Below, in pieces: positions 1 through 64,000 of a stretch of 64,000 nucleotides of DNA. This DNA comes from a virus, in the IMG/VR virus record IMGVR_UViG_3300036781_000236, positions 1 through 64,000 of that record. One strand, 5' to 3'. The translations under genes were made by a program, and so were the position numbers. Positions within the stretch are counted from its first letter, which is position 1. Each line of letters opens with the position of its first letter. The notes under the pieces are model-generated. The model saw only the letters and a program-made list of their open reading frames with translations, did not search any database and was not told the DNA's origin.

Positions 1-24
1 GGGGGGGGGGCCCCCCCCCCCCCC
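1..24. repeat. G10-C14 homopolymer palindrome at window edge
   Basis: Directly visible; abuts the dnaB stop codon; may be an assembly/end artefact. Confidence 0.6.
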
Positions 25-1389
25 TCAAGGATCGTACCGCCGCGAAGCCGCGTTCGGCTCCCGCGCAAGGTCACCGAACGTAGTGTACCTGTCCACGAAC
101 GCGACGTTCACGGTCCCGGTGGGGCCGTTGCGGTGCTTCAACACGATCAGTTCCGCGGTGCCCTCCGTTCCCATCTCGGCAGCGTCCTCGGGATTATAAT
201 AGGAGTCACGGTAAAGAGCTATTACAACGTCAGAATCCTGCTCAACACTGCCACTCTCTCGGAGATCAGAAAGCATCGGCCTTTTGTCGTGTCTTTCCTC
301 GACTTTCCGTGATAGTTGCGAAACAGCAACGATTGGTATATTTAGTTCGCCCGCGAGTATCTTCAATGAGCGCGTTATCTGCGATATCTCCTGGGTGCGG
401 TTCTCCGTGCGCCCCGATGAGGAGATGAGTTGCAGGTAGTCCACCACGATCAGCGCCAATGGGTGACGTGCGGCCAACCGGCGTGCTTTGCCGCGGATGT
501 CGGTGATCGTGAGCAGGCTCGTGTCGTCCACGAACAGCGGTGCCGATTGGAGGTCGTTCGCTACACGACCCATCCGGGTCCAGTCGTCCCCTGTCAGTTC
601 GCCGTGCCGCATCTCCTGCGAGTCCACCCGGCCTTCCATGCTCAGGAGGCGCTGCTGGATCTCGTCGCGTCCCATCTCCAACGTGAAGAACGCGGCGGGC
701 TTCGCGAGCCGCAGCGCTACGTGGGCGCACAGGCCGAGCGCGTAAGCGGACTTGCCCATCGCGGGCCTAGCAGCGACGACGACCAGGTTCCCTGGGTGCA
801 ACCCGGCGAGCAAGCGATCTACGTCACGGATGCCTGTCGGCAACCCTGCGGCGCGTCCTTCCGCGGCGACGGCTTCGAGGCGCGCCCACGTGTCCCCCAG
901 GCCGTCCTTCACCGGCAGCAGGCCGCTCGCTTCACGGTCAGTGTCGGCGAGCGCGAACACCATCTGCTCGGCGTGGTCGACCAGTTCGTGCTCTGGCTGG
1001 TCGGCGTTCCATCCAAGCGCCGCGATCTGCCCCCCTGCGGTGACGAGTCCGCGGCGGATAGCGGCGCGGCGTATCACGCCCGCGTGATGACCCGCGGCAC
1101 CCGCGGCAGGAACCAGAGTCGCGATCTCGTGGATGCGTTCCCGTCCGCCGACTCCTTCGAGGGTGCCGTCACGGTCGAGGCGGTCCGCCAACGTGATCGC
1201 GTCCACCGCGACGCCCTCTGCGTGCAACACCAGGATGGTGTCCCACACTGTCTGGTGGGAGTGCCTGTAGAAGTCGCCAGGACGAAGCACGTCGGCGGCG
1301 GCTTCGATAGCCCGCGGCGACAGCATCGCGGCACCCAATACGTACTCCTCGGCGTCTAGTGCTTGAGGCGGGACGCGACTGTCAGCCAT
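25..1389 (-). CDS. dnaB: Replicative DNA helicase DnaB
   Basis: N-terminal PPQALDAEEYVLG, Walker A AARPAMGKS, IVVDYLQL, SQLSR, DLRESGSVEQDSD, KHRNGPTG; normal length, no intein. Confidence 0.97.
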   Translation of the reverse strand: MADSRVPPQALDAEEYVLGAAMLSPRAIEAAADVLRPGDFYRHSHQTVWDTILVLHAEGVAVDAITLADRLDRDGTLEGVGGRERIHEIATLVPAAGAAGHHAGVIRRAAIRRGLVTAGGQIAALGWNADQPEHELVDHAEQMVFALADTDREASGLLPVKDGLGDTWARLEAVAAEGRAAGLPTGIRDVDRLLAGLHPGNLVVVAARPAMGKSAYALGLCAHVALRLAKPAAFFTLEMGRDEIQQRLLSMEGRVDSQEMRHGELTGDDWTRMGRVANDLQSAPLFVDDTSLLTITDIRGKARRLAARHPLALIVVDYLQLISSSGRTENRTQEISQITRSLKILAGELNIPIVAVSQLSRKVEERHDKRPMLSDLRESGSVEQDSDVVIALYRDSYYNPEDAAEMGTEGTAELIVLKHRNGPTGTVNVAFVDRYTTFGDLAREPNAASRRYDP

Positions 1390-1498
1390 GCCGAGGGCAA
1401 CTCTCTACATGATTACCAGTTCTTCTTTTATAGCTTCTACAACAGCATCTCTTCTGTGCGAGAAGACGGTATCGAACATAGCATCTAAGTATTCTCAT
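1382..1498 (-). CDS. Small Cys/Arg-rich hypothetical protein (38 aa, MRILRCYVRY...)
   Basis: Not in ORF track; ATG overlaps the methyltransferase stop (ATGA) and its stop overlaps the dnaB start region; AT-rich. Confidence 0.4.
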   Translation of the reverse strand: MRILRCYVRYRLLAQKRCCCRSYKRRTGNHVESCPRHG

Positions 1499-2169
1499 GT
1501 AACTACCTCGGCTCCCAATAGGTTCGATAAAAACTGAATGCCGATGAACTCGGTGAACCGGGGTGGGATCGCCTCGACTAGCTCACGGCGGTTCATCCAG
1601 TCGATGCCCATAGACTGCGGGCCAGCGTGGAGGGATTTCCCTCCACCATGCCCATAGACTGCGGGCCAGCGTCTCAGCCTTGTTTTGCCGTGCTCGTAGA
1701 CAGGAAAGGCTGGCTCCGCCAGCTTATGACGGCACGGCCAATCAGGTGGTCTCAACACCCAGTTCGTCTCGAACAAGCGGTGCCTGTCCTGGAAGACGGG
1801 GTCGAACATCGAGCCGCATAGCAACAATGGTTCGTGTAGTTCAGCGGCGGCGTCCGGGACGTTCTCGATGACGTACGGCAATCCTGTCGCGTCGAGCATG
1901 TCTCGTACGGGCGCGATCAGGCGTGGGTGGTGGTCACCACCGAGCTTCGTGTATGCCTGACATGGTGGTGATGCGTGGATCGCATCGAACCCGTTTAGGA
2001 ACCACAGTTCGAGTTCCAGCACGTCTGCTTGGAGGAAGTGATCACCGATATAGCGCGGCGACGCGGTGAGATCGACACCCCACACCTCAAAACCCGCATC
2101 CTGATAGCCGCGAGTGCATCCACCCGCACCGCAAAAGAGGTCGAGGAGACGAGGACGTGGGTCAGCCAT
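1495..2169 (-). CDS. Short phage DNA (cytosine-5) methyltransferase
   Basis: LLDLFCGAGG (motif I), HASPPCQ (motif IV), IENV (motif VI), R-H-R-x-F-E, AIPP; start moved to MADPRP. Confidence 0.9.
   Translation of the reverse strand: MADPRPRLLDLFCGAGGCTRGYQDAGFEVWGVDLTASPRYIGDHFLQADVLELELWFLNGFDAIHASPPCQAYTKLGGDHHPRLIAPVRDMLDATGLPYVIENVPDAAAELHEPLLLCGSMFDPVFQDRHRLFETNWVLRPPDWPCRHKLAEPAFPVYEHGKTRLRRWPAVYGHGGGKSLHAGPQSMGIDWMNRRELVEAIPPRFTEFIGIQFLSNLLGAEVVT
1604..1672. repeat. Two perfect 25-bp direct repeats (1604-1628, 1648-1672) flanking a 9-bp inverted repeat
   Basis: ATGCCCATAGACTGCGGGCCAGCGT occurs twice, 44 bp apart; GTGGAGGGA-TT-TCCCTCCAC lies between. Confidence 0.9.
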
Positions 2170-3097
2170 CGGTGCCGTCACCCCACGAGAAGCCGTCGTC
2201 CTCACCCAAGCCGTACAGCTTCACGTGTCCCGTCGCGGTGCGTTCGGGCATCCCTTCGAGTTCGCTCCACCATCTACGCAAAGCGGTCGGGGTCAGCATC
2301 GCGTCGGGCATCTTACGGCGGTACATCGCAGCCCGCTCCACGATCTTCGCTGCGAGGGCACGCTCGAACCTGTCTCCGTTCGCCTCAGCGAGCGCTTCGA
2401 CGCGCGTGGCGGCTTCGGCCCACATCACGAGTTCACGCCAGTACAGCGCCCTGATGCCTCGCCGGTCGGCGGCGCGCTTCGCGCCGTTCAACGCTGTGGC
2501 GAGCGCTCCCGCGTTGCCCCCGCCTGGGTCAACCCCGCACTCATGGGCGAGTGTGTCGAGGGGTAGGTTGCGTCCCTCGATCTTCGTCAGCTTCGGAACG
2601 TCTCCCTCAAGGGAGACGTTAGTCTCCCCTTCTGGTTCTTCCTTCTGTCCTAGCAAGGATCGCCCGCGCGTAGGGATTCCCGCTTTGACTGGTTCCTGTT
2701 CCCCGAAATCCGGGATACTGAGAAGTACGTCGTAGACGGTGTAGAGGTTCGGTTTTCCCTGCCCGCGACGCTTCACTACCACCAACTTCTGTCCGTCAGG
2801 ATTACCCGCGTCACACGGCTCATTGGATAGCTCACGCATGTGCTTCGTGACTTGATTCACGCTCACACAGATCGCCTTCGCTATCTCTTCTGTCGGCGGT
2901 TCACACCACTGGCGGTGTTGCCTGAATAGGGCTAGATGACGTAGGTATCCGTAGAGGACCTTTGCCCCAAGGCTGAGAGTGTCGCGTGCTGCTAGCGACT
3001 CCGGGATCTTGATGAAGAAGTTGTCGGCCTTCGCGTTTCCGAACACCACGAGGGGTTCGTCAGGCGCGTCGTCCTGTCGATGCAGTACAGTGCTCAT
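2162..3097 (-). CDS. HTH replication initiator (RepA/O-like)
   Basis: LSLGAKVLYGYL...EEIAKAICVSVNQVTKHMREL winged-HTH and RRGQGKPNLY; adjacent to dnaB. Confidence 0.75.
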   Translation of the reverse strand: MSTVLHRQDDAPDEPLVVFGNAKADNFFIKIPESLAARDTLSLGAKVLYGYLRHLALFRQHRQWCEPPTEEIAKAICVSVNQVTKHMRELSNEPCDAGNPDGQKLVVVKRRGQGKPNLYTVYDVLLSIPDFGEQEPVKAGIPTRGRSLLGQKEEPEGETNVSLEGDVPKLTKIEGRNLPLDTLAHECGVDPGGGNAGALATALNGAKRAADRRGIRALYWRELVMWAEAATRVEALAEANGDRFERALAAKIVERAAMYRRKMPDAMLTPTALRRWWSELEGMPERTATGHVKLYGLGEDDGFSWGDGTDG

Positions 3098-3135
3098 TGC
3101 GTCCTTTCTCTGCCCATAGGAAGGCAAGGACTCAC

Positions 3136-3163
3136 GAAAGCCGCTCTCGCCGGGGCGGCTTTC
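3136..3163. terminator. Stem-loop, probable terminator
   Basis: GAAAGCCGC...GCGGCTTTC inverted repeat followed by TCTTTG in an intergenic gap. Confidence 0.55.
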
Positions 3164-3254
3164 TCTTTGACGGGGGTAGATGGCGGGGACGGGAGTTTAG
3201 CGCAACCGCGGCATGGGTATCAGCGCGCCGCTCACGCTCCTAGCGGGAACTTCG

Positions 3255-3773
3255 TCACGTCCGCGTGACACGGCGGTGCCTGCGACGGAAGCGCCACCCG
3301 AGGTCGCCAGGGGAGCGGAACCCGCGCACAGTGGTGCCGTCCTTGAACCCGATGTACGCCAAGTACCGCATGCCGTGGCCGCAGCACGCGAACCTTACCC
3401 CTGGAAGCACACCCAGGCACGGGTCAACATCATCAGGGTCGGCTTTCGTCATGTGGCAGGTGCGGCACGTCAGGCCGTCCCAGCGTCGGTCGGCGCGCCA
3501 CCCGATCCCCACCAGTGGCGTGTCCCACTTGACGATCTCGTAGGGACGTTTGAGCGTCGCCCACCACGAGCGGCGGCGGTTACGCCACCGGCACGAACGA
3601 CACACCCCGGACGGGTGGTGTGAGCAACGTGTCTGCTGCATTCCATGCGTGGTGAGCATCCATGCATTGATGCGTCCGCTAAGCCAGGGGTCGACCGCGC
3701 TAGGCACACGGTCGCCGCTCTCCGCGTAGATGACCCCGCCGTCTATGAATTCCAATCCGCCTTCTTCGGTCAC
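3255..3773 (-). CDS. Hypothetical Cys-rich protein
   Basis: Coupled ORF; DPCLGVLPGVRFACCGHG motif. Confidence 0.6.
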   Translation of the reverse strand: MTEEGGLEFIDGGVIYAESGDRVPSAVDPWLSGRINAWMLTTHGMQQTRCSHHPSGVCRSCRWRNRRRSWWATLKRPYEIVKWDTPLVGIGWRADRRWDGLTCRTCHMTKADPDDVDPCLGVLPGVRFACCGHGMRYLAYIGFKDGTTVRGFRSPGDLGWRFRRRHRRVTRT

Positions 3774-3961
3774 TGCGCCGCACGCCTGTCAGCCTCAGCG
3801 AGCAGCGCCAACTGGTAAGCCGCCTCACCGCGCCGCCCAAGTATCTCGTCTTCGAGTTCAGCGTCGGAGAGCATGCGGATCACGCGGCTGTAGTCCGGCG
3901 GCCGGTCAGGCCCAGGCTTGTCGATGGGATAGTGACGTGCCTTCCCGAAACCTTCGCTCAC
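3770..3961 (-). CDS. Hypothetical protein
   Basis: 4-bp overlaps with both neighbours. Confidence 0.6.
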   Translation of the reverse strand: MSEGFGKARHYPIDKPGPDRPPDYSRVIRMLSDAELEDEILGRRGEAAYQLALLAEADRRAAQ

Positions 3962-4905
3962 GGCTTCGGCTCCCCGAACTGGATGCCCTCGTCCGGCAGC
4001 CCTTCATCCGTGGCAACCGTTGCGAGACGCTCGTGCGCGGCAGCGAGAGCCTCAGCGACGTACTCCGGGTGGAGCTGCCCCCGGTTCTGCGCACGTCGTT
4101 CCGCGAAGCGCTGCTCGATCTTCACGAGCGAGTGTCCCTCCTCAAGCAGTACGGCGCGTAGTTCCGCGATCTCTTCCTCGGTAGCGGCCAGGATCGGCTC
4201 CATCGCTGCGCCCTCGCTCAGCCACGCGGTGAGCTTCCCAGCGATCTCGTCGCCGTCTTCCACGAGGTTCCCGGACTGCCCTTCCAGGCTGTCCACGTGG
4301 CCTGTCCACTCCACAAGGTGGGTGGTGCGGTCGAAGTTCCCGACAAGGGAGAACTCGTACTGGAAGTCGGCGTCCTGCATGGGACCGACGCCGAGCGCGA
4401 CAACGGACACCTTCTTCGAGCCGTTCGCCTGCTCAACCTCGACCTGCTCGTACTTCATCTTCGCCCTTGTGCAGACGATCACGTGACACTGCATCGAGTT
4501 CATCCTGTCCACGAACTTCTGGTGCAGAGGGCGTGCTTTCGCCCAGTCCCCGAACCGGGACGCAAGCTGCGTCACCCCGTTCGTCCCGTACCACTCGTGT
4601 GTTGCGGAGTCGAGGATCACGACGCCGCCGGGGGTGATCTGCTCCGCGGCGTCCCAAGCTTCGATGAACCGTTCCGGGTGGTGATCGTCTAGCACCTCGA
4701 TCAGCGCGTCGATCTTGAAGCGGTCCGCGTACAGTTTCCCGCGGTTAGCTTCCGTGTTGATCAGCGTGATAGGGAGCGTGCCGTCGAAGAGACGGGAGGC
4801 TAGCTCGAACGACCCGCGGCTTTTCCCGCTTCCCCCAGGGCCGATAAGCCCAACCCTGGCCCACACCTGCTCGCGTTTCACGTCACGTTCGATTGTGATT
4901 GGCAC
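3958..4905 (-). CDS. AAA_24 / Sak4-like P-loop ATPase (recombination)
   Basis: GPGGSGKS Walker A, INTE, ILDSATHEW, CTRAK, FQYEF; strong RBS GAAGGAG. Confidence 0.85.
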   Translation of the reverse strand: MPITIERDVKREQVWARVGLIGPGGSGKSRGSFELASRLFDGTLPITLINTEANRGKLYADRFKIDALIEVLDDHHPERFIEAWDAAEQITPGGVVILDSATHEWYGTNGVTQLASRFGDWAKARPLHQKFVDRMNSMQCHVIVCTRAKMKYEQVEVEQANGSKKVSVVALGVGPMQDADFQYEFSLVGNFDRTTHLVEWTGHVDSLEGQSGNLVEDGDEIAGKLTAWLSEGAAMEPILAATEEEIAELRAVLLEEGHSLVKIEQRFAERRAQNRGQLHPEYVAEALAAAHERLATVATDEGLPDEGIQFGEPKP

Positions 4906-4985
4906 ATCTGCTCCTTCGGTTCGTGGTGGCCGACCACCCCGGAGGGTGGTTTCGTGCCGCTAGCGCGGACTACTCATCAGGGCCG

Positions 4986-5405
4986 CTACTTACCCGCAGT
5001 CTTCGCTGCCTCCGGTGCGCTCGTAGGGACAACAGGAAGCCCCGTTTTCGGGTTAGTCGGGATGTAGATCACCGTGTTATTCGTGCCAGACGTAGCAATG
5101 GACTCCATTGCTTTCGTCATCTCGTAAGCGACATAGATCGGTGTGAGCGTACGCGCGATCTCGTCCTGCGCCTTACGTACACCCACTGACTGCTGGTACT
5201 GGATGTCGGCTTGCTGTTTCGCGATCAGCACGCGCTGCGCCTGGTTCTTGATCTCGATGGCAGACACCTTCACGCTGTTGTTCGCGTTGGCTCGTGCCTG
5301 GTAGCGACCATAGGCCGGGAACACGATCATGCAAACAGCGACCACTACGACCACAATCGCTGCGATTCCCGTCCAAAGAGCCACGATCTGCTTAGTCGAC
5401 CACAT
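4986..5405 (-). CDS. Membrane-anchored coiled-coil protein (SPFH/band-7-like fragment)
   Basis: N-terminal TM helix, TLTPIYVAYE, VIYIPT C-terminus; RBS GAAGGAG. Confidence 0.65.
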   Translation of the reverse strand: MWSTKQIVALWTGIAAIVVVVVAVCMIVFPAYGRYQARANANNSVKVSAIEIKNQAQRVLIAKQQADIQYQQSVGVRKAQDEIARTLTPIYVAYEMTKAMESIATSGTNNTVIYIPTNPKTGLPVVPTSAPEAAKTAGK

Positions 5406-5427
5406 GCTTGGTTTAGTCTCCTTCGGG

Positions 5428-5458
5428 TTCGTATAGCTGGTTTGTCACGCGGGCGTGA
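5428..5458 (-). promoter_or_regulatory. Composite element: palindrome TCACGCCCGCGTGA + 4 bp + CCAGCTATACGAA
   Basis: Directly visible; palindrome overlaps the stop of 5445..6056 and precedes the 4986..5405 RBS. Confidence 0.8.
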
Positions 5459-6056
5459 GGCTTGAGTCGAGCGACACGCGCAACGCGCGCACCCATTCCG
5501 TCCTTGTGCGGCACCGCTCGATCTCGTCGTCACGGCTCCCACGGGCACGCAGCAGCGTCGCCTTCGCGTGCATGATCTCCGTGTCACGCACGACACCCAC
5601 TGGACGCTCGAACGGATCGGGGTAGGAGCCGTCACCGCAGTCGAACTCGATGGATGACTTGATCTGATCCACCATGAACTCGCGCAGCCCATCATGCTCG
5701 TCGGTAGGCGGCACCCACGCCTGCGCCTGCGCGAGCATCGCCTCGTACCTCACCCGCCGCTCTCCCTCCTCCACCGAGTGCTTGCGGTGCAACTCGGTCT
5801 CCTCCGCGACACGGCTCGTCTCGAACTCACGCCACTGGTCTAGCGTCCACCCTTCCAGTTCACGAAGCCGTGCCTCCGCCTTCGTGACGTTCTCCTCGTA
5901 GTACGGGGACGGCTCAAACACGTCTGGCACCTCAGCCTCTGTGGGGTCGTCGCGCATCGTGGCAAGTGCGCCGAACGCGCGGGCGCACTCCATCGCGAAG
6001 TCCGCGAACGTCTGCGGCTCCCCCTCGTACAACTTGGCGGTGTATCCGGTAGGCAC
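5445..6056 (-). CDS. Conserved phage hypothetical protein (MPTGYTA... type)
   Basis: MPTGYTAKL...FAMECARAFGA...WVPPTDEHDGLREFM pattern; RBS AAGGAG. Confidence 0.75.
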   Translation of the reverse strand: MPTGYTAKLYEGEPQTFADFAMECARAFGALATMRDDPTEAEVPDVFEPSPYYEENVTKAEARLRELEGWTLDQWREFETSRVAEETELHRKHSVEEGERRVRYEAMLAQAQAWVPPTDEHDGLREFMVDQIKSSIEFDCGDGSYPDPFERPVGVVRDTEIMHAKATLLRARGSRDDEIERCRTRTEWVRALRVSLDSSLTPA

Positions 6057-6138
6057 ATCTGCTCCTTTCGTTAGCCGCGCCTGCGGCCGTTAGGGGTCAA
6101 CGCGACGATCACGAGCAACACGACGACGACCCACACCA

Positions 6139-6348
6139 TCACGCTGCCTCCGCTTCCTGCTCCTCGAACACCGACCGCTGAGTGGCATTGCATGCGTCCA
6201 TCCACCTGGCGCGCGACTCGACCACCCACCGCAGCTGACGCACCGCCGCCGAGATCGCGCGCCGCTGCTCCCCGGTGAGTCCAGCGAGCGCCTGCTCCGC
6301 GTCGTTCGCGGCAGCCAGCGCCGCCTGAGCATGCTTGTCCGTGGTCAT
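6139..6348 (-). CDS. Hypothetical protein
   Basis: Coupled small ORF in early operon. Confidence 0.6.
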   Translation of the reverse strand: MTTDKHAQAALAAANDAEQALAGLTGEQRRAISAAVRQLRWVVESRARWMDACNATQRSVFEEQEAEAA

Positions 6349-6677
6349 CTCGCCGCTTTCGCGAATCCCTCGTTGAGCCGTGCGACCTTCGCGACGAATG
6401 GCTCCAGCGGCTTGACGAACGCGACCGCAAAATCGCGCATAGCGCAGTCCACGAGCATCACCTGCGCGGTCATGTCTCCGCGCTTGGCAGCGAGCCGGAG
6501 CGCGAGACGGAACTCATCCTCGCGTACTTCACCCCACCCGCGCGTTGCCGTCTGGAACGCCTGCGCGTCCTCGCGCCGGACACGGCGGGCGCTGCGCTTC
6601 CAGTCCCGCATCGACCACCACGCCAGCATCCCCGCGAACGGGAATACGACAACCGCGACCCACACCGTGTCGTTCAA
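6345..6677 (-). CDS. Hypothetical membrane protein
   Basis: TTG start after AGGAGGAG; one TM helix. Confidence 0.55.
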   Translation of the reverse strand: MNDTVWVAVVVFPFAGMLAWWSMRDWKRSARRVRREDAQAFQTATRGWGEVREDEFRLALRLAAKRGDMTAQVMLVDCAMRDFAVAFVKPLEPFVAKVARLNEGFAKAAR

Positions 6678-6859
6678 TACTCCTCCTTCTCGTTCGCGAA
6701 GTCGATTCGCGACTGCTTGATGTTGTTGCCGTGCGCCACAAGACTCCCGTACTCGATGACATCGCCGTCGTAGAGAGTGTTGAGCAGATCGAGAAGGGTC
6801 TCTTCGAGAATGTTCACGCGCGCAACCAGCGCGGGAACATTGACCTCCCCACCATTCAT
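6674..6859 (-). CDS. Hypothetical protein
   Basis: Coupled small ORF. Confidence 0.6.
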   Translation of the reverse strand: MNGGEVNVPALVARVNILEETLLDLLNTLYDGDVIEYGSLVAHGNNIKQSRIDFANEKEEY

Positions 6860-7200
6860 GCTGCATCTCCCTTCCCGTAGAAATCAGCCAGTGTCTCGAA
6901 CTCCGTGCCGTCCCCGCTAGCGATCTCGCGGATGACCTCGGTCAGATCCGTGGTGCGCCTACCGAGCACCTGCTCCCGCTCGGCGGGAGCGGCGCGCAGG
7001 AACGCCACGCGGTGCGTCTCACGAGCCGCGATCCACTCATGGCACGGCCGGAGGGCTTCCGCGAACATCGCGGCCTGGTCGTACTCGAACCGCACCACGA
7101 TCTCACCGTGGTCGGTGTCGATGCGGAGGTACTGCCCGTCGGGGCCGTCGTCATCGAACACGACACCGTGCAGGTCACCCATGTACGTGCTGTCGCTCAT
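6856..7200 (-). CDS. Hypothetical protein
   Basis: RBS GGGAG; coupled. Confidence 0.65.
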   Translation of the reverse strand: MSDSTYMGDLHGVVFDDDGPDGQYLRIDTDHGEIVVRFEYDQAAMFAEALRPCHEWIAARETHRVAFLRAAPAEREQVLGRRTTDLTEVIREIASGDGTEFETLADFYGKGDAA

Positions 7201-7206
7201 GTCTCC

Positions 7207-7392
7207 CTACCCCTCGTAGTCGTCGTTGAACTGCTCGCACGAGACGATCTCCTCGCCCATGCTGTTCACGTTCGCATCGTCCCACTCTGCGATGAGATCG
7301 CCGCGGTAGATGCGCGCGGCCTGCTCGTCCTCAGCGTCGATGATCCATGTGGCGATGTACGAGCGCTTCTCGCTGACCTGGAACCGCGGCAT
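7207..7392 (-). CDS. Hypothetical acidic protein
   Basis: RBS GGAGG; coupled. Confidence 0.6.
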   Translation of the reverse strand: MPRFQVSEKRSYIATWIIDAEDEQAARIYRGDLIAEWDDANVNSMGEEIVSCEQFNDDYEG

Positions 7393-7571
7393 CAGTCCTC
7401 CGTCCCGTCGTCGCAGGGGTCATCCTCGCACCGCTCCGCCAGCACCTCAGCAGCATGCTCGTACGCCATGAACCCGAGGACACCCTCGGTGCCGTGCTCG
7501 CGGCCGACCCAGGCGTACCCGAAGTCAGCCATCGGGTCGTCGGGGATATCAGCGTTCTTGTCGTAGATCAC
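7392..7571 (-). CDS. Hypothetical acidic protein (59 aa, MIYDKNADIP...)
   Basis: Not in ORF track; GTGA overlap upstream and TGATG overlap downstream fill the gap exactly. Confidence 0.6.
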   Translation of the reverse strand: MIYDKNADIPDDPMADFGYAWVGREHGTEGVLGFMAYEHAAEVLAERCEDDPCDDGTED

Positions 7572-7801
7572 GACGCCTCGTTCTGTTCGGTGTTCTCGAT
7601 GATGAAGCGTGCATTGTTGATTCGGACGAGGGCCTGGTTGAAGCAGGAACGGGCCTCATCCACATAGATACGAGCTTCGTCGTCCAGTGTCAGATACTGC
7701 GTGAGAACCTCCGCTGCGCGCGCAGCGCTCTCCGCTGTATCAGCCAGATCGGTGAGTTCACCGAGAGCGATCTGCGATTGAAAGGCCATGCCGTAGCTCA
7801 T
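7568..7801 (-). CDS. Hypothetical protein
   Basis: Coupled small ORF. Confidence 0.6.
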   Translation of the reverse strand: MSYGMAFQSQIALGELTDLADTAESAARAAEVLTQYLTLDDEARIYVDEARSCFNQALVRINNARFIIENTEQNEAS

Positions 7802-8136
7802 CGAATCAACACGCGCTGGTCGTCAGCCCAGTCGTACAGACCGTCGAGAACAACATTGAAGTGCCCTGCGTCCGCGTTCTCGTCTCCATCCACGAAACCG
7901 ATGGTGTGAAACTCATCGCTTATCTGCTCGATCTCGTCATCCTCGGCCCACATGCCGTTGAAGGCTTCGATGCGGTACTTCTCAAGCCTCTCGTGGAGAG
8001 TGCGCGCCGCCATAGCGGTCACGGCAGGACTGTCCTCGTCCCCAAGGAGATCTTTCACATGGAAGGAGGTGCGCCACCCGCTGTGGGTGACCGACGGCTC
8101 CGTCTGCCACTTGGATTCTTTCATCTTGTTGGACAT
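7798..8136 (-). CDS. Hypothetical protein, first gene of early operon
   Basis: RBS GGAGG; directly downstream of a strong promoter. Confidence 0.7.
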   Translation of the reverse strand: MSNKMKESKWQTEPSVTHSGWRTSFHVKDLLGDEDSPAVTAMAARTLHERLEKYRIEAFNGMWAEDDEIEQISDEFHTIGFVDGDENADAGHFNVVLDGLYDWADDQRVLIR

Positions 8137-8173
8137 CTGCTACCTCCGTGTTCGTGGTGATCGTGACTCCCCA

Positions 8174-8202
8174 AGACTACATACCCTGCTATACGAAGTC
8201 AA
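8174..8202 (-). promoter_or_regulatory. SigA-type promoter TTGACT-17-TAGTCT with embedded TTCGTATAGCAGG box
   Basis: Exact 17-bp spacer; near-identical cassettes at 33689 and 42189. Confidence 0.85.
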
Positions 8203-8402
8203 GGGTGGGTTGCATCACGCTCGCGTGACCCATATAGCAGGCTGTTTGCTTTCGGGCGCACCAGTGTGTAACAATCCACGCTTTCCCCCGTCACCTAGCA
8301 AGGGAGGGCCGACCAGAAGGAACCAGCAAGCCGATGGGCGCGCGTTGAGGAGGAGGCACCGCAACAACACGCGGCGCGCGCACCCTTCGACACTGGAGGC
8401 AA

Positions 8403-8858
8403 ATGAAGCCCCGTGTTCTCACAATGATCGCCGCCGCTGTCACGGCGCTAACACTGACAGCCACCACACAAGCAGCACCCAGCACCACCGCACCGCCCGC
8501 CACGGTCATCGCCGCCGCGCTCTGCATCCACGACGGCTACCACTACGCGACCCACTGGCAACCAGGCACCCACCTCACCTACACCCTGTACGGCCACGGG
8601 TTCTGGCGCACCACCAAGACGTGGTCCAACGGAGAAGGCTCGTGGACAGGAACCGTCGGGTCGCTCTACGGTGGAGGATTGTCGTTTACGTTGGGCACCT
8701 GGAACCGCGCAGGCGCGCCCTACGCATCCAGCGTGCAGGCCATCGCGCAAGCATCACCCACCGAACAGATACGCAGGCTAGTTCTCATCGTGGCCGGGGA
8801 CGGCGGCTCCTACCGTGAGTGGCCCACCACTGGCCGCGCCTGCAACCTCCCGATGTAA
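8403..8858 (+). CDS. Secreted Rpf-like (resuscitation-promoting factor) lytic transglycosylase
   Basis: Signal peptide; EGSW...YGGGLSFTLGTW...ASPTEQI...WP...C matches the Rpf domain pattern; RBS GGAGG. Confidence 0.8.
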   Translation: MKPRVLTMIAAAVTALTLTATTQAAPSTTAPPATVIAAALCIHDGYHYATHWQPGTHLTYTLYGHGFWRTTKTWSNGEGSWTGTVGSLYGGGLSFTLGTWNRAGAPYASSVQAIAQASPTEQIRRLVLIVAGDGGSYREWPTTGRACNLPM

Positions 8859-8937
8859 GCGATATCCTTTCTGGCGATAGACCCCCGGCTGCCGCGCCCT
8901 CCCCGGCGCGGCAGCCACCCCTTTCCGTCCGCCCCCT

Positions 8938-9360
8938 ATGGCACCCTCCCAAGTTGTGGGACAACGCCGAGCCGACGCGAAAGCCCGCGACGCCTTCGTC
9001 GTCCACAGCGACCCCCTCTCCACCCTCCTGCATGGCTTCGTCACCTCATGGGAGAAGTCACGCCCGCGTGAGACCGGAGGCAAGTTCATCTCCGGTAACC
9101 GCCGACAGGAGATCGTCCCCATCAGCCCCGTCGCATGGTTGGAAACTGAGTCAGGTGTCAGCCGTCACCAGATCAGCAACATCCTACGACGCCGCACAAG
9201 GTTCACTGAGCTACGGGTAGCCGACAGCCTCGTAGCGGCGGTGGGACGGCCTGACGCGTTCTACGACGGCACGTTAGACGTGATCGAGAACCCGCACGCT
9301 TCGCGCGCCACACGCGATGTGGAAGCACAGCAGTCCCTCACAGGGAACGGGGCGCTCTAA
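8938..9360 (+). CDS. HTH DNA-binding protein (Cro/CI-like)
   Basis: WLETESGVSRHQISNILRRRTRFTELRVADSLVAAVG resembles an XRE HTH. Confidence 0.6.
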   Translation: MAPSQVVGQRRADAKARDAFVVHSDPLSTLLHGFVTSWEKSRPRETGGKFISGNRRQEIVPISPVAWLETESGVSRHQISNILRRRTRFTELRVADSLVAAVGRPDAFYDGTLDVIENPHASRATRDVEAQQSLTGNGAL

Positions 9361-9589
9361 CCCCAGAACTGCACGGCAGCGGTCGCAACAGCGACACCAG
9401 CCACGAACACCGAGGTACGCGCGACACGGCTCCGCACCGTGACGACGGTGGTGTAGCAGCAGTACGCGAAACCGTCGCGCATCCACCCCGCCGGTAGAGA
9501 CATCGCAGCGGTCCTACCCGACATGCCACCCACCACCACAGGGCACTGGGAAACGGGGCACCGCACACACGGCTTCGGCAACTGCTCCA

Positions 9590-10108
9590 CTACCCTCCGA
9601 CCTTCGGCAGCGGCGGCACGCCTTTGCAGTCAGCGCCCTGCAACGCCACCAGAAACTCATGCTCCCCCGCCGTGTCACGTACAGCCAACGCCGACAACGC
9701 CGCTTTCTGCGCCGCCGTCAGATCAGGGATCGCCGCCAATGTTCCCGATCCAGCCGCGATCTCGCGTTCCACCAGAGCCTCCAACACCCCCACCACCTGA
9801 TGCGTACGCGCGCACGAAGCGACCTCAGCCTGGTGCAGAACCGTCACCTGCGCGTTCCGTTGCGCCCGGCTCGTCGTGGTGTTCGCTTCCAACGCCCACA
9901 CCCCCAACGCGGCAGCGACGATAGCCAGCACGAACCCAAGGCCAAGCTGCCACCGCTCCACCGTTACGGGACGCCGTATCACCAGCAAAGCCTGTCGCCG
10001 ACCATGACCTGAACTATGACGCTCACAGCGGATACCGCCCCAACGTACACCCATACAGGGTGCGCGTTGGTTGCCAAAAGCACACGTGCTATGAGCGGAC
10101 GAGACCAC
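9590..10108 (-). CDS. Membrane protein of lysis region (true start probably ~9960)
   Basis: Single TM helix then coiled region; downstream of holin-like gene. Confidence 0.5.
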   Translation of the reverse strand: MVSSAHSTCAFGNQRAPCMGVRWGGIRCERHSSGHGRRQALLVIRRPVTVERWQLGLGFVLAIVAAALGVWALEANTTTSRAQRNAQVTVLHQAEVASCARTHQVVGVLEALVEREIAAGSGTLAAIPDLTAAQKAALSALAVRDTAGEHEFLVALQGADCKGVPPLPKVGG

Positions 10109-10170
10109 AAACGGTGGCTCTCATCGCGGCCGAGACGCATAACTCCTACAGTCCCCACAACCACCAGTAG

Positions 10171-10383
10171 CTACTCGCCACCGTCGCTGCCGCCCTTACC
10201 GACCACGCTCTTGAAGAACACCAGCCCCGCCGCCACAGTCAGCAACGAAGGGTCACGGAGCTTGTCAACGAGCACCGCGTACACCACCAAAATCAGTCCC
10301 AGGTAGCGCGCCAACGTACCGAACCACGAATCGAGTTCGGCACGTGCTCGGCGATCTAGACGCCCCCATAGACTCCTCCGCAC
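10171..10383 (-). CDS. Holin-like small membrane protein
   Basis: 70 aa, two TM helices, downstream of tail genes. Confidence 0.5.
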   Translation of the reverse strand: MRRSLWGRLDRRARAELDSWFGTLARYLGLILVVYAVLVDKLRDPSLLTVAAGLVFFKSVVGKGGSDGGE

Positions 10384-10609
10384 CCCTCACCGATCCCGCC
10401 GCCACAACACACGCACCATGGTACAACGGCACCCCGCCCGTATCCCCCAAACCGGGGACACCTACCTCACCTGCGACGGCTTCGGAACCTCCACCAGAAC
10501 CCCCGTAGACAGACAGTCCTTCACGTACGGGTCGTCCGCCGGGACAAACCGTATCTCCCCCACCCCGAACCTTGGGAGGTGAACCGTCGCCCGAACCCAC
10601 ACCATCCGA

Positions 10610-10828
10610 TCACCCACCGTTCTGCCCCAACAGTTTCTCGATGGCAGGTACCAACGCGGCCCGAGCAGCCGCTTCATCCGCGGCTTGAATGTCCACGGTC
10701 GCGTTCAATGCTGCGACCAGATCGAAGGTGAACACAGGTGGTGTCCAATCTGTGCGTGGTGCGGAGCAGGCAGCGCTTTCAGCGAGTCCTGCCGCCTGCT
10801 CCGCGAACGGTGACGGATCGACGGTCAC
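10610..10828 (-). CDS. Hypothetical protein, paralogue of a domain in 10825..11592
   Basis: FDLVAALNATVDIQAADEAAARAALV vs VDLTQALNATIDVAAYTADGARASVV. Confidence 0.6.
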   Translation of the reverse strand: MTVDPSPFAEQAAGLAESAACSAPRTDWTPPVFTFDLVAALNATVDIQAADEAAARAALVPAIEKLLGQNGG

Positions 10829-11592
10829 GCCGCGATCCCCGTCACCACAAGCCCCTTGGAGCTATTCCTGAGCGTCACCTTCACGGTGTGCTTCTTCGCA
10901 AGCAGCGCCTTGATCCTGGCGAGCGCTACGGTTTTACCGTTCACCGTCAACCGCACCGTCGGTGCCAACGTCACATGCTCCGCCAACGCCTTCGTCAACG
11001 TCGCCGCCACGGTCGGCTGCTTCGCCGCCTGCGCCCCCACATAAATCTGGATCGGGGCGTACACCGTCCCTCCCGAAGAGAGGACAGGTGCAAGCGTAGG
11101 ACTCGAAGTCTCAACCGTCGGGACTGCGGCTGGGTCAGTCGAACCAGAAGTTGAGGATGGCGACACCGTGACATCCGAAGGATGTGTCGTCGCTGTTGTG
11201 CTCGCGGTGGGGGCCGTAGCAGCAACCGTTGCTGGTACGACAAGCGCGGGCGTTGAGGATGGCGCAGGACTCACGGGGGCAAGAGGACGCCCTGCCGCCT
11301 CCCACAGATCCTCCTGAATATCTCCAACCACGGATGCGCGCGCTCCGTCTGCTGTATAGGCTGCCACGTCAATCGTGGCATTCAACGCCTGCGTGAGATC
11401 CACTCTCCAAATCGGGACAGGACCCCAAGAGTCACCCACGTAGGTGACGGTCGCAGCGTTATCAATAGCCTGAGCTTGCTGAAGATACGGAGCTAGCTCA
11501 TCGGAACTTCCACCTGCTACAGCTACCGAGGTCACCCAGAACGACATAGCGACAACCGCTACTAGACAAAGGAAGCGAATGGTCTTACTCAT
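10825..11592 (-). CDS. Secreted protein with Ser/Thr/Pro-rich linker
   Basis: Signal peptide, PST-rich middle, basic C-terminal domain; RBS GAGGAG; own promoter. Confidence 0.75.
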   Translation of the reverse strand: MSKTIRFLCLVAVVAMSFWVTSVAVAGGSSDELAPYLQQAQAIDNAATVTYVGDSWGPVPIWRVDLTQALNATIDVAAYTADGARASVVGDIQEDLWEAAGRPLAPVSPAPSSTPALVVPATVAATAPTASTTATTHPSDVTVSPSSTSGSTDPAAVPTVETSSPTLAPVLSSGGTVYAPIQIYVGAQAAKQPTVAATLTKALAEHVTLAPTVRLTVNGKTVALARIKALLAKKHTVKVTLRNSSKGLVVTGIAA

Positions 11593-11625
11593 AGTCTTTC
11601 TCCTCTCATGTTCTATGAACTCATA

Positions 11626-11654
11626 CGTATAGCAGGATTAGTTAGTCCTGTCAA
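11626..11654 (-). promoter_or_regulatory. Promoter TTGACA-17-TATACG overlapped by CCTGCTATACG box
   Basis: Consensus -35; box at the -10 position. Confidence 0.65.
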
Positions 11655-11655
11655 G

Positions 11656-12495
11656 TTACAGGTAGTCACATACTGCCATCAAAACCGTAGATCCCCTATC
11701 TCCACGGAAGAAGAGGTTCGTTGAGTTCTGCGCCTGACCATTGAGATAATACGGTGTAGCCGCAACTACAGAAATGGTTTTCGTCCTGTACACAGGCACC
11801 TGCAAAGTCAGGTTTCCAGAGACTGTCTCAGTGGCTTCAAGAATGGCGTCCCCATGAAGGTCTGGGTCTGACGCACTGGTGCTAGCAGTAGATAGAGCTG
11901 CACCCATTTCTGTGCTTACGTCACCTGAACCAGCACCAGCACTTTCTAGGTTCACCTGAAAACTAATCTTCCAAGAACCTATAGGTACTGTCATCGACAG
12001 AGAGCCGATGTTGTACCAAGTTCCATTCACAGGAGACGCTTGAGACAAGTTCGATGTGCTTTTCACGATCACTGACCATCCAGAAGATGGTCTAGGGAAC
12101 CCTATAGGTGAGTTCATATAGCTAAACGAAGGAACAGTGATCGCACTGTTGGCTAGCGTATAGGTTGTTCCTCCGTACAACGTAATGGTAGTCGAGCTGA
12201 CCGCAGTCACGATGAAGTACAGAGTGACACTGGACTGAACAAGACTGAACTTCGATCCGACAGGAACGATGCCCGTGAGATCGATGCTCGTGGTTGCGAC
12301 GAAAGTTGGAGACGCTGCGCTGCTGAAAGCGAGTGTTGCTCCCACTGAAATCCATCCTCCGTTCAAGGAAGCAAGAACCCCGGCCGCGCTAACCGACAGG
12401 AGGTTCTGCGCGCTCGGGTCGAGGATGAGGTCAGCCTCTAGGACACCACCAGCGGTGGAGGAGGCGATGCTGTTGGTGTTAGTGGCGCATCCCAT
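11656..12495 (-). CDS. Tail fibre / receptor-binding-like protein
   Basis: Last gene of tail module; Ser/Thr/Gly beta-rich; markedly lower GC. Confidence 0.65.
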   Translation of the reverse strand: MGCATNTNSIASSTAGGVLEADLILDPSAQNLLSVSAAGVLASLNGGWISVGATLAFSSAASPTFVATTSIDLTGIVPVGSKFSLVQSSVTLYFIVTAVSSTTITLYGGTTYTLANSAITVPSFSYMNSPIGFPRPSSGWSVIVKSTSNLSQASPVNGTWYNIGSLSMTVPIGSWKISFQVNLESAGAGSGDVSTEMGAALSTASTSASDPDLHGDAILEATETVSGNLTLQVPVYRTKTISVVAATPYYLNGQAQNSTNLFFRGDRGSTVLMAVCDYL

Positions 12496-12537
12496 AGTTG
12501 TCTCCCTTGATTGTACGGTTCGAGGCGGGTAGCAGTG

Positions 12538-12762
12538 CTAGACGAGGGCGATCGTGGCGTGCTTGCCATCGGTGACGTTCGTGAACGTCACCGTGTCCCC
12601 GGACGCGGACACCTGGATCAGGACTTTCCCGACCTGGATCTCGGTGCCGAACGACACTCGGCCTGCGTTCTGCGCCCCCCGATTGAGTTTGTCTAGTTGG
12701 TCGTCCACGTGGCGCATCCACGCGAGCAAAGTCTGGTTGAGGGGAGGAATATTCCTGTCCAC
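12538..12762 (-). CDS. Small minor tail protein
   Basis: GTG start overlapping upstream TAG; coiled coil then beta strands (3' part of ORF 12538..13272). Confidence 0.6.
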   Translation of the reverse strand: MDRNIPPLNQTLLAWMRHVDDQLDKLNRGAQNAGRVSFGTEIQVGKVLIQVSASGDTVTFTNVTDGKHATIALV

Positions 12763-14162
12763 TAGCTTGCTCCTGTTTGCCCGACTGGCTGGAACGACGG
12801 GATGACCTGCTCGATCTGGTTCTCCCCTGCGGTGTAGTTCACCTGGATACCCCCGAGCCGGAACTGACCCTGAACTGGGATCGTGGTCTTCGTGAGGTTG
12901 AGGTAGCAGGTCGCTCCGGGAACGAGCACCGACATGGGAAACGGGGCGGTCGCAGCGAGGATACCGCCCGTTACCGTGACTGGTGCCTGCGTGAGCAGCA
13001 AACGCGACTGCGCGGCGGACTGCGCCGTCGTGTTGTCCTGGATGGTGGTGTCCGACGCGACGCTCTCCAACAGGCCGTCCTCCAACGCAGCGTCCACGTC
13101 GGGGCCTGCCGCACCGACGATGGTTGCCCCAGCGACACCGTTCCCCGACCCGGTAACGATCCAGCTGTTCGCCTGCACGCTCCCGTCTGGGGTGACGGTC
13201 GGGATGTTGATGAAGTGCTCGTCCGTGAACGTGGGTGTGATCGGTGCGGTCGGGACGACAGCGCCTCCGCACAGCACGTCACGGGCGATACATGTCCAGT
13301 CGACGCCGCTGTTGGAGAGGGTGCGGATCTGCTGACCGGCGATCTGGTATTGCACGGCGAGGATCTGCGGTGTCCCCAAAATCCCGCACGGGGACGGCGT
13401 GACGAACAGGCCGGGGCTGTTGTCTGGGGCCATCGCGTCGTCGCTGATCGCCTGCAAAATGTACGCCAAATCGGTTGGGTCATCTGTGTAGTCGTGGTCT
13501 TCGTGGATGAGACGGTGGTCCCACCATGCGGTCAAGTCCCTGGCGTTGATCGACAACTGGTCGGGTTGCCCGTTCGGGTTCCCGGTGGGGGTGAACACGG
13601 GTCCGACCCACACCTGCACCCCGTCACGGATCAGCGCGATCTCGTTCTTCCACGGCTTCACAGTCCCGACAGGAGACCCGCATGTCCCGTCTGCTTCCAC
13701 CGTCGCCTGCGAGGTGTCGTCCAAGACACGTGACCATCCGAGCTGCGACCACGGGAACAGGACACGGTTCGACTCTGTTGGGATCACGCTGCTCATCTGG
13801 CCCCCGCCGCGAGGCTGGACATACACCTCGTAGGTTCCGCATCCGAGTAGCCCCTGCTCGCTCGTCGTGGCAGGCACGACAGGACCGACGGCCGCCGATG
13901 TTGTCGTTCCTGACCCGGCCACGTTCGTTGCGGTCACCTGCACCCGCAGCAATGCGTTCAGGTCTGCCGTGGATGGCACGTACTCGTAGGTTGTTGCGCC
14001 TCCGATGTTCGTCCAGGACGCACCGTTGTTCGAGGAGCGCTGCCACAGGTACCCGTAGGAGGTCGGCGCGCCCGACCATGCTCCGGGGGAAGACACCAAC
14101 GGGCTTCCCGAAGCGGCTACCCCCGTGATGACAGGGGCGGTGACGATGACAGGGGCAGCCAC
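12762..14162 (-). CDS. Minor tail protein with N-terminal Ig-like domain
   Basis: PVITG...GAWSGAPTSYGYLWQRS...LRVQVTATN Ig-type domain, then WSRVLDDTS...LIRDGVQVWVGPV hub-type domain. Confidence 0.8.
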   Translation of the reverse strand: MAAPVIVTAPVITGVAASGSPLVSSPGAWSGAPTSYGYLWQRSSNNGASWTNIGGATTYEYVPSTADLNALLRVQVTATNVAGSGTTTSAAVGPVVPATTSEQGLLGCGTYEVYVQPRGGGQMSSVIPTESNRVLFPWSQLGWSRVLDDTSQATVEADGTCGSPVGTVKPWKNEIALIRDGVQVWVGPVFTPTGNPNGQPDQLSINARDLTAWWDHRLIHEDHDYTDDPTDLAYILQAISDDAMAPDNSPGLFVTPSPCGILGTPQILAVQYQIAGQQIRTLSNSGVDWTCIARDVLCGGAVVPTAPITPTFTDEHFINIPTVTPDGSVQANSWIVTGSGNGVAGATIVGAAGPDVDAALEDGLLESVASDTTIQDNTTAQSAAQSRLLLTQAPVTVTGGILAATAPFPMSVLVPGATCYLNLTKTTIPVQGQFRLGGIQVNYTAGENQIEQVIPSFQPVGQTGAS

Positions 14163-14203
14163 TAGCCCGTCACGCCCGCGTGATAATCGGAGGTCATGTC
14201 CGG

Positions 14204-15358
14204 TTAGCCTTGCCGGTTCTGGGTCGCCAACGTCACGTTCACGGTGCCCGCGTAGCAGGAGTATGGCCCCACACAGAACGTGCCCGCCTCGTCGCAGTCC
14301 CTCACTTCGACCCATTCGATGGTCGCGCCGTCCGCCAACGAGACGAGGTAGAGGCCGTCGCTGATCACGCCGTCCTGCTCGATAGTCACCTGATGTTGGG
14401 CGCTATCCACTGTGACCACGGAGCCTGCGGGGATCGTGTCGACCACGATCTGCGCCGCCGCCGCACCTGAACCTTCAGGGTAGTAGGCGACGTAGACGCT
14501 CCCCGCATCCGTTGAGCCACCCTCGAACGTGGCGATGCTGCCAGTAACGCCGAGGGTGGGTGCGGTCACGTTGCAGCATCCGGTCATGCCGCCGCTTCCG
14601 AACAGGAAGTCGCAGATGTTGTCGCACTCCTCCTGCGTGATCGTGCCCGTATAGCAAACCTCAGCAGGCTTGTACAGGAACGGGTTCCCCGCGGTGACGG
14701 TGAAGTCGACCATCACGGCGTCGCGGCACCCGCCGAGGTACCCGCCGAACTGACCTGTGAAGTAGTCCCCTTCAGTCGGGCCGTCCGTCAGGGCAGCGCT
14801 GTAGCTGTACCAAAGTCCTTGGTCGTCGTCGGTGCAGTTGTCGGGGGGGCATACGAGTCGCACCGCGAGATTGCTGGTTGAGCATGTGTCGCACTCCGAC
14901 GCCTGCAAGATTTGGGTGAGCCACCGCAACCCGAACTCAGTGCCCTCATCCGACCCGGAGATCATCACCCCAGTGAACTTCCACTCCCGTGGCTTCCTTT
15001 GCTGAGACCCGAACGTGCCTCCGCCGAGTCCCGTGTACCGCTGTACAATCGGCCGCGTCACGGTGCTGTCGTACCCGGTGATGTCGAGGAGAACCAAGCC
15101 GAGGAAGTCCGCGGAACCAGGCTCGTCGGGGTCGTACCACGGTGCTGGGTCCGCTGCGGGCGACACGAACGTGGTGGGGGTGCAGTTCGTACCTGTGCGG
15201 TAGAGGACACCGCAGGGGGTGCTGTGCCCGTACTGCCAATGCCCGCTGATCGCCAGCCCGTTGCGGATGTACTCGAACGTGCGGGCGACGTTCGCTACCT
15301 CCACCCCGTTCCATTGGAGGAACGCGAGAGGCCCCTGGTTGCCGCCCTCCCTGCTCAT
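14204..15358 (-). CDS. Distal tail (Dit-like) minor tail protein
   Basis: Immediately after tape measure; PAADPAPWYDP...FLG, GLRWL, AGNPFLY motifs. Confidence 0.8.
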   Translation of the reverse strand: MSREGGNQGPLAFLQWNGVEVANVARTFEYIRNGLAISGHWQYGHSTPCGVLYRTGTNCTPTTFVSPAADPAPWYDPDEPGSADFLGLVLLDITGYDSTVTRPIVQRYTGLGGGTFGSQQRKPREWKFTGVMISGSDEGTEFGLRWLTQILQASECDTCSTSNLAVRLVCPPDNCTDDDQGLWYSYSAALTDGPTEGDYFTGQFGGYLGGCRDAVMVDFTVTAGNPFLYKPAEVCYTGTITQEECDNICDFLFGSGGMTGCCNVTAPTLGVTGSIATFEGGSTDAGSVYVAYYPEGSGAAAAQIVVDTIPAGSVVTVDSAQHQVTIEQDGVISDGLYLVSLADGATIEWVEVRDCDEAGTFCVGPYSCYAGTVNVTLATQNRQG

Positions 15359-18300
15359 CGGCGTGCGTCCGCCGCGACGAAGTTCGAGTTGTTACCCGTA
15401 GTCACGGTCACCTTCACGGCGGGCTTCGTCAACAGCTTCGTCTGCTTCTGCAACTCAGCAACGATACTGCCGTTCTCTGATGTCAACTCCGGTGCGCCCG
15501 AAGCACCTGTTCCCGTGGTGTCACCGGCCCCTACAGCGCCAGCGCCCTGGCCCGTCTGGAACGTCGAGAGCGACCCGGCGGCAGCGGATGCCGCGGACGC
15601 GAACCCAGCGATCAACGCTGACGCGCTGTTCTGCCCTGCCGTGAACCATGTCGGGTCAAGCCCGAAGTTTTTCATGGCCGAGAGCACGTCAGTGTTGAAG
15701 TCATCGATGCTCTCGCCGCGCGCTTCCAGGCTCGTCTCCAGGTCGTTCAGCTGATCTTGTAGCGCCGTCGCCTGAAGGTCACGGAGGTCCTGGTAGTTCT
15801 GCACGGCTGCGTTGTATTCGTCGTTCAATGCTTGCACCTGGGCGTCATGTGCGTTCTGCGCAGCTGTGGTTTGGATCTGCGCCTGCGTGTCGGCGGCGGT
15901 GCGCTCCAACGCAGCCTGCTTCTGCAACGCATCCAGCTGCTGGCTGTACAGCGCGTCGTTCAGCGCGTCCTGGTCGGACACCTGCTGATCCGCAGCCTGA
16001 GACTGCGCGTCCGCCAACTGGCCCTGCGCGTCCGTGACGGAGTCCTTCAACCCCTGCAACGTGTCCGGGTCGACCATCGCGCTCTTCGCCGCAGCGAGCG
16101 CGTTCTCAGCCCCCAGGAACTCCAGTTCCGCCCGTGCCGCAGCGGGGGTGTTCTTCTGTGCCGCCGCGACCTTCGCCTCCGCGGCGTTCAACGCGTCCGT
16201 GAGCTTCTGGATCGTCGCCTGCGACGGACCCTGCGTGTTCGCCTTGTCCAGATCCGTCTGCGCCTTCGCCAACGCCGACTCCGCGTCCGCGATGTTCTTC
16301 GCGCTCGCAGCGGCATCGGTGGACAGCTGCTTCTGAGCATCCGAAATCTGCTTCGCCAAGTCCGCGGTGTTCTTCGCGTCCTGCATGTTCTGGACGATCT
16401 GCTCCGTCGGCGTCAACGCGGACTGCTGCGCCTGGATCGCCGCCAATGTGGCGTTCAACTGGTCGTCCTGCTGCTGCGTCGCGGTGTTCAACGCGGCCGT
16501 CATCGTGTCGATGTGCTGCTGTGTCTGCCTGTCGAACAGGCTCATGGCGACGCTCGCCATGTTGCTCCAGTCCTGCTCGAACTTCGACTTCAACGCATCC
16601 ATCTCCGTCTGCACAGCCTGCGCCAAGTTCTGCATCGCCGTCTTCGCACGCGCCACCCCAGCCGACGTGACGACCGTCGCGATCTGCGTACGCAACGCAG
16701 CCAACCCCGGAGCCAGTGCCTGCTGCGCGTCCGTGGGGAACTCACCGATCTGCTTCGCCAACTGCGACACCTGCGCCTTGTCCGATGCCACCGCCGTGTC
16801 GATCTTCGTGTCGTTCTTGATGTTCGTCGCGAACGCCTTCAACCTCGCCTGCGCCTTCTCCAAGTCCGCAGGAGAAGCGATGTTCGCGAACAGCTTGTTC
16901 ACCTGCGCCAACCCCGGAGATACCTTCTCCTGCATCACCTCAGGCATCTGCCCAATCGTCTGCGTTAGCGACGCGATCTGCGTCTTAGCCTTTGTCGTCG
17001 CGGTGTCGATCTTCAAGTCGTTCCTGAATGTGTCGCTGATCCCCTTCACTTCCTTCTGGATCTTGTCGCGCCCCCCAGCGGTGCCAGCGTCGATGCTCGC
17101 CATGAGGTCGTCCACCTGGCTCTTGAGCTTCGATCGGGTTGCGGGGTTCGCGATCTGCGACAGTTTGTCGTTCAGGTCGGAGACCTTCGACTCCTCACCC
17201 TTCGAGAACTTGTCGAACGACAGCGCGTCGCTCACCGACGACGAGAACTTCGACACGTCCGACCTGACTTTCGCGGCAGCGTCAGGTCCGAGTCCCTTCG
17301 TGATCTCGCCGAGGATCTGTGCGCCGCGTGCGCGCAGCTTGTCGCCGAGAGCATCCGGGAAGACACCCTTGCTCTTGTCCAGCAGGTCGTTGACGGATTG
17401 GCGCATATCCGCGACGGCGGTGGCGCTCAACCCTCCCGCGCCTCCACCAGTGTCTCCGGACGTGAACTTCGGGATGACGCCTGCCCCGGTCTGCGCTGCT
17501 TTGATCGCCTTCGCGATAGCCGTCGGGTCGAACTTGACACTGTCCTTCGCTGACTTCAACTTCTCGTACTCAGCAAGACCAGCCTTGTACGCTGCGGACT
17601 CGATCAGTGGATGACCTGGTCCGATGATGTTCTGCCCCGACGATGGGTTATAGGGTCTCCCCTTCAGCGCGTCGGCGTAATCGAGATACGATCCCGAACC
17701 TTCCGGGTAAGGATTGCTTCCAACAGTCTTGTCTCCAGCAACGCTGGAGGGGTTTGCGAGCGCAGCGATAATGACGCCCAGAGCGCCTCCCTTCGTCCCG
17801 CTCCCCTTCAACAGTTTGCTAGCGATAGTCCCGCCAATTCCTCCTCCGAGGAGGCTTCCTGTCGATCCTCCTGATCCACCTAGGTTCCCGCCGAGAACAC
17901 CCCCCAACGCGCCTCCTCCTAGAGTCGCGGCTAGCGTAAGCAGGGTTCCGCTAAGCGCGGAAACACCGCCCGCGGAAGCGAGCGCGGTATCGCCGATTGT
18001 CGCAACGGACGCGGCGGCAGCGGCGGACGACTCAGCAGCGACGGTAGCCGTCGTCTCCAACGACGTGTCTAGGACAGCGAGTTCGGCTACGTCACCTGCG
18101 ATCGCGGCCTTCAACGCATCGCGTTTCCAGTACGCGAGCATCAAGCCTCCGAGTACCTCTACCGCATGCCCTGCTCCACCCAAAGCATCGGATAGAAGGT
18201 TGAATGCGTCAGCCCCAGTCTTGACGACTTCTCCGACAACTGACATGACTCCCTCGAAGTCCTGCACGGCTTGCGTCACGTCCCGCTGGATACGTTCCGA

Positions 18301-19572
18301 GTTGCTCGCGTCGGACATCCAATCCGCGAGCTTCTTCGTGTACTCCGTGACCACCGGCAGCAACGCTGTGCCGATCTCGGCTTCCAGGTTGTGGAGATTC
18401 GCTGTGAACCTGGCCTGCTGTACCGTAAGCTCGTCCTGGTCGCGTCCAAAAGAACCTTGCTGGTTCTGGGTCTGCTTCAAAATCAGGTTGTACGCTGCAA
18501 GCGTTTTCTGCTGCGCGGTCAACTGGCCCGTAGAACCCGCCATCGACTTCTGCAAACCCTTCTCCGCCGCGTTCAGCGCCAGCTGTGCGGTGGCTGCCTG
18601 GTAGCTCGACTGCCCGTGCTTCTGCACCGCCACGGAAAGCTTCTCCGTCGCGATACCCACCTGTGTCTGCGCCGATGCGACCTTGGTCATGTCCACGTTC
18701 GACTTCAAGATCCCCGACGACAGCGCCTCAGCCTTCAGCGTCGTGTTGTCGATCACCAAACCGAACTGCTTCAACGACCGCGTGCGTCCCTGCAACCCCG
18801 ACTCCAACGCCGACAACGCTGTGCTCACATCGACCTTCTTGAACGCAGCCATGTCGGCTGCCAACTGCACCATCGACTGGCTCATCTGAGCGGCCTTCTC
18901 GGGAGCCTCACCGACGTTCTCCAGCAACGTCCCGATAGTCCCCGACGCCTCCAACGCCGCGGACTTCGACAACCCCATCGCGTCAGCCGCGGTGGCTGCC
19001 CATGCCTTCATCGCATCTGCGCTCTCCCCGAACACGCTCTCGGTACGCGCGACCTGATCCTCAAGATCGGCGGCCTGCTCAATCGACTTCTTGACTGTCT
19101 CCACGATGGCCGACCCAGCGACGAACGCACCACCACCGAACAACAACGCGGCCCCGAACTCCTTGAACGCCCCTGTCCCAGCAATGGCACCACGTGTGAA
19201 CCCACCGAGGCCGTCCTCTGCCTTCTTGGCTTCCTCACGGAACGTCGAAATCTTGCTGCCGCCCTCGCTCACGGAGACACCAAGGTTTCTCGCCGAAGCA
19301 GCAGCGAGTTCGTTCGCGGCTTTCTCCTCTGCCGACCCGCGCACCGCCTGCGCCGCAAGCTGCTTGTACGCCTCCATCGTCTCCTGCAACGCAGCGCGTT
19401 CCTTCGTCTTCGACTGGACCGCACGCGACGCTTCCTCCTGGATCGTGCGGCCAGTCGCTGTGGCCGCACGATCCACCTCCTGAAGGTTCTCCTTCGTCCC
19501 GGTGAGCGTCGCCTCCTTGAATCCGGAGAAGTCCGCTCGAATCCGTACATAGGCTTCGCCAACGGCACTCAC
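15355..19572 (-). CDS. Tape measure protein
   Basis: 1405 aa, Ala/Gln-rich helical, N-terminal VGEAYVRIRAD, LAADMAAF, follows chaperones. Confidence 0.95.
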   Translation of the reverse strand: MSAVGEAYVRIRADFSGFKEATLTGTKENLQEVDRAATATGRTIQEEASRAVQSKTKERAALQETMEAYKQLAAQAVRGSAEEKAANELAAASARNLGVSVSEGGSKISTFREEAKKAEDGLGGFTRGAIAGTGAFKEFGAALLFGGGAFVAGSAIVETVKKSIEQAADLEDQVARTESVFGESADAMKAWAATAADAMGLSKSAALEASGTIGTLLENVGEAPEKAAQMSQSMVQLAADMAAFKKVDVSTALSALESGLQGRTRSLKQFGLVIDNTTLKAEALSSGILKSNVDMTKVASAQTQVGIATEKLSVAVQKHGQSSYQAATAQLALNAAEKGLQKSMAGSTGQLTAQQKTLAAYNLILKQTQNQQGSFGRDQDELTVQQARFTANLHNLEAEIGTALLPVVTEYTKKLADWMSDASNSERIQRDVTQAVQDFEGVMSVVGEVVKTGADAFNLLSDALGGAGHAVEVLGGLMLAYWKRDALKAAIAGDVAELAVLDTSLETTATVAAESSAAAAASVATIGDTALASAGGVSALSGTLLTLAATLGGGALGGVLGGNLGGSGGSTGSLLGGGIGGTIASKLLKGSGTKGGALGVIIAALANPSSVAGDKTVGSNPYPEGSGSYLDYADALKGRPYNPSSGQNIIGPGHPLIESAAYKAGLAEYEKLKSAKDSVKFDPTAIAKAIKAAQTGAGVIPKFTSGDTGGGAGGLSATAVADMRQSVNDLLDKSKGVFPDALGDKLRARGAQILGEITKGLGPDAAAKVRSDVSKFSSSVSDALSFDKFSKGEESKVSDLNDKLSQIANPATRSKLKSQVDDLMASIDAGTAGGRDKIQKEVKGISDTFRNDLKIDTATTKAKTQIASLTQTIGQMPEVMQEKVSPGLAQVNKLFANIASPADLEKAQARLKAFATNIKNDTKIDTAVASDKAQVSQLAKQIGEFPTDAQQALAPGLAALRTQIATVVTSAGVARAKTAMQNLAQAVQTEMDALKSKFEQDWSNMASVAMSLFDRQTQQHIDTMTAALNTATQQQDDQLNATLAAIQAQQSALTPTEQIVQNMQDAKNTADLAKQISDAQKQLSTDAAASAKNIADAESALAKAQTDLDKANTQGPSQATIQKLTDALNAAEAKVAAAQKNTPAAARAELEFLGAENALAAAKSAMVDPDTLQGLKDSVTDAQGQLADAQSQAADQQVSDQDALNDALYSQQLDALQKQAALERTAADTQAQIQTTAAQNAHDAQVQALNDEYNAAVQNYQDLRDLQATALQDQLNDLETSLEARGESIDDFNTDVLSAMKNFGLDPTWFTAGQNSASALIAGFASAASAAAGSLSTFQTGQGAGAVGAGDTTGTGASGAPELTSENGSIVAELQKQTKLLTKPAVKVTVTTGNNSNFVAADARR

Positions 19573-19574
19573 GG

Positions 19575-19948
19575 CTAGAACGACCCTCCCGTGCCGACCC
19601 GTGGGTCAGTGCCGCCCTGCACAGCCACGCCGGGGCGCTGGCGTGCCCCAGGACGCGGCGGACGCTCACCCGCACGCACAATCCCCGCCGGGGGCGCACC
19701 GCCCATCAGGCGACGCAGCTTGTCCTGCTCACGTGCCTGCTTCGGCGAAGCCTTGCCCTCAAGGATCGCGTCGATCTCCGCGACCCCATCAGAGTCACGG
19801 TTCTCAACCAGCACCGCGTACGCCACGTTGCACAAGCTCCGCAAATCGAGCCTGTCTACGCTCGCGCCTTGGAGGCAGAGCCTGCCGTCGAGCGTGTTGA
19901 AGTTCGCCGACGCCCAGTAGTAGAGGGCGACGGCGGCACGGTAGGGCG
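19575..19948 (-). CDS. Tail assembly chaperone GT extension (-1 frameshift product)
   Basis: The -1 frame is open from CGC-CCT-ACC and reads PYRAAVALYYWASANFNTLDGRLC... into ORF 19575..19844. Confidence 0.7.
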
Positions 19949-20260
19949 CGCGGTGTTCTCACCGATCAGCCACCACATCGCCTCGATCAGATCGATGAGA
20001 CCAACAGCATCGTCGCGCTGCTCGCGCACCTTGCGGTACTTCGCGTGAGCGCCACCGACAGGGTCGATCAGTTCCAGCATGATCGTGTCGATGTTCTCCA
20101 AGGTCTGCTTCGGACCCGTCTCTCCGGACAGTTCGTCGGCTTCCGCGATCACGTCGGGCGACACGGACTGGCGCATCTTGAACTTCTCCCCGCCGAGCTT
20201 GAACTCGACAGGCTTCTTGTGGCGCAAACGCTCGTGGCGTTCCGCATCGAAATCACGCAT
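19856..20260 (-). CDS. Tail assembly chaperone G
   Basis: Position; WLIGENTARPT followed by low-complexity tail; RBS AAAGGA. Confidence 0.8.
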   Translation of the reverse strand: MRDFDAERHERLRHKKPVEFKLGGEKFKMRQSVSPDVIAEADELSGETGPKQTLENIDTIMLELIDPVGGAHAKYRKVREQRDDAVGLIDLIEAMWWLIGENTARPTVPPSPSTTGRRRTSTRSTAGSASKARA

Positions 20261-20287
20261 ACGTACTGTCCTTTCGGTTCGGGAACA

Positions 20288-20623
20288 TCATGTGTTAGCC
20301 GCGCTGAGAGCGGGCCTGAGATATGGGTAGGCAGGAGCGCGACCAACGACACGTCCGCCACGCACGACGTTATGACCTTCCTCAACGTAAATGGCGTAGG
20401 TCACGTTCGATCCGATGTCTACGTATGGTGAGGTTGAATCCTCACCCTCCTGCCACGTAATAGACTGACGCAACCGACCCGTTTTCACGTTCGGGCCAGG
20501 ACGGCCGGTGGCGTACTGCTTTGCCGCTGTCTCCACACGGATCGCGCGCATCCGTAGGTCAGCCATGATCGGCCCCTTCACCAACTCCCGGAAGCCTGCT
20601 TCATCCCACGACACATCCATCAC
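20288..20623 (-). CDS. HK97 gp10-like tail completion protein
   Basis: VKTGRLRQSI...SNVTYAIYVEEG...PYLRPAL. Confidence 0.85.
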   Translation of the reverse strand: MMDVSWDEAGFRELVKGPIMADLRMRAIRVETAAKQYATGRPGPNVKTGRLRQSITWQEGEDSTSPYVDIGSNVTYAIYVEEGHNVVRGGRVVGRAPAYPYLRPALSAANT

Positions 20624-21165
20624 GATCCTCCCGTCTCTGGGTACGCCGGGATCTCGACACGGAACTGGAGTTGGAAGCCGCCGATGCCGCCCTGCGTCAG
20701 CACGCTAATGGCGGGGTCGAAGAACATGGCACGTGTCTTCGCAGGCGGGAACAGCAAGCCATTGCGCTTCAGGTAGGCAAGATGGTTCCAGATCGCCCAC
20801 ACGTCGTCATCGACAGTCTTCGCGGCGGCGCTCATCGCAGCCGGGGTCGGTAGCTTCACGCCCTGCCCACCAACGACCGGGACACACCGCAACGTCGTGA
20901 CGGTGAACTGCACCAAGCGGAGCGCGATGTTCATTCCCTCCCGTGCCCCAGGCTGCAAAGGGGGCTGCAACGGCGCGGTATCCGCCAACGCCGCCGCACC
21001 GACATGACAAGTGAGCTGAGCGCAGTCCCAAACGGGCAGGCCAGGGCTGACGTAGAAACGAGGCTGCGCCCCCGCGTCCGTCGAAGCGACAGCCTCATGC
21101 GCAGCAGCAAGCAACTCTTCAGCCGCCGCGTACAGGTCACCGGGTCCCGTGCCCACCTCAACCAC
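20620..21165 (-). CDS. Tail terminator-like protein
   Basis: WDCAQL, LRCVP, QGGIGG pattern; position. Confidence 0.7.
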   Translation of the reverse strand: MVEVGTGPGDLYAAAEELLAAAHEAVASTDAGAQPRFYVSPGLPVWDCAQLTCHVGAAALADTAPLQPPLQPGAREGMNIALRLVQFTVTTLRCVPVVGGQGVKLPTPAAMSAAAKTVDDDVWAIWNHLAYLKRNGLLFPPAKTRAMFFDPAISVLTQGGIGGFQLQFRVEIPAYPETGGS

Positions 21166-21518
21166 AGTGGGCCTCCGCGACTAGTCGCGGTCGAGGTTTC
21201 GCGCGACCAGGTGGTGCGACAGCACGCGCACGAACCACCGGCCGCGCCGACGCACGAGCAGCCACCGTGCTCACCTGCGGCTGCACCGTCACCGGACGTG
21301 CGCGACGCGACACATGCGCCAGAGAAAGCCGCCTGCGGGCCTTCGAGTCACGGCACGCAGCCAACGCATCTCGCGTCAACGCACGCGCGTTCAGGCCACG
21401 ATGCGAAGGACTGCCAGTGCAGAACCACGCACGGAGATACGCACCTGCCGCCTCACCTGTGATCGTGTGGTCTTCCACCGACCCGTAGCCTACACCGCCA
21501 CACGGTCAGCGTCCCCTT

Positions 21519-21546
21519 AAAAACAAATCTCCCCGTGAGGGGAGAT
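21519..21546 (-). terminator. Intrinsic terminator
   Basis: ATCTCCCC-TCAC-GGGGAGAT followed by TTGTTTTT on the minus strand. Confidence 0.9.
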
Positions 21547-21830
21547 AAGTTTTCGAGAGACACGATTGCCTACGTGCAAGACCTAGACCCTGGCTTCGTC
21601 AATGAGCGCTTGGTCGGTCTGCCTACCTCTCGGGGGAAACCTCCCCTCCGCCGGATGGTGTCCGCTGGTCACGGCCCAAGGATCGTGGCGAGCAGCTTGC
21701 TATCGCTGCCTCCGCGCATCCCTTCACTCCCTGCTCGGTAGCACCTTCCCTCTCCCCACCAACGGGTCAGCCGGTGGGCGTTGGGTCAGTCACTCTCTGC
21801 CTGACCCGGAGAGCGACCCCGAATCCGACT
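21519..21830 (-). ncRNA. Putative ~310-nt structured non-coding RNA of unknown class
   Basis: Bounded by consensus promoter and intrinsic terminator; no credible same-strand ORF; multiple G-U-containing stems and 8-nt complementary loops. Confidence 0.75.
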
Positions 21831-21835
21831 CAGCA

Positions 21836-21864
21836 ACCATATAGCGGTATGTCAGGCTTGTCAA
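21836..21864 (-). promoter_or_regulatory. Promoter TTGACA-17-TATGGT
   Basis: Perfect -35, exact spacer, box-like CCGCTATATG at -10. Confidence 0.85.
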
Positions 21865-22067
21865 GCCGTGGCGTGTACACGGTCACGGAACGCACCTCGC
21901 GACTCGCTCATCGGCAGCGGGCGAGGAACGACTGGGAGCCTGTAAGGACGAGGACGACCCCATCCCCAAGGCTGCACCCACGGGTACACGGACGGCACGG
22001 GGATCACGCCCATACCTCCGCACGTCGGACACGTCCGGCAGCAACAACCGCACCCGACGATCATCAT
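21861..22067 (-). CDS. Small Cys-rich hypothetical protein
   Basis: ATGA-coupled to VWA gene; GCGCCCRTCPTCGG. Confidence 0.45.
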   Translation of the reverse strand: MMIVGCGCCCRTCPTCGGMGVIPVPSVYPWVQPWGWGRPRPYRLPVVPRPLPMSESRGAFRDRVHATA

Positions 22068-22807
22068 CGGTTCGTCAGGTGGTCGAGGAGTCCCGACTCG
22101 GTCGGCTTCACAGCCTCACCTGCGACACCCATGACCGCTGCGCCAGCGTCGCCCATCACGTCAACAGACGACATTGATACGGACGACCTCAGGGTGCTTG
22201 TTGCCATGCTCACCGATGCCATCGTCCGAGCCACGCTGTCGCTGCTCGCGGCCATGAAGTAGCCGTTCTGGCCGGAGTACCCGACATTCGCCATCGTCCC
22301 GACGTACTCGCTGGACTGGCCGAGACCGAGGTACACGAACGTCCAGTTCCCCTTCGCCTCGTACTCCCGCACCAGCGCAGCCAGTGACTCGGCGGTGTAG
22401 TCCGTGGACATGTTCTCCGCGCCATCCGTCATGGTCACGACAAGCACCTTCGAGTCCTGCTTCCCCTCACGGGCGACGCGCGCTTCCAGATCCTTCACCG
22501 TGAACGCGATGGCGTCATACAGCGCTGTGCCACCACCAATCCGGTACGTCTTCCCGGTCAACTGCTCGACCTCAGCGAGCGGCGCACCGACGTACACCTG
22601 CTCGAACTCCGTGTCGAACAGCGTCAGCGACAACAGCGTGTCGCCGTCCTGCTCCCGCAGGTCGTTCACGTACTCGTTGAACCCGTCGATCACGGACCCC
22701 GCGAGGTGGCCCATCGAGCCAGACTTGTCGAGGATCATCGCGACCGCGAGATCCGTCGATGCCTTCTTCTTGCGCCGAGGCTTCGCAGGCGCGCTCGTGC
22801 TACTCAT
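22064..22807 (-). CDS. von Willebrand factor A (VWA) domain protein
   Basis: MIDAS ILDKSGSM, GGTALYDAI, MTDGAEN, WTFVYLG; start at MSSTSAP. Confidence 0.9.
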   Translation of the reverse strand: MSSTSAPAKPRRKKKASTDLAVAMILDKSGSMGHLAGSVIDGFNEYVNDLREQDGDTLLSLTLFDTEFEQVYVGAPLAEVEQLTGKTYRIGGGTALYDAIAFTVKDLEARVAREGKQDSKVLVVTMTDGAENMSTDYTAESLAALVREYEAKGNWTFVYLGLGQSSEYVGTMANVGYSGQNGYFMAASSDSVARTMASVSMATSTLRSSVSMSSVDVMGDAGAAVMGVAGEAVKPTESGLLDHLTNR

Positions 22808-23084
22808 CGGTTGGTACCTCACCTTCGGTTGTGGTTCGGGACGCGAACGACGCCACAGCCTGTGTGAGCGATTCCAACCTGTCCGTAGATACTGGACGCG
22901 TGTTCGCTTCGATCTGGCACAAGTACGCAGGGCTGATGCCCGCAGCAGCAGCCACAGAGTTCTGACTCGCGCCAACCGCGAGGCGCGCGTTGCGTATCAC
23001 GCTGCCGGATGTGCTCTCTAGCCGTTCCAGCTTTTTGCGCTGCGCGGCCAGATCGAGGAGTTCAAGCAGAGGGCGTTCGTTCAT
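22800..23084 (-). CDS. XRE-family HTH regulator
   Basis: IRNARLAVGASQNSVAAAAGISPAYLCQIEANTR. Confidence 0.85.
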   Translation of the reverse strand: MNERPLLELLDLAAQRKKLERLESTSGSVIRNARLAVGASQNSVAAAAGISPAYLCQIEANTRPVSTDRLESLTQAVASFASRTTTEGEVPTDE

Positions 23085-23092
23085 TTAGCGAA

Positions 23093-23121
23093 ATGCTAAA
23101 GCAGACGGCCCTGCGTGTCAA
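23093..23121 (-). promoter_or_regulatory. Promoter TTGACA-17-TAGCAT, near-leaderless for the XRE gene
   Basis: Consensus elements; ATG 8 nt after -10. Confidence 0.8.
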
Positions 23122-23126
23122 GTTAG

Positions 23127-23199
23127 TCGGGGTGACAGGGTTCGAACCTGCGACCTCTTCGTCCCAAACGAAGCGCGCTACCAACTGCGCCACACCCCG
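23127..23199 (-). tRNA. tRNA-Pro(UGG)
   Basis: Cloverleaf; CTTCG-TTTGGGA-CGAAG anticodon arm; GGTTCGAAC T-loop. Confidence 0.93.
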
Positions 23200-23203
23200 A
23201 AGG

Positions 23204-23274
23204 CTGCGGGAGAAGGACTCGAACCCTCACAACCTGATCCAAAGTCAGGCGTCCTGCCGTTAGACGATCCCGCA
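23204..23274 (-). tRNA. tRNA-Gln(UUG)
   Basis: CCTGA-CTTTGGA-TCAGG; GGTTCGAGT T-loop. Confidence 0.92.
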
Positions 23275-23279
23275 ACGTG

Positions 23280-23702
23280 TTACGGCAGCCGGGCGGGCTG
23301 CTGGAACACTGGCGGTTGCTGATGCTCGGACACTGCGCGAAGTTTAGCACGGCGCTCTCGCTTGTAGCATCTCATGTATTCGTTCTTCTTTTCTCTACAC
23401 AACTTACACTTGCAATATCTTTTCCCTGTCAATCCACCACCATGTGGCACCGATTTCTCAAGCGAAGTTTTCTTCTTGTGACAACACTGACATAGAAGTT
23501 GGCATTTATGTAGTTCGTCAACGAATCTTTTATCTGAAAAACTCGTTCCTTTACCAATCGTAAAGGATTTTGTTGATGGATCGATATGATCGAACTCTAG
23601 ATTTTCTACCGACCCACATCGAACACACTTTCCTCCCATGTGTTCGATGGCAGCAGCACGGCGCGCGTGATACCTGTTGAGCATGTAGGACGCCATGTCC
23701 AT
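23280..23702 (-). CDS. HNH endonuclease
   Basis: CVRCGS...LEFDHIDP...KCQLLCQCCH; low GC; inside the tRNA cluster. Confidence 0.9.
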   Translation of the reverse strand: MDMASYMLNRYHARRAAAIEHMGGKCVRCGSVENLEFDHIDPSTKSFTIGKGTSFSDKRFVDELHKCQLLCQCCHKKKTSLEKSVPHGGGLTGKRYCKCKLCREKKNEYMRCYKRERRAKLRAVSEHQQPPVFQQPARLP

Positions 23703-23718
23703 GACCCAAGTATATCTG

Positions 23719-23754
23719 GGAAAGGAGCATGCGCTGCCACTACGCTACGGCTCC
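23719..23754 (-). pseudogene. tRNA-like 5' half (acceptor strand, D-arm, anticodon-stem strand) upstream of the HNH
   Basis: GGAGCCG-TA-GCGT-AGTGGCA-GCGC-A-TGCTC; partner GAGCA found at ~23323-23327 but no canonical T-arm. Confidence 0.45.
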
Positions 23755-23758
23755 GAGG

Positions 23759-23831
23759 TGCCCCGTCACGGATTCGAACCGTGGTGACCGGCTTGAAGGG
23801 CCAGCGTCCTTGACCGCTAGACGAACGGGGC
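23759..23831 (-). tRNA. tRNA-Glu(UUC)
   Basis: CTGGC-CCTTCAA-GCCGG; GGTTCGAAT T-loop; C at position 33. Confidence 0.9.
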
Positions 23832-23837
23832 AAGCAG

Positions 23838-23910
23838 CGCCCCGGACGGGATTCGAACCCGTGCATCCGCCTCGACAGGGCGGCATCCTAGGCCACTAGA
23901 TGACCAGGGC
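23838..23910 (-). tRNA. tRNA-Asp(GUC)
   Basis: CCGCC-CTGTCGA-GGCGG; GGTTCGAAT T-loop. Confidence 0.92.
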
Positions 23911-23911
23911 A

Positions 23912-23983
23912 AGCGGGAAGAAGGATTCGAACCTTCGACCATCGGCTTAGGATGCCGCTGCTCTTCCACTGAGCTATCCCCGC
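23912..23983 (-). tRNA. tRNA-Arg(CCU)
   Basis: GCGGC-ATCCTAA-GCCGA; GGTTCGAAT T-loop. Confidence 0.88.
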
Positions 23984-23991
23984 GCGACATG

Positions 23992-24030
23992 GACGCTATC
24001 ACGCCCGCGTGAGAGGCCAGCTATACGAAG
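23992..24030. promoter_or_regulatory. Palindrome + 4 bp + CCAGCTATACGAAG; on the minus strand gives extended -10 TGA-TAGCGT ahead of tRNA-Arg
   Basis: Directly visible between tRNA-Ser(CGA) and tRNA-Arg. Confidence 0.75.
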
Positions 24031-24117
24031 CGGAGGAAGTCGGGATCGAACCGACACAGCCCTTACAGGCCATCGCCCTTTTCGAGAGGGGTAAGCACGC
24101 CAGCCTTGCGTTCCTCC
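24031..24117 (-). tRNA. tRNA-Ser(CGA)
   Basis: CCCCT-CTCGAAA-AGGGC; long variable arm; GGTTCGATC T-loop; atypical D-arm. Confidence 0.82.
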
Positions 24118-24121
24118 AAGG

Positions 24122-24733
24122 CGGCGGGAGTGGGATTCGAACCCACGCACCCCGAAGGGCCTAGCGCGCTAGCAACAGAAGTCTCTCTAAGAGACACACT
24201 CAAGCGTGTAATCATTGATCTTACGAACTACCAGAAGATTTCGTGTAATCTCAGCGTGGTGATTCGGACAAATAGCAAACATGTTACCTACCTCGTATTT
24301 ACCGCCGTCTTTACCAGGAACAAGCCTATGGATATCAAAGGTTTTAGAATACTCGCACCCTTCAATCATGCAATATGTGAAGAGAAACCTTTCTGACAAA
24401 AAATCTAAACGGCGTGTTGAATCATTTCTTGCTGGACGTTCTCTACCTCTTGTTGGTCTTTGTCGCTTAGCGACACAACTCTTACTACAAAACCGTGACT
24501 TTTTTGAAAAGGGCGAAAACTCCTTATCGCAATTCTCACATCTCTTCGTTGGGAGACGGCGTCGCAACCCATCGCATGCCTTTGAGCAATAGACATTTCG
24601 GCTAATGACTAACTGACTAGGACGCCTATAAATAGGCGTACTACATACCGAGCACACAGTATTGGGTGTTCTCATCGTCTGCTGTGCCATAGTGTTTCAG
24701 CCGTGCCCTCTTGAACCACTTGAGTACCCCGCC
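24122..24733 (-). tRNA. tRNA-Ser(GCU) interrupted by a ~526-bp HNH-encoding insertion
   Basis: 5' half 24702-24733 GGCGGGGTACTCAAGTGGTTCAAGAGGGCACG; 3' half 24122-24175 TTGCTAG-CGCGC, variable arm, GTGGG-TTCGAAT-CCCAC-TCCCGCC-G; acceptor stems match. Confidence 0.8.
24187..24690 (-). CDS. HNH endonuclease with N-terminal CxxC...CSxxC zinc-finger repeats
   Basis: Two CxxC/(Y/F)CSKxC repeats; DIHRLVPGKDGGKYEVGNMFAICPNHH; low GC. Confidence 0.88.
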   Translation of the reverse strand: MAQQTMRTPNTVCSVCSTPIYRRPSQLVISRNVYCSKACDGLRRRLPTKRCENCDKEFSPFSKKSRFCSKSCVAKRQRPTRGRERPARNDSTRRLDFLSERFLFTYCMIEGCEYSKTFDIHRLVPGKDGGKYEVGNMFAICPNHHAEITRNLLVVRKINDYTLECVS

Positions 24734-24828
24734 GAGAACGGCTATGTGGTGCGGGTACTCATGAGCGGCACATAGTCGGGATGGTACCACGCTTGCGGTG
24801 CCCCACCCCTATGTGTAGGGTAGCAACC

Positions 24829-25680
24829 ATGACACGAAAAACAGTCAACCGCGATAAGCTGGAGGCATGGCTTGACGAGCAAGGTATCGTCGCTGACGTT
24901 ACGTTGCTGTTCGAGAAGCCACCGAAGGCACCACGCTACGCAGAACGGAACGCCGAAGCCGCACGTCTCTACACCGAAGAACGCCTGACGCTCCAGGAGA
25001 TCGGTGACCGCTTCGGTGTCACCCGAGAATCCGTGCGGCTGTGGTTGAAAGCAGCGAACGTACCGAAGGTTGCGGTGCGGTCCCGGACCACGGAGCGCCG
25101 TAACCTGCGGATCGCCGCGCTGGTGGAACGCCGCGACGAGATGCGCGCGATGTACTTCGAGTGCGGTAACACCCCAGCTTTCGCGAAGCGTCTCGGTGTC
25201 GGACCAGCTATCGCGAAAGGGGTGGTAGACGCGGTGATCGGACGGGATGAGTGGCGGTTAGCGAAAGTGTGCGGTGCTCATCGCGTCTCCGACGACCTCC
25301 TCAGTGGCTATCTCCGTGACGCGGCGGCGCAGGTAGGCCAGGATGTGCCTCTCACCTACAAGGCTTACGACGAGATCGCGGAAGCCCGTGGGTGGCCCAC
25401 ACACCAGACGTTCGAGTTGAGGTGGGGAGGATGGCGCGACGCCTGTTCCGCGAACGGTGTGCGGTGCAACGACGTTCGACGTTCCTACACTCGTAAGTGG
25501 CCCGCGGAGAAGTGCTGGGAGTGCGTCCGCGGACTCGCCGTCGAAATCGGTCGTGTCCCCACAGTCACCGAGTACGAGCTGTGGAGCAAGGGACATCCAG
25601 ACCGTGCGTCGGTTGCGATTGTGCGTCGCCGTATCGGAGGATGGAAGGACGTGATCCGTACCCTCAGCACCGAACTGTGA
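24829..25680 (+). CDS. HTH (sigma-70 region 4-like) protein with homing-endonuclease-associated repeats
   Basis: LTLQEIGDRFGVTRESVR; two P(L/T)TxxxY...R(W/I)GGWxD repeats; leaderless promoter TTGCGG-17-TAGGGT at 24793-24821. Confidence 0.75.
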   Translation: MTRKTVNRDKLEAWLDEQGIVADVTLLFEKPPKAPRYAERNAEAARLYTEERLTLQEIGDRFGVTRESVRLWLKAANVPKVAVRSRTTERRNLRIAALVERRDEMRAMYFECGNTPAFAKRLGVGPAIAKGVVDAVIGRDEWRLAKVCGAHRVSDDLLSGYLRDAAAQVGQDVPLTYKAYDEIAEARGWPTHQTFELRWGGWRDACSANGVRCNDVRRSYTRKWPAEKCWECVRGLAVEIGRVPTVTEYELWSKGHPDRASVAIVRRRIGGWKDVIRTLSTEL

Positions 25681-25683
25681 ACG

Positions 25684-25714
25684 TCACGCGGGCGTGACAG
25701 TCCTGCTATACGAT
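25684..25714 (+). promoter_or_regulatory. Palindrome + 4 bp + CCTGCTATACGAT; -10 TACGAT for tRNA-Leu with palindrome in place of -35
   Basis: Directly visible; tRNA begins 8 nt after TACGAT. Confidence 0.75.
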
Positions 25715-25722
25715 GCTGGTTC

Positions 25723-25805
25723 GCGCGAGTGGTGGAACGGCATACACGATGCGCTCAAAACGCATTGCCCTTCGGGGCTTGAGGGTTCGAATCCCTCCTC
25801 GCGCA
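25723..25805 (+). tRNA. tRNA-Leu(CAA)
   Basis: ATGCG-CTCAAAA-CGCAT; variable arm; GGTTCGAAT T-loop. Confidence 0.93.
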
Positions 25806-25890
25806 CTTAGGTAGAATGGGGCCAGCGGGCGCGAACCCGCCGACCCCGATACGGGGCCACATCACAACCACGACGAAGGAGTAGCCCCGA

Positions 25891-26427
25891 ATGCAGAACA
25901 CTACCGGAGGACTCTGCGAGTGCGGGTGTGGACAGCCAGCTCCTCTTGCTAAGCGGACAGATAGGCGTCAGGGGACTGTCAAAGGAGAGCCACAACGCTA
26001 CATACGTGGTCACAGTATGAAGTCTGGACCCGACGATGTACCTCGTGAGTGTGCTTGTGGGTGTGGAAAACTTACTACCCTGAGAAACGGTCATGCCAAG
26101 AAGTTCGTTCACGGGCATAACTCAGAAGTACGAAATATTACAGAGGCAGACTACACCGTAACCGAAACTGGATTCGGTACACCTTGTTGGATTTGGAATC
26201 GAACCACTAGCGAGGGGCGCGGTAAAGTACAGATTGACAAGAAGAAGACATACCCATATCGTGTCTTGTACACAATGCTAGTCGGAGAAATACCGCAAGG
26301 CTATGTGCTACATCATCTATGTGAGAACCCGCTATGTGTCAACCCCGAACATCTCCAACCAATGACTCAATCAAAACATATTAAACTACATCGAATACCT
26401 GGGCATAACCGAAGATCAGATTCCTAA
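25891..26427 (+). CDS. HNH endonuclease with CxCGCG repeats
   Basis: CECGCG, CACGCG, PCWIW, LHHLCENPLCVNPEHL; RBS GAAGGAG; low GC. Confidence 0.9.
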   Translation: MQNTTGGLCECGCGQPAPLAKRTDRRQGTVKGEPQRYIRGHSMKSGPDDVPRECACGCGKLTTLRNGHAKKFVHGHNSEVRNITEADYTVTETGFGTPCWIWNRTTSEGRGKVQIDKKKTYPYRVLYTMLVGEIPQGYVLHHLCENPLCVNPEHLQPMTQSKHIKLHRIPGHNRRSDS

Positions 26428-27681
26428 ATCGTTCATTCCTAATAGTGATGCGCAACTAGCATCGCCGCTAGTATTACCGATTGGGCGACTATAACCCTGT
26501 ACGTCTGGACTCCAAACTGCGGCGCGCATCTTCGCGCGCGTTCGGTTGTACGCCGACAGGAACGCGTCAACTGCGACCAGACCAGTCCCAGTGTTGGAGA
26601 AGAAATCAGCGAGCAACTCTCTCTCCACCTCGATTCCTTGCCGGGTGACCTTGGTGACGCCAGCGGGGAGCACGCAGTCCTCACCGTCACCGCACGCGAG
26701 GTACAGCTGACACGCCATCTGCTTCGCGGCCTGCAACCCCAACGGTGGCGGCGGGACACCCCACAAGTAGTCCACCGAGAACGTGCCTGGCTGGTCATCG
26801 TTCAGATCGAGCGCCTGGCATGACGGCCAGAATCCTTGGATGTACGTGGAGTCCGGTGTCGCTCCAGGGAGGCTCATGCGGGTCAGGTACCGCCACTCAT
26901 CGAGCCGGTAGCAGTCGGGGTCAAGCACCTCACCGTTGATCGTCACCTTCAAGATTTGCCGTACGGGGTAGCCGGACAAGCGCACACGGCTAAGTCCGTT
27001 GCAGCCCATCTGCTGACCGTTCTCGTTCCACCATCCCCACCCTGCCCCGTAGCCGCCGCCCCACGCGTACCCGCCCGCGTAACCACCGGGCAGCCACAGC
27101 CACGGCCCTAGCCCGGACGCCCACGAGCACCCGCACGCCTGGTTCATCGGCCGGACGTGAGCGTGAGTCAACCCTGGGAACTGACGACCGGACATTTGGT
27201 ACAGCAGCATCCCCGCCTCCACGGCGACCATGTCCCACACCGCCGCGTTATCCGCGTACGTCGCGGAGCAGCACGCGGCTGCTTCCTGCCCCGTGATCCA
27301 GTTCACCGTTGGCCCCTCGACAGGCATCGGCGGAATGGTGCTGACGGGGCCATACGGGGTGTACACGTAGCCTTGCAACTGGAACTCGTACACCGTCACA
27401 CCGTTCACTTCGGTGACGTTCACGAACCCAGCGGACCCACCGAGATAGAGGGACGCCCAGTTCCCGTAGGCGGCGCTAACGGCCGTCTCGACCTGCGCCT
27501 GCGTAGATCCTTCCGCCAACAAACCCACCTTGTCGGTGCCCCACCCTGTCGTAGAACCACCCTCGAAGTACGCGCACACGATCCACCCGACGGTGCCCTC
27601 TGTCTGTTCGCTGAAATACTGCTCCCACGTCGGGGTGGCTAGACACGACTCGTACGGTGGGTAGGGAGGCAGGACGCTCAT
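26416..27681 (-). CDS. Head-to-tail adaptor with N-terminal extension
   Basis: LYQMSGRQF, WPSCQAL, GVPPP...CVLPAGVTKVTRQGI, TGLVAVDAFL...N. Confidence 0.8.
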   Translation of the reverse strand: MSVLPPYPPYESCLATPTWEQYFSEQTEGTVGWIVCAYFEGGSTTGWGTDKVGLLAEGSTQAQVETAVSAAYGNWASLYLGGSAGFVNVTEVNGVTVYEFQLQGYVYTPYGPVSTIPPMPVEGPTVNWITGQEAAACCSATYADNAAVWDMVAVEAGMLLYQMSGRQFPGLTHAHVRPMNQACGCSWASGLGPWLWLPGGYAGGYAWGGGYGAGWGWWNENGQQMGCNGLSRVRLSGYPVRQILKVTINGEVLDPDCYRLDEWRYLTRMSLPGATPDSTYIQGFWPSCQALDLNDDQPGTFSVDYLWGVPPPPLGLQAAKQMACQLYLACGDGEDCVLPAGVTKVTRQGIEVERELLADFFSNTGTGLVAVDAFLSAYNRTRAKMRAAVWSPDVQGYSRPIGNTSGDASCASLLGMNDLGI

Positions 27682-27737
27682 AGGGTCACATGGTACGGGC
27701 GGGGCCAGCCAACGCTAGCCCCGCCCACACGACCTTC

Positions 27738-28394
27738 TTAGGTCGTTGCCTGCGTCTGCCAACCGCACTCGGCGGTCGGGATGGTGGTGTCGTAGAACCA
27801 CCCTCCGGTCGCAGCGATGGCCTGCGGCTGATCACCGAAGATCCCCTCACCCCAGTTCGGGTTCGACCGCGTCCACGCCGTCAGCTTCGGCTGGTTGAAG
27901 TCCATCTGCAACGAGAAGTCGCTCATCTGCCAGTACGACGACGGCCAGATGTACCGGGTGTACGGGAAGTCCGTCACCTGATGGTCGTCCTGCCAGTTGT
28001 CCTGCCACGCCTCGATAGCGACGTTCGGCTGCGTCGGGGCGGCACAGTCAAGCTGGTTCGGCCAGTTCATGCCGATGGCGGCACCGTCCTGCATGATCGA
28101 CGTTCCGCCCGTCAGGATCTCTTCCAGGCCCGGCTCCACCAGACCCTGGTCAAGCTCAAGCGTGAAATACTTGAGCTTGTCGTACCCGTGGTAGAACGCG
28201 ATGATGCAGTCACACCCGCCGATCAGCGGCTTGTCCACTCCGGCCTCGATAGCAGGCTTAGCGGAAAGCATGATCGAGTTGTCCGACACGTACACGTTGT
28301 TCGGTCCCGGAGAAGGGTTCCCGAGACTATCAAGGCGCGTGATACGAACCGCACAGATTTTGATCTGAGCAAAGCACTCAGCAGCAGCAGCCAT
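27738..28394 (-). CDS. Major tail protein
   Basis: AVRITRLDSLG...SNPNWGEG...PTAECG pattern; RBS AAGGAGG; followed by a hairpin at ~27697-27726. Confidence 0.75.
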   Translation of the reverse strand: MAAAAECFAQIKICAVRITRLDSLGNPSPGPNNVYVSDNSIMLSAKPAIEAGVDKPLIGGCDCIIAFYHGYDKLKYFTLELDQGLVEPGLEEILTGGTSIMQDGAAIGMNWPNQLDCAAPTQPNVAIEAWQDNWQDDHQVTDFPYTRYIWPSSYWQMSDFSLQMDFNQPKLTAWTRSNPNWGEGIFGDQPQAIAATGGWFYDTTIPTAECGWQTQATT

Positions 28395-28462
28395 TTCTAT
28401 TCCTCCTTCCGGGAGATGTATTGCGGGAAACCCCCCACTATTGTGGGAGGAAGTTTGTTAGG

Positions 28463-29428
28463 TCAGTCTGCCCCGTCGCATTTGATGTAACAACGGTCAA
28501 CCAGAACCGCAGCGTGAATAGCCAGGTCGTAACTCACGACGTAATAGCGCTCGGCCCGGTAGGTGATGCTGTTCGGGACATTGTTCGTTGCTCCCATGCC
28601 GCGGTCGAGTGCTTCGCTCACGTTGTCCGGCTGCGTGAACAACTCCGAACGCCGGATATTGATCGCGCCGGTCGCGTAAATCCACTCCTGCGTACCTGAC
28701 GGCGCGGGGTGGTTCGCGGGATGGGACTCCTCCTGGTTCGCCAATGCGTACCCGAAGTCCGGGATCACGATGTTCCCGTTCAACGTGCGGATGTACCCAG
28801 CGCGGTTGTCGATACGGAACTGCCCCATGATCGTCGCCGCCGCCGGGGTCATGTGGATCACACCGAGCTTCCCCGACATGGCCGCGATGTAGTTCTCCAG
28901 GGTCGCCACACCGTTCACGACGCTGGTAGGTGTGTTGCCGAGCGGGAACGCGGTGTTCACACCATCCGCCAAGTGCGGGTTCGCGGGGATACGTGCCCCA
29001 GTCATAAACTCGTATGCGACAGCGGCACCATCCACCGCCGACAGGGCGACGTTGGCGCGGGCCTTGAACAACTCCTGCCCCTGGTCCCCGGCCCACGACA
29101 CACGAGCCGACGTACACGTCTCGGCAAGCCACACCGTCATCGCGCCGAACGTCGGGTTCTCCAACGTTTCGCCGAAGCCCTTCGTCGTCGCGACGCTCCC
29201 TGGTGCGCACGGGTCATACACGTCCCCCAAATCGGGCGGGTACGGGTACACCGCGACACCGTTGATCCAACGCTCCACACCGTCCGCGTCCACATCCGGT
29301 GTCACCAAGGTCACACCAGGTTCGCTCGCCGTCATCGCGGCCTGCAACAACCCGAACTGCTGCGGAACCGGAGCAGGTCCGTCAACGCGCCAGAGGGGGC
29401 CGAAACCGACGGTCTGGGTGCTGCTCAC
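28463..29428 (-). CDS. Second capsid-type protein (pentamer/minor capsid-like)
   Basis: Follows MCP; FGLLQAA...RWINGV, GVIHMTP, RTLNGN, WIYATG, AERYY pattern seen in capsid-adjacent proteins of actinophages. Confidence 0.65.
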   Translation of the reverse strand: MSSTQTVGFGPLWRVDGPAPVPQQFGLLQAAMTASEPGVTLVTPDVDADGVERWINGVAVYPYPPDLGDVYDPCAPGSVATTKGFGETLENPTFGAMTVWLAETCTSARVSWAGDQGQELFKARANVALSAVDGAAVAYEFMTGARIPANPHLADGVNTAFPLGNTPTSVVNGVATLENYIAAMSGKLGVIHMTPAAATIMGQFRIDNRAGYIRTLNGNIVIPDFGYALANQEESHPANHPAPSGTQEWIYATGAINIRRSELFTQPDNVSEALDRGMGATNNVPNSITYRAERYYVVSYDLAIHAAVLVDRCYIKCDGAD

Positions 29429-29613
29429 GTGGTCACCCCCGGAAGGGGTGTTGCGGCAGCCGCCCCGAACCATCCGGCCGCCGCAACCCTGAATCCAACA
29501 AAGGATGCTTTCTCAAACAGAAAGAAACAGAAGCGGTGTGTGTTATAGTTGGGCCGTAGCGTTGACGCGCTACGGCCCATGCAGGCCAGTCCACCATCGA
29601 GAGGAACGAACCT

Positions 29614-30309
29614 ATGAGTAACCCTACCGGAATCTGCAAGTGCGGATGCGGACAGAAGACGACCGTCTCGGAGTACACGTGGGCCAAGTACGGCTACGTG
29701 AAGGGAGAACCGCGCGACTACCTCAAGGGTCACAGCGGACGTGGCAAGCGCTTGAGCGACCCGTCGAAGGATCTTCCCGTGAACCACAACGGCCTGTGCC
29801 TCTGCGGCTGCGGGGAGAAAACACCTATCGCGACCTACACAAATCGTCCCCTCGGGATCTACGAAGGCATGCCCGTTCGTCACATACGAGGACACCAGAG
29901 CAAGCAAAGAAAGAACCTTGAACGCTACAAGGTCACGAACACGGGATTCGAGACTCCATGCTGGCTTTGGACTGGACCCATCGACGTTCAGGGATACGGA
30001 AAGCATGGAGGACGTTCCCAAGTTGCTCACAAGGCAGTTTACGAGAGCATCCGAGGAACCGTTCAGCGTGGTCTTTTCCTTCATCACAAATGCGAACAGA
30101 AGTCGTGTGTGAACCCAGACCACCTCGAACCACTTTCTCGCTCCGAACATATGAGAGAGCACGCCTTGATGCGTATTTCTGAGGACAAGATCGAAGCTAT
30201 ACGCCGTGACGTTTCCGGGGATATTCCCAGAGGAACCGCACGTCGAGTCGCTGAGAAACACGATGTCAGCTACGCACTTGTTTGGCGCATCTGGAAAGGT
30301 CAGAGGTAG
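29614..30309 (+). CDS. HNH endonuclease with CxCGCG repeats and C-terminal HTH
   Basis: CKCGCG, CLCGCG, PCWLW, LHHKCEQKSCVNPDHL; antisense insertion between capsid genes. Confidence 0.9.
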   Translation: MSNPTGICKCGCGQKTTVSEYTWAKYGYVKGEPRDYLKGHSGRGKRLSDPSKDLPVNHNGLCLCGCGEKTPIATYTNRPLGIYEGMPVRHIRGHQSKQRKNLERYKVTNTGFETPCWLWTGPIDVQGYGKHGGRSQVAHKAVYESIRGTVQRGLFLHHKCEQKSCVNPDHLEPLSRSEHMREHALMRISEDKIEAIRRDVSGDIPRGTARRVAEKHDVSYALVWRIWKGQR

Positions 30310-30322
30310 AGAATTTGGACGC

Positions 30323-30352
30323 GAGGGGAGTCCCAATGATGGGACTCCCCTC
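30323..30352. terminator. Hairpin between convergent HNH and MCP genes
   Basis: GAGGGGAGTCCCA-ATGA-TGGGACTCCCCTC. Confidence 0.75.
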
Positions 30353-30394
30353 TTCGACCCAAGATTCACGAACGCGGACAGCTTCGGTTCCTTA

Positions 30395-32326
30395 TCAGGA
30401 AGCAGTCGCGTAGGTGTATGGGCAATTGTGATCAGCATAGGGAGCTGCGACGCGTCCGCTGTCACAAGTGCTTGACACAATAGCGAGAGACTGAATCCCC
30501 ACGAAAGCAGAATTCTCAAAGCTCTCACCAAATAGCTGAAATACGTTGGTGCTGTTCAACACGGAGTCGCGGACGATTCCGAGTTCGAGGACTCCGCCGT
30601 CGAGGAACAGATGGCTGCCCTCGGGGAAGAGGTACATGACGACGTTGGACGGGAACGTGTTGAGGACGCCTGCGCCCTGGGTGGCGAACACCTGTCCGCG
30701 TCCTGCTGCGCTGTCGATGTAGTACGTCGGCTCGATGTTGAAGCTGCGGAACAGTGCGGTGACCTTCGCCTCCGTGGTGTCGAACCGCTCGAACTGGCTG
30801 CGGATAACGTCGGAGACGATCAGGTCGACTGCCCAGAACGGCAGCATGAGCCGGAGGATGGCGGTGGGGTCCATGCGGTTCGCGGACCGGACACCGTTCG
30901 CGGCTGCGAGCACCTGCGAGAAGATCGTCGCGGACGCCCCAAGCCCGAGCGAACCGGCGGTGACCTGGGTGCTGTTCGTGTCGATCTGGGTGAGGAGGTT
31001 CGCCTCAGCGAGCCGTGCGTGTGCCGCGAGCGTGGTTTCGGATGCCTGAGCGACCTGCTCCGGGAAGGAGCGGGCACCGAGGTTCCCGAACTGCAAGCAG
31101 TGGTAGATGATGTCCACGTCGGTCTGGACGACTGGAGGGCAGACGACGGTGAGGCACGACTTCTGCGCGGAGGAGCCACCGGCGGCGTCCTGCGCTTCCG
31201 TGATCAGGCCGACGGCGGACGAGAAGGCGCTGAGTCCGGCGGGCTGGACGAAGATGATGCCGCCGCGGTCAGCGTTGAACGACGGCAACGCTGCCTGGAC
31301 GGGCCGCATCGGCGTCGAGAGCATCTGGAGGTTGTAGTACGGCGTCACGGGGTTGCAGAGACCACCGGCTGCGACCAGCGACTGGTCGTAGGGGTTTTCG
31401 ATCTGTGCGCGCTTCAGCTTCTCGAACTGCGTCTTGATGCGCTTCGGGTCGGTGACGGACGCAACAAGCGCCATGTCATCCGTCAGACTCTCGCCCGTGA
31501 GGTGGCGATCCTCGGGATAGGTGTGCCGCCAGTCGGCGCGGGCAACGACATCGTTCTCGCGCATTCCTTCCGGGATGTGACCGTAGGAACGAAGGCGATC
31601 CTGCATGACCTTCGCGACCTCGGTCATCGAATCGAACGCCTCACCAAGAGGCTTGATGTTCGACACCGCTGCACCAGCGGTGAGCGTCACCTTCGCGGAG
31701 CGATGCTCGCGTGGGACGTTCCCGCCGACGGGACGCGGAAGCGGGACACGAACCTGGGCGGCAGCCGTGACAGTCTCGGCCTGCGTCTTGCCCTTCGCCT
31801 TCGCCTTACCGCGAACGTTCGGCATGACCTTCTCACCCGCGGGGATACCGTCGGTCTCGCCTTCGGTGTCCTCGTCGTCCTCAGTGTCCTTCATCGCGGC
31901 CTCCGCGGCGAGCGCGGCAAGTTCGGCGTCCACGTCGGCACCCTCAGCGCCCTCCGTGTCAGCGGTCTCGTCGGTCTCGACCTCGGTGGTGTCTTCCGCC
32001 TCGGCGGTGACACGCGACGCAAGCTCGGTGCGGATCGCGCCAAGCGACTCGACAGCGGCCTTCGCCTCGGCGAGCAGGTCGGCGGGGGTGTACTCGTCCG
32101 TGACGAACTCGGCGGCGTTGTCGCGTGCGGCCTGGACACCAGCGACGATGCTCGCCTCAAGTGCGGAAAGCTCGTCGGCGCTCAGCGCCGAAAGATCGGT
32201 GGGAACGTCCGGGAAAAGGTTGTCGTCGGCGTCGCTGCCGCCGCGCATGACAGGGATCACACGGCCGCGGTAGACGCGGGCGAGGCCCTGCTCGATCAGA
32301 TGCTGCTGGTGCGGGTTCATAGCCAT
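30395..32326 (-). CDS. Major capsid protein with N-terminal acidic scaffold-like region
   Basis: SLVAAGGLC, RGGI, C-x-VVC, LDGGVLELGIVRDSVLNSTN...F-E-FE; RBS AGGAGG. Confidence 0.9.
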   Translation of the reverse strand: MAMNPHQQHLIEQGLARVYRGRVIPVMRGGSDADDNLFPDVPTDLSALSADELSALEASIVAGVQAARDNAAEFVTDEYTPADLLAEAKAAVESLGAIRTELASRVTAEAEDTTEVETDETADTEGAEGADVDAELAALAAEAAMKDTEDDEDTEGETDGIPAGEKVMPNVRGKAKAKGKTQAETVTAAAQVRVPLPRPVGGNVPREHRSAKVTLTAGAAVSNIKPLGEAFDSMTEVAKVMQDRLRSYGHIPEGMRENDVVARADWRHTYPEDRHLTGESLTDDMALVASVTDPKRIKTQFEKLKRAQIENPYDQSLVAAGGLCNPVTPYYNLQMLSTPMRPVQAALPSFNADRGGIIFVQPAGLSAFSSAVGLITEAQDAAGGSSAQKSCLTVVCPPVVQTDVDIIYHCLQFGNLGARSFPEQVAQASETTLAAHARLAEANLLTQIDTNSTQVTAGSLGLGASATIFSQVLAAANGVRSANRMDPTAILRLMLPFWAVDLIVSDVIRSQFERFDTTEAKVTALFRSFNIEPTYYIDSAAGRGQVFATQGAGVLNTFPSNVVMYLFPEGSHLFLDGGVLELGIVRDSVLNSTNVFQLFGESFENSAFVGIQSLAIVSSTCDSGRVAAPYADHNCPYTYATAS

Positions 32327-32507
32327 TCCTCCTGGCGCAAAGTTGAAGTTCTCGGTTTGCGCTAGGCGGCTATGACGCCGAGCTACCCAGGAACGACTAT
32401 GGCGTTCGGGTGGGTACGCAGAATCTTACCGTGGTGCGTGGTGGCGTCCCTCAACCAGCGGTCGAGTGTTGTCACGCGGGCGTGACGGCATGTATCCTGC
32501 TATGCGA

Positions 32508-32867
32508 ATGTCGAGGAACATCGTTCATCCCGAGACGGCAGAGAGAAACCGCACGGTAGGTCTTCCTGGCGGTTACACCTTCAACTCCTACACGCCAGAC
32601 GACTACGAAGGCATCACGCTTTCGTTCGGATGCGTCAGGATCGGCGATCACGCGCACATCCTTGTTGAGTCAGGCCGCGTTCTAAGGATTGTCGCAGGTG
32701 ATAGCTGCCCGACCGCCAGAACTGGCGGCGCGGGAAAGCTTGTGTTGCGATGGCATGAATGGCTTGTGCTACGCGAGGTTTTGGACGCCGATCCTCGCAT
32801 CCGCATAGCTGAGATTGAGAAGCCAACCACCAAGATGGCGGCACGACACGCAGGAGGGAAGCAATGA
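32508..32867 (+). CDS. Hypothetical protein
   Basis: Follows palindrome/box element at 32472-32508; ATGA-coupled to the glycosyltransferase. Confidence 0.55.
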   Translation: MSRNIVHPETAERNRTVGLPGGYTFNSYTPDDYEGITLSFGCVRIGDHAHILVESGRVLRIVAGDSCPTARTGGAGKLVLRWHEWLVLREVLDADPRIRIAEIEKPTTKMAARHAGGKQ

Positions 32868-33562
32868 GCGCGTACATCGTGGCAGTTCTTACGCCTGTCC
32901 TCGCGCGCCCTCACCGCGTTGAGCCATTGATCGCTTCCCTGCGTGCCGCGGCCACGATCACTCCATGCCGCCTGGTGTTCATCGCGACAGAAGGAGACGA
33001 CGAGGAGATCGCAGCGATCCTGCCGCACACGGGCCAGCACGGCGATGTGTGGCTGCTCACCGTCTCGCCCGAGCAGGAAGGATGGGGCAGGAAGATCAAC
33101 TTCGGGATGCGGTTCACCACCGAGCCGTTCGTCTTCACCGGGGCCGACGACCTCGACTTCCACCCCGGCTGCTTCGAACGGATGCTCGCCGCGCACCTCG
33201 AAACCCGCGCGTGCGTGATCGGAACGAACGACGAAGCTAATCCGCGCGTCCAGTCGGGCCACCACTCCACCCACATGCTCGTGTGTCGCGAATACGGCGA
33301 GTGCGGCACCGTAGACGCCCCGGACTCGGGGAATATCATGTGCGAGGCGTACGACCACAGCTTCGTTGATGACGAGTTCGTCGCGACCGCACGCGCTCGG
33401 GGAACGTACGCTCACGCGAAGGACGCTGTGGTCGCGCACAGCCACCCGAACTGGGGGACGGCCCCTACGGACGGCACCTACCAGAAGGGGCAGCGGCGCT
33501 TCGCGGAAGACCAGCGGCTGTTCCAGTCCCGCCGGTACCTGTGGGAACAGCGGCTCGCGTGA
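32864..33562 (+). CDS. Glycosyltransferase (GT-A/GT2-like)
   Basis: AVLTPVLARP, FTGADDLDF, YDHSFVDDE, VVAHSHP. Confidence 0.8.
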   Translation: MSAYIVAVLTPVLARPHRVEPLIASLRAAATITPCRLVFIATEGDDEEIAAILPHTGQHGDVWLLTVSPEQEGWGRKINFGMRFTTEPFVFTGADDLDFHPGCFERMLAAHLETRACVIGTNDEANPRVQSGHHSTHMLVCREYGECGTVDAPDSGNIMCEAYDHSFVDDEFVATARARGTYAHAKDAVVAHSHPNWGTAPTDGTYQKGQRRFAEDQRLFQSRRYLWEQRLA

Positions 33563-33688
33563 CGCGCCCCCAAGCCATCATCGTCGTCGTCTGCTCCGTG
33601 TTGGCGTGCCTGCTGGGTTTGCTCGGTGCGTTCGCTAAAGCGATGGAAGCCACCGAAAGCGCGTCCGACTAGATCACATTTCCCACCC

Positions 33689-33717
33689 TTGACTTCGTAT
33701 AGCAGGGTCGGTACGCT
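33689..33717 (+). promoter_or_regulatory. Promoter cassette TTGACT-17-TACGCT with TTCGTATAGCAGG box
   Basis: CCCACCCTTGACTTCGTATAGCAGG identical to the copies at 8185-8209 and 42182-42206. Confidence 0.85.
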
Positions 33718-33757
33718 TTCCGGCGTCACGATCCAACCAATCTAGGAGGGTGAGCAA

Positions 33758-33907
33758 ATGAAGTCCACCACTACCGAGGATCTTTGCCGGGAGCGCACAT
33801 CGCTTCGGATGCAGCGCGACGCTTTCAGCGCAGGCCACGAGCCGGCTTCTGTCATGAACCGCCTGCGAGAGATCGAACGGGAGCTTGCTCGTCGCCGAAC
33901 TGCGTAG
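33758..33907 (+). CDS. Small hypothetical protein (49 aa)
   Basis: RBS AGGAGG; first gene after promoter cassette. Confidence 0.6.
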   Translation: MKSTTTEDLCRERTSLRMQRDAFSAGHEPASVMNRLREIERELARRRTA

Positions 33908-33977
33908 CTTTGCGGATCGTCGCCTACTGGGCGGCGGTTCGGAGCGCTACCGCTCCCGAAGCAGGAGGGTGAGATAC

Positions 33978-34148
33978 ATGAAAGACGCAGTGAAGGAAAT
34001 GACCGTGCCGACGAAAGCGCACAATCTGTGCTTGCTGCCGGTGTTCGAGAACGGCATCAAGGTCGCAAACTGCACCCATCCTCGCGGTACAGAGCATTTC
34101 CACGAGGTTTGGACGAAGAACACCGAGCCCGCTAAGGAGGCGTCGTGA
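33978..34148 (+). CDS. Small hypothetical protein
   Basis: RBS AGGAGG before MKDAVKE. Confidence 0.55.
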   Translation: MKDAVKEMTVPTKAHNLCLLPVFENGIKVANCTHPRGTEHFHEVWTKNTEPAKEAS

Positions 34149-34251
34149 GCCACGGGGCGTTGGTGTTCGTCGCCTGGGCCATGACCCACGGCATGAGGTG
34201 CTGGAGCGAAGTTCACTTGTACGGTGGGCCGTTGGTGGGGACGTGGCGGGA

Positions 34252-34443
34252 ATGGCTGTGCAAATGAGCGCGGACAAGCTCTCAGGATGGGTCGCTGTCG
34301 GCGGCACTCACCCGCTTCGTGGCTTGACGCTATACGGGCCATTCAATACAGCCGACGAAGCGTCGGAATGGGCTAATGAGGAGCTGGGCCAGGTCGGGGA
34401 TTGGTGGATCGAGGAGCTTTGGGCGGCGGAGGAGAAGTCATGA
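34252..34443 (+). CDS. Small hypothetical protein
   Basis: LYGPFNTADEASEWA motif typical of small phage proteins. Confidence 0.55.
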   Translation: MAVQMSADKLSGWVAVGGTHPLRGLTLYGPFNTADEASEWANEELGQVGDWWIEELWAAEEKS

Positions 34444-34556
34444 CTTCGGAGCCGAAGCTGGACGCTGCCGTTGAGGCTCACCGTGCGGTAGAGACGCTAA
34501 GGACTTAGCGGCGGGTGGATCGTGACTGAACCCTCCCTGGTACGCCGCTAACGAAC

Positions 34557-34578
34557 GAGGCCCCCGCAAGGGGGCCTC
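34557..34578. terminator. Terminator hairpin with GCAA loop
   Basis: GAGGCCCCC-GCAA-GGGGGCCTC between convergent units. Confidence 0.75.
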
Positions 34579-34581
34579 TGT

Positions 34582-35289
34582 TCATCCAGGCCCGAGCGTC
34601 CAATCCACATACAGGGCGCAGTCATCCATGGGGAAGCACACGGCGACACGGCCTGGGTCCACACCCAATCGGTGCTTCTTCCCGAGCAGCGACTGCACCA
34701 GGTCGGGATGCTGCACGAGGGACGGGACCGACCCGAGCGGTGTCTCGCCGTGGTCGCGGAGGAACCTGCCGATGATCTCATCATCGGCGACGAACGACTC
34801 GGGCCACAGCTGTTCGTCCACATAACGGAGCAGGGGGTGGATGAGCCGCACGGGCCAGCACGTAGCTACGGCGCTACACCAACGTGCGGTGGTGAGTTCC
34901 GCCCACGACACCCCTCGGGCGCACGCGCGCTCCATCGCCTGCTTATGCTCGTACGGGTTCCCGCTCACGTGGAACACGAGGACCCTGTCCGGCCTCGCCA
35001 CTATCGCAGCGACCAGGGCTTCCGTGAAGCCCTGACATAGCTCACCGTCGTCCTGCACGACCATGCGGTGCGTCGGTGCGCCTGCGTTCGTGAATCCGCA
35101 CCCGAACCCTGGTGTCGCCTCAAGCACGGCACGGTAGGTGCGCCACGGCGACCGGCGCGGATGATCGGGGGTCGGGTCGAACACCACGTCCGCGCCTGTA
35201 GCGGCGGCGAGTGCAGCGGCCATGTCAGCGCGTGCGGGCGACGCTTGTATCCCGATGCTAACCCTCAACCCAACGTTTAGGTCTATCAC
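34582..35289 (-). CDS. Glycosyltransferase-like protein
   Basis: HRMVVQDDG, ADDEIIG, PSLVQHPDLVQSLLG pattern of phage GT-A proteins. Confidence 0.65.
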   Translation of the reverse strand: MIDLNVGLRVSIGIQASPARADMAAALAAATGADVVFDPTPDHPRRSPWRTYRAVLEATPGFGCGFTNAGAPTHRMVVQDDGELCQGFTEALVAAIVARPDRVLVFHVSGNPYEHKQAMERACARGVSWAELTTARWCSAVATCWPVRLIHPLLRYVDEQLWPESFVADDEIIGRFLRDHGETPLGSVPSLVQHPDLVQSLLGKKHRLGVDPGRVAVCFPMDDCALYVDWTLGPG

Positions 35290-35307
35290 GCGCGCGTGAC
35301 GGGCCTG

Positions 35308-36999
35308 CTATAGCAAGCCGAGCGCGATGAGTTCCGCGATCTCCGCCAGGTCACGGTCGTCCAACGGCTGCTCGCCGAGTCTGCGTGCCACCCACCCTGC
35401 GGGGAAGCCGCTCCCGCCGACACCAGCCGCCACAGTAGGGATCGGCGCTGGGATCGCGGTGAGGAGTGCTGCCAACGCGCCTTCCCCACCGAGCAGCGCA
35501 ACCAGACGCTGGTACTCCGTCACCGTGACACTCAACGCACCCGCACCGGCGAGCGAGGCGACAAACCGCTGATACGGGGTGATCGTTGCGTTCAACGCCC
35601 CCGTGCCCATTAGGGACGCAGCGAACCGCTGGTACAAGGTCATCGACGCGGCGAGCGACCCAGCACCTACCATCGCGGCCGTGAACCGCTTATACGGCGT
35701 CACCGCAGCCGACAGAGCACCCACGCCTGCCAGTTGCGGAGCGAGCCGCTGATATGGCGTTACTGTCGCAGACAAAGCACCCGCGCCTGCGAGGGATACG
35801 AGTATTTGAACGAGCGGGTTGTAGTCCACCGATGCCCACACGTTCGTGACACCAACCGCTTGAAGGTTGATCACGGACTGCAAATAGCCGATCTGCATTG
35901 ATGTGAGCGTCGCGGCTGTCCACGCGCCACCGTCCGGGTCCAGGTACGTGACCAACGGGTAGTACGACGCCCCTGGCTGTGTCGGGTTCGTCGTCCACGT
36001 CACCGTGTTCGGAGCCAACGACGCCGACATAGCCTTCGTGCCACCACTTGTCTTCTCGATCTGCACCTTCACCGCCGCCGTCGCATCCGCACCAACAAGG
36101 TCAGCGATCCTGCCGCCAACGCACAGCGTGTTGATCGTGTCGAGTGACCCGACCCCAGACGCCCCGACCGCGAACAGGTCGCTCGCGTTCAAAACCGCAG
36201 ACGCGTTATACGAGGTCGCGTCGTCCGGCGGCACCTCATTCACCCTAGTCCAGTTATTCGCTGACCCAGCCGTACCTCCCACTTGCACAGGGAACGTGTT
36301 GCTATCACCTGGCGCTGCGGGATGAAGATGGATGATCTTTCCCGGCCCGCACCACGAGTTCTGCACTGACCCTGTAGCGTCATTCACGGCAAGATCGTCT
36401 GCGTACATCACTCCCTGAGTTACTGTAGAGTTAGGCAATCCAACCTGAAATCTCGCCGTAGAACCAGCAACATTGTTAACACCAGACCCAATCACGATTC
36501 CAGCCGTACCTGGATCGTTACCTGACGTTCCACAATCTGTATATCTCGCCTCATATGTACACGGAGAAACAGTGGCATCTACCTTGAACTCAATACGATA
36601 CCAATGTCCTACCTGAACAATACCGTTAGCGGTATTACCAATGATAGTTCCACCTGTCTGCTGCAAGAAAAGAGCGCCGTTTCCGTTAGTTGCAATGCTT
36701 CCCTGTGCTCCACCTCCTATCGCAGCCCATTGTGCAAATATCTTACGGTTTCCTCCCTCTGAAATAAGAGTGTCGAACAATACATATGCTCTAGAGTAGA
36801 AAACCGCGGATTGGTTCGTCTTAGCAAACGCCCAGTTGATTGTCTGAGCAGCACCAGAAGGCGCGAACTTCCAAGACGCCAGTCCTGACCGAACTTTTGC
36901 GGCTGTCGTAGAGATCGTTACACCAGCAGAAACGGTGTCTGCTTCAACACCTGCGGTGGCGCTCTGAAGTTCTGCTCCGCTTTGCAGGAGACGGGCCAT
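35308..36999 (-). CDS. Putative virion fibre/decoration protein with lectin-like N-terminal domain and C-terminal 20-aa repeats
   Basis: GHWYRIEF, YADDLAVND beta-sandwich; about six LAGAGALSATVTPYQR-type repeats. Confidence 0.65.
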   Translation of the reverse strand: MARLLQSGAELQSATAGVEADTVSAGVTISTTAAKVRSGLASWKFAPSGAAQTINWAFAKTNQSAVFYSRAYVLFDTLISEGGNRKIFAQWAAIGGGAQGSIATNGNGALFLQQTGGTIIGNTANGIVQVGHWYRIEFKVDATVSPCTYEARYTDCGTSGNDPGTAGIVIGSGVNNVAGSTARFQVGLPNSTVTQGVMYADDLAVNDATGSVQNSWCGPGKIIHLHPAAPGDSNTFPVQVGGTAGSANNWTRVNEVPPDDATSYNASAVLNASDLFAVGASGVGSLDTINTLCVGGRIADLVGADATAAVKVQIEKTSGGTKAMSASLAPNTVTWTTNPTQPGASYYPLVTYLDPDGGAWTAATLTSMQIGYLQSVINLQAVGVTNVWASVDYNPLVQILVSLAGAGALSATVTPYQRLAPQLAGVGALSAAVTPYKRFTAAMVGAGSLAASMTLYQRFAASLMGTGALNATITPYQRFVASLAGAGALSVTVTEYQRLVALLGGEGALAALLTAIPAPIPTVAAGVGGSGFPAGWVARRLGEQPLDDRDLAEIAELIALGLL

Positions 37000-37012
37000 C
37001 GCCCCTCCTACT

Positions 37013-37552
37013 CTACGTCTCGGTGATCGACTCAGCCCCAGACACAATCTGGGGAGTGTCACCGGGGTTGATCGCTGTGCTAGTGATAGAGCACCAGTAC
37101 AGGATGTTTCCGCTCGATGCTGCGTCTAGGATCGCGAAGTAGGTGACGGTCTGCAACGACCCAGCGTTCGTGCCGAACGTGATCGCGACGCTGTTTGTCG
37201 TCGCCGACCCCGCGGTCGAGGTGCTGTAGTTCGACGTGTTCGCGGTGACCGCTACACGGGCGTACCCTGTGTAGGAAGCCTCACCGCTCGAAGCGCCCGT
37301 AGACGACGCCGACAGCGCCGATGTCCACAACGCCTGGTAGAGCGTCGCGGGTGGCGTGTATGTGGTGGCGTTGAAGATCGCGTTCAGCAGCTTGCTGACC
37401 AAATATTGGCTCTTGCCCGTCACCCACCGCACGAGGTCGCGGAGACCTGTAGAGGTCGGCTTGAACACCACCGCGCCGCCCGTCACGCGGGCGTGATAGA
37501 CCCGGCCGTCGCGGCCGTGCCACACCAACCCGTCCAGCGATACAGCGGTCAC
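37013..37552 (-). CDS. Virion structural protein (fibre-base/decoration-like)
   Basis: LYQALWT...EASYTGYARVAV...TVTYFAILDAASSGNILY pattern. Confidence 0.65.
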   Translation of the reverse strand: MTAVSLDGLVWHGRDGRVYHARVTGGAVVFKPTSTGLRDLVRWVTGKSQYLVSKLLNAIFNATTYTPPATLYQALWTSALSASSTGASSGEASYTGYARVAVTANTSNYSTSTAGSATTNSVAITFGTNAGSLQTVTYFAILDAASSGNILYWCSITSTAINPGDTPQIVSGAESITET

Positions 37553-37827
37553 TGTGTGCTCCTGATGTCGTCCAGCACCTTCTGCACGGCGGTCATCTCG
37601 TCGGGGGTGACGCTAACCATCGGAGAGCCGTCAGCAGGCACCAGGAGTGCGTACCGTTCATGCTTCCGGTCAGACCACGACTCGTCACCATCGGTAGAGA
37701 CGCGATAGGTGCCGTCGTCGTTCAAGTACAGCCGTTCCCCAAGCGCGTCATAACCCGTGGCAGGGTCGGTGACGACCGAGTAGTGCCACCCGTCCTGGTA
37801 ACACACCGGACCCGTGTAGACGGTCAC
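37549..37827 (-). CDS. Hypothetical protein
   Basis: GTGA-coupled on both sides. Confidence 0.6.
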   Translation of the reverse strand: MTVYTGPVCYQDGWHYSVVTDPATGYDALGERLYLNDDGTYRVSTDGDESWSDRKHERYALLVPADGSPMVSVTPDEMTAVQKVLDDIRSTQ

Positions 37828-39929
37828 GTGGCGTCCTCGGTGACGTAGGACTTCGCGCCGGTTTCAGCGTCGTACTCCACCCGGACACGACGCGCAGACG
37901 CAGCAACAGGCTCAGGGGTCGTGACATGCACATCGACCTGGGCGGCTGGGACATGAACGTCGATTTTCTGCTCAGGCACGTTCACGATGATAGGCGAAGG
38001 CTCCGCCGCCGCCTGCTCCGGCACATGCACCGTGACGTTCGCGACAGGAGCGGGCTGCACAGGCATGTGAACGTCGAAGCGTGGCTCCACCTTCGACCCC
38101 TCCACCGTCACCGCCAAATCGTGCTGTGGGACGTGAACGTGGATGTCGCCAAGTTGGGGCGCTGCGGGTGCAGGACGCGAGGCGAACTCGCGAAGCACCC
38201 CGAGCGCCGTCAATGCCAATGCGTCCCCGGTGCCGTGCGTGCGCTCCGTATGCGCAGACGCGACGAGGGACGCGATCCCTTCCGTGGTTGCCTTGTGAGA
38301 CGCCGCGAGTGCTTCGATACCGGCGCGCAACGCAGGTGACTCCGCTACGTGCGGCAGCGACGCGACGAGCGCCGACACGTCTGGGGAATCAGAGAGAAGG
38401 TTCTGTGTGTCCCCTTCGAGTTCGAGCGGCTGCGTGGCGAGTTCCAGAAGCGTCGCGAACTCAACCTCAGCGGCCGTCTCGTCGGCCTGCTGCTTCTCCT
38501 CCGCTTCCTCCGCGATCCACCGCTCCACATTCGGGAGCGTGAACACGCCTTCGTCGCCTCCTTCCACCCGCGCGGCCACATCGGAGTGGATAGGCTCCGC
38601 GAGTTCAAGGTGCCAGTACTGCAACGCTTGGTCGACGGGATCGAATCCTGTCTCCTGCCCTTCGAGGACACGGTCTTCCTCGTGCTCTGCCCAGTAGGCG
38701 TTCAAGGCTTCCTGGGCGTCCACGGCGATCTCTTCGATCATCACGCCAGCGTGAACATCATGGGCGGCCGCGACCATAGCTTCGTCGTCTGTGGTGATTG
38801 CTTCCGCACCATTGTTCTTGCGTGCGTACAACTCCGCGAGGGTCGCGCCTTCCACGGCGTCCTCACCAGCCCATGCTGCTACTTCGTCGGCGGTCATCGG
38901 CAGGAACTCGATCTGCGACGCGCACCGTCCCGGCCGGGTGACGGCAGGATGCAGCGTCCCGAGTTCGTCGTTCGTCGTGACCAGCGCGAGTACCCGGAGG
39001 CCCTGCCCGATCATGCCGTCCACTACGTTCAGGAGCCGCGACAGTCCCTGCCCGTACTTCTCCTTCGCGGTAGCGGACAGCAGCTCCCCCGTGTCTTCCA
39101 GGATGAGGACACGCCACTTCCCGAGCGGGTTGCTTTCCGCGTACACGTCGCCGCTGACGGGTTCGAGCATGTCGTAGCTGTCCGCGAGCAGCACGTTGAT
39201 CATGTAGGAGGGGTCGTCCACGAAGAACGAGTCGGGGTCGGTGATGTAGTGGAACTCGGCCCACGGTGCCCACTGCGACGCAAGCGCCCGGAGCGCCCAC
39301 GACTTCCCTGTGCCGGGCTGTCCCTGCCAAAGCAGCAGCTGGCCGTCAACCGTCTCGGGTGCGTCCCACGCCATGAGCGACCCGAGCGAGTCACGGACAT
39401 GGGAGGTGTAGTTCTGCTCGATGTCGCCCCACTGTGCGGACTCCACACGACGGAGGCGCGGGATAGGGCCGTGCTTGCTGTTCGCCCAGAACGTGATCGG
39501 GACGGTCGCGTTGTCCTGCGTCAGATACGACGCGGGATACGCCTGCCTGAATGCAGCGCATGCGGTGTCTACCTGCGTCTGACTGTCTCCTGCGACGCGC
39601 ACATTGAACCAACCGTCCCCGATGCTGATAAGCGCGAGCGCACCGCTGTTTGTCGCTACAACCGCCGATCCCCTGTCTACGAACAGCACGTTCTTGGACG
39701 GAAGCCCTGCGCTACTAGCTTCGATAGGCCACGAGTCGCCGCCCCAAACCGGCGACTCCCTCTGCAACGCGTGCTCCTTGAAGAACTTCTCCGCTGCTCC
39801 GCCGTACAACATGTCGTACGTCGGGAGCATCGCTGGGGCCGCAGCCGTGAGGCTACGGAACGCGGCACGGCGACGCTGCGAAAGCGTGCGCGGCTGCCGC
39901 TGCCCGACCTTCACACTGGCGCGACCCAC
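37824..39929 (-). CDS. AAA+ ATPase (DUF5925-like) fused to acidic region and VHV-repeat C-terminus
   Basis: GQPGTGKS, ILEDTGELL, LSRLLNVVDG, TTN...LHPAVTRPGR second region of homology. Confidence 0.85.
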   Translation of the reverse strand: MGRASVKVGQRQPRTLSQRRRAAFRSLTAAAPAMLPTYDMLYGGAAEKFFKEHALQRESPVWGGDSWPIEASSAGLPSKNVLFVDRGSAVVATNSGALALISIGDGWFNVRVAGDSQTQVDTACAAFRQAYPASYLTQDNATVPITFWANSKHGPIPRLRRVESAQWGDIEQNYTSHVRDSLGSLMAWDAPETVDGQLLLWQGQPGTGKSWALRALASQWAPWAEFHYITDPDSFFVDDPSYMINVLLADSYDMLEPVSGDVYAESNPLGKWRVLILEDTGELLSATAKEKYGQGLSRLLNVVDGMIGQGLRVLALVTTNDELGTLHPAVTRPGRCASQIEFLPMTADEVAAWAGEDAVEGATLAELYARKNNGAEAITTDDEAMVAAAHDVHAGVMIEEIAVDAQEALNAYWAEHEEDRVLEGQETGFDPVDQALQYWHLELAEPIHSDVAARVEGGDEGVFTLPNVERWIAEEAEEKQQADETAAEVEFATLLELATQPLELEGDTQNLLSDSPDVSALVASLPHVAESPALRAGIEALAASHKATTEGIASLVASAHTERTHGTGDALALTALGVLREFASRPAPAAPQLGDIHVHVPQHDLAVTVEGSKVEPRFDVHMPVQPAPVANVTVHVPEQAAAEPSPIIVNVPEQKIDVHVPAAQVDVHVTTPEPVAASARRVRVEYDAETGAKSYVTEDAT

Positions 39930-39932
39930 CGT

Positions 39933-42104
39933 CTACGCCTCGATGGAATCAGCGAGTTCCGCGATCTCGGCCATCGCGGCCTGGCACTCCGCACCGCACA
40001 CGATCCCGGCGGCCGTCAAAGACATCACCTCGGGTGCTTCACCCGACGCGACCACGGATGCGCGGGTGCGGGGGATCGGGAACCCAGGCACGTTGACGGC
40101 GAGCGCGGCGACGAGTTCGAGGTTGCCGTTCACGTTCCGCCAGTCCCCCGACAGTTTCGCTGCCCGCAACACACGGATCGTTTCCTCCGACGTGCCGGGA
40201 CGAACAGCCCCCGCGACCCAGATGCCGTGCTCGTCCTCACCGCACGCCACATCCGCCACCACAGTGCCTGTGTGGTCGTAATGGGCGGCCGCGGCGGCCT
40301 GACCCAACCCCGATGACGCATGGCCGGTGCCGAGGGTGATGTTCCCGACTGGGACACGCTCCCCGTCCGCACAGGCGATCTCACCGAGCATGTAGTAGGC
40401 GTAATCGGTCTTCGACCGTGGCGCGTACACGTGGTTGTCTGGGAACGCGATGTGCGGGACGTTCCACTCAGCAGCATGGCCGTACACCTGCCCGTCGTCG
40501 GTGACGGTGAGCGGCTGCGGCCCGTCGAACTCGGGGTTCGCGAACCACTCCACGGGCGGGCGAACGGGGATCTCGGTCTCGACCGCGGAAGCGACCAGAG
40601 CCGCAGCGTTCCGTACCGGGGTGACGCGGTAGCCGCCCTGCGACGTGACTGTCCACATCGCTTCGAGCTGCGTCGAAGCGACCAGCGACGACGCAAGCTG
40701 GATCGTGGCTTCAGCGAACGCCTGGAACGGGCACGCGGTCGCCATACCGATAGTGGCGTCAGCGACGACGATGATCGTGTCGTCGCCCTTCTCCCCAAAC
40801 GCGATGTCGATGAGGGAGGGTGCGTCGGTTTCGTCGTCGGGCTTCGGTGCCCACACGCCTTCCGCGTCGAACCAGTCGCTTTTCGGCCCCACATCGTACT
40901 GATGCACCGCCAAGTCCACGCTGATGCCGCGCAACGTGCCATCTCCGACCATGCGGGCGATCATCTGCCCGAACTCGCCGTCATCGAACACACCCGACGC
41001 CTGGATCAGATTCCCTTCGCGCCAGATGTTGTCGATCCGTCCCGCGACCTGAGCGCCATCGTGGCCGCCCTCCGCAGACGTTTCGACCAGGCCCATGAGG
41101 GTGAGCGGCAGGTCACGCCACGAGATGCTGTCAGGAGCGAACGCACGGTTGTCCGCCGTCATCGCGGCCTCCGGTGCAAGGGTGGCGGTCCACTGCATCT
41201 GCGCAGATGCCTTATCCGAACCTGTCGGCACCTTCGTGATGTCAGGCAAGCGCGGCGACGGGTTCCGCTTCGGGATACGACTCGACGGCTTATGCGCGTC
41301 GATCAGCGGAATACCGTCGTCGCCCGCGAACGTGAGAGCGAATCGTGCGAGGGTGTCACGCAACGGTGTGTCCTGACCGTCACGGACAGTGACGTACTCC
41401 GCGATCTCCGCGATCAGGCCGTCCACCGCAGCGGCAGCGAGGTCTTCGCCGTCCATGTCCGTCGTCTCGAATCCGTCGCAGTCACAACCGAGGGCGGAGC
41501 ATGCACCCATGTTGCCGTCGCCGCCATGCATGCCGTCAGGGTGGCCGCAGTCACCGTCAGCGCACACCGCCGTGTTCGCGACGGCTGCCAACTCCTCTGT
41601 GTCGGCCTCGGCATTCGCGTTGTCGTCCTTCCACGGCACGGTGATGGTGTCGTCCTCGTACTTCTTCGCGGCTGCCTTGTAGTAGCCCTCCACTGCCGTC
41701 TTGATCTTGGCCTTGTCGGCGTCCGGGATGTCAGCGCCGCCACGGGCACCCGAAAGCACACCCGCGACCGCGGTGACAGCCTTCCAGACGGCGTGCTTGC
41801 CGCCGTCCTTCGACACGAACGGGAACTTGTACGACGACTTGACCGCAGGGTCACCGTCGGAGTCCTTCCACATGAAGCAGTCCGCGTCGGCGGGAAGTTC
41901 GTAGTCCTTCGTGGCCGCGGGGCCGTCCCACGCCTCGTCGCGCGCGCCGAGCGGAAGACCGTCCGCTCCGCTCGCGTCAGCGGTGATCGCCGCGAGTTCC
42001 GCGACCTGCTCCTCAGTGAACGCAGGGATGCGCTTCTCGGCCGCCACACGTGCGGCGGCCCTACGTGCCCTACGACGAGCCTGTGCGGCTCCAGATCCAG
42101 CCAT
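39933..42104 (-). CDS. Capsid maturation protease, multidomain
   Basis: TADNR...LPLTLM...GHDGA..AGRID...LRGISVD; second domain HYD...GED-HGIWVAG...LSGDWR; lies between MuF-like gene and MCP. Confidence 0.8.
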   Translation of the reverse strand: MAGSGAAQARRRARRAAARVAAEKRIPAFTEEQVAELAAITADASGADGLPLGARDEAWDGPAATKDYELPADADCFMWKDSDGDPAVKSSYKFPFVSKDGGKHAVWKAVTAVAGVLSGARGGADIPDADKAKIKTAVEGYYKAAAKKYEDDTITVPWKDDNANAEADTEELAAVANTAVCADGDCGHPDGMHGGDGNMGACSALGCDCDGFETTDMDGEDLAAAAVDGLIAEIAEYVTVRDGQDTPLRDTLARFALTFAGDDGIPLIDAHKPSSRIPKRNPSPRLPDITKVPTGSDKASAQMQWTATLAPEAAMTADNRAFAPDSISWRDLPLTLMGLVETSAEGGHDGAQVAGRIDNIWREGNLIQASGVFDDGEFGQMIARMVGDGTLRGISVDLAVHQYDVGPKSDWFDAEGVWAPKPDDETDAPSLIDIAFGEKGDDTIIVVADATIGMATACPFQAFAEATIQLASSLVASTQLEAMWTVTSQGGYRVTPVRNAAALVASAVETEIPVRPPVEWFANPEFDGPQPLTVTDDGQVYGHAAEWNVPHIAFPDNHVYAPRSKTDYAYYMLGEIACADGERVPVGNITLGTGHASSGLGQAAAAAHYDHTGTVVADVACGEDEHGIWVAGAVRPGTSEETIRVLRAAKLSGDWRNVNGNLELVAALAVNVPGFPIPRTRASVVASGEAPEVMSLTAAGIVCGAECQAAMAEIAELADSIEA

Positions 42105-42188
42105 GACCGATTCCCCTTTTCCAGATGGACGGTGAAAGTTCCGTGGGCCGTAGGCTAGCGCGGCGGGGTGGTAGCTCCACACCCACCC

Positions 42189-42217
42189 TTGACTTCGTAT
42201 AGCAGGCTAGGTATGGT
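42189..42217 (+). promoter_or_regulatory. Promoter cassette TTGACT-17-TATGGT with TTCGTATAGCAGG box
   Basis: Same cassette as 8174 and 33689, with shared GTCACGATC leader. Confidence 0.85.
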
Positions 42218-42249
42218 TGGGGAGTCACGATCCACCAAGGAGGCACACC

Positions 42250-42648
42250 ATGAGCAAAGAAACACTTCTGCTTCAGGAGTACGGGTTCGGCGGTAAGCGC
42301 GTTCCCGATCTCACCATCGAGGTTGAGTACCGCAAAGCGCCGTACTACGACCACGACACCACCTACGCGCCCGACCATCGCGGCAAGACGCTGACGGCGT
42401 ACGACGTGTATGTGGACGGAACCCTCACAGGACGTATCCGTCAGACCATCGCGTCAACGGACAGGAACTACAACACGATCCGTGTTCCTGGACGCGGCAA
42501 AATCGCGTGGTCGTGGGATCGCAAGCACACAGCAGGACCGAACCGACAGGATCGCACCAGCAACTACCCTGGCCTCTACAGAACTTCCAAGCGCTCCGCG
42601 GTTGGCGACATGATGGGATACGGATGCGCCACGAAGGTTGCATCGTGA
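42250..42648 (+). CDS. Hypothetical protein
   Basis: RBS AAGGAGG; first gene of antisense island. Confidence 0.7.
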   Translation: MSKETLLLQEYGFGGKRVPDLTIEVEYRKAPYYDHDTTYAPDHRGKTLTAYDVYVDGTLTGRIRQTIASTDRNYNTIRVPGRGKIAWSWDRKHTAGPNRQDRTSNYPGLYRTSKRSAVGDMMGYGCATKVAS

Positions 42649-42848
42649 GTGTCGTCGCGCGAGTCTACGACAGCGGCGGCATCACGGAGCACACCGACAC
42701 CGTGCAGATCGCCACGCTCGTAGCGTCACTCAACCTCGCAGGCTTCGAGATGAAGCCTCACGGATCAGTTAGGGATCGCGTGCAGATGCGTAACGAAGCA
42801 GCCGGTGTCGACATCACCCTGTCCCTTCTCAAGAACGAGGATGCATGA
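42645..42848 (+). CDS. Hypothetical protein
   Basis: GTGA/ATGA coupling. Confidence 0.55.
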   Translation: MSVVARVYDSGGITEHTDTVQIATLVASLNLAGFEMKPHGSVRDRVQMRNEAAGVDITLSLLKNEDA

Positions 42849-43306
42849 GCTACGACTTCTCCGCACGTATCGACACGGGCGGCCCGTACCCGCACTACAT
42901 CGAACCGTCCTTTGATGACACCCACCCTGGTCTAGCTACCAACGGGGTCGAGGGTTCCACCGTGGCCTTCTACCCGGAGGGAGGTTACACCCGCATCGGG
43001 AACTACACCTCGAATGTCTCCCCGATCTGGGCGCGCTGCCTCACGAAAGCCGCGCTCAGCATCCGGTACCCGAAGCACCTCCCAGACGGGGATATGTGGC
43101 TGTCCGACATCGACGGCGAACGCCTCGGTGACATCACGACGCTTCTCCACGCCGCCGTCGAGTACGGCATCGACCACCTCGAAGATCTGCGCGAACTGGA
43201 ACCCGAGAACAGGTGGGGAAACGCGGAAGGCGCGATCACCTACCTGTGGGACATCCAGCGGTTCAGCGAGATGCACCCCAACGCGTTCCTGAGTCTGAAT
43301 CGCTAA
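42845..43306 (+). CDS. Hypothetical phage protein
   Basis: MSYD...NYTSNVSPIW...LEPENRWG pattern recurrent in phages. Confidence 0.7.
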   Translation: MSYDFSARIDTGGPYPHYIEPSFDDTHPGLATNGVEGSTVAFYPEGGYTRIGNYTSNVSPIWARCLTKAALSIRYPKHLPDGDMWLSDIDGERLGDITTLLHAAVEYGIDHLEDLRELEPENRWGNAEGAITYLWDIQRFSEMHPNAFLSLNR

Positions 43307-43371
43307 AAGCTTCTCGGCTGGTGCAGGGATCGTGACAGTTCTCCTGCCTCCAAGCCGCCGAGGATGAGCAG

Positions 43372-43391
43372 ACGGCCCCGCAAGGGGCCGT
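43372..43391. terminator. Terminator hairpin with GCAA loop
   Basis: ACGGCCCC-GCAA-GGGGCCGT. Confidence 0.75.
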
Positions 43392-43399
43392 TACGCTTT

Positions 43400-45076
43400 C
43401 TACTCCGCTTCCGCGTCGTCCCCGCTCATATAACCAAGCGTGCAACGACAGTTGATCACCGATCCCGCCTCACCGGATGGGTCACCTGGGAACATGAGCG
43501 AGTCGCCGTCCACGTCGAAAGGAGCGTCGAGGGGCTGCGTTTGTCCGTCAAGCCCGTCCACAAGTTCATGGCGCGGGTAGATAGCTCCCTCGGCGGTCAT
43601 CCACACCTTGCTTAGCTTCGAGTTCCCGCCGGTCGCGGCGTCAATGGCTTGTGTCGCGGCGAGGCTCCCGCCCCCTGTGGCCCCGGCGAGGGTGGTGCGG
43701 GCGATAGTGACAGCGCGGGTGTAAGACTGCTCGTTCATCCCTACCTGGATCGCCCTAGCGGTGTCCGGGATCGACAAGCCCTGGTCGTAGGACGCCTGCA
43801 CGATCTTCGTGACGTTGTCCAACGTCGTCTGCGCGATGTTAGGGATCTGGCTCGCGGTGTTCGCGATCTCCTTCGCGACATACGGGTTGCTCACATCGAA
43901 GCTGACCCCTGCGCTTTCCAAACTGGCTTGTGTGACCGAACGAACCATCGCCTGCCGGACAGGCTCCGTCTTCGTGCGTAGCGAGAAGATCAGCGCATCC
44001 ACGTCCAGCATTTCGGCAGGGGCCGGGGCGCTCCACACGGGGTTACCGGCGGACGCCGCGTACAGATCAGCTTGGGCGTCGCGGAGGTTCGCCTTCGCCG
44101 CCTCAACATGCTCGGGGCTGCTTCCGTCGGATAGGGCGGTGCGGAGTTCGCCCTTAGCTTCCTCGACGGCCTTGTGGCGTGCCGCCAACTGCTCCGGGGT
44201 GAGCGTGGCGGGAGGCTGCTTCTTCGCGGCTGCGGCCGTCAACGGCAATCCCCCGGTGAGCGGCAGCGTGATCTCGACCTGGTCGCCCCGGACTACGTAG
44301 AGCGCATCGAACGTCAATGGAAGCCCGAACACCGTTGCGGTGTCGGGCGCGTCGGGTGTGCCAGTGGATGCGTGCGCTTCGAAGCCGTGGTCGCGGGCGT
44401 ACTCGACCCCGTACTTCACCAGTGCCTGCGTCACCGCTACCCGCAGTTCGACCAGACCTGGTACGTCGGGAAGGAGGATGCCGATGGTGTCGCCGTCTGG
44501 TTTCCCGAACTCGCCGCTACCTGCCACCACACCCGTCAGGGGACCGCAGTTCGCAGCGACCAACCGCAATGCGTCACCAAGCATGTCGAGTGGCCCATCG
44601 ATCTCCCCGAGCGACGCCAATGTGACGTGCAGCATCCCCGCTGGGTCACCGCCAGGGACAGTGAGCGCAGCGGATTGCTCCGCAGTAGGTTTCAGACAAA
44701 CCATCGTGCTCAACGGTGTCGGAGCCGCCGCCGTCAACGCCAATGACGCAACGAGCGACCGGACATCAGCGGGCGCGAGTCCTACGAGCGCCGCCATGTC
44801 CGCGTCCCGACGTGCCGAAGCGGTGAGGTGGTTCGTCACTGTCGCCGTGAAGTTCGCGGCTGCGTCACGGCCTGCTTTCCGCAGGATCGGTTCGAGCACC
44901 TTCACCATCCGCGGCACCAGATCGTCGGCGCGCTTATACCCAGCCTGGATGACACGGTTGTGGTGCGCCGCCGATGGTGCGACAGGGACAGCCTTCTCTG
45001 GCTTCGGCTGCGTCGCTTCCACCGCTTCCGCGGTGGTCTCCTTGACGGAGCGGTACTCGGGCATCTGGACGCCCAA
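43400..45076 (-). CDS. MuF/SPP1 gp7-like minor head protein with inserted 2H phosphoesterase domain
   Basis: C-terminal RAVTIART, KVW, H...DGQ, LMFPGDP...INCRC; internal LHVTL and AHAST motifs. Confidence 0.85.
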   Translation of the reverse strand: MGVQMPEYRSVKETTAEAVEATQPKPEKAVPVAPSAAHHNRVIQAGYKRADDLVPRMVKVLEPILRKAGRDAAANFTATVTNHLTASARRDADMAALVGLAPADVRSLVASLALTAAAPTPLSTMVCLKPTAEQSAALTVPGGDPAGMLHVTLASLGEIDGPLDMLGDALRLVAANCGPLTGVVAGSGEFGKPDGDTIGILLPDVPGLVELRVAVTQALVKYGVEYARDHGFEAHASTGTPDAPDTATVFGLPLTFDALYVVRGDQVEITLPLTGGLPLTAAAAKKQPPATLTPEQLAARHKAVEEAKGELRTALSDGSSPEHVEAAKANLRDAQADLYAASAGNPVWSAPAPAEMLDVDALIFSLRTKTEPVRQAMVRSVTQASLESAGVSFDVSNPYVAKEIANTASQIPNIAQTTLDNVTKIVQASYDQGLSIPDTARAIQVGMNEQSYTRAVTIARTTLAGATGGGSLAATQAIDAATGGNSKLSKVWMTAEGAIYPRHELVDGLDGQTQPLDAPFDVDGDSLMFPGDPSGEAGSVINCRCTLGYMSGDDAEAE

Positions 45077-45269
45077 CCCTAAACCTCTACTTGACCCTCA
45101 TCACGCGGGCGTGATTCGCCCATCACCGCAGCCTGCAACCGGCGAAGCTCGGATGCCTTCACCACTTCCTCGCCACCAGACTCGTCCCACGCCAATGCGC
45201 CGCCATGACCGCGCTGCTCTTTGACGACAGCCTCGGCGTTCGCGCAACGCGTCTCACGTGTCATGTCCA

Positions 45270-45437
45270 TCACTGCTTCCTCCGTGGCGGTGAACCATCG
45301 ATCTTGTCGAAAGCCCGCTCGGACGCCTTGCCTACCTCATCGACAGTGGTCTCTACCGCCTCGACAGCTTCCGCGACGATGGTCAACGGAGCCGTGATGA
45401 CTTCACCGACGATCCTCCCGAGAAGCTTCCCGATCAC
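45270..45437 (-). CDS. Small hypothetical protein
   Basis: GTGA-coupled to portal stop (3' part of ORF 45270..45587). Confidence 0.45.
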   Translation of the reverse strand: MIGKLLGRIVGEVITAPLTIVAEAVEAVETTVDEVGKASERAFDKIDGSPPRRKQ

Positions 45438-47383
45438 GCCGTCACCTTCCCGTTCGCAGCGGCAGCAACCCTGTTCGTCAACGACGCCGACACCGGGGCC
45501 GGGAGCGTCTCGAACAAAGTTCGTGACGCGTGCAACTCGACGTTCGACACGAACAACTCCACCATCGCCGTGTCCGTGACGTGACATGACCGCAACGCTT
45601 CCTCGATCATCCCTCGCGCACCCGCGACCAGCTGCGCAGGCTGCTGCTTCGTCAACGTCTTCACGCGATCCGCACCCAGGGTAGCCGCGACAAGGTTCGC
45701 GCGTACCCCGTCGATCAACGCCAACGCGTCCGGGTCCTTCTTCGCGAGGGACCGGAGCTTCGACCCGGCGAGTTCGCGGGCACGATACACCGCCAGTTCC
45801 GCCGCGATAGACACGGCCGCCGTCGCGGCCGATCCGATCACCTCGCCGCTGATCGGCTGCGGCGGCTTTCCCTTCGTCGTCTCCGACGCCGACCCGCCAG
45901 GGCCACGCACCGGAGCGGACGTTACGCCACCCGATCCGCCATCCGCACCACCTGTGTCCGGGGTTTCGAGCACGCCAGGCGCGATCTCCAGTTCCGACCC
46001 TGGACGCAGTGACGGTGTCCCGTACACCGCCAAACCAGGGTCGCGGAGCTTGATCCCCAAGTACACGTTCCGTTCCTCAGGGGACGGCGCATCGGCGTCA
46101 TCGAACCCCTTCGACTTCCGGTACGTGTCATCGCTGATCGTGCCCCGGTCGAACGCCTCATCAGCAGCAGCGCCCCGGTCAGGGTGGTTGATGATCGCGG
46201 ACGCGTCGTAGTCGATGCAATAGGTCTGCCAATCAGCGACACCCATATCGCTAAGGTAGGGACGCAGGTAGGACTGCGTGAGGTCGGACACCAACTGTTG
46301 CGCCATCGGCTGCAAGTGCGCCTTCCACGTGCTCTCATCGACCTGCCATGCGTTCCAGTGCGTCAGGTCCCCCATCCCTGTCAGGATCTCCGCTGGAAGG
46401 TCGAGTCCGATAGCGATACGACGGATGCATTCCTCCCTCAATCCTGTCTCCGGATACAGCTGCACTGGGTCGACAAGCTCCATGTGGTACACAAGATCCT
46501 TGAGGGATTTATTTTCTGGGACAGGGACGCGCATGATCAGCGGAACAACAGCGGACGCTGACCCTTCGTTCTCGATGGAGGCAGTCATAGCGTCCGTCAG
46601 GTCCTGCAAGAAAATGTCGTTCAACGGGTCTTCGTCACCCAGCGGTTCTAGCGGGGTCTGTGACAGGGCGTCGTCTATCCACAGAATCCCGTTCCCTGCC
46701 TGCCGTGAACGGGCGCGCGCGCGGACGACGGCGGTGAGTAGCACGAGTTCTTCCACGAGCAGGAGGACACCGGCCATTGAGGAGTCCGCGAGTGCCGACC
46801 ACCTCGGCGACCGCTTCCACAGCCTGTACGCGACAGCGCTGTCGTCATCAACGGGGAAGAAATCCTCGTCCTTCACCTCGTGGTAGTTCTGGATCATGAT
46901 CGACGGTGCGCGGTACCGCATGATCACGCCGTCCATGACGCGCAACTCGTCGGTGGACAGAACCTCCCACTGCTCCAACCCGGTGAACGGGTCGTTGCTC
47001 ACGAGGAGGTACGCCTCCCCGGTGAGAAACATGAGTTTGCCGTACTGCTGCTGCAACCCGTTCCGCTGCCCCTTACCTCCGCCGGGGTCCTGGATACGGG
47101 CGAGCGCGTCAACGACGTTCTGATTCGTGGTGGGCTTGATCTCCCCGTCAGGTTGGATCTGCGCAGGTAGCAGCGTCAGTAGGCTCATGGCGTGCCCGAC
47201 GTAGTTCGCGGCGTACTTGATCTCCCCCACCATGTCGTAGTACGACAGGGCGCGGGTCTGCCACGGCTGGATCAGGCGGCGCATGATCTGCGCGTCCCGC
47301 TGATGCACCCGTACCCCGGCGGCCGTCAACGATGCGGGATTACCGATCCGCATCCCTGGCTTCTTGCGGCTAAACCACCCCAC
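45434..47383 (-). CDS. Portal protein
   Basis: WQ..A..YYD-VGEIKYA, TGEAYL, SRQAGNGILW, CIRRIAIGLDLPAEILTG...HWNAW. Confidence 0.85.
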   Translation of the reverse strand: MGWFSRKKPGMRIGNPASLTAAGVRVHQRDAQIMRRLIQPWQTRALSYYDMVGEIKYAANYVGHAMSLLTLLPAQIQPDGEIKPTTNQNVVDALARIQDPGGGKGQRNGLQQQYGKLMFLTGEAYLLVSNDPFTGLEQWEVLSTDELRVMDGVIMRYRAPSIMIQNYHEVKDEDFFPVDDDSAVAYRLWKRSPRWSALADSSMAGVLLLVEELVLLTAVVRARARSRQAGNGILWIDDALSQTPLEPLGDEDPLNDIFLQDLTDAMTASIENEGSASAVVPLIMRVPVPENKSLKDLVYHMELVDPVQLYPETGLREECIRRIAIGLDLPAEILTGMGDLTHWNAWQVDESTWKAHLQPMAQQLVSDLTQSYLRPYLSDMGVADWQTYCIDYDASAIINHPDRGAAADEAFDRGTISDDTYRKSKGFDDADAPSPEERNVYLGIKLRDPGLAVYGTPSLRPGSELEIAPGVLETPDTGGADGGSGGVTSAPVRGPGGSASETTKGKPPQPISGEVIGSAATAAVSIAAELAVYRARELAGSKLRSLAKKDPDALALIDGVRANLVAATLGADRVKTLTKQQPAQLVAGARGMIEEALRSCHVTDTAMVELFVSNVELHASRTLFETLPAPVSASLTNRVAAAANGKVTA

Positions 47384-47395
47384 GTGCGGGGCCGG

Positions 47396-47566
47396 TTACT
47401 GGCCGGTCGTCGGGGCAGGCTGGTTCGGCCTGTCCGGCGGATTCCACACCAGGCTAGCCATCGTGACTTCGCGGCGGTCGGAGCGAGGGGTGCGCGCACC
47501 CGTGGCCTGGTTCGCCTCAGCGTTCTGCACCGCTGTCTTCACGCTTCCAGAGCATCCACAACCCAT
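47396..47566 (-). CDS. Small MGCGC-start protein (56 aa)
   Basis: Not in ORF track; RBS GAAGGAGG; directly upstream of portal. Confidence 0.65.
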   Translation of the reverse strand: MGCGCSGSVKTAVQNAEANQATGARTPRSDRREVTMASLVWNPPDRPNQPAPTTGQ

Positions 47567-47730
47567 ACAGGGCCTCCTTCGGTGGTGATTCGGTTCGGGA
47601 CTTGTAGGCTAGCGCGGCGAACGGTTAGCGCCCCCAGATACACGACGGGCGCTCCGAAGAGCGCCCGCACCCGAAGGTGACCTGCCAGCCCCGTAGAGGC
47701 CGCTAGGTTCCGTCCAACCCTACCACGCGG

Positions 47731-48021
47731 CTATTCGTCCCGGCCGAACGCCTGATCGCGAGCGCGACGCAGGTGACGGATCAGGTCGTTGATCGCCTGC
47801 CGGTCAAGATCAACGTAGAAACCGCCCAGGCTGATTTCCCTAACGTCCGTTCCAGTGGCATCAGACATGACACGAACACCGTCTGCGCCTGTCTGCGCGT
47901 CGACACACTTACTCACGACTTGCACATACTGGTCGCGGTTCCAACGAACCTCGACTATGGCCTTGCGCGGGTCGTTCTCGTCAAAAGCCAGTGGGCTTCC
48001 GTACACGGATTCTTTGGGCAT
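47731..48021 (-). CDS. Conserved actinophage hypothetical protein
   Basis: RBS AAGGAGG; LDRQAINDLIRHLRRARDQAFGRDE. Confidence 0.75.
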   Translation of the reverse strand: MPKESVYGSPLAFDENDPRKAIVEVRWNRDQYVQVVSKCVDAQTGADGVRVMSDATGTDVREISLGGFYVDLDRQAINDLIRHLRRARDQAFGRDE

Positions 48022-48087
48022 CTCGCCCTCCTTGCCCATCACGGGCGGTAGTGGAACCCGCAGACCGTATCACGCCCGCGTGATGGC

Positions 48088-48453
48088 TCAGGGGTCGAGC
48101 CAGCGGGCAGCAAGGCCAACGGTCATACTCAACGCGAACGGCGCGAGCACCGCCACCGTCCACGACGGCTCCAGACGCCACGCCACATACGCTACGACCG
48201 ACCACCACCAGCCCTGGCAGAACGCGCACTCAAGAAGCTCCGCGAGCACAGGACGCCTGTACGTGACTGTCGCGGTGACCTGCTCCGACGTTAGCCCGTT
48301 CACAGCGTTCTGCGAGCCTGTGCGAGACACGGTAGTGCCGAGCAGCCACGCCCGGGCGCGGACGACAGGAGGGAACGTGTCCCAACCAACGAGTCGCACC
48401 ACCCGGAGAGTGCCGAGCGCTAGCACCACCGACAGCCAAGGAGACGGAATCAC
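48088..48453 (-). CDS. DUF1360-like membrane protein
   Basis: RVVRLVGWD...LAELLECAFCQGWW with TM helices. Confidence 0.75.
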   Translation of the reverse strand: MIPSPWLSVVLALGTLRVVRLVGWDTFPPVVRARAWLLGTTVSRTGSQNAVNGLTSEQVTATVTYRRPVLAELLECAFCQGWWWSVVAYVAWRLEPSWTVAVLAPFALSMTVGLAARWLDP

Positions 48454-49441
48454 GTATTCACCACCGTGAGATTCGAAGCAACGCTTGTCACTTCGAAGGT
48501 ACGGCAGCGAGCGCAATACCACCGCCGCTGGTAGGTAAGACACTTTCCCTGATAGCCGGGTTCGACGCGCCAGAGTTCTTTCTCCTCAATGAGCCGCCAG
48601 TCATGCGACTGAAACTCACCTGTGACAGTGACGTGTGAGCACCACGTATCAAGGTCGCGCATGTCTGCCGCACCCGCGGCCTTGTTCAACCCGTCGACCA
48701 TGGCCTTCGCCAACTCCTCTTTGTGCGGCAGCGATTCCTTCACCCGAGCGATCCATCCGATACCGACGTCGTCGTAGATCGTGACGGGACCGTGCGCCCT
48801 ATATACGTAGGCGTACGGGGGATTGAACACGTCGCTGCCGCTCATGGCTGCATCTTACGCAAGCCACGGAACGGTCTGCATGTCAGCGTGCCGTCAGCCA
48901 ACCGCAACAACACGTTTCGCGGACACCCGTTGCCAAGCCACTTCGCGAGGACGGTGACGGGTTCGCCGCGAAGCAGGTACGTCTTACCGACCATGCCGCT
49001 CACGCTTCCTCGTCCTGTCGAGCAGGAGGCTCAGAGTGCGGCACATAGCCCAACACTTCCAAACACTGGCAGCCATCGACTGGACCCCACGACGGGCAGA
49101 CCTCATGGAATCCTCTGTCGTGTTCGCACGGCATCACCAGCAATCGTCCTGGCTTGTCAAGCGCTCCCGTGATCCATCCGCCGCAAGCGTCACAGACACA
49201 GTACGGGTCAGCGAAGCGCCGCTCATTGTAGACCGCAACGTAGGTGCGCGTGATCGTCACGAGAGGATGTTCTGCCACTGGGGGCACCAGTCCAACCGGC
49301 AACACCGCACCTTGAGGTACAGGTGCAGCCCGAGCGGCCCAGCCCACAGGTGCAGGCCGGGGCTTCCGTAGCGGGGACGTGAGACGCTGAAGAACGGTTC
49401 ACTCATTCGTATAGCTAGCTTACCACGCGGGCGTCATGCAT

Positions 49442-49822
49442 CTACTCTGCCGTCCACGGCTCTCGTGGGTCTGTGATCTGCCAAAGATGAAAGACGTGGT
49501 CTTGCTGCGGTACGTTCACGTACACCTCACGTGGCGGTAGCAGCATCCCGAACGTCAACTCTGGGTCGAGGAGCCTGTATCGCGCGGTCTTGATTTCGTC
49601 CCATGACGGATGCCGTGTCGGGTGGGAGATGGAGAGATGCCACAGGTACTCGCCGTTCACACCAGCGGGTTCGCGTCCGAGCAGTATGGAGCATTCGCCC
49701 ATCTCGAACAGACTGGCTTTCATCCCCATTCGCTTCATCACGTCAGGGAGAGCGCGCTGAGTGAACCCGGCTTCGACGTAGCCTGGTTCATGGCTGCCAG
49801 GGATCGGCTCCTTGTACGGCAT
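49442..49822 (-). CDS. Conserved phage hypothetical protein
   Basis: WHLSISHPTRHPSWDEIK...LPP...YVN...FHLW. Confidence 0.7.
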   Translation of the reverse strand: MPYKEPIPGSHEPGYVEAGFTQRALPDVMKRMGMKASLFEMGECSILLGREPAGVNGEYLWHLSISHPTRHPSWDEIKTARYRLLDPELTFGMLLPPREVYVNVPQQDHVFHLWQITDPREPWTAE

Positions 49823-50655
49823 TAGATCGGTGCGGGGTCGTAGATCATGCTGCTGTCCGCGTACGGGTCAGGACTGTAGAACCACGTCGTGAAATGATCG
49901 CCGACGCGCTGCTCCCACTCCGCGAGCGCCGCCGGATCGTCGGGCGGCAGGCCATGCATCCGCCAGTGCGCCCCCACGGACTCGTCCATAGCGGTGAGCG
50001 CATAGGCTCGCGCACCTGTGGCGATCTTGCGGACGTACTGCTCCCGTGTGCGCCAGCTGTAGTGCCGCACCACAAGACCCGGGGCCGCGGGTGCGATCCC
50101 CGGCAGGTACGCGGAGTGGTTCCCCATGTGGATGATGAGTCCGTCGCACAACCGGACGCACACCTTCGGGAGCGGTGCCCGCTCCCGTTTTCGCCACCCG
50201 ATGCGGCGGAACGGGTTCGGTTCGCTGCTCACCAGTTCGTCTGTGAACCTGTCCCGCTCGAACTCCAGCGGGTCGATAGCCGTAGGGATGTGGTTGAACA
50301 ACTCGGTGGTCACGACACGAATGTCGGGGGCCAGACCATCGAGGTAGACGCGGATCGGGCGGTTGTCGGTCGTCATCCACGCTTCGTCCAGATCGGATGC
50401 GACAGCCCACGTGAACCCCATGTTCAGCGCCCGTGCCGCGAGGGCACTCATCTTGTCCGACTGCTGGTACGCGGGGTCGGGGTCGTCAATGAGCGTGATC
50501 GCGTCCCCGAACGACGCCATGATCTCGCGTGTCCCGTCTGTGCTGAGATTGTCCGCGACGATCAGGTGGTCGACCTGGGTGAGCATGTGCTCGCACCATG
50601 CCTGAGCTATGTCGGCTTCATCCCTCGCCATCGCTATCGCTACGCAAGCGCTCAC
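49822..50655 (-). CDS. Glycosyltransferase family 2-like
   Basis: ARDEAD, VADNLSTDGT, SDLDE, HMGNH, HYSWR. Confidence 0.88.
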   Translation of the reverse strand: MSACVAIAMARDEADIAQAWCEHMLTQVDHLIVADNLSTDGTREIMASFGDAITLIDDPDPAYQQSDKMSALAARALNMGFTWAVASDLDEAWMTTDNRPIRVYLDGLAPDIRVVTTELFNHIPTAIDPLEFERDRFTDELVSSEPNPFRRIGWRKRERAPLPKVCVRLCDGLIIHMGNHSAYLPGIAPAAPGLVVRHYSWRTREQYVRKIATGARAYALTAMDESVGAHWRMHGLPPDDPAALAEWEQRVGDHFTTWFYSPDPYADSSMIYDPAPI

Positions 50656-50836
50656 TTCGACATCTTGTACGTTAGGACAGATCCGATGATGGCACCGCAC
50701 CCTGCTAGTACAAGCATGAGAGACAGAGGCCACGCCCCTACCTGATGGTTCCCATCCACGATCATCGTCGGTAACGCCACAGGGAGCGCTGCCCAGTATG
50801 TCCCCATCAGAAATCCCCACAGGACGAAGCATGTTC

Positions 50837-51313
50837 TCATGCTTCGTCCTCGCCGTCTTCGAGTTCGTAGAGCACACGGTCATGCTCACCCAACATCCAC
50901 TGCTCCTTGAACGCCGCCTGGTTGTAGGTCGGCATGTACCCGGTACCGCCCGTGGCGGCAAGGAACGCCGCCGCGTACGGCAGACGGTGCGTGCCCACGG
51001 TCTTGCGCGGTGACCCGTCAGGACGGTACGGCTCGAACGTGTACCTCACTGCGCGGCTTCCGGTTGCACGGCCGCCGAGTGCCTTGACGGCTTTCCGCCA
51101 CGCCGAGCGGCACTCGGAGCACTTGAGCGCTTCAACGTCGAACATCGAGCCGCCGGGGGCGGATGCCCTTTCGGGGTCGTTGCCGAAGAACGGATCGTCT
51201 GAGGTGTCGGGCGGCGAGCAGATCGTCCCGTTCAGAGCGATGTTCATTAGGGATTCCAGCACCTCGATGGCCGCGTCCGGATCGGGATCTTGCACAGGAG
51301 ACACTGTAATCAT
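50837..51313 (-). CDS. Hypothetical protein
   Basis: ATGA-coupled. Confidence 0.55.
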   Translation of the reverse strand: MITVSPVQDPDPDAAIEVLESLMNIALNGTICSPPDTSDDPFFGNDPERASAPGGSMFDVEALKCSECRSAWRKAVKALGGRATGSRAVRYTFEPYRPDGSPRKTVGTHRLPYAAAFLAATGGTGYMPTYNQAAFKEQWMLGEHDRVLYELEDGEDEA

Positions 51314-51909
51314 GCGTGGTTCCTGCGGAAGATGAGGCCGGTGTCGCGGAAGTAGTTCGTCGCGCGGCCGTTCAACGCTGCGAGTCGTCGCGCGTTTTCG
51401 GTGTTCTCCTCATCGAACCGGAACCCTGCGGCGGCGAACGCACCGATCCAGTAACTATCGGGCTGAAGGTTCACGTGATGCCACCCTGCCTGCCCCGGCA
51501 CCGCATGCGTTACCGCGACAGTGTGAGCCTGACACATGGTGCGCATGACGTTCGGGAGGTACTGCTCCTCGATGTGCTCCAGGAACTCGCAGCACCAGAT
51601 CGTCCCGTACGTATCACAGCGGAATGGACCATGCGTGAAGTCGTGCTGGTAGATACGGATGCGGTCGAATGGCATCCCGTCGACCCCTTCGGAGTAGAGA
51701 CCGAGACTTGAGAACGCATCGACGGCTACCCCGTCGCCGCACCCAACGTCGAGCAGGCGTGTGTTGCGGCGCTCTTTCGCGTCCTCCGCGATCCACGCCC
51801 AGAGTTCTGGGTAGATACAGTCCTTGTCGCCAGTTTCGACGTAACCGCCGAGGTGGCCGTCCACGACCATCACGTGCTCGTCGGAGACCGGGATACGCTC
51901 CACCGTCAC
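51310..51909 (-). CDS. Class I SAM-dependent methyltransferase
   Basis: LLDVGCGDG, HDF, EFLEHI, PGQAGWHHVN. Confidence 0.88.
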   Translation of the reverse strand: MTVERIPVSDEHVMVVDGHLGGYVETGDKDCIYPELWAWIAEDAKERRNTRLLDVGCGDGVAVDAFSSLGLYSEGVDGMPFDRIRIYQHDFTHGPFRCDTYGTIWCCEFLEHIEEQYLPNVMRTMCQAHTVAVTHAVPGQAGWHHVNLQPDSYWIGAFAAAGFRFDEENTENARRLAALNGRATNYFRDTGLIFRRNHA

Positions 51910-52854
51910 GCGGCACCAACCAACGGCTTACCGTAGCGTTCCCACACGGCCTGCGACCAAGGGTCAGTAGCGGTGCCGTCCTGCTGCTTCATCTGTCCGT
52001 CCTGGAAGACGTTGAGAGGTAGGACGCCCTTGATACCGGGGCGCTTCAGCACACGACCTGCTGTTACCAAGGACTCGACGCTCACGTCGGGGGTTGTATC
52101 GAGGAGCACGCGTCGCACCCGAACCGTCCAGCCGCAGCCACTCCAAATCGACCCGACCTCAGGAAGCGCGTCAGCGTCCATCAGTGCCTCCGTCATGGCG
52201 GATTACGCTCACGTCCGACACAAGCGCCTCCATCTCCTCCGGTGATATACGCACAACCTGCGTAGCAGGAGTGACTCGCGGCGGTCCTTCTAGCGCTTTG
52301 AGCAGCAATGCTGCCTCCGCTGGTTTCACCATCGCGGAGAACTCCCCTGACTCCACCGCCCACCTGAGTTTCGCAACCACGTTCGCGAGTTCGCTGATGG
52401 CGTTCGGCGAACCGGAGCGAGCGGCATCCTCACGGGTAGCCGCAGGCATCGCAAGAACTGCCGTCCCCGATGGCCTCGTAAGCCCCTCCGGTTCGCGCAA
52501 CGCCACCTCGCGCTCAAGCTCATCGATCCGCGCTGCCGCCTGAACCATCAACGCACGGTCATCCATCAAGAAGACCTGGAGGTCGCGGTTCGCGCGCTCC
52601 CGCAGCAGCTCGCGCAACGTCGCTGGTGCCTCACCCCCGAACACTGGTGCTCCTCGGTTTGACGCGAACGTTGCTGCCGAAGTAGTCGCGGTCGCGGCGC
52701 ATCCGTGCGGTGAGCGGTCCGCGTGGGTGCTCATCTAGATGTTCGATCCTGCTGCGATAGTCCGACACCGCCCACGTCTGACCGAACAGGGCTGCCCCGG
52801 CGATGTTGCTCTCATAGAGACGGCGAAGTTCGCTGCGTACGGAATGGCGGACGC

Positions 52855-53166
52855 TCATGCCGCCACCTCGCCGCAGAAGTCGTGGCCGTCCTGTGTCGGC
52901 AAGTAGTGCCACGACGCCGACCATGCCGTCCACTCACGCCACACCAACCCACGCGATGCGAGCACGCCGAGCGTACGTCCCACCGCTGAAGGCGTCAGCT
53001 TCCGGTAGCGCATTTGGTCTATGTCGTCGGCGCGTTCCGCTGCGTCACGAATAAGCCAGCCGAGTACCGCCAACGCTTCGATGGGGTGCCCTGTATCCTT
53101 CGCGCACAAAGCGCGCAGCACGCTCTCCTGTAGACGCGTGAGAGGCGGTATTGTCGCGTCAGCCAC
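52855..53166 (-). CDS. Winged-helix-like hypothetical protein
   Basis: SAVGRTLGVLASRGLV...YLPTQDG. Confidence 0.5.
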   Translation of the reverse strand: MADATIPPLTRLQESVLRALCAKDTGHPIEALAVLGWLIRDAAERADDIDQMRYRKLTPSAVGRTLGVLASRGLVWREWTAWSASWHYLPTQDGHDFCGEVAA

Positions 53167-53401
53167 GGTAGTCCCCTCCGTCGCCGCCGTCGTTGCGGAT
53201 GCCGTTCACGTAGGCGATCTCGTGCTCGACTCCGATGAAGCCGCCGTCGCCTGGATCACGACGTAGCGAGATCGAGCTGCCGTCACCCGCGAACAGGATC
53301 AGATCGCGCGGCCAGTTCTTAGCCAGGCGCTTCAGGCCACGTACGATGCGCTTCTCGTCCTCAGTGAGCACGTCGAAGTCCTCTGGCTCCACAAAATACA
53401 T
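53159..53401 (-). CDS. Hypothetical protein (leaderless)
   Basis: ATG 7 nt after -10 TACGAT. Confidence 0.65.
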   Translation of the reverse strand: MYFVEPEDFDVLTEDEKRIVRGLKRLAKNWPRDLILFAGDGSSISLRRDPGDGGFIGVEHEIAYVNGIRNDGGDGGDYRG

Positions 53402-53408
53402 TGCCCGC

Positions 53409-53437
53409 ATCGTATAGCAGGCTTCGGGTGGGGTCAA
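53409..53437 (-). promoter_or_regulatory. Promoter TTGACC-17-TACGAT with CCTGCTATACGA box over -10
   Basis: Shares upstream GGTTGAGAGTTGACC with the 62075-62113 copy. Confidence 0.8.
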
Positions 53438-53460
53438 CTCTCAACCAACACCCGAGACTT

Positions 53461-54108
53461 TCACGCGGGTGTGACAGGCCACGCAACGGTGCAGATCACG
53501 TCACGGTCGTACTCGTCGCGGTAGCTCATCTCACCGCTCGGCGCGAGCGGTAGCACCGTCCTGTCTTCCGTGAGGTCGACCGTCCAGATAGACGTGCCCC
53601 CCGGGACATGCAGCCGCTCAATCCCGAACACGGCGTTGACGGCTTCGGCGACTCCTGGGAACCCTGCGCCCTCACCGGGGTAGTAGTCGTGTCCGCACAA
53701 CAGCCTCCGGGTTTTCGGGAGCCAACCTGCGATGTCCGCCAACACCGCCTCGTAAGTGTGGGCACCGTCGATGAAACACATATCCACGTCCGGCACGTCC
53801 ACGGCGACAGCGGGGCTGAGGCCACGTACAGCGTGGAGGTTCGCGAACCTGCCGCAGTGCCCCATGAAACTCCCGAACGACACGTCATGCTCGTCGTCCC
53901 ATGTGTCGATGCACCACACTGGCCCCTTGCATCCGGTGAGAAGCGCGGTGGACGAGCGGCCGTGCAAGCAACCGATCTCGGCAACGCTCCCCATCGTTTC
54001 CGCGGTGGCGCGTAGCCACCTCAGTTCGATATCTGACATCCACCCTGGCACGTCGAGTCCGGCCACGTCGGTGCCGTAGGTTGGTTCGGGTCCCATGATC
54101 GGAGTCAC
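53461..54108 (-). CDS. Class I SAM-dependent methyltransferase (Methyltransf_24-like)
   Basis: AEIGCLHGRS, IDTW, FIDGAHTYE, CGHDY. Confidence 0.88.
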   Translation of the reverse strand: MTPIMGPEPTYGTDVAGLDVPGWMSDIELRWLRATAETMGSVAEIGCLHGRSSTALLTGCKGPVWCIDTWDDEHDVSFGSFMGHCGRFANLHAVRGLSPAVAVDVPDVDMCFIDGAHTYEAVLADIAGWLPKTRRLLCGHDYYPGEGAGFPGVAEAVNAVFGIERLHVPGGTSIWTVDLTEDRTVLPLAPSGEMSYRDEYDRDVICTVAWPVTPA

Positions 54109-54842
54109 AGCAGCCTGCTCCTTGTCGGTGGTGGTTTCGCGGCGACCATCGCCGTCATCGGCTCGAAGTCACCTTCGAGCGCGCTGCCTGCCGCTTCGAT
54201 GTAGGCGGTCGCGAGTCGCGCCTGTTCGGGTGCGTGCTCGTGGAGGTTCTCTTCCTGGTCGCCGCGAGGATGCCACAAATGCACAGCCGCACCGGGGTAG
54301 CGGCGCACCGTCCCGTAGATGGCGTTCAGCGCGAGCGCCAACGCGACATCGTCGGGGCCGTGACCGACGAACCGTTCGTCCGCGCCACCGACCTGCCAGA
54401 ACGCGGCAGCCGGGACGATCACCAACCCTGACCAGCAAATCTTCTCCCCGATCCACTCCACGTTCGTGTGGTCGAACGTCACCTTGTCGCGGCCGTCCAT
54501 GAAGGTGTCGGTGGCGTGCTCGCGTAGCTGGACGTACCGTTCCGGTAGCCGCCACACACCGTCTGCCACGGTCGCTTCGACAGCGTTCCGGAACGCGGCT
54601 GCGTCGTCGGGAACGGTGTCTGCGTCCACGATCACCAGTACGCTCCCCGATGCTTGCGATGCGGCGATGTTGATCGCCTGCCCGTGGTTGAACAGTCCGT
54701 CGTGCTGGTGGAGGTCGTCAGCGACGATCGCTTCCACCCCGAGTGCCGCGTGCGCGACGGCCTCGACGTAACTGAACAGGCGGTCCCGGTGTGGGTCACC
54801 GGGCCGGTACGGGATCACGACCGACGCGTCCAAGGACGACAC
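54105..54842 (-). CDS. Glycosyltransferase (GT2/galactosyltransferase-like)
   Basis: VVIPYR, FNHGQAIN, IVDAD, GGADERFVGHGPDD, HLWHP. Confidence 0.88.
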   Translation of the reverse strand: MSSLDASVVIPYRPGDPHRDRLFSYVEAVAHAALGVEAIVADDLHQHDGLFNHGQAINIAASQASGSVLVIVDADTVPDDAAAFRNAVEATVADGVWRLPERYVQLREHATDTFMDGRDKVTFDHTNVEWIGEKICWSGLVIVPAAAFWQVGGADERFVGHGPDDVALALALNAIYGTVRRYPGAAVHLWHPRGDQEENLHEHAPEQARLATAYIEAAGSALEGDFEPMTAMVAAKPPPTRSRLL

Positions 54843-54843
54843 G

Positions 54844-55551
54844 TTAGACGGGGAGGCAGAGGAGGTTGCCCCACCCATCCGACACTTCTCCGTGCGACAG
54901 GTTCGCGGCGTCCAACGCTGCCTCCACCGTCGCCTTGTACGTGTCACGGGCGTCACCGTCGAACATCGGGGCGTGCGTCGCCAACATCACCGGGACACGC
55001 AGGGTGGCAAGGAACGGGGCGGCTTGCGGCAGAATCGCCTCCTCCCCACCCTCCACGTCGATCTTCACCAGGGAACACGCCCCAAGACCGAACCGCTCGA
55101 ACAACCCTTCCAGGGTGAGCGCGGGCACCTCGACACGGTCGGTAGCGTGGAGCATGCTCGACATCGAATCCCCCAACGCACCCAACGGGTGACGGCCGAT
55201 CCACCCGGTGCCTGCCTCCGCACCGACCATGCCTTCCCACACTGTGATATCGGCGTCGTTCCAGTTGGCGTGCTCGCGCAGTTGGTGGCACGCGACGGGG
55301 TCTGGTTCGACGGCGTACACCTTCGCCCCGAGCTTGGCGGCGTACAGGCTGACGGGGCCGATCCACGCACCAACGTCCACGAGCACGTCCCCTGGTCGCA
55401 GCCGTTCGTTCAGGACACCGATGGTGTCTGTTTCCCAGGAGTGCTGGAACTGGTCCCAGAACGCGGCCTCGTGGGGTTGTCCGCTGTCGGCGTCAGGGTC
55501 ACGGACAGTGAAGATGTGGCCGTCACGGGTAACGGTGCGCCGCTCGCTCAT
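54844..55551 (-). CDS. FkbM-family methyltransferase
   Basis: VDVGAWIG, AVEPD, KIDVEGGE. Confidence 0.9.
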   Translation of the reverse strand: MSERRTVTRDGHIFTVRDPDADSGQPHEAAFWDQFQHSWETDTIGVLNERLRPGDVLVDVGAWIGPVSLYAAKLGAKVYAVEPDPVACHQLREHANWNDADITVWEGMVGAEAGTGWIGRHPLGALGDSMSSMLHATDRVEVPALTLEGLFERFGLGACSLVKIDVEGGEEAILPQAAPFLATLRVPVMLATHAPMFDGDARDTYKATVEAALDAANLSHGEVSDGWGNLLCLPV

Positions 55552-56225
55552 GGCGTCACGGTACCGTCGAGGACTGCCCGCATCTTCTCACGGGAGCCGC
55601 GGGACGCGAGATAGAGACGGCCAAGCGCTTGGTTTGCTGCATGCGCTGGGTGCCCTTCGCGGCTCTCCCACACACGAGGATGCCACAGGTGATAGACGGG
55701 GCCAGGGATGCGTTGGTGTCCGCCGCCCATCACGTCGCAGGCAGCGAAGAACGCCCAGTCGTCCCAGCCCCACCCGGCGAGTCGTTCATCGAACCCGCCT
55801 ACGTCGTCCCACAAGCTGCGTGGCACGGCGAGCGCGGACGAGTACGTGTTCTTCTCGGTGCGTTCAACCATGAACTCATCGATCTTCCAGCCGCCCTGCA
55901 ACCGTGCCGTGCCCTGCTGCGACAGATCCCGGATCTCGCTATGGGCGAACGTCAGTTGTCCTGTCTCGCGGGCGCGTGCGACGGCATCGACGTACTGGAG
56001 GTGCTCCCCCAAGATCACGTCGCCGTCGATGATGAGCGCTACGTCCCAGTCACCTGCTTCCACGGCCGCGGTGTTGATCGCTTTGCCGCGGTTGAACAAC
56101 CCATCCGTGTCGTGCCCTTCGATGATGGGCCACCCGAGCCACGCCCACCACTCCCTCGTGAACTCCCATAGCCGGTCGCGGTGCCCACCATCGGGACGCC
56201 AGGGAACAAGGATCGGGACGGTCAA
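55548..56225 (-). CDS. Glycosyltransferase (GT2/galactosyltransferase-like)
   Basis: LVPWR, FNRGKAIN, IDGD, GGFDERLAGWGWDD, HLWHP. Confidence 0.88.
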   Translation of the reverse strand: MTVPILVPWRPDGGHRDRLWEFTREWWAWLGWPIIEGHDTDGLFNRGKAINTAAVEAGDWDVALIIDGDVILGEHLQYVDAVARARETGQLTFAHSEIRDLSQQGTARLQGGWKIDEFMVERTEKNTYSSALAVPRSLWDDVGGFDERLAGWGWDDWAFFAACDVMGGGHQRIPGPVYHLWHPRVWESREGHPAHAANQALGRLYLASRGSREKMRAVLDGTVTP

Positions 56226-56884
56226 CGGTGCTCCGCGAGGTACGCGAGGGTGGCGGCGCGGTCGAAGCGACGGTCGCGATAGTCGCGATACAAAGTATGG
56301 TTGCGCTCGTACAGGTCGTTCCCGCGCGTGACCCCCGGTGGGTTCGGGTGCCACAGGTGGCATACCGGCCCGTCGACCACACGGGGCGGACCGGCCAGAC
56401 CGTGCAGACACTCTAGGATGGCGCTGTCCTCAAGCCCGAAGCCGGTGAATCGCTCATCGAAGCCGCGGCTCTCTTCCCACAGGTCGCGGCGTACCCCAAG
56501 CAAGCTCACGCCCGTGAACGGGTTGACTGTCCATGCGTCCGCGTGTTCCAACTGGATCTCGCCGCTCAGGACACGCGGGGTGTCGTGCTCGGTGAGCATG
56601 CGGAAGTCGGTCGCTCCTGCGTACCCGTAGAAGTACGCCTCCTCCGCAACTTTGCTAGCGACCTCGGGTGGGCACGCGATCTCGGCGTCCGTCCACAGCA
56701 CCACGTCCCAGGACAAGTCATCGTCAGGCACGGCACGGTTCCGCGCGACTGACCAGTTGAAGTCACCGTCGCTGTCCCCGGTGTGCAACTCGTACCCCAT
56801 CTGCGTCCAGCGTGGGAGCGTGTACTCCCAGATCGAGGCGCGGTCCACGGTGGGACGAGCAGCGCAACACACCACGGCTTTCAC
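56222..56884 (-). CDS. Glycosyltransferase (GT2/galactosyltransferase-like)
   Basis: FNWSVARN, TDAE, GFDERFTGFGLED, HLWHP; leaderless GTG. Confidence 0.85.
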   Translation of the reverse strand: MKAVVCCAARPTVDRASIWEYTLPRWTQMGYELHTGDSDGDFNWSVARNRAVPDDDLSWDVVLWTDAEIACPPEVASKVAEEAYFYGYAGATDFRMLTEHDTPRVLSGEIQLEHADAWTVNPFTGVSLLGVRRDLWEESRGFDERFTGFGLEDSAILECLHGLAGPPRVVDGPVCHLWHPNPPGVTRGNDLYERNHTLYRDYRDRRFDRAATLAYLAEHR

Positions 56885-56891
56885 AGCAGCG

Positions 56892-56929
56892 ACGCTATCA
56901 CGCGGGCGTGATAGCACTGCTATACGAAG
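56892..56929. promoter_or_regulatory. Extended palindrome GCTATCACGCGGGCGTGATAGC + CTGCTATACGAAG box; minus-strand TGA-TAGCGT extended -10
   Basis: Directly visible; GTG start 7 nt after TAGCGT. Confidence 0.8.
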
Positions 56930-56938
56930 TTCGTCTAG

Positions 56939-57682
56939 CTAGTGTCCCCATCCCGAGTGGATGCCGATGTGCTGGCACCACACGTCACCGTTCAAGGCAT
57001 CCTCGATGCTGCCCCACAGGCCATACTCCACGTCAGGGTCGCTCTCCGCTAGCTGCTGCGTGAACACGTGCTCGCACCCAGGGTGGGAGGGGAGCACGTG
57101 CGTGGCGAAGAACTGGGTGGGCCACAGCGACGGGTTGAACGTCAGGTTCCGGCGGTGCGCGATCCATACCGCAACCCACGCGAGTCCGCCAGAGCCGTTC
57201 GTGTCATCAACGTTCGTCCACACCTCGTCGTACCGCTCCCGCGCGGTCGCGATGAACCCACCGGGCGGCTCGCCCTTCACGGCGTTCCGCACCAACGCCA
57301 TCTGCGCGAGCGTCGGGTGCGTGTCGAGCACCGACGCGAGGTCGCGCAGGTCGACGTGACGGTTGAACGTGAAGTCCCCTTCCAGGAGGAACACGTACGG
57401 CTCGACGGCCTGCGCGTTGTCTGCCCACACTCTGGATTGCGATCCGCAGCATCCCAATCCGGGCGGCTCAGTTGTGAGGACACGCGCGCTTTCACCGAAG
57501 TAGTTCAGCGCGAGGGACTCCGTCCACGCGAGCGCCTGCGCGTCCGTGGGATTGTCGTGGTGGACGAGTACCGAGGTGGGTGCTGGTGTCACGTTCGCTG
57601 CGAACGACGCCAGCGACGCTACGAGCGGCGCGGCGTCACCGTGAGTTAGCACAGCAAGCCGGTACGCGAAGTCGTCTACCAC
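56939..57682 (-). CDS. Glycosyltransferase (GT-A fold), paralogue of 60667..61473
   Basis: VFLLEGDF, LAQMALVR, TFNPSL, QHIG. Confidence 0.8.
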   Translation of the reverse strand: MVDDFAYRLAVLTHGDAAPLVASLASFAANVTPAPTSVLVHHDNPTDAQALAWTESLALNYFGESARVLTTEPPGLGCCGSQSRVWADNAQAVEPYVFLLEGDFTFNRHVDLRDLASVLDTHPTLAQMALVRNAVKGEPPGGFIATARERYDEVWTNVDDTNGSGGLAWVAVWIAHRRNLTFNPSLWPTQFFATHVLPSHPGCEHVFTQQLAESDPDVEYGLWGSIEDALNGDVWCQHIGIHSGWGH

Positions 57683-58797
57683 GGCACGCACTCCCCTTCG
57701 TGTCCTTCGAGGAGAGAGCACTTGTACGCGATGGACGAACTCTTCCATACACGGTTCGGGCACTCGGGTCCCTCGACGCGGTGCCGTATCTCCTCGAAGA
57801 ACGGCCACAGCGTCTCGCGGATGTCCTCATGCACGTCCGCGGGATCGGCAGTCTCGTCGTGCTGCATCGACGCTCGCTCGATACGCGCGAAGTCGTCCAT
57901 GAGCGCCAACGTTGCGCGTAGGCGTACGTCGAGGAGAAACGATCGGAACTCAGTATCCACGGTAACCCGTAGATCCCTGCTGGTGAACTACGTTGCCGCT
58001 ATCGATAACACGCCACGGCCCACGGTGTTCCACTCCAGCGATGCGTAGCCCAACAGACTCGTATGATTTACCTACCGTGAACTCATACGAGTGATGTGCC
58101 AAAGTGGTCCAACCGAAAAAGGTGCGGATCTGGACAACGGGATACGCGCGAAACTTGGTGTCCACCGTGCTCATTTCGCAGCCTGCTTGAACGCGGTTAT
58201 TACCAGGCGGTTCATGCACGTCGGAAACGTCTTCCGCCCCTGTGTCTCCACCGTCACGGTCTTGTCGGACCACTGCACGAGCATCCACCGCGCAGGGAGC
58301 AACCGTGGCTTGGCGTGACTCACCGTTTCTCCCACCCTGGCAGTTCACGGTTGATCAAGTACAGCCGTGTCCCGCAGCTCTCGCAGTTCAGGGCGCGTGG
58401 CTCGTTCAGGTCACCGCAACCAGGGCACGCAGGCAGACGATCCGGTGCGGCCCTGTCGGTCGCGTCCTGCGCATCAACCCAGCTGCCACCCAAGCCCGTC
58501 ATGTGCGCCACCAGAGGGACTCGCCGACCATCGTGGCGCGTTGCACGAGGCTGAACTCCTCCAACCGTTCCAGCCGGTACGCGATCCCCGGCACGCCACC
58601 TTCCGCGAGCGTGTGCAGCCACACCATCGGTGATGTTTCCGTCACGTCACGCATGCTCAGCAACTCGCGGGCTTCGCTAATGATCTCCGCTGTCTCGTCG
58701 GACTCGAACGCCTGCACCGTCAACGAGTGCAGTTCCGCGGTGGTCATTGGGCCGCCGAGCATCCCAAGCAGCAACGCTGTTTGCGGGCCAAGGTTCA

Positions 58798-59706
58798 TCA
58801 CGCTGGTGTGACCGGAATGCGCTGGATTCCTTCTTCGACCGAGACCAGCGGTGTCCAGCCGAGCAGATCATGCGCTTTGGTTGCGTCAAGAACGGAGTGT
58901 TGCACGTCCCCGATCCGTGCAGGCTCACGCACATGAGACGAGGTCACGAATGCGGCTTTCGTACACCAACGGTGCAGATCGTTCACCGATGAACCTACCC
59001 CAGTGCCGACGTTGAACACACCCGGGTTGCCTGCGGCAGCGAGGAATGCCGCTACCGCGTCGGTGACGTACAGCATGTCACGGGTCTGTTCGCCGTCACC
59101 GTAGATCGTGCAGCGCTCGCCGCGCATCGCGTGATCGAGGAAGATCGCGACGACACCGCCCTCCTGTGCCACTGACTGACGGGGGCCGTACACGTTCGCC
59201 AACCGGAGCACAGTGTTCGCGGTGTCATGCACCCGGTTCCACCCGAGCACATACCCTTCCGCGGCGTGCTTCGACATCCCATACGGCGACACAGGGCATG
59301 GGGGAGTGTCCTCAGCCGCTGGCACGTCGCATTCTCCATACATCGCGCCCCCAGTTGAAGCGAACACCACTGGGCATCCCTCCAACGCAGCCGCGTGAAG
59401 GACACACACCGTCCCAACAACATTCACGCGCGCGTCGTATCCAGGGTTCCTGACCGATGCTTGCACGTCCGCTTGCGCTGCGAGGTGGAACACCACGTCG
59501 CAGCCGCTGACCGCGTCCCTGACGATCTCTTCGTCTGTGACGGAACCAAGGAAAAAGGACGCCGATGGTGAGACGTGGTCGTCGTTCCCAGTCGACAGAT
59601 CATCCAGCACGACCACAGTGTCCCCGCTCGTCACGAGTGCGTCTACGAGGTGGCTTCCGATGAAGCCTGCGCCTCCCGTGATGAGCGCCTTCAAATCTTT
59701 CCCCAC
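58798..59706 (-). CDS. NAD-dependent nucleotide-sugar epimerase (GalE-like)
   Basis: TGGAGFIGSH, FHLAAQ, ASTGGAMYG, YGMSK, NVYGPRQ. Confidence 0.93.
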   Translation of the reverse strand: MGKDLKALITGGAGFIGSHLVDALVTSGDTVVVLDDLSTGNDDHVSPSASFFLGSVTDEEIVRDAVSGCDVVFHLAAQADVQASVRNPGYDARVNVVGTVCVLHAAALEGCPVVFASTGGAMYGECDVPAAEDTPPCPVSPYGMSKHAAEGYVLGWNRVHDTANTVLRLANVYGPRQSVAQEGGVVAIFLDHAMRGERCTIYGDGEQTRDMLYVTDAVAAFLAAAGNPGVFNVGTGVGSSVNDLHRWCTKAAFVTSSHVREPARIGDVQHSVLDATKAHDLLGWTPLVSVEEGIQRIPVTPA

Positions 59707-59906
59707 TGTCGCAGATACTCGATGTCTTGCCTACCGCGCTCGCGGTGTCCCCACCATCCTACGTACACGGCCATCACCGCGATCACCGCAGCACCGATCA
59801 GGAATCCCCACATGCCCCACAGCGCGTATCCGAATACGCATGTCGCGAGTGGTACCCACGACAGCCAGATAACCAGACCGGGTATTTCGTCGTATCCTTC
59901 CATCAT
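59691..59906 (-). CDS. Small membrane protein
   Basis: Two TM helices; RBS AAAGGA. Confidence 0.55.
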   Translation of the reverse strand: MMEGYDEIPGLVIWLSWVPLATCVFGYALWGMWGFLIGAAVIAVMAVYVGWWGHRERGRQDIEYLRQWGKI

Positions 59907-60136
59907 CGTTCCTTTCGTTGTGCTGACTTCGCAGCTGCGACCTGCGCCGGGTCGGCAGTATCGGACTGGAAGCACACGAAGTCGTCGCACCCACCGAATG
60001 GCTCCTCGGCGTGAGGATGCTCAGGGTGGGCGCACTCACCCGTGTTCAGGTATGCGCCGTGCTCGTCACCGTTGAAGCGGTAGAACTGGCAGAAGTCGCA
60101 CGCGTCTATGCAACCTGTCCCGCAGAACTCAGGCAT
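59903..60136 (-). CDS. Small Cys-rich protein
   Basis: C-x3-C-x3-CDFC...C...C...C; coupled. Confidence 0.55.
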   Translation of the reverse strand: MPEFCGTGCIDACDFCQFYRFNGDEHGAYLNTGECAHPEHPHAEEPFGGCDDFVCFQSDTADPAQVAAAKSAQRKER

Positions 60137-60346
60137 CGGTGTCTTTCGCGATCAGCTGCTCGTACTCCAAGAACTGCGGCGACCCGATCACCAACGTCAC
60201 ACGCTCATGGCTGTCCACGTCCTCGATGGTGACAGTCGGGTCCGAGGCGATACCGATGACGCGGTAGATGCCGTCGCCGTGGCGGAACACGTCACGCAGG
60301 CCGACACCACGAACACGGTGGTTGCTCATGTCAGTATCGAGTCCCA

Positions 60347-60667
60347 TTACGCCAACGCCTCGGCGAGGGTGAGTACGTCCATGTTCAACGTCAGCGCTAT
60401 GTGGTGTTCAAGGCGTGCGCCGCGACTCTTGTGCCACCCGTCGAGTAGCACGATCCCGTCGCAGTACGTCAGGATGCGTACGTCGTGGCGGATGAAGTCT
60501 TCCCACAGGGAAGTGCCTGCGAGGAGTCCACTCTCGGCGTCGATCTCCGCAGGAGACACAACCTCGTAGCCGTACTCGCGCAGCGCGGCGCTCGCCTCAT
60601 GGAAAGCCGGGTAGTTGAACTCGGGGTAGCCAGTCATCGGTCCGCTCACGTACACCTTGCTCGCCAT
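60347..60667 (-). CDS. DUF4406-like / nucleoside deoxyribosyltransferase-fold protein
   Basis: VYVSGPMTGYPEFNYPAF...CDGIVLLDGWHKSRGARLE. Confidence 0.85.
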   Translation of the reverse strand: MASKVYVSGPMTGYPEFNYPAFHEASAALREYGYEVVSPAEIDAESGLLAGTSLWEDFIRHDVRILTYCDGIVLLDGWHKSRGARLEHHIALTLNMDVLTLAEALA

Positions 60668-61473
60668 CAGTATCCGATCCCGTCACGCACGCCTACGTGC
60701 ATGCAGTTCGGGGTCCCATCGCCCCACACCCCGAAGTCCCATCCCTGCTCGCGCAAAGCCCACCCGTAGATGCCTTCGCACTCCGCGGTCACCATGTGCG
60801 GGTCGGGCCACGGGTGCTGCTCCATCCAGTCGCGGCGCATCAGCGAAGGGTTCGTGGTCACGTACATACGGTGCCGCAAGAAATGCACGTCCTTCGCGTT
60901 CGTAGTGCACATTGTTCGCAGTTCGTAGTCGTCGCGGCGTAGCTCGTACAAGCCTCCGGCGGCACGCTCTGCGTGATTGACGGCCTGCCGCATCAAAGAC
61001 ATTTGCGCCAACGCGGGAGTCTCGTCCAGCACCTCAGCGAGGTCGCGTAGGTCGACAGGCTCGGCGATCTCGAAGTCGTGTTCCAAATGGAAGACGTGCG
61101 ACACCCCTGGCTTCGCTCCCTCCGCCCACGCTCGCGCCGTGGCATGGCAGAATCCGCGCTGCGTATCCGCACCGATAACCAGTGACGTATCCCACGCGTA
61201 GCCTGCGCCTCGGGTTGCCTCGGACCATGCGTTCGTGTGCATGTCGCGTAGCGGGCCGTCCACGATGAGAACTACCTCTTTGGGTGCGGGGGTGACGTGC
61301 TGGACAAACGCGGTGAGGCACCGCTCCAACGTCGCGCCCGCGCCGTGCGTCAACACCACAAGGCGGTACGTGAACGGCTCGTTGAGTGACTGCTCCAACT
61401 GCTCACGTGCAGCGGCGAGTGCTTCGGGTGTGGACTTGTGGTGGATGTCCTCCCACCGATGATGCCCTGTCAC
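60667..61473 (-). CDS. Glycosyltransferase (GT-A fold)
   Basis: VFHLEHDF, LAQMSLMR, TTNPSL, HVG...GIGY. Confidence 0.8.
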   Translation of the reverse strand: MTGHHRWEDIHHKSTPEALAAAREQLEQSLNEPFTYRLVVLTHGAGATLERCLTAFVQHVTPAPKEVVLIVDGPLRDMHTNAWSEATRGAGYAWDTSLVIGADTQRGFCHATARAWAEGAKPGVSHVFHLEHDFEIAEPVDLRDLAEVLDETPALAQMSLMRQAVNHAERAAGGLYELRRDDYELRTMCTTNAKDVHFLRHRMYVTTNPSLMRRDWMEQHPWPDPHMVTAECEGIYGWALREQGWDFGVWGDGTPNCMHVGVRDGIGY

Positions 61474-61851
61474 GCGCGTCTCTTCACATCGACACTGCAT
61501 AGGAAGACGCAGAGCAGCGCAGCACTCAATGCGCACCAACCCAGGACGGCCGCGGCCTCCCAATTATGGCGGAAGTGGTTAGAGGCGTTACCGACCGCCG
61601 CTAGTACCGAGGTCAGAACGAAGACAGACGCCACGATCCCTGACAGGATACGTGCCTCCGTCATCATTCCCCACCTCCCGCGCGAGTGATCGCCTGACCG
61701 AGACGTTGCGCGTCCGGACCGCTTAGGCGAACCTCGTAGTCGCCGGGGAGACGCAATAGCACCGTTGTGTACGCGATGTCCGCGTAGGGCCACTCACTGA
61801 TCGTGACGACGGTCTGCTTCGGAGTGCTGGACCCCCATTCGAGTTGGTCTG

Positions 61852-62067
61852 TCACGGCGCTCCGAACACCTGCTCGATAGCAGCGATGGTCTCGTCGTTC
61901 AGCGGCAGGAATCTGTCTGCTGCTTCGAGCACGTCCCCGTCGTGCAGGATCATCTCGCGTGGTGTCCACTCGCCGGTCGCGCCGTCCAGGTAGCAGATCA
62001 GCACTCCTGGCGATCCCTCGGATCGAACCTCGGCGGTTTCTGCGTCTAGTGCAGTCGCTGTGATCAT
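61852..62067 (-). CDS. Hypothetical protein (leaderless)
   Basis: ATG 7 nt after -10 TACGAT. Confidence 0.65.
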   Translation of the reverse strand: MITATALDAETAEVRSEGSPGVLICYLDGATGEWTPREMILHDGDVLEAADRFLPLNDETIAAIEQVFGAP

Positions 62068-62074
62068 GCCGCCT

Positions 62075-62104
62075 ATCGTATAGCAGGGAACCTGCCTGGG
62101 TCAA
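62075..62104 (-). promoter_or_regulatory. Promoter TTGACC-18-TACGAT with CCTGCTATACGA box
   Basis: Same architecture as 53409-53437; palindrome upstream at 62127-62140. Confidence 0.8.
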
Positions 62105-62458
62105 CTCTCAACCCGTGGTCGAGGCATCACGCGGGCGTGACGAGACGTGCCATCGAGGCCATGCAGTCGTCGCATGTGAGGACACCGTAGAAGCTGCACG
62201 CGGTGGAACCCGCAGGGTTCACGTACCTGTCGCAGCCGTCGCACTTGAACGACGGCTGCTCGTCCGGACGAGCACCGATGTGGCTCATGTACACGAACGA
62301 CAGGTTGCGGCCTCGGTTCCACTGACGGAGCGTGTCGCGTACGTCGTCGGGCCACGAAGCCCATGACGTGACCGTCGAGCGGCTATACACCGTGTGCCCG
62401 TTCACAAGGCGCGTGTTGCGATAGAAGCTCACGCCAGCGGATCGTTGCGGGGGACGCT

Positions 62459-62740
62459 TCACGACTTCCCATCCAACGAGGCATGATGCTCGCAAGGTGC
62501 TTCTACGAAGCAGCAATCCTCGGTAAAACCGTTGGGGTAGACATCTCCTGCGTTCTCATCGAGTCCAGCGGCACGTGCTCTGCCGACCCATTCTTCATGC
62601 GTAACCTTGCGTAGCCATACGTGCTCGCCGAAGTGGTTCACAATCTTGCTGTCAGGTCCCCACCTGAGAAACTTCAGTATCTCCTCCGGTCCTACTCCCT
62701 CATAACCGAGGCGATCAAGTTCATCCCTGGGAGTAGTCAC
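62459..62740 (-). CDS. Hypothetical protein
   Basis: GTGA-coupled; lower GC. Confidence 0.5.
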   Translation of the reverse strand: MTTPRDELDRLGYEGVGPEEILKFLRWGPDSKIVNHFGEHVWLRKVTHEEWVGRARAAGLDENAGDVYPNGFTEDCCFVEAPCEHHASLDGKS

Positions 62741-63393
62741 AGCGGCTTGTTGCGTGGGATAACGGACAGGTCATACCTGGCGCAGATCGCATCGTAGGTC
62801 GCGGTGCGCACCGCCGCTGGTTGGAGGTTGCGTCCGTCGGGGTTGCGGGTAGCGCAGTAGACCGCATCGGGGACAGACACCAGCCGTGCCCCCCTGATCG
62901 CCATAGCCACGAACAACGCGAAGTCCTCGTAGATCGGCCATTCGTCGCTGAACCCACCAACCTCAACGAACAGGGTGCGTGGGACGGCGGTGCCGATACA
63001 TGCGCAGTTGACTTGGGGCCAGCGGTCCCAATCCGGGATGCTCGGCACGGTGAGGCAGATCCCGTCGGGTTCAACCAAGCCCATCGCGGGCACGAAGATG
63101 GGTTCGCCCCAGAACGGCCCGTTGTCTTGGTCGTCCCACCATGCTGCACGGATCGCGTCCACGTACCCGTCGCACAGGGCGTCGTCTGCGTCCAGGTGGA
63201 TCAGCATGTCGCCCGTAGCTTGAGCGGCAAGTGCGTTGCGGGCTGCGGCGACACCCATGTCTGGGTAGTGCGCGATGAGCACCTCATCCGCGCCTTGGCC
63301 TTCCGTGCTCGGCACGGCATGGGCGTAGGCCATGTCCTCCCACCGCCGATCGCCACACGTAGCCACGACGATGCTGACGCTCGGCCCGTTCAC
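62737..63393 (-). CDS. Glycosyltransferase family 2
   Basis: SVSIVVAT, AAARN, HLDADD, VGGF...YEDF. Confidence 0.88.
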   Translation of the reverse strand: MNGPSVSIVVATCGDRRWEDMAYAHAVPSTEGQGADEVLIAHYPDMGVAAARNALAAQATGDMLIHLDADDALCDGYVDAIRAAWWDDQDNGPFWGEPIFVPAMGLVEPDGICLTVPSIPDWDRWPQVNCACIGTAVPRTLFVEVGGFSDEWPIYEDFALFVAMAIRGARLVSVPDAVYCATRNPDGRNLQPAAVRTATYDAICARYDLSVIPRNKPL

Positions 63394-63558
63394 CCTGCTA
63401 TGTCTATCACGCGGGCGTGAACGTTCACAACAGGTTCCACACGTGAGCGATCTCACCGATCACGATGACCGTCGACACGAGCTTCGCGGTATCGAACACG
63501 AACCCTGCGACCTCGACCACCCGGCGGAATCGACGCCAATGAGCACGCAGTCGCGTGG

Positions 63559-63915
63559 TCACGGCTTCTCCGTCAACCGCGCCAGCAACTCACGAAGCCT
63601 GCGCTCGCTCTGCTTACCTTGATGGCCCTTGCTGAGAACGTGTCGTACCGTCTGGATGGCGTCATCCCGCGCATCGCGCAAAGGGGTCGTTTCGTCGCGG
63701 TACCAATCCATGTACCGACCGGCCTTCTCTTTCCAGCGGTCGCGTTCGGTGCAGGCGGCTGCTAGCTCAACCAACAACGCATCGAGCGCCCTGAACGCAG
63801 CGGCACGAGGCCCAACTCCAGCCTCATTGCGGTCTGTTCCTCCCGAGCCAGAACGAAGTTCCGACCGGATCGCGTCGATGTGTGCCTGCGTGTCTGTTGG
63901 GAATCCGCCGCTCAC
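63559..63915 (-). CDS. Hypothetical coiled-coil protein
   Basis: RBS GAAGGAG; GTGA coupling. Confidence 0.55.
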   Translation of the reverse strand: MSGGFPTDTQAHIDAIRSELRSGSGGTDRNEAGVGPRAAAFRALDALLVELAAACTERDRWKEKAGRYMDWYRDETTPLRDARDDAIQTVRHVLSKGHQGKQSERRLRELLARLTEKP

Positions 63916-64000
63916 TGCTTCTCCTTCGGCAGCACCAACGCATCAACTTCGGGGTCAGAGTCGGGAGTCGGCTCCGCCTCCGGAGTACCGCCCAGAACCT

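What the first reader, a model, noticed from the sequence alone, without database searches (positions are those of the whole stretch)
21519..21864. Stand-alone ~310-nt structured RNA with a kissing-loop pseudoknot
Seen (minus strand): TTGACA-17-TATGGT promoter, ~310 nt without a credible ORF, then a textbook intrinsic terminator. Hand folding gives hairpin 1 GGUCGCUCUC/GAGAGUGACU with loop CGGGUCAGGCA and hairpin 2 CCCACCGGC/GUUGGUGGG with loop UGACCC. CGGGUCAG (21801-21808) is perfectly complementary to CUGACCCG (21763-21770), and a second CUGACCC (21783-21789) offers an alternative pairing. Further stems are GGCAGC/GCUGCU inside AAGG(G)AU/AUCCUU, CGGA/UCCG, GGGGA/UCCCC, CACG/CGUG, and a long-range UUCGGGG/UCUCGAA closing helix. 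Many G-U pairs argue for RNA-level selection. I see no RNase P, tmRNA, SRP helix 8 or group I signatures. Inference: a new phage ncRNA class (decoy, scaffold, ribozyme or anti-defence), possibly partnering the adjacent VWA or Cys-rich proteins.
Basis: partly seen in the sequence, partly recalled or inferred. Interest (0 to 1): 0.85.

Follow-up and report, generated by a model that had tools for sequence, protein, structure and literature searches.

The report
Non-coding promoter-to-terminator unit before phage tail genes
An uncultured soil phage carries a roughly 310-base stretch with its own promoter and terminator but no gene, which is probably a short regulatory RNA placed just ahead of the tail genes; the elaborate fold proposed for it is no better than chance.

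Summary
The transcription unit is real. On the minus strand a TTGACA-17-TATGGT promoter (21864-21836) and the best intrinsic terminator found in window 1-40000 (stem 21546-21527) bracket about 310 nt with stops in all frames. There is no Rfam, tmRNA or protein-family match.

The proposed fold is not supported. Without the terminator hairpin the RNA body folds no better than shuffles (z -1.1). The "kissing-loop" complementarity occurs in 22% of shuffles and 32% of genome windows of the same size.

No diverged homologue was found, so covariation could not be tested. Only about 98-100% identical fragments turned up, in three soil metagenomes from two other studies. One fragment keeps the middle block and the terminator but replaces 65 nt between them.

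One feature I found does exceed chance. RNA positions 183-192 pair with the 5' strand of the terminator (-19.1 kcal/mol; reached by 36 of 2000 shuffles and 3 of 899 genome windows), and a local hairpin competes for the same bases. That is an attenuator layout.

The unit closes a 4.9-kb accessory island inserted between the head-tail adaptor gene and the tail genes. Relatives lack it.

Best reading (0.4): a terminated leader RNA like lambda PR'-tR'. Rival (0.3): a trans-acting RNA. Interest is modest.

The parts
21836..21864 (-). Sigma-70-type promoter, TTGACA-17-TATGGT. The -35 hexamer overlaps the TGA stop of the upstream Cys-rich ORF.
   Evidence: 10 of 12 positions; this exact pattern with up to 1 mismatch: 3 sites in 64 kb against 0.07 expected; sequence.
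21520..21830 (-). Inferred non-coding transcript of about 310 nt. The 5' end is inferred from the -10 hexamer and the 3' end from the U tract. RNA position p corresponds to window 21831 - p.
   Evidence: Stops in all three frames. No Pfam or PHROG hit for its frames. No expression data.
21650..21829 (-). 5' domain, RNA 2-181, closed in the predicted ensemble by GUCGGAU/AUCCGGC (2-8/175-181).
   Evidence: pair probabilities above 0.7. z = -2.09, with 6 of 200 shuffles as stable. Prediction only.
21756..21777 (-). Hairpin 2 (CCACCGGC / GUUGGUGG, loop UGACCC), the most robust predicted helix of the body.
   Evidence: minimum pair probability 0.99.
21639..21648 (-). Candidate antiterminator strand GAGGGGAGGU (RNA 183-192), complementary to the terminator's 5' strand plus loop (RNA 285-294, window 21546-21537).
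   Evidence: duplex -19.1 kcal/mol, equalled in 36 of 2000 shuffles and 3 of 899 genome windows. It forms in the fold of RNA 1-296.
21633..21646 (-). Local hairpin GGGGA-GGUU-UCCCC (RNA 185-198), which sequesters the antiterminator strand and so would act as an anti-antiterminator.
   Evidence: probability 0.81. The role is inferred.
21552..21616 (-). A 65-nt segment (RNA 215-279) that one soil-metagenome relative replaces with 68 unlike letters, while both flanks stay about 98-100% identical.
   Evidence: table 5 and record 9 of run X5 (one 151-nt contig, depth 3).
21519..21546 (-). Intrinsic terminator: stem AUCUCCCC/GGGGAGAU, loop UCAC, U tract, with an upstream A tract.
   Evidence: (-17.9 kcal/mol including the A/U extension).
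21669..21719 (-). A 16-codon sORF (ATG at RNA 112, GGGAG 7 nt upstream). Its UGA stop is lost in one metagenome variant (21671 A>G). Probably not a gene.
   Evidence: The 49-aa read-through has 0 relatives among 1.84 billion representative proteins.
21476..21492 (-). A -10-like TAGGCT (21492-21487) lies 8 nt before the GTG start (21478) of the conserved 106-aa gene that opens the tail module. This is a possible separate, near-leaderless promoter.
   Evidence: Sequence. A relative has TAGAAT 7 nt before its GTG, and the HTH gene has TAGCAT 8 nt before its ATG. The motif carries little information.
21861..23121 (-). The upstream cassette that shares the terminator: promoter 23121-23093, HTH gene 23084-22800, VWA (YegL-like) gene 22810-22064, and Cys-rich 68-aa ORF 22067-21861.
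   Evidence: No terminator-like site between the Cys-rich ORF and the RNA unit.

Best explanation
This is a real, ORF-free transcription unit. It forms the last cassette of a 4.9-kb accessory island (tRNAs, HNH-type ORFs, HTH, VWA, Cys-rich ORF) inserted between the head-tail adaptor gene and the tail module of an uncultured 88-kb high-G+C soil siphovirus.

Host-type RNA polymerase would start at the consensus-like promoter and by default stop at the strong intrinsic terminator, releasing an RNA of about 310 nt. The 3' third carries three interlocking elements:
- a local hairpin (RNA 185-198);
- a strand (183-192) that can pair instead with the terminator's 5' strand;
- the terminator itself.

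I therefore read it as a terminated leader or attenuator of the lambda PR'-tR' ('6S RNA', StxS) type. When the long-range helix forms, or a factor makes polymerase terminator-resistant, transcription would run on into the 106-aa gene and the tail genes 40 nt downstream. The short RNA is the by-product and may have acquired a trans role.

Shown: the promoter and terminator motifs, the lack of coding capacity, the island insertion, and the alternative pairing in silico. Inferred: the transcript ends, any read-through, and what flips the switch.
For: - The promoter and terminator are in the right order on the right strand. This terminator ranks first among the sites listed for window 1-40000.
- There are stops in all frames, and no Rfam, Pfam or PHROG match.
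- The terminator's U tract ends about 40 nt before the GTG of a conserved gene on the same strand.
- The island is an insertion. In the complete 96-kb relative, the adaptor homologue (44% identity) is followed after 20 nt by the homologue of the 106-aa gene. Another relative has a different island there.
- Plus-strand genes inside the island separate the tail genes from head-gene transcription, so a nearby promoter would be useful.
- The antiterminator complementarity is -19.1 kcal/mol. That value is reached by 36 of 2000 shuffles of the RNA's own upstream part and by 3 of 899 genome windows.
- Both switch elements lie in blocks that are 98-100% identical in a relative, and that relative replaces the 65 nt between them.
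- There is precedent. Lambda PR' transcripts end at tR' as a 194-nt 6S RNA unless Q antiterminates (passages of bioRxiv 10.1101/2024.10.31.621285). The equivalent Stx-phage transcript becomes the sRNA StxS (abstract of PMC7547250). L5 and D29 make abundant non-coding RNA from the early promoter Pleft (passages of PMC5712189).
Against: - There are no expression data and no RNA run among the holders.
- No diverged homologue was found, so no covariation supports any helix, the antiterminator included.
- The antiterminator statistic (1.8% of shuffles) was found after looking at several features, so it is only suggestive.
- A -10-like TAGGCT lies 8 nt before the GTG of the 106-aa gene, and the relative L016 has TAGAAT 7 nt before its GTG. 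This suggests the tail module has its own near-leaderless promoter. In that case the terminator simply insulates the island and read-through is not needed.
- By eye I see no good Shine-Dalgarno sequence before that GTG for translation from a read-through transcript.
- Relatives express the same tail genes without any such leader.
- At equilibrium the terminator fold is favoured by about 8 kcal/mol.
- I did not search for a Q-like or RNA-binding antiterminator gene.
Confidence: 0.4

Rival explanations
1. A trans-acting stand-alone non-coding RNA, that is, a moron whose cargo is an RNA. This is essentially the first reader's view. The roughly 310-nt RNA would be the functional product (regulator, sponge, decoy or scaffold) and the terminator would merely end it. 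The tail module would start from its own promoter just downstream.
For: - It has its own promoter and a strong terminator.
- A -10-like element directly after the terminator, 8 nt before the next gene's GTG, with a parallel in a relative, fits two insulated units.
- The RNA's 5' and middle parts differ by 0-2 letters per 150 nt in fragments from two other studies. The end of the adjacent ORF shows 2 synonymous changes in 60 nt in two of those runs, and it becomes unalignable in the third.
- The unit is accessory, being absent from relatives, as morons are (abstract of PMC3594210, listing).
- Large phage RNAs of unknown role lie near tRNA genes (GOLLD and ROOL; passage of PMC5737381).
Against: - The body is not more stable than shuffles, and the kissing loop is within chance.
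- There is no covariation, no homologue beyond near-identical copies, and no antisense target of 14 nt or more in the phage's own genome.
- The host is unknown, so host targets are untestable.
- The antiterminator layout is unexplained by this model.
Confidence: 0.3
2. A functionless remnant. The promoter and terminator would be left over from a decayed or rearranged cassette at the edge of a mobile-element hot-spot, and any RNA made would be inert.
For: - The island is full of homing-endonuclease-type ORFs and differs between relatives.
- The RNA body has no structural signal beyond chance.
- The only substitution listed inside the RNA body (21671 A>G, RNA U160>C) would break an MFE pair.
- One relative has swapped 65 nt.
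Against: - A consensus -35, a good -10 and the best terminator of the region are all intact.
- Fragments from two other studies keep the 5' and middle parts at about 99-100% identity while neighbouring sequence diverges.
- No frame shows any trace of a former protein.
Confidence: 0.15
3. A small-protein gene. The 16-codon ORF has a GGGAG ribosome-binding site, and it extends to 49 codons in the variant that lacks the UGA.
For: GGGAG lies 7 nt before the ATG. In run X2 the change 21671 A>G turns the UGA stop into a sense codon.
Against: - The 49-aa read-through has 0 hits at E <= 0.001 among 1.84 billion representative proteins.
- Its frames have no PHROG hit.
- There is no codon-position G+C signal: 0.56/0.65/0.63, against a GC3 of 0.84 for the VWA gene.
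- The variant rests on one contig at depth 2.
Confidence: 0.03

Closest known systems
Lambda PR'-tR' leader ('lambda 6S RNA', 194 nt) and its Stx-phage counterpart StxS
   Same: A constitutive-looking promoter is followed within a few hundred nt by an intrinsic terminator, directly ahead of late structural genes on the same strand. A short non-coding RNA is the default product. In StxS that by-product also acts in trans (abstract of PMC7547250; passages of 10.1101/2024.10.31.621285).
   Different: There is no sequence similarity (no Rfam or BLAST match). I did not look for a Q-type antiterminator or a qut site. Here an RNA-level antiterminator helix is predicted instead. The unit precedes only the tail module, it is absent from relatives, and the downstream gene may have its own -10 element.
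Morons (independent promoter-gene-terminator units inserted between phage late genes)
   Same: It has its own promoter and terminator. It is inserted between genes that are adjacent in a related complete phage and is absent from kin.
   Different: The cargo between promoter and terminator is non-coding. The definition is taken from the abstract of PMC3594210 as shown in the listing, and otherwise from recall.
Abundant non-coding RNAs made from Pleft in cluster A mycobacteriophages (L5, D29, StarStuff)
   Same: They occur in actinobacteriophages, as a transcript region of several hundred nt at the head of an operon with no ORF above about 30 codons, and their function is unknown (passages of PMC5712189).
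   Different: They are early-operon leaders at the genome end and are shown experimentally to be abundant and toxic. Here nothing is known about expression, and blastn against 50,697 phage records found no match.
Terminator/antiterminator attenuators and riboswitch expression platforms
   Same: There are mutually exclusive pairings of one strand with a local hairpin, with the terminator's 5' strand, or not at all. A larger 5' domain is closed by a helix that abuts the switch.
   Different: No known aptamer family matches. The two antiterminator strands are about 90 nt apart, with a replaceable insert between them. No ligand or factor is known, and covariation is untestable.
GOLLD and ROOL large RNAs of phages and prophages
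   Same: They are phage-borne non-coding RNAs of unknown role, often near tRNA genes (passage of PMC5737381). This unit lies 1.3 kb from a tRNA array.
   Different: There is no Rfam match. This unit is about 310 nt rather than about 580-800 nt, and it has no evidence of an ornate conserved fold.

Membership tests
Any Rfam 15 family (including tmRNA, RNase P, 6S, SRP, group I intron, T-box, GOLLD, ROOL, HEARO) | A covariance-model score at or above the family's gathering score | tested here: not met
   the only matches in the window are 6 tRNAs., in E-value mode over 21300-22100: the best scores are 12-18 bits, against gathering scores of 37-80. ARAGORN finds no tmRNA; no RNase P RNA in the 88-kb record.
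DUF3800-XI RNA (the weak lead) | A score at or above 37.8 bits, and association with a DUF3800 gene | tested here: not met
   17.0 bits, E = 0.32. No DUF3800 (PF12686) match in the whole record. I did not see the supplementary description of the motif in PMC5737381.
Moron | Own promoter and own terminator | tested here: met
   Consensus scans only. Not shown experimentally.
Moron | Inserted between genes that are adjacent in related phages | tested here: met
   In L016 the adaptor homologue (3259-4548) is followed after 20 nt by the 111-aa homologue (4569-4904). In the window these two genes are separated by 21519-26415.
Moron | Protein-coding cargo | tested here: not met
   Stops in all frames. 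No family hits. 0 relatives for the read-through sORF.
Lambda PR'-tR' type late leader | A promoter followed by a terminator immediately upstream of late structural genes on the same strand | tested here: met
   There are 40 nt from the U tract to the GTG of the first tail-module gene.
Lambda PR'-tR' type late leader | A Q-family antiterminator gene and a qut/pause site at the promoter | not tested
   I ran no search for Q-like proteins. The host and its polymerase are unknown.
Lambda PR'-tR' type late leader | Downstream genes depend on read-through because they have no promoter of their own | tested here: inconclusive
   The sigma-70 scan finds none. However, a -10-like TAGGCT lies 8 nt before the GTG, with a parallel in L016.
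Terminator/antiterminator attenuator or riboswitch | Mutually exclusive antiterminator and terminator helices | tested here: met
   In silico only. RNA 183-192 pairs with 285-294 at -19.1 kcal/mol, reached by 36 of 2000 shuffles and 3 of 899 genome windows.
Terminator/antiterminator attenuator or riboswitch | A conserved sensor domain supported by covariation | not testable with these tools
   Only copies that are about 98-100% identical were found. No diverged homologue was found.
   The 8-nt complement exists. An equal or better one occurs in 440 of 2000 shuffles and 201 of 632 genome windows. The MFE uses a different pairing.

The most novel reading that the evidence does not exclude
A previously undescribed actinophage riboregulator. 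A conserved 5' sensor domain of about 180 nt would be coupled to a terminator/antiterminator switch, with a swappable 3' insert. It would gate tail-gene transcription at the edge of a tRNA/VWA accessory island, and its terminated form could also act in trans on host or phage RNAs.
Probability: 0.12. Interest if true: 0.65.

Novelty: new member of a known kind. Interest (0 to 1): 0.3.

Why it matters
If it is real and regulated, this would be an RNA-level checkpoint for late (tail) gene expression in a high-G+C soil phage. Little seems to be known about how late transcription is controlled in actinophages; for L5 relatives, PMC5712189 notes that where late transcription initiates was an open question (passage). 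It would also be another case where the terminated by-product of antitermination control is available as a small RNA, as in StxS. As things stand it is an orphan. It comes from one uncultured phage lineage with an unknown host and no expression data, and the feature that made it look exceptional, an ornate fold with a kissing loop, does not exceed chance.

Tried and rejected
Known RNA families:
- Rfam at gathering scores and in E-value mode gave nothing credible.
- ARAGORN found no tmRNA.
- RNase P RNA was not found in the whole record.
- Weak CRISPR-repeat hits (E = 4-10) fall on the terminator hairpin and were rejected as hairpin look-alikes.
- The DUF3800-XI hit was rejected (17 bits; no DUF3800 gene).
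- A T-box-like GGUGCUACCGAG stretch, noticed by eye and compared from recall, was rejected: no T-box hit even at E <= 10, and it lies far from the terminator.
- A retron or DGR reading was rejected because the record holds no reverse transcriptase.

Homologue hunts that found nothing:
- blastn against 50,697 phage records.
- nhmmer and blastn against 20 loci around homologues of the 181-aa neighbour.
- BLAST against four whole related virus records. A fifth handle, L003, is not held and was not searched.
- 80 loci around VWA homologues.
- A gapped motif scan of IMG/VR, which gave 8 chance hits.
- Three exact 20-mer scans of IMG/VR, which gave 0 hits each.
- Two scans of genome contigs with neighbouring proteins.
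- The scan's own earlier notes, searched by sequence and by relatives.
- Searching relatives of the window's genome, which is not possible for a virus record. As a result I never obtained a bacterial genome handle, so host genomes were not searched.

Closest relatives out of reach:
These are the Cys-rich ORF homologue at 62% identity, the VWA homologues at 65-67% and the 181-aa homologues at 69-70%.

Expression:
No RNA holder was listed among the sequencing runs.

Other checks:
- Antisense targets within the phage genome: the longest matches are 13 nt (E = 0.33), at chance level.
- An apparent ORF-free gap of 550-1200 nt downstream of VWA genes in low-G+C phages was an artefact of my ORF finder. 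It is a ribonucleotide-reductase-like gene that runs off the locus (named by eye from the translation).
- I did not build a single-sequence covariance model. With no alignment, it would add little to nhmmer.
Full report
WHAT IS THERE. The window is the first 64 kb of an 87,998-bp IMG/VR virus record that CheckV rates 92% complete. On the minus strand the scan finds TTGACA-17-TATGGT at 21864..21836, matching 10 of 12 positions (2 sites in 2.7 kb against 0.4 expected). It also finds an intrinsic terminator with its stem at 21546..21527: 8 pairs, 5 of them G-C, loop UCAC, tail TTTGTTTTT. That terminator ranks first among the terminator-like sites listed for window 1-40000. Between promoter and terminator all three minus-strand frames are closed. 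The longest stop-to-stop stretch is 47 codons, and the pieces match no PHROG family. Rfam at gathering scores finds only six tRNAs in the window. In E-value mode nothing exceeds 18 bits. ARAGORN finds no tmRNA, and RNase P RNA is absent from the record. The quoted motifs lie where stated.

CONTEXT. Downstream on the same strand come these genes:
- a 106-aa Arg-rich gene (21478-21158);
- a 181-aa gene;
- an HK97-gp10-like gene (Pfam);
- two small ORFs that I take from their position to be tail-assembly chaperones;
- a 1405-aa ORF that I take from its size and position to be the tape-measure protein.

The 106-aa gene is real. It aligns with the gene in the same position in two relatives (43-44% identity).

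Upstream lie these features:
- a Cys-rich 68-aa ORF whose stop overlaps the -35 hexamer;
- a VWA gene (weak Pfam VWA hit; phrog_7371; named 'YegL' by JGI);
- an HTH gene with its own TTGACA-17-TAGCAT promoter;
- six tRNA genes interspersed with Cys-rich ORFs;
- two plus-strand homing-endonuclease-type genes;
- the head-tail adaptor gene (phrog_783).

In the complete 96-kb relative the adaptor homologue (44% identity) is followed after 20 nt by the homologue of the 106-aa gene. In another relative a different island occupies the same slot. It sits on the opposite strand, and its products look by eye like an HNH endonuclease, a polynucleotide kinase/phosphatase and an RNA ligase. So 21519-26415 is an accessory island, and the non-coding unit is its last cassette. 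Its U tract ends about 40 nt from the first tail-module gene.

HOMOLOGUES. I found no diverged homologue in any of these searches:
- blastn against 50,697 phage records;
- nhmmer and blastn against 20 loci around homologues of the 181-aa gene;
- BLAST against four whole related virus records;
- 80 IMG/VR loci around VWA homologues, all at 43% identity or less;
- four pattern scans of IMG/VR.

These relatives share 62-70% protein identity.

NEAR-IDENTICAL COPIES. Logan contigs of three soil metagenomes from two studies other than the likely source hold 151-nt pieces of the unit.
- Run X2 covers 21617-21766 with 2 differences and 21773-21923 with 3.
- Run X4 covers 21748-21898 with 3 differences.
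- Run X5 covers 21748-21871 with 1 difference, then runs on unlike the window.

The shared differences are 21832 (between the -10 hexamer and the inferred start) and 21876 and 21885. By my reading of the frame, the last two are synonymous third positions of the Cys-rich ORF. One X5 contig matches 21509-21551 with 1 difference and 21617-21656 with none, but has 68 other letters in place of 21552-21616. The terminator and the adjoining middle block are therefore kept while 65 nt between them are exchanged. Depths are 2-3, so each observation rests on very little data.

IS IT A STRUCTURED RNA? The full stretch folds at -137.7 kcal/mol, z = -3.3, but this is mostly the terminator.
- RNA 1-277 has z = -1.11, and 28 of 200 shuffles fold as well. 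RNA 1-181 has z = -2.09, with 6 of 200 shuffles as stable.
- Against same-strand 312-nt windows of this window, the stretch lies at about -1.7 sd by my arithmetic from the regression. It is less extreme than the ten windows listed there.
- The 8-nt 'kissing' complement is matched or beaten in 440 of 2000 shuffles and in 201 of 632 genome windows. A 7-mer with two complements appears in 171 of 2000 shuffles and 105 of 632 windows.
- The ensemble keeps hairpin 2 (p = 0.99), the AGGGAU/AUCCUU-GCAGC/GCUGC hairpin and GGGGA/UCCCC. It replaces hairpin 1, CACG/CGUG, CGGA/UCCG and the proposed closing helix with other pairings.

A FEATURE THAT DOES EXCEED CHANCE. If the 3' half of the terminator is withheld, its 5' strand plus loop (RNA 285-294) pairs with RNA 183-192 in a 10-pair helix. 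The duplex energy of -19.1 kcal/mol is reached by 36 of 2000 dinucleotide shuffles of the upstream RNA and by 3 of 899 other genome windows. The same upstream strand is otherwise held in the local hairpin 185-198. Local hairpin, long-range helix and terminator together form the classic anti-antiterminator / antiterminator / terminator arrangement. The predicted helix 2-8/175-181, which closes the 5' domain, abuts it. Both switch elements fall in the blocks conserved in run X5, and the exchanged 65 nt lie between them. I found this after testing several other features, so I treat it as suggestive.

CIS OR TRANS? For a cis role:
- the position directly ahead of the tail module;
- the switch layout;
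- the opposite-strand genes in the island, which separate tail-gene from head-gene transcription.

Against a cis role:
- TAGGCT lies 8 nt before the GTG of the 106-aa gene.
- The relative L016 has TAGAAT 7 nt before its GTG.
- The HTH gene has TAGCAT 8 nt before its ATG.

These three cases look like near-leaderless promoters, a style I recall as common in Actinobacteria. If so, the terminator would simply insulate the island from a separately started tail operon. The two roles are not exclusive. Lambda's PR'-tR' transcript is both the substrate of Q antitermination and a detectable 194-nt RNA with Hfq-linked targets (passages). In Stx phages the equivalent transcript becomes the sRNA StxS (abstract).

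CODING ALTERNATIVES. A 16-codon ORF with a GGGAG ribosome-binding site lies at 21719-21669. The X2 variant removes its stop and would give 49 codons. That read-through has no relative at E <= 0.001 among 1.84 billion representative proteins, and the region has no codon-position G+C signal.

PARTNER IDEA. The VWA family is widespread: 216 phage records and 318 proteins at E <= 1e-20. It is often next to tRNA arrays (33 of 80 loci; also in Streptomyces phage Bmoc). None of those 80 loci has this RNA. The Cys-rich ORF has a single relative, at 62% identity. Nothing links either protein to the RNA beyond adjacency.

VERDICT. The transcription unit is real and has no known family, but the ornate fold is not supported. 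The most likely reading is a default-terminated leader RNA with a built-in antiterminator at the junction between the accessory island and the tail operon (0.4). Next come a purely trans-acting RNA (0.3), an inert remnant (0.15) and a small protein gene (0.03). It is a new, so far orphan, member of a known kind. Interest is modest unless diverged homologues or expression data change the picture.

Noticed in passing
window 22064-24117; loci L034-L113; L032: The VWA ('YegL'-like, phrog_7371) gene family is strikingly often the first gene after a tRNA array in phage contigs. 33 of 80 IMG/VR loci have a tRNA within 2.5 kb. In 31 of them the tRNA is upstream on the same strand, and in none is it downstream. 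Many of these loci are related low-G+C phages, so they are not independent. In Streptomyces phage Bmoc the homologue gp97 directly precedes a tRNA array. The window shows the same order: tRNAs, HTH, VWA.
   Followed up: partly
window 21519-26415; L003 1634-4595; L016 4548-4569: The junction between the head-tail adaptor gene and the Arg-rich 106-aa gene is a hot-spot for accessory cargo with an RNA theme. The window has tRNAs plus homing-endonuclease-type ORFs. One relative has opposite-strand ORFs that look by eye like an HNH endonuclease, a polynucleotide kinase/phosphatase and an RNA ligase. The complete 96-kb relative has nothing there.
   Followed up: partly
window 21487-21492, 23093-23098; L016 4556-4561: -10-like hexamers (TAGGCT, TAGCAT, TAGAAT) sit 7-8 nt before the start codons of three genes. 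This suggests near-leaderless transcripts, a style I recall as common in Actinobacteria.
   Followed up: no
window 26234-26262 (+): A promoter-like site, TTGACAAG...GACATACC...ATATCGT, shares TTGACAAG and GACATACC with the RNA's promoter. It lies inside the low-G+C HNH_3 ORF 25891-26427, and I identified no obvious downstream gene for it.
   Followed up: no
window 21158-21478 (-): The conserved 106-aa gene is Arg-rich with an unusual codon-position G+C (0.75/0.67/0.61, lowest at the third position). It is nevertheless conserved at the protein level in L003, L016 and, by eye, L002. It has no Pfam or PHROG family.
   Followed up: partly
window 24187-24690 and 23280-23702 (-): The two Cys-rich ORFs inside the tRNA array, which earlier notes called HNH ORFs, gave no Pfam hit at E <= 0.01. 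ARAGORN calls an intact tRNA-Ser (anticodon cga) at 24030-24117, next to the first of them.
   Followed up: no
loci L041, L043, L051, L052, L062, L075, L090 and others, about 200 nt downstream of the VWA gene: In a group of low-G+C phages the gene after VWA looks, by eye from the translation, like a ribonucleotide reductase. In L041 it may carry an intein.
   Followed up: no

Follow-up and report, generated by a model that had tools for sequence, protein, structure and literature searches.

Free-standing homing endonucleases are a known kind of element, and several described systems place nuclease genes or introns in or beside tRNA genes. [quoted passage not shown] In Anabaena, the HNH homing-endonuclease gene all8564 is conserved beside the long tRNA arrays of cyanobacteria and was proposed to spread them (PMC8421152). 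Group I introns occur in the anticodon loops of bacterial tRNAs (reviewed in PMC3984707), and in trans or collaborative homing a free-standing endonuclease serves a neighbouring ORF-less intron, as for T4 mobE/I-TevIII (PMC2790892) and F-CphI (PMC6083498). The tRNAs of Lak megaphages contain introns described as "enigmatic", one insert being itself tRNA-like (Devoto et al. 2019, PMC6784885). Archaeal bulge-helix-bulge introns and split tRNAs are tRNA genes in pieces that are reassembled by proteins (PMC4090602, PMC3218864).

Protein-coding genes offer a further comparison. The nrdA gene of phage Aeh1 is split by mobE, an endonuclease gene placed directly in the host gene with no intron or intein, and the two protein fragments reassemble into a working enzyme. 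We know of no equivalent rescue for a tRNA broken in the anticodon loop.

The window analysed here is a 64,000-nt stretch of DNA from a soil phage (positions 1 to 64,000 of IMG/VR virus record IMGVR_UViG_3300036781_000236). ARAGORN, run with introns allowed, finds a tRNA-Ser(GCU) gene on the minus strand at 24120-24733 that measures 88 nt once a 526-nt insert is removed. A first-pass annotation of the sequence had described a tRNA-Ser(GCU) with well-preserved halves, split at the anticodon arm by an HNH ORF, and an insert of about 526 nt made up of a 504-nt ORF and about 11 nt on each side; the rebuilt tRNA and the positions of the insert (24176-24701) and the ORF (24187-24690) confirm both statements. 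The insert separates the 5' strand of the anticodon stem (GCACG) from the loop (UUGCUAG), and the junction may slide by one base because a G is present on both sides. The 5' part (24702..24733, minus strand, 32 nt, canonical positions 1-31) carries the acceptor 5' strand, the D arm and the anticodon-stem 5' strand. The 3' part (24120..24175, minus strand) carries the loop, the 3' stem strand, the variable arm, the T arm, the acceptor 3' strand, the discriminator G and CC; position 24122, at which the first-pass annotation began, is the discriminator base. Once rebuilt, the tRNA has an acceptor stem of 7 bp (one of them G-U), a D stem of 3 bp, a long variable arm and a T arm. That the two parts belong together is borne out by the predicted fold of the 614-nt precursor as a whole, in which the G7-U pair of the acceptor stem has a probability of 0.58 and each of the other six pairs one of 0.99. 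ARAGORN finds no second tRNA-Ser(GCU) in the 88-kb phage genome. An intact tRNA-Ser(CGA) gene (24030..24117, minus strand), for which Rfam gives only tRNA-Sec at 32 bits, below threshold, lies 2 nt downstream of the split gene and outside the insert.

We consider it probable that this locus records a recent, ribozyme-free insertion of a homing endonuclease that inactivates a dispensable tRNA. The first-pass annotation had offered a recent inactivating insertion among its readings, and an insert-free allele, a relative that lacks the tRNA, the foreign GC content and the position of HNH family members in or beside tRNA-Ser genes all favour it. That an assembler joined the insert into the tRNA is exceedingly improbable. 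As repeats, transfer RNA genes are prone to mis-joins, and the tRNA bins collect many unrelated contigs; however, an 87,878-nt contig of the probable source run spans 22000-27500 with 0 differences and an even depth of 19.3, both junctions are base-exact and the two halves fit one tRNA. The split of tRNA-Ser(GCU) is no assembly artefact. A junction scan, in which candidate halves were joined at 2350 junction pairs per locus and passed to ARAGORN, was noisy (357 '???' calls for the window) and shows that halves can be assembled, not where the breakpoints lie.

The insert (24176..24701, minus strand) is a mobile element with neither target-site duplication nor deletion, as judged from the ARAGORN intron call and from the uninterrupted allele described below. 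Its ORF (24187..24690, minus strand, 167 aa) matches the phrog_1271 HNH endonuclease with an E value of 3.8e-14 and the Pfam HNH model weakly, at 14.3 bits against a cut-off of 21.4 bits. The start homologous to that of relatives is probably the ATG at 24675. The protein has 118 homologue clusters (best identity 57%) and comprises two N-terminal zinc ribbons and a C-terminal HNH motif; profile comparison with the PDB retrieves the HNH domains of pyocin AP41/S2, McrA and colicin E7 (E 0.0019-0.6). The catalytic His/Asn/His residues (H121, N136, H144/H145) and the zinc-binding Cys residues (C107, C112, C141) of the beta-beta-alpha-metal HNH motif are invariant in an alignment of 31 sequences, and the window ORF keeps all 24 of the 24 invariant columns. 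Judged by these residues, the ORF is an intact zinc-ribbon HNH endonuclease of the free-standing kind. A tblastn search of phages returned four records (two phages, each filed twice) at 32% identity and was uninformative. The C-terminal extensions of some homologues (e.g., P0003 and P0027) read, by eye in the alignment, like translated tRNA.

The base composition of the insert is foreign, with a GC content of about 0.42 (0.40-0.46) against about 0.62 (0.58-0.65) in the flanks. Neither ATG of the insert is preceded by a promoter or an SD-like motif; relatives of the ORF, by contrast, have GGAGG-like sites or TTGACN-17-TATAAT promoters. ARAGORN finds no spare tRNA inside the 526 nt. A 6-bp hairpin (24181..24195, minus strand; ensemble probability ~0.96) holds the TAG stop codon in its loop and is followed by UUCUGUUGCU, which makes it weakly terminator-like. 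It is listed by a terminator scan whose 4 sites, against 1.8 +/- 1.5 in shuffles, are within chance, and it is absent at the matching place in those sequences of relatives that were inspected. The 11 nt past the stop codon (AGAGACUUCUG) sit where relatives have the first bases of tRNA-Ser, a possible remnant by resemblance only. A microhomology between the GCU at the start of the insert and the anticodon was rejected as inconsistent with the observed join.

Relatives of the phage were seen solely via metagenome runs, and parts of the window that lack cover in runs X2 and X3 were not used as evidence. In X2, an independent soil run, a 291-nt contig joins 24176 to 24705 with GC between them, which yields an uninterrupted tRNA-Ser(GCU) of the same length. 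The contig comes from a relative of the phage, since it continues into the phage-specific spacer and tRNA-Leu gene; it is the only contig seen with the empty site, at a depth of 3.9 and with the likeness minimum set to 80. A single difference separates the two tRNAs: at 24704, X2 has G29 and the window A29. The anticodon stem of X2 is perfect (GCGCG/CGCGC), whereas that of the window (GCACG) has an A-C mismatch 2 nt from the insert. An X3 contig runs from 23949 to 25684 with only 48 letters between, without both tRNA-Ser genes, the HNH gene and ORF 24781-25680, all of which are therefore dispensable. That ORF (24781..25680, plus strand) encodes a homing-endonuclease-associated repeat (Pfam HNH_repeat, 8.5e-10) and an HTH domain (Sigma70_r4) and is a second presence/absence element adjoining the split tRNA; in place of this ORF, the 291-nt X2 contig has 26 other letters between 24761 and 25684. 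The HNH insert is thus a presence/absence polymorphism at a fixed site between related genomes. Searches of described phages added nothing: blastn of 24000-24900 against 50,697 phage records gave no match, that of 20000-27900 gave nothing beyond tRNA-sized matches (in 571 records), and in viral_contigs an exact 40-mer of the tRNA 3' half and head-tail adaptor peptide patterns each gave 0 matches.

To place the insert within its family, 57 loci were fetched, among them 48 distinct ones with the CPNHH motif; the proteins of the surveyed loci share 35-52% identity with that of the window. Transfer RNAs are present in 42 of the 48. A same-strand tRNA starts 60-100 nt past the CPNHH codons in 26 loci and so abuts or overlaps the ORF end, family stop codons lying up to 65 nt within the next tRNA. 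Of these abutting tRNAs 19 are tRNA-Ser, compared with 57 of the 226 tRNAs in all loci (binomial p 4e-7). We conclude that this widespread HNH family habitually lands in or beside tRNA-Ser genes, within tRNA clusters.

Several family members also sit among broken tRNA genes. In loci L035, L039 and L043, an HNH gene and a complete tRNA-Ser lie between two orphan tRNA parts that match each other, the 5' part upstream and the 3' part downstream. The window insert shares with these cassettes a homologous nuclease and a tRNA split in or next to the anticodon arm; the replacement tRNA is absent. L044 has the HNH gene fused to a tRNA-Ser(GCU) 3' part that starts at the anticodon loop. The 5' part of a tRNA is duplicated in L026 and L060, and direct repeats of 18 nt are present in L015. 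L062 has tRNA halves and no spare tRNA, its anticodon arm being gone, and is in our judgement the only one of the 48 distinct relatives arranged as barely as the window. The window, L044 and L035 share a right-hand junction at the anticodon loop's 5' edge; the tRNA is broken at 31/32 in the window and at about 26/27 in L043. The orphan halves of relatives were picked by eye among the output of a motif script, which includes chance matches. This acceptor-strand script returned 27 rows from 21 sources including the window; those from the window, L015/L019, L026, L035, L039, L043, L060 and L062 were accepted on D-arm-like sequence after the 5' strand. The rows for L011, L027/L028, L040/L041, L046, L054, L061 and L063, and extra rows for L039 (T loop at 2708) and L043 (T loop at 2662), were dropped as chance matches or parts of complete tRNAs. 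Together, these arrangements suggest small zinc-ribbon HNH genes specialised on tRNA-Ser and tightly packed against it, often with a spare tRNA-Ser or a displaced 5' part ("break and replace").

Among the described systems, SegB and the window HNH gene are alike as selfish nuclease genes inside a phage tRNA cluster that are missing in related phages. As described, SegB is a GIY-YIG enzyme encoded between tRNA genes and directed at a T-arm motif, whereas the window gene encodes an HNH enzyme, lies inside a gene at the anticodon loop and belongs to a family that prefers tRNA-Ser, with cleavage putative. Like all8564, the window family combines an HNH gene with tRNA arrays, and L061, a cyanobacterial genome contig, has a family HNH gene in such an array. 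The published account places all8564 upstream of its array and does not describe it as interrupting a tRNA. L060 shows the layout known from collaborative homing, with the HNH gene followed after 32 nt by a tRNA-Ser that carries an ORF-less group I intron. In the window, unlike the published cases of collaborative homing, the target gene houses the nuclease gene and contains no intron.

Group I tRNA introns, as reviewed, share with the window insert the anticodon-loop region, presence/absence behaviour and an association with homing endonucleases. Unlike them, the insert lacks a ribozyme core, its splice-site bases are wrong, and a protein gene that also occurs in relatives outside introns takes up 504 of its 526 nt. 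It is extremely unlikely that a cryptic self-splicing ribozyme, of group I or another class, overlaps the coding sequence, although the insert ends in G, sits in the anticodon-loop region as bacterial group I tRNA introns do, and has in L060 a family member beside a tRNA-Ser with a group I intron. Rfam searches of 4 kb, of 661 nt and of the whole genome gave no match to RF00028 or any other intron at E<=10; the positive control, the 230-nt intron in the L060 tRNA-Ser(UGA), was recovered as group I over the full model (35 bits, E 1.9e-7). At the gathering threshold Rfam reported no intron in 20 loci, and L060 required an E-value search because its 35 bits fall below the family's gathering score of 50, so relatives other than L060 could hide similar sub-threshold introns. 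ARAGORN with introns allowed reports among the relatives only L060, an L039 tRNA-Asp and a spurious call in L044. The minimum free energy of the insert (-137.6) does not stand out from that of 60 dinucleotide shuffles (-135.7 +/- 6.3; z = -0.3). The 5' exon ends in ...GCAC(G) and not in U; wherever the insert is placed so as to leave the 7-nt loop (UUGCUAG) whole, the base ahead of it is never U. Relatives outside any tRNA or intron align with the ORF from end to end, which leaves only 22 non-coding bases. These results agree with the first-pass annotation, which had seen no room for a group I core.

Proteins, rather than a ribozyme, could also make a tRNA from the two halves. The HNH mRNA would be looped out of the anticodon arm and excised by host RNases, and an RNA ligase (e.g., host RtcB) would rejoin the ends, or the paired halves would work as a nicked tRNA. 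Such an outcome is unlikely, although the insertion is exact and the halves intact, the acceptor stem is predicted in the full precursor, the split gene is the phage's sole tRNA-Ser(GCU), a weak sub-threshold 2H/LigT-like domain lies elsewhere in the genome, and unexplained tRNA introns have been reported in Lak megaphages (PMC6784885). The 2H/LigT-like match, at 17.6 bits where the cut-off is 27 bits, is part of a head protein and was set aside. Near-perfect halves and a base-exact insertion are also what a gene that still gave a functional tRNA would show, a point against inactivation. Decoding fails in a tRNA with a nicked anticodon loop, which counts against the two-piece version.

The first-pass annotation had proposed a compact, possibly protein-spliced intron, with pairing of the insert ends (GAA-ACACU with AGUGU...UUC) that would bring the exons together. 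The pairing can be drawn and the stop-codon hairpin is real, but the pairing itself is at chance level: its duplex energy of -6.8 kcal/mol is matched or beaten by 28 of 95 other insert windows and by 421 of 1000 shuffles, and it appears in neither the MFE structure nor the ensemble of the precursor. No bulge-helix-bulge can be drawn at the two junctions, since the unpaired 3 nt and 9 nt face each other on the proposed helix as one internal loop and not as two bulges around a 4-bp helix. The splicing endonuclease, RtcB and RNA ligase families (PF01974, PF01139, PF09414) have no match at E<=1 in the phage, to which this search was confined. The proposed intron is thus unsupported. A 10-bp pairing between the 3' end of the ORF and the D arm was also discarded; sequences of 526 and 88 nt should share a 7-mer about three times by chance alone. 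Two further points argue against splicing: the anticodon-stem mismatch was acquired relative to the intact allele, and the spare tRNAs of the nuclease's relatives would be pointless if the insert were spliced out. Very unlikely, too, is the removal of an endonuclease-only insert at the RNA level, in which the tRNA body would recruit an endoribonuclease and RtcB or a 2H-type ligase and the anticodon loop would be resealed. If true, bacteria and phages would have a protein-spliced tRNA intron, and an mRNA set free from a tRNA precursor would have a natural source. As far as they are described, the Lak inserts resemble that of the window in lying in phage tRNA genes, in their presence or absence between relatives and in the lack of a recognised splicing mechanism; the term HNH does not occur in the main paper (PMC6784885), whose supplements may hold more. 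The archaeal systems, according to the accounts cited above, need a bulge-helix-bulge motif and a splicing endonuclease, neither of which was found in the window or the phage, and the window halves are not separate transcription units.

The tRNA-like ends might instead serve the nuclease mRNA as a processing or stabilising handle, through RNase P and 3' trimming in a tmRNA-like topology. The insert has no SD sequence or promoter of its own, the acceptor stem closes the whole 614-nt RNA, and family ORFs packed against tRNAs, their stop codons as much as 65 nt into the tRNA, hint that expression starts from tRNA precursors. We hold this co-option to be quite unlikely; the case is purely topological, and the arrangement is not conserved (L062, with the anticodon arm gone, is the 1 of 48 that is similarly bare). 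It is moreover compatible with a dead tRNA and would add to that reading and not replace it. Against a dead tRNA, end-processing and even serylation of the split tRNA are conceivable, since the acceptor stem is predicted to form; SerRS does not read the anticodon.

Under the favoured reading, that of a recent inactivating insertion, the HNH enzyme would meet, in a genome that co-infects or recombines, a tRNA-Ser gene without the insert and cut it close to the anticodon loop's 5' edge, and repair of the break would copy or capture the nuclease gene at the cut. The interrupted allele would then be immune, because the recognition site is split. The target need not be the anticodon loop itself, since most relatives adjoin intact tRNA-Ser genes. 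In many relatives the cassette would keep the function by adding a spare tRNA-Ser or a displaced tRNA 5' part. The window copy is bare, having no promoter, SD, ribozyme or spare tRNA, and for this reason the single tRNA-Ser(GCU) gene of the phage has most likely lost its function, so far as the sequence allows a judgement. The nearly intact halves, foreign GC and intact nuclease point to a recent insertion, tolerated, we infer, because tRNA-Ser(GCU) is dispensable in this lineage.

Full-text literature searches found no paper on tRNA-Ser-targeting HNH cassettes or on intron-less nuclease inserts in tRNA genes. Placed in a tRNA gene without an intron that would neutralise it, the window nuclease gene parallels, for an RNA gene, the protein genes split by endonuclease genes, and the locus is a clean natural test of whether such inserts are merely tolerated or somehow spliced. 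If confirmed, cassettes of this kind would drive the gain, loss and turnover of phage tRNA genes.

The virus record is 88 kb long, of which the window forms the first 64 kb; the window has a GC content of ~62% and siphovirus-like head and tail genes. ARAGORN predicts a tRNA cluster on the minus strand (23126-24117), with one tRNA-Leu on the plus strand and, when introns are allowed, a minus-strand tRNA-Ser(GCU) at 24120-24733 that measures 88 nt after a 526-nt insert (24176-24701) is taken out. The insert separates the 5' anticodon-stem strand (GCACG) from the loop UUGCUAG, and holds an ORF (24187-24690) flanked by exactly 11 nt on each side. Once joined, the halves have D and T arms, a long variable arm and a discriminator G, and share a 7-bp acceptor stem, which also forms in the predicted fold of the whole 614-nt precursor (p 0.99 for six of the seven pairs and 0.58 for G7-U). 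One contig from the probable source run spans the region with zero differences, and we regard an assembly artefact as highly improbable. These results confirm the first-pass annotation in its description of a tRNA-Ser(GCU) with two fitting halves, split by an insert that is a 504-nt ORF plus about 11 nt per side.

The ORF matches phrog_1271 (HNH endonuclease; E 3.8e-14), has a weak Pfam HNH match, and has homologues in 118 clusters with a top identity of 57%. All 24 invariant residues of a 31-sequence alignment are present, including two CxxC...C...C zinc-ribbon units and the motif DIHR...GN...CPNHHAE, and a profile built from it picks up HNH domains in pyocins, McrA and colicin E7. Since the relatives begin at the second ATG (24675), the window ORF probably does not use its first five codons. 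GC content is 40-46% in the insert against 58-65% in its flanks, and the two other HNH genes of the tRNA cluster are similarly low relative to their flanks. The window copy has no spare tRNA, duplicated tRNA part, promoter or Shine-Dalgarno sequence; relatives, by contrast, have GGAGG-like sites or promoters. We conclude that the insert belongs to an HNH homing family directed at tRNA-Ser and, unlike most of its relatives, is bare.

Loci encoding relatives (57, numbered L007-L063) were taken from viral, metagenome and genome contigs; five further copies from a protein-only scan (L002-L006) duplicate loci among them. Leaving out eight duplicates and L051, which has no CPNHH motif, 48 distinct loci remained, 42 with tRNAs. 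In 26 of the 48, the ORF end meets or overlaps a same-strand tRNA that starts 60-100 nt past the CPNHH codons, and the stop codons of family ORFs fall between 65 nt inside the tRNA and 12 nt ahead of it. Among the abutting tRNAs 19 of 26 are tRNA-Ser, compared with 57 of all 226 tRNAs in the loci (p 4e-7). The HNH frame runs on into the next tRNA in many relatives among L007-L063, and 5' processing of that tRNA by RNase P would deprive such an HNH mRNA of its stop codon. That the tRNA ends act as a handle in processing of the nuclease mRNA is quite unlikely as an explanation of the split gene, and such a role is compatible with a dead tRNA.

Broken tRNAs occur in several relatives, in cases chosen by eye from script output that included chance matches. 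In L035, L039 and L043, the HNH gene and a complete tRNA-Ser are enclosed by two orphan tRNA fragments with matching acceptor strands, a 5' part on the upstream side and a 3' part on the downstream side; L043 also has a TTGACC-17-TATAAT promoter and the anticodon UGA in both tRNAs. In L026 and L060 the HNH gene is preceded by a copy of the first 18-25 nt of the downstream tRNA, and in L015 the gene is flanked by an 18-nt direct repeat spanning the tRNA start. L062 has tRNA halves with neither a spare tRNA nor a recognisable anticodon arm. L044 combines a promoter, a tRNA-Ser(GCU) and an HNH gene fused to an orphan tRNA-Ser(GCU) 3' part that starts at the anticodon loop. In the window, L044 and L035, the right-hand junction falls at the 5' edge of the anticodon loop.

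Other features were observed at these loci. A tRNA-Ser(UGA) whose anticodon loop is interrupted by a group I intron of 230 nt (RF00028; L060:793-1111, the end of an Anaerolineae MAG contig) follows the family HNH gene after 32 nt, and its first 18 nt are those repeated upstream of that gene; this is the layout of trans/collaborative homing. A full-length tmRNA gene (125 bits; L017:1422-1804, viral contig) lies within a tRNA cluster that also has a family HNH gene. In L039 (653-1070), ARAGORN predicts a tRNA-Asp(GUC) carrying a 328-nt anticodon-loop insert ~900 nt upstream of the family HNH gene. The family is also found, each time with a tRNA array, in a Plectonema genome (L061) and on a contig labelled Thermoplasmatales archaeon MAG (L062), a label that may reflect misbinning of a phage contig.

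Contigs of three soil runs were compared with window positions 22000-27500. A 291-nt contig (depth 3.9) from X2, a run of a different study than the probable source, connects 24176 to 24705 with 'GC' between; contig joints at low likeness can mislead, and the sides here are 51 and 57 letters, including non-tRNA spacer. The X2 allele is the same tRNA gene minus the insert, of equal length and with no duplication or deletion. Its sole difference is G29 for the A29 of the window, so that the anticodon stem is a perfect GCGCG/CGCGC in the intact X2 allele and is broken in the window by an A-C mismatch that lies two bases from the insert. Because the X2 contig extends through phage-specific spacer to the tRNA-Leu gene, also without ORF 24781-25680, it derives from a related phage. 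A contig from a further run, X3, connects 23949 to 25684 through 48 letters, and both tRNA-Ser genes are absent. The X2 empty site and the X3 deletion thus indicate that the segment is plastic and tRNA-Ser(GCU) dispensable in the lineage.

Several neighbouring features were recorded. The adjacent tRNA-Ser(CGA) (24030-24117, minus strand) is an ARAGORN call whose anticodon stem is topped by a C-C mismatch, and for which Rfam gives no tRNA match and only a sub-threshold tRNA-Sec match (32 bits). ORF 24781-25680 (plus strand), replaced by 26 other letters in the X2 relative, encodes an HTH domain together with a repeat associated with homing endonucleases, but lacks a nuclease domain. The tRNA-Leu is followed by a third HNH gene of low GC, of the HNH_3 type (25891-26427, plus strand), and in the X3 relative 1418 other letters replace segment 25807-26493. 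A good-quality tRNA 5' part (GGAGCCG, D arm, UGCUC; 23703-23756, minus strand) lies between tRNA-Glu and a second, unrelated HNH gene (23280-23702, minus strand; phrog_4234). No convincing 3' part follows it, just CGGCUGCC near the HNH ORF end; the pair may be an older, decayed example of the same kind as the split tRNA-Ser(GCU).

A covariance search for introns, as proposed in the first-pass annotation, was run on 4 kb, on 661 nt alone and on the whole genome, and gave no match to a group I or other intron in Rfam at E<=10; as a positive control, the 230-nt insert of L060 was matched by the group I model over its full length (35 bits, E 1.9e-7). The folding energy of the window insert is ordinary (z = -0.3, 60 dinucleotide shuffles), and the 5' exon ends in C/G, not U. 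Because relatives outside any tRNA share homology with the coding sequence along its full length, only 22 bases are left for an RNA function, in agreement with the earlier remark that a group I core has no room outside the ORF. We consider a hidden ribozyme very improbable. The suggested pairing of the insert ends to bring the exons together (-6.8 kcal/mol) proved to be at chance level, being matched by 28 of 95 other insert windows and 421 of 1000 shuffles; it is missing from the predicted ensemble of the precursor and does not form a bulge-helix-bulge. Splicing-endonuclease, RtcB and RNA-ligase families had no match in the phage. A weak match to the 2H phosphoesterase/2'-5' RNA-ligase-like family PF13563 (44351-44644, minus strand; 17.6 bits against a 27-bit cut-off) sits within a 565-aa open frame of the head region (head protein). 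Splicing or two-piece tRNA function via host enzymes would fit the exact insertion and the preserved halves, but is unlikely given the A-C mismatch, the absence of a motif or enzyme for it, and the fact that relatives carry spare tRNAs. The novel options raised earlier, a compact, possibly protein-spliced intron or a tRNA in two halves, are unsupported rather than refuted.

We favor as likely the reading that insertion of a tRNA-Ser-directed HNH homing gene left tRNA-Ser(GCU) dead though nearly intact, in line with the recent inactivating insertion also listed in the first-pass annotation. In the simplest history, the nuclease would break an intact tRNA-Ser(GCU) at the edge of the anticodon loop, and the break would be repaired either with an already interrupted allele as the template or by gene capture, leaving a dead, still nearly intact tRNA gene. 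The cleavage site, the way the gene entered and the loss of tRNA function are inferences from what was observed: the anatomy, the family with its context bias, the missing ribozyme signal and the empty site. Foreign base composition, an intact nuclease and a single nearby substitution suggest that the insertion is recent, and one relative without the tRNA suggests that it is tolerated.

Of the characterised systems, the nearest is SegB of phage T4, a free-standing GIY-YIG endonuclease encoded in the tRNA cluster; it recognises a motif of tRNA genes and cleaves inside them (PMC2330249). Also described are HNH genes linked to tRNA arrays in cyanobacteria (PMC8421152), group I tRNA introns and trans/collaborative homing (PMC3984707, PMC2790892, PMC6083498), and unexplained introns in Lak megaphage tRNAs (PMC6784885). 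Full-text literature searches returned neither a ribozyme-free endonuclease gene within a tRNA anticodon arm nor HNH cassettes with spare tRNAs. The value of the finding lies mainly in the family-level "break and replace" pattern and in the bench-testable case that a bare endonuclease gene in a tRNA offers.

Follow-up and report, generated by a model that had tools for sequence, protein, structure and literature searches.

A 2H phosphoesterase domain within a MuF-type head protein

The 64,000-nucleotide stretch of viral DNA analyzed here (the window; IMG/VR record IMGVR_UViG_3300036781_000236) comes from a phage genome of ~88 kb, with an estimated completeness of 92%, whose host is probably a member of the Actinomycetota. 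At positions 43400–45076, on the minus strand like every feature given coordinates below, lies a gene for a MuF-type head protein with an embedded 2H phosphoesterase. The open reading frame begins with TTG and encodes 558 residues, while the database gene call (P0002) starts at an alternative ATG at 45064, four codons downstream, giving 554 residues. The gene is positioned directly downstream of the portal gene, and its product matched the PHROG family phrog_2468, ‘head morphogenesis’, over residues 360–552 (E = 5.8e-38). The order portal, MuF-2H, protease is preserved in IMG/VR loci; the first of these two intervals holds one 64-aa ORF, and the second holds two opposite-strand ORFs. PADLOC found no match to a defence family for the MuF-2H protein, the AAA protein described below or the two opposite-strand ORFs.

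The protein can be divided into four parts. A conserved helical segment near the N-terminus (residues ~35–83, 44828–44974) is kept both with and without the 2H domain in two alignments, and is possibly a targeting or portal-binding segment; the N-terminal 112 residues searched alone against PHROG returned no family (best E = 0.16). The 2H domain follows (residues 118–276, 44249–44725), and is joined to the MuF core by a charged helical linker (residues 283–345, 44042–44230) that was seen in the alignments only among closer relatives. The MuF core itself (residues 346–558, 43403–44041) ends in a conserved CxC-R-C motif and, searched alone, matched phrog_2468 with an E-value of 1.2e-38. The window's own protein scored 12.6 bits against the Pfam family Phage_Mu_F (PF04233), for which the cutoff is 29.6, and this family is present in many of its homologs.

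A first-pass annotation had proposed a 2H enzyme at 44249–44719, that is, residues 120–276 between two flanking motifs, from an HVT and an HAS motif ~85 residues apart. Both motifs are borne out by conservation. The first, H150-V-T152 within LHVTL (44621–44629), has an invariant histidine and threonine in 28/28 homologs; the second, H235-A-S237 within AHAST (44366–44374), lies 85 residues further on and is H-x-[TS] in 28/28, with the histidine invariant and the third position serine in the window phage and threonine in most homologs. Across these 28 aligned homologs, which are 45–82% identical, the invariant positions include H150, T152, H235, T280 and A281, and the 2H domain has other invariant Gly, Phe and Arg residues. 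Judged from these residues, the 2H phosphoesterase is catalytically intact.

Sequence searches of the 2H domain against solved structures were uninformative (best E = 1.3, nothing meaningful), so a fold search was required. The predicted model (pLDDT 88.9) and the fold search gave a bilobed α+β 2H fold resembling LigT/ThpR, the structural comparison that the first-pass annotation had suggested. Identity to E. coli ThpR/LigT, T. thermophilus TT0787 and D. radiodurans CPDase (PDB 5ldm, 4qak, 1iuh, 5h7e) is 17–21%; those proteins are free-standing cellular enzymes, whereas the window's 2H domain is embedded in a head protein. Usb1 resembled the domain less closely in structure than LigT or CPDase did. 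Against the ThpR equivalog model TIGR02258 the score was 12.7 bits, with a cutoff of 65.7, consistent with a common fold without orthology. The window protein also fell below the cutoff for Pfam 2_5_RNA_ligase2 (17.8 vs. 27 bits), and PF13563 is carried by 85 of 92 homolog clusters. All 35 longer representatives have a 2H match in Pfam at E ≤ 0.001, and 20 have MuF, 14 an ADP-ribosyltransferase and 8 a zeta-toxin domain, the latter two types being C-terminal in longer MuF-2H homologs; this head-cargo theme favours the cargo reading set out below.

An insertion cassette bounded by L-T-A-A motifs

The 2H stretch is a true insertion cassette, a domain of ~160 residues placed within a MuF-type head protein as had been proposed, since close relatives lack exactly the stretch from the first to the last of three L-T-A-A motifs. 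Two such empty-site homologs, P0009 (367 aa) and P0017 (308 aa), are without residues ~87–283, and in both of them the first motif is joined straight to the sequence that follows the last. Comparing P0009 with the cassette-bearing P0006 gave 90% identity on each flank of a clean 200-residue gap. That relatives so similar on both sides exist with and without the module would fit its gain and loss by recombination at the motif. The empty form is also present on contigs of 48 kb and 74 kb, and stand-alone 2H homologs share the start and end boundaries of the cassette. A single-protein search of IMG/VR found no close relatives; an alignment-based scan found 22 loci. No cultured phage in INPHARED covered at least 80% of the MuF-2H protein, and at the DNA level the match of the 8-kb region to Gordonia phages was limited to ~115 nt.

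The ALTAAA and PLTAAA motifs that had been described as flanking the domain were located at residues 112–117 (site 2, A-L-T-A-A-A, 44726–44743), directly upstream of it, and at residues 277–282 (site 3, P-L-T-A-A-A, 44231–44248), directly downstream. Site 2 is motif-like in 18/28 homologs and falls where the model is less confident (pLDDT 65–70). Site 3 forms the downstream boundary of the indel and has the motif in 28/28 homologs, T280 and A281 being invariant. The upstream boundary of the indel is a third copy, H-L-T-A-S at residues 83–87 (site 1, 44816–44830), which is motif-like in 27/28 homologs and did not appear in the first-pass annotation. The spacer between sites 1 and 2 (residues 88–111, 44744–44815) is variably present among homologs (alignment columns 130–175). 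At the DNA level the flanks of the cassette form an imperfect 39-nt direct repeat with 72% identity at a spacing of 495 nt.

How much should be made of a repeated pentapeptide in such an alanine-rich protein? Any repeated pentapeptide arose in 29% of 5000 shuffles of the protein, so the repeat by itself is weak evidence, while at least two copies of LTAAA arose in 0.04%. The weight of the flanking-motif evidence comes from conservation across homologs.

The motif in the neighbouring head genes

The description of these flanking motifs as cleavage-like gains from their recurrence at conserved positions in three neighbouring proteins. The first is the portal protein (649 aa, 45434–47383; phrog_776, E = 3.5e-98), which has S-L-T-A-A-G at residues 18–23 (47315–47332), aligned as [LIM]-T-A-[AS]-G in 12/12 sequences (the window and 11 loci). 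The second is an AAA ATPase-like head-module protein (701 aa, 37824–39929; Pfam AAA E = 2.5e-7, DUF5925 E = 1.1e-8) with S-L-T-A-A-A at residues 26–31 (39837–39854), aligned as L-x-A-[AS]-[GA] in 9/9 sequences. The third is a head-maturation protein of 749 aa (39933–42182), containing a protease-like domain and a second conserved domain at residues 544–732. It has A-L-V-A-S-A at residues 528–533, within 39933–42182, and S-L-T-A-A-G at residues 721–726 (40005–40022), and the position of the C-terminal motif is kept in 12/13 sequences.

In the predicted model of the 749-aa protein, residues ~316–501 (40680–41237) adopt a gp21/assemblin-like protease fold, after T4 gp21 and herpesvirus assemblin, placing a putative prohead protease of this type in the same module as MuF-2H, and both motifs lie in linkers with pLDDT below 50. 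Searches with this protein returned nothing at E ≤ 0.01 from Pfam, no match by sequence from the PDB and one weak prohead-protease/MCP-fusion match from NCBIfam (E = 0.0077); no Foldseek match to the model reached E ≤ 0.001.

The terminal sites in the portal, protease and AAA proteins keep their position in metagenomic relatives while their flanks vary. In each case the motif lies 20–30 residues from the terminus, with conserved sequence inside it and variable sequence outside, a placement that, on the alignments, matches what a propeptide boundary would be expected to show. A short motif is shared by several head proteins at apparent domain or propeptide boundaries, as described by a regular expression that is partly post hoc. 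That expression, L-[TV]-A-[AS]-[GA], has nine matches in the 85 ORFs, eight of them in four adjacent head genes (one at the portal N-terminus, three in MuF-2H, two in the protease and two in the AAA protein). The four genes total 2657 aa, against 14927 aa for the other 81 ORFs with their single match, and eight matches in the four genes were reached by 0/2000 shuffles; these statistics are partly circular, as the expression was composed after the sites had been seen. For LTAA, six occurrences were observed in the 85 ORFs against 1.6 expected, five of the six in the four adjacent head genes, and only the LTAA count in the head genes other than MuF-2H is an independent statistic. The ninth match to the broader expression is at residue 317 of the major capsid protein, midway along its sequence.

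Proposed packaging and release, and possible substrates

As the most likely reading, L-T-A-A-(A/G) would be the recognition site of the neighbouring gp21/assemblin-like prohead protease, and would mark an exchangeable 2H cargo cassette in the MuF linker. MuF would carry the enzyme into the prohead, and cutting at the flanking sites would leave a free 2H enzyme of ~17 kDa in the capsid. At infection the enzyme would then exit together with the DNA, like Alt and the internal proteins of T4, and in the cell a few molecules could hydrolyze a phosphodiester substrate from the 2H repertoire ahead of phage gene expression. Candidate substrates are 2′,3′-cyclic phosphate ends or nucleotides, 2′-5′ linkages and cyclic oligonucleotide immune signals, with counter-defence as the most probable purpose. 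For the whole proposal, in which MuF carries a motif-bounded 2H cargo that is cut free by the prohead protease, injected and probably used in counter-defence, we estimate a probability of roughly 0.55. Its parts differ in strength. The 2H enzyme is probably packaged; cleavage at the motifs is reasonably likely, and injection equally so. The resemblance of the flanking motifs to head-maturation protease sites is what makes packing in the capsid and injection with the DNA probable. As to substrate class, anti-signalling can be suggested tentatively, RNA-end processing or RNase activity just as tentatively, and some other class is slightly less likely still. A broader version, in which the protease of this lineage has L-T-A-A-(G/A) as its cleavage code, effectors plug into existing sites and duplicate the site, and the 2H module is one of many cassettes gained and lost by recombination at the motif, falls a little short of an even bet.

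The alternative that survives best, which we consider rather unlikely, is that the 2H domain stays attached throughout. The L-T-A-A motifs would then be structural or docking elements (for example, short strands binding to the portal or the capsid interior), and the enzyme would act while still tethered to MuF, in the capsid or at the portal as ejection takes place. Cleavage at the motifs is something that we infer, and the region of site 3 is modelled with fairly high confidence (pLDDT 86 for block 171–180), so that this site may pack against the 2H domain. The match within the capsid protein fold would be an odd spot for a cleavage site. A motif shortly after the MuF core and ahead of the C-terminal effector was found in only 3 of 29 longer homologs scanned, and processing is therefore no general rule for the cargo of this family. 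Against tethering, the motifs of the portal, AAA protein and protease are placed like propeptide boundaries, those of the protease model are in disordered linkers, and the cassette indel ends exactly at motifs.

Next, and less likely, the domain may be a ThpR/LigT-type RNA 2′,3′-cyclic phosphodiesterase for end-healing, acting with a host ligase on tRNAs or other RNAs cut by metal-independent ribonucleases of the host, such as anticodon nucleases, HEPN RNases or toxin RNases. The domain shares the fold of these enzymes, but the low TIGR02258 score speaks against membership of the ThpR family. A connection to split tRNAs had been raised in the first-pass annotation. It was dropped, as the tRNAs detected (seven by ARAGORN, six by Rfam at the gathering score) are all full length. 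Searches of the 88-kb record (estimated completeness 92%) recovered no RtcB, PF09414 ligase or Tpt1; the PF09511 (T4 Rnl1) search was uninformative, its control giving no match. The absence of the three partners agrees with Iyer et al. (2017, PMC5512222), who state, in the passages dealing with this 2H clade, that it is never associated with RNA ligases.

A Usb1-like ribonuclease attacking host or defence RNAs on entry, such as CRISPR RNAs, seems improbable. An RNase role for 2H domains fused to MuF or portal was proposed in the same passages of Iyer et al. (2017, PMC5512222). Set against this are the poorer structural match to Usb1 and the lack of any RNA-binding accessory domain in the MuF-2H protein in Pfam and PHROG searches. 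Finally, a catalytically dead structural filler, which the H-A-S in place of the commoner H-x-T might suggest, is very hard to reconcile with the retention of both H and T/S positions in 28/28 homologs down to 45% identity, alongside the extra invariant Gly, Phe and Arg, and H-x-S is a normal motif variant in 2H enzymes such as Usb1.

Our preferred reading, a packaged and released 2H cargo, has parallels in known systems. In T4, Alt and IPI–III bear a capsid-targeting sequence and are trimmed by the gp21 prohead protease, whose site motif is L/I-x-E. The proposal resembles these in its head-assembly handle, gp21-type release and injection with the DNA; it differs in that the carrier is MuF, the effector is a 2H enzyme, the motif is L-T-A-A, and the window system is known from sequence alone. 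That Alt is packaged and injected is stated in a passage of Iyer et al. (2017, PMC5512222). The basic idea, 2H domains fused to MuF or portal proteins that are packaged in the head, injected, and act as RNases or degrade immune nucleotides, is already published (Iyer et al., 2017, PMC5512222; 2022, PMC9503650). In the relevant passages of those two papers, the domain pair, the late-gene context, the lack of an RNA ligase partner and the proposed role are all as in the window. Going beyond those passages are the placement of the cassette between the N-terminal segment and the MuF core, the empty-site relatives and the flanking L-T-A-A motif common to the portal, protease and AAA protein. Literature searches turned up no experimental work on a 2H enzyme carried by MuF, or on its processing.

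The MuF polymorphic toxins (Jamet et al., 2017, PMC5576092) are also MuF proteins carrying variable enzymatic modules. Their modules are C-terminal, whereas that of the window is N-terminal to the MuF core and no C-terminal effector is present; the words ‘phosphoesterase’, ‘RNA ligase’, ‘cleaved’ and ‘proteolytic’ do not occur in the text of Jamet et al. The first-pass annotation had suggested an anti-CBASS or anti-type III CRISPR nuclease. Another phage-encoded 2H fold is the anti-CBASS nuclease Acb1 (T4 gene 57B; Erwinia phage FBB1, PDB 7t26/7t27), and by analogy it is plausible that the window's domain degrades cyclic oligonucleotides with the same chemistry. According to the relevant part of Hobbs et al. 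(2022, PMC9117128), FBB1 Acb1 holds the bases with an aromatic cage of Y12, W74, F107 and W147 and has a C-terminal Trp lid. In contrast, at the sequence level, residues 118–276 of the window protein include no Trp and the C-terminus of the domain leads straight on to the PLTAAA linker.

The cassette with its bounding motifs adds a useful new detail. With the idea of a head-packaged 2H enzyme already in print, what is gained is detail and testability rather than a new kind of system. Capsid-carried enzymes act before phage genes are read, and so form a separate layer of counter-defence that has been little tested. The locus is a clean natural experiment for this layer, offering a small, well-folded 2H enzyme whose catalytic residues are intact, close relatives with and without the module, and a candidate protease code. 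Should the motif prove to be a cleavage site, it would serve as a practical guide to packaged effectors in the genomes of actinophages, including cultured SEA-PHAGES isolates. If the cleavage-code reading is true, inserts framed by the motif in genes for portal, MuF and protease would be predictors of injected counter-defence enzymes throughout the actinophages, and would provide a natural slot for loading capsid cargo.

Fusions of a 2H domain to other head proteins occur in actinophages and prophages. Gp7 of Microbacterium phage ValentiniPuff combines 2H with Peptidase_S78_2, and Peptidase_S78 accompanies 2H in prophages of Nonomuraea and Streptomyces, the Streptomyces locus adjoining an HK97-type capsid gene. 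Gp16 of Gordonia phage Lilbeanie joins 2H to a domain annotated ‘capsid maturation protease’; Pfam matched only the 2H part, and the protease call comes from the annotation and from likeness to the second domain of the window's 749-aa protein. These fusions share with the window the 2H clade (28–45% identity; top BFVD matches) and a carrier from head assembly. They differ in having a head-maturation protein of protease type, instead of MuF, as the carrier, and in ValentiniPuff and Lilbeanie MuF is a separate gene without 2H. Lilbeanie gp16 has several L-[TV]-A-A-[GA] motifs, one of them ~25 residues ahead of its 2H domain. In cultured SEA-PHAGES isolates, the 2H domain is currently labelled ‘RNA ligase’ or ‘capsid maturation protease’.

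A 2H phosphoesterase cassette in the head protein

The source virus record is 87,998 bases long (IMG/VR class 'linear', completeness estimate 92%; the window is its first 64 kb), with a GC content of 62.5% and most genes on the minus strand. In the minus-strand gene order, taken from PHROG matches, the portal gene (45434..47383 (-), E 3.5e-98) precedes that of MuF-2H (43400..45076 (-)), a head protein of 558 aa from a TTG start in which a 2H phosphoesterase (residues 118-276) is embedded ahead of a MuF core (346-558). The database gene call for it (P0002, 554 aa) starts at an ATG four codons past the TTG. After it come a 749-aa 'head maturation protease' protein (39933..42182 (-); phrog_18402, E 3.5e-62) and, directly following, a 701-aa AAA-ATPase-like protein (37824..39929 (-); Pfam AAA, E 2.5e-7; DUF5925, E 1.1e-8), then small head proteins, the major capsid protein (643 aa, 30395..32326 (-); NCBIfam MCP_Sipho, E 1.8e-83), the head-tail adaptor, the major tail protein and the tape measure. 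Even the nearest cultured phages, with Actinomycetota hosts, are distant (portal identity ≤35%), and no cultured-phage record reached 80% coverage of MuF-2H. Between the MuF-2H and protease genes lie two opposite-strand ORFs of 143 and 153 aa (42217-42648 and 42845-43306 (+)), which resemble an inserted moron-like pair; their sole match was a weak one to a PHROG of unknown function (phrog_8795, E 1.2e-6), and Pfam and PADLOC searches returned none.

The C-terminal 200 residues of MuF-2H match phrog_2468 'head morphogenesis' (E 5.8e-38), and Pfam Phage_Mu_F matches weakly (12.6 bits vs. a cutoff of 29.6). The catalytic motifs of the 2H domain, LHVTL (H150-V-T152) and AHAST (H235-A-S237), are spaced 85 residues apart, and both are conserved in 28/28 homologs (45-82% identity). 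The first-pass annotation had placed this domain at 44249-44719, which is residues 120-276, between ALTAAA (112-117, site 2) and PLTAAA (277-282, site 3). That observation is exact; the motif also occurs a third time, as HLTAS at 83-87 (site 1), which was not on its list. The pentapeptide repeat carries little weight by itself: when this protein (16% Ala) was shuffled 5000 times, some pentapeptide was repeated in 29% of the shuffles, and two copies of LTAAA arose in only 0.04%. In the DNA, the two flanks match as an imperfect direct repeat of 39 nt (72% identity) with a spacing of 495 nt.

Pfam 2_5_RNA_ligase2 fell under its cutoff on residues 145-240 (E 0.0035), and PHROG 'RNA ligase' families matched the protein at E 5e-8. 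In structure comparison the best match was D. radiodurans CPDase (5h7e, score 17.8, RMSD 2.7 Å over 153 aligned residues), followed by T. thermophilus TT0787 (1iuh, 17.2), the LigT-like protein of P. horikoshii (1vdx, 16.0), several entries of E. coli LigT/ThpR (14.4-15.7), rotavirus VP3 and AKAP18 (13.7), Usb1 (12.9), MHV ns2 (11.9), a Burkholderia phage BCSR5 phosphodiesterase (11.5), Acb1 (7t26, 10.4) and the penguinpox cGAMP PDE (9.7). Foldseek agreed, with 59 PDB matches at E≤0.001. The modelled fold is thus 2H beyond reasonable doubt, and in this comparison it is closer to the LigT/ThpR type than to Acb1. The top matches in a viral structure library are actinophage proteins labelled 'RNA ligase', 'structural protein' or 'capsid morphogenesis protein' (Gordonia phages GMA6, Tardus, Lilbeanie, MelBins and GMA2; Microbacterium phage OneinaGillian), with Acb1 entries at ranks 27, 37 and 49.

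PF13563 is present in 85 of 92 homolog clusters. It is missing from two homologs, P0009 (367 aa) and P0017 (308 aa), which share 70-71% identity with the window's protein and in alignment lack residues ~87-283: ...NHLAA runs directly into AG(A/K)KPPPSVTPEEL..., so that site 1 is joined to the residues past site 3. Comparison of P0009 with the cassette-bearing P0006 gives 90% identity on each side of a clean gap of 200 residues. The contig that carries P0009 measures 1.4 kb, and an assembly artefact is ruled out because the empty form is also found (P0017, P0206) on 48- and 74-kb contigs from several sources. Stand-alone 2H homologs start at the first strand and stop at the P-L-x-G preceding site 3. 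Given these limits and the empty-site relatives, the domain was rightly described as inserted, and the motifs are the cassette boundaries.

Other insertions and extensions occur among the homologs. In the metagenomic homolog P0003 (85% identical), ~340 residues split the conserved C-N-C/R-C motif that ends the MuF core; a weak intein match there (PF14890, E 2e-4) is below cutoff, P0082 carries a precomputed intein match, and the insertion is possibly an intein carried by a head protein. P0003, P0005, P0008, P0012 and P0063 have an extra N-terminal Cys-rich segment (homolog alignment columns 1-60, MGEIPASVHY...C..C...C...C) that resembles a small zinc ribbon and is absent from the window's protein.

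The L-T-A-A motif and a candidate protease

LTAA occurs six times in 85 ORFs (17,584 aa) vs. 1.6 expected from shuffles, and five of the six are in four adjacent head genes: at residue 19 of the portal, 114 and 279 of MuF-2H, 722 of the 749-aa protein and 27 of the AAA protein. The broader pattern L[TV]A[AS][GA] has eight matches in these four genes (2657 aa) and one in the other 81 ORFs (14,927 aa), S-L-V-A-A-G-G at residue 317 of the major capsid protein; when the four proteins were shuffled 2000 times, the count averaged 0.22 and never came to eight. As this pattern was defined after the sites had been seen, the LTAA count outside MuF is the sole independent test. Residues 315-368 of the capsid protein are similar (44% over 54 aa) to small ORFs that precede the portal gene in two other IMG/VR loci, L003 and L004.

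Positional conservation was assessed in 22 IMG/VR loci with the same gene order. At aligned positions, [LIM]-T-A-[AS]-G was found at the portal N-terminus in 12/12 sequences, L-[TVL]-A-A-G at the C-terminus of the 749-aa protein in 12/13, and L-x-A-[AS]-[GA] at the N-terminus of the AAA protein in 9/9 (S-L-T-A-A-A, residues 26-31, in the window). All three proteins are variable and gappy on the terminus side of the motif and conserved inside it, which at the level of alignment is the pattern of a propeptide boundary. Among MuF-2H homologs, 28/28 have the motif at site 3, 27/28 at site 1 and 18/28 at site 2. The motifs look like protease sites. An AAA protein in a head module, which may be processed as head proteins are, is unusual.

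Pfam and PDB sequence searches did not recognise the 749-aa protein. A model of its residues 300-749, built from 13 sequences, has low overall confidence (pLDDT 60) and shows two folded domains with disordered linkers between them; its motifs at 528-533 and 721-726 both lie in stretches with pLDDT <50. From this weak model the protein is tentatively assigned as a gp21/assemblin-like protease. The cleavage sites of herpesvirus assemblins read (V/L/I)-x-A|S, similar to the candidate site L-T-A|A/S. Residues 1-300 of the 749-aa protein, for which no family match was found, begin with an Arg-rich stretch and include a Cys/His-rich cluster (CADGDCGH...CSALGCDCDG); they may act as a scaffold or bind metal.

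Proposed role of the 2H domain

The search with residues 103-284 against 1.84 billion cluster representatives returned 1499 proteins at E≤1e-3 and 64 at E≤1e-30; the best 150 are nearly all 450-2550 aa long, and only a handful stand alone. Among 35 longer representatives of the 2H clade, Pfam found 2H in 35, MuF in 20, ADP-ribosyltransferase in 14, zeta toxin in eight and DUF3626 in six, with GNAT and other domains in smaller numbers; these correspond to the MuF proteins called 'polyvalent' in the literature. In the cultured phage ValentiniPuff, gp7 combines 2H with Peptidase_S78_2, and MuF is a separate gene. Lilbeanie gp16, labelled 'RNA ligase' or 'head maturation protease', has a protease-annotated domain and a C-terminal 2H domain, with HLTAAG at 7-12 and several more L-[TV]-A-A-[GA], one ~25 residues ahead of 2H. 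The closest relatives of the 2H domain in bacterial genomes (34-45% identity) are from Nonomuraea, Planomonospora, Streptomyces, Kitasatospora and related Actinomycetota; the two inspected are Peptidase_S78 and 2H fusions, and the Streptomyces one adjoins an HK97-type capsid gene. A 2H enzyme tied to a protein predicted to enter the prohead is the recurring theme.

We propose that MuF would take the 2H enzyme into the prohead, that a gp21/assemblin-like protease would cut the L-T-A-A sites and release a ~17-kDa domain, and that the freed domain would leave the capsid with the DNA and act immediately in the new host. Packaging is suggested by analogy with the MuF proteins SPP1 gp7 and Mu gp30, whose known properties are summarised in Iyer et al. 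(2017, PMC5512222); cleavage and injection are inferred. Several points count against this reading. The motif occurs just past the MuF core, before C-terminal effectors, in only 3/29 longer homologs; site 2 is not universal; one match lies inside the capsid protein; the statistics of the broad motif are partly post hoc, and the protease assignment stands on a weak model. The site-3 stretch was modelled with fairly high confidence and so may belong to the fold.

As for the substrate, the LigT/ThpR-like fold argues for 2',3'-cyclic phosphodiesterase activity or end-healing. Three points argue for a role in anti-signalling or as an RNase: searches of the virus record for RtcB, a PF09414 RNA ligase and Tpt1 found none of them, this 2H clade reportedly never accompanies RNA ligases (PMC5512222), and presence of the cassette varies among near-identical phages. 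Between anti-signalling and RNA-directed roles the odds are roughly equal. A suggested link to split tRNAs is unsupported, since ARAGORN and Rfam found every tRNA whole: seven genes cluster at 23126-25806 (Pro, Gln, Glu, Asp, Arg, Ser and Leu by ARAGORN), six of them at the Rfam gathering score and all full-length matches.

Iyer et al. (2017, PMC5512222) already describe 2H domains in polyvalent proteins, fused to MuF or portal domains and never associated with RNA ligases, and propose them as Usb1-like RNases or degraders of defence-system nucleotides. Iyer et al. (2022, PMC9503650) again take such fusions to suggest head packaging and injection against (oligo)nucleotide immune signalling. 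The interpretation in the first-pass annotation is therefore a rediscovery of a published computational hypothesis, to whose class the MuF-2H gene adds. In the portions of these papers that were covered and in literature searches we found neither an experiment on a MuF-2H-type protein, nor an L-T-A-A motif common to portal, protease, AAA protein and MuF, nor the cassette structure with empty-site relatives, for which the 2017 supplementary architectures may show something similar.

Elsewhere in the head module, a 179-aa protein (37013-37552 (-)) matches Pfam Gp80 'Podophage GP4 fiber I protein' (E 6.3e-27) and PHROG 'head protein'. PHROG and Pfam also place three glycosyltransferase-like genes (34582-35289, 49822-50961 and 56222-56917 (-)) and two methyltransferase-like genes (53461-54108 and 54844-55551 (-)) in or around the structural region, where they may serve virion or DNA modification.
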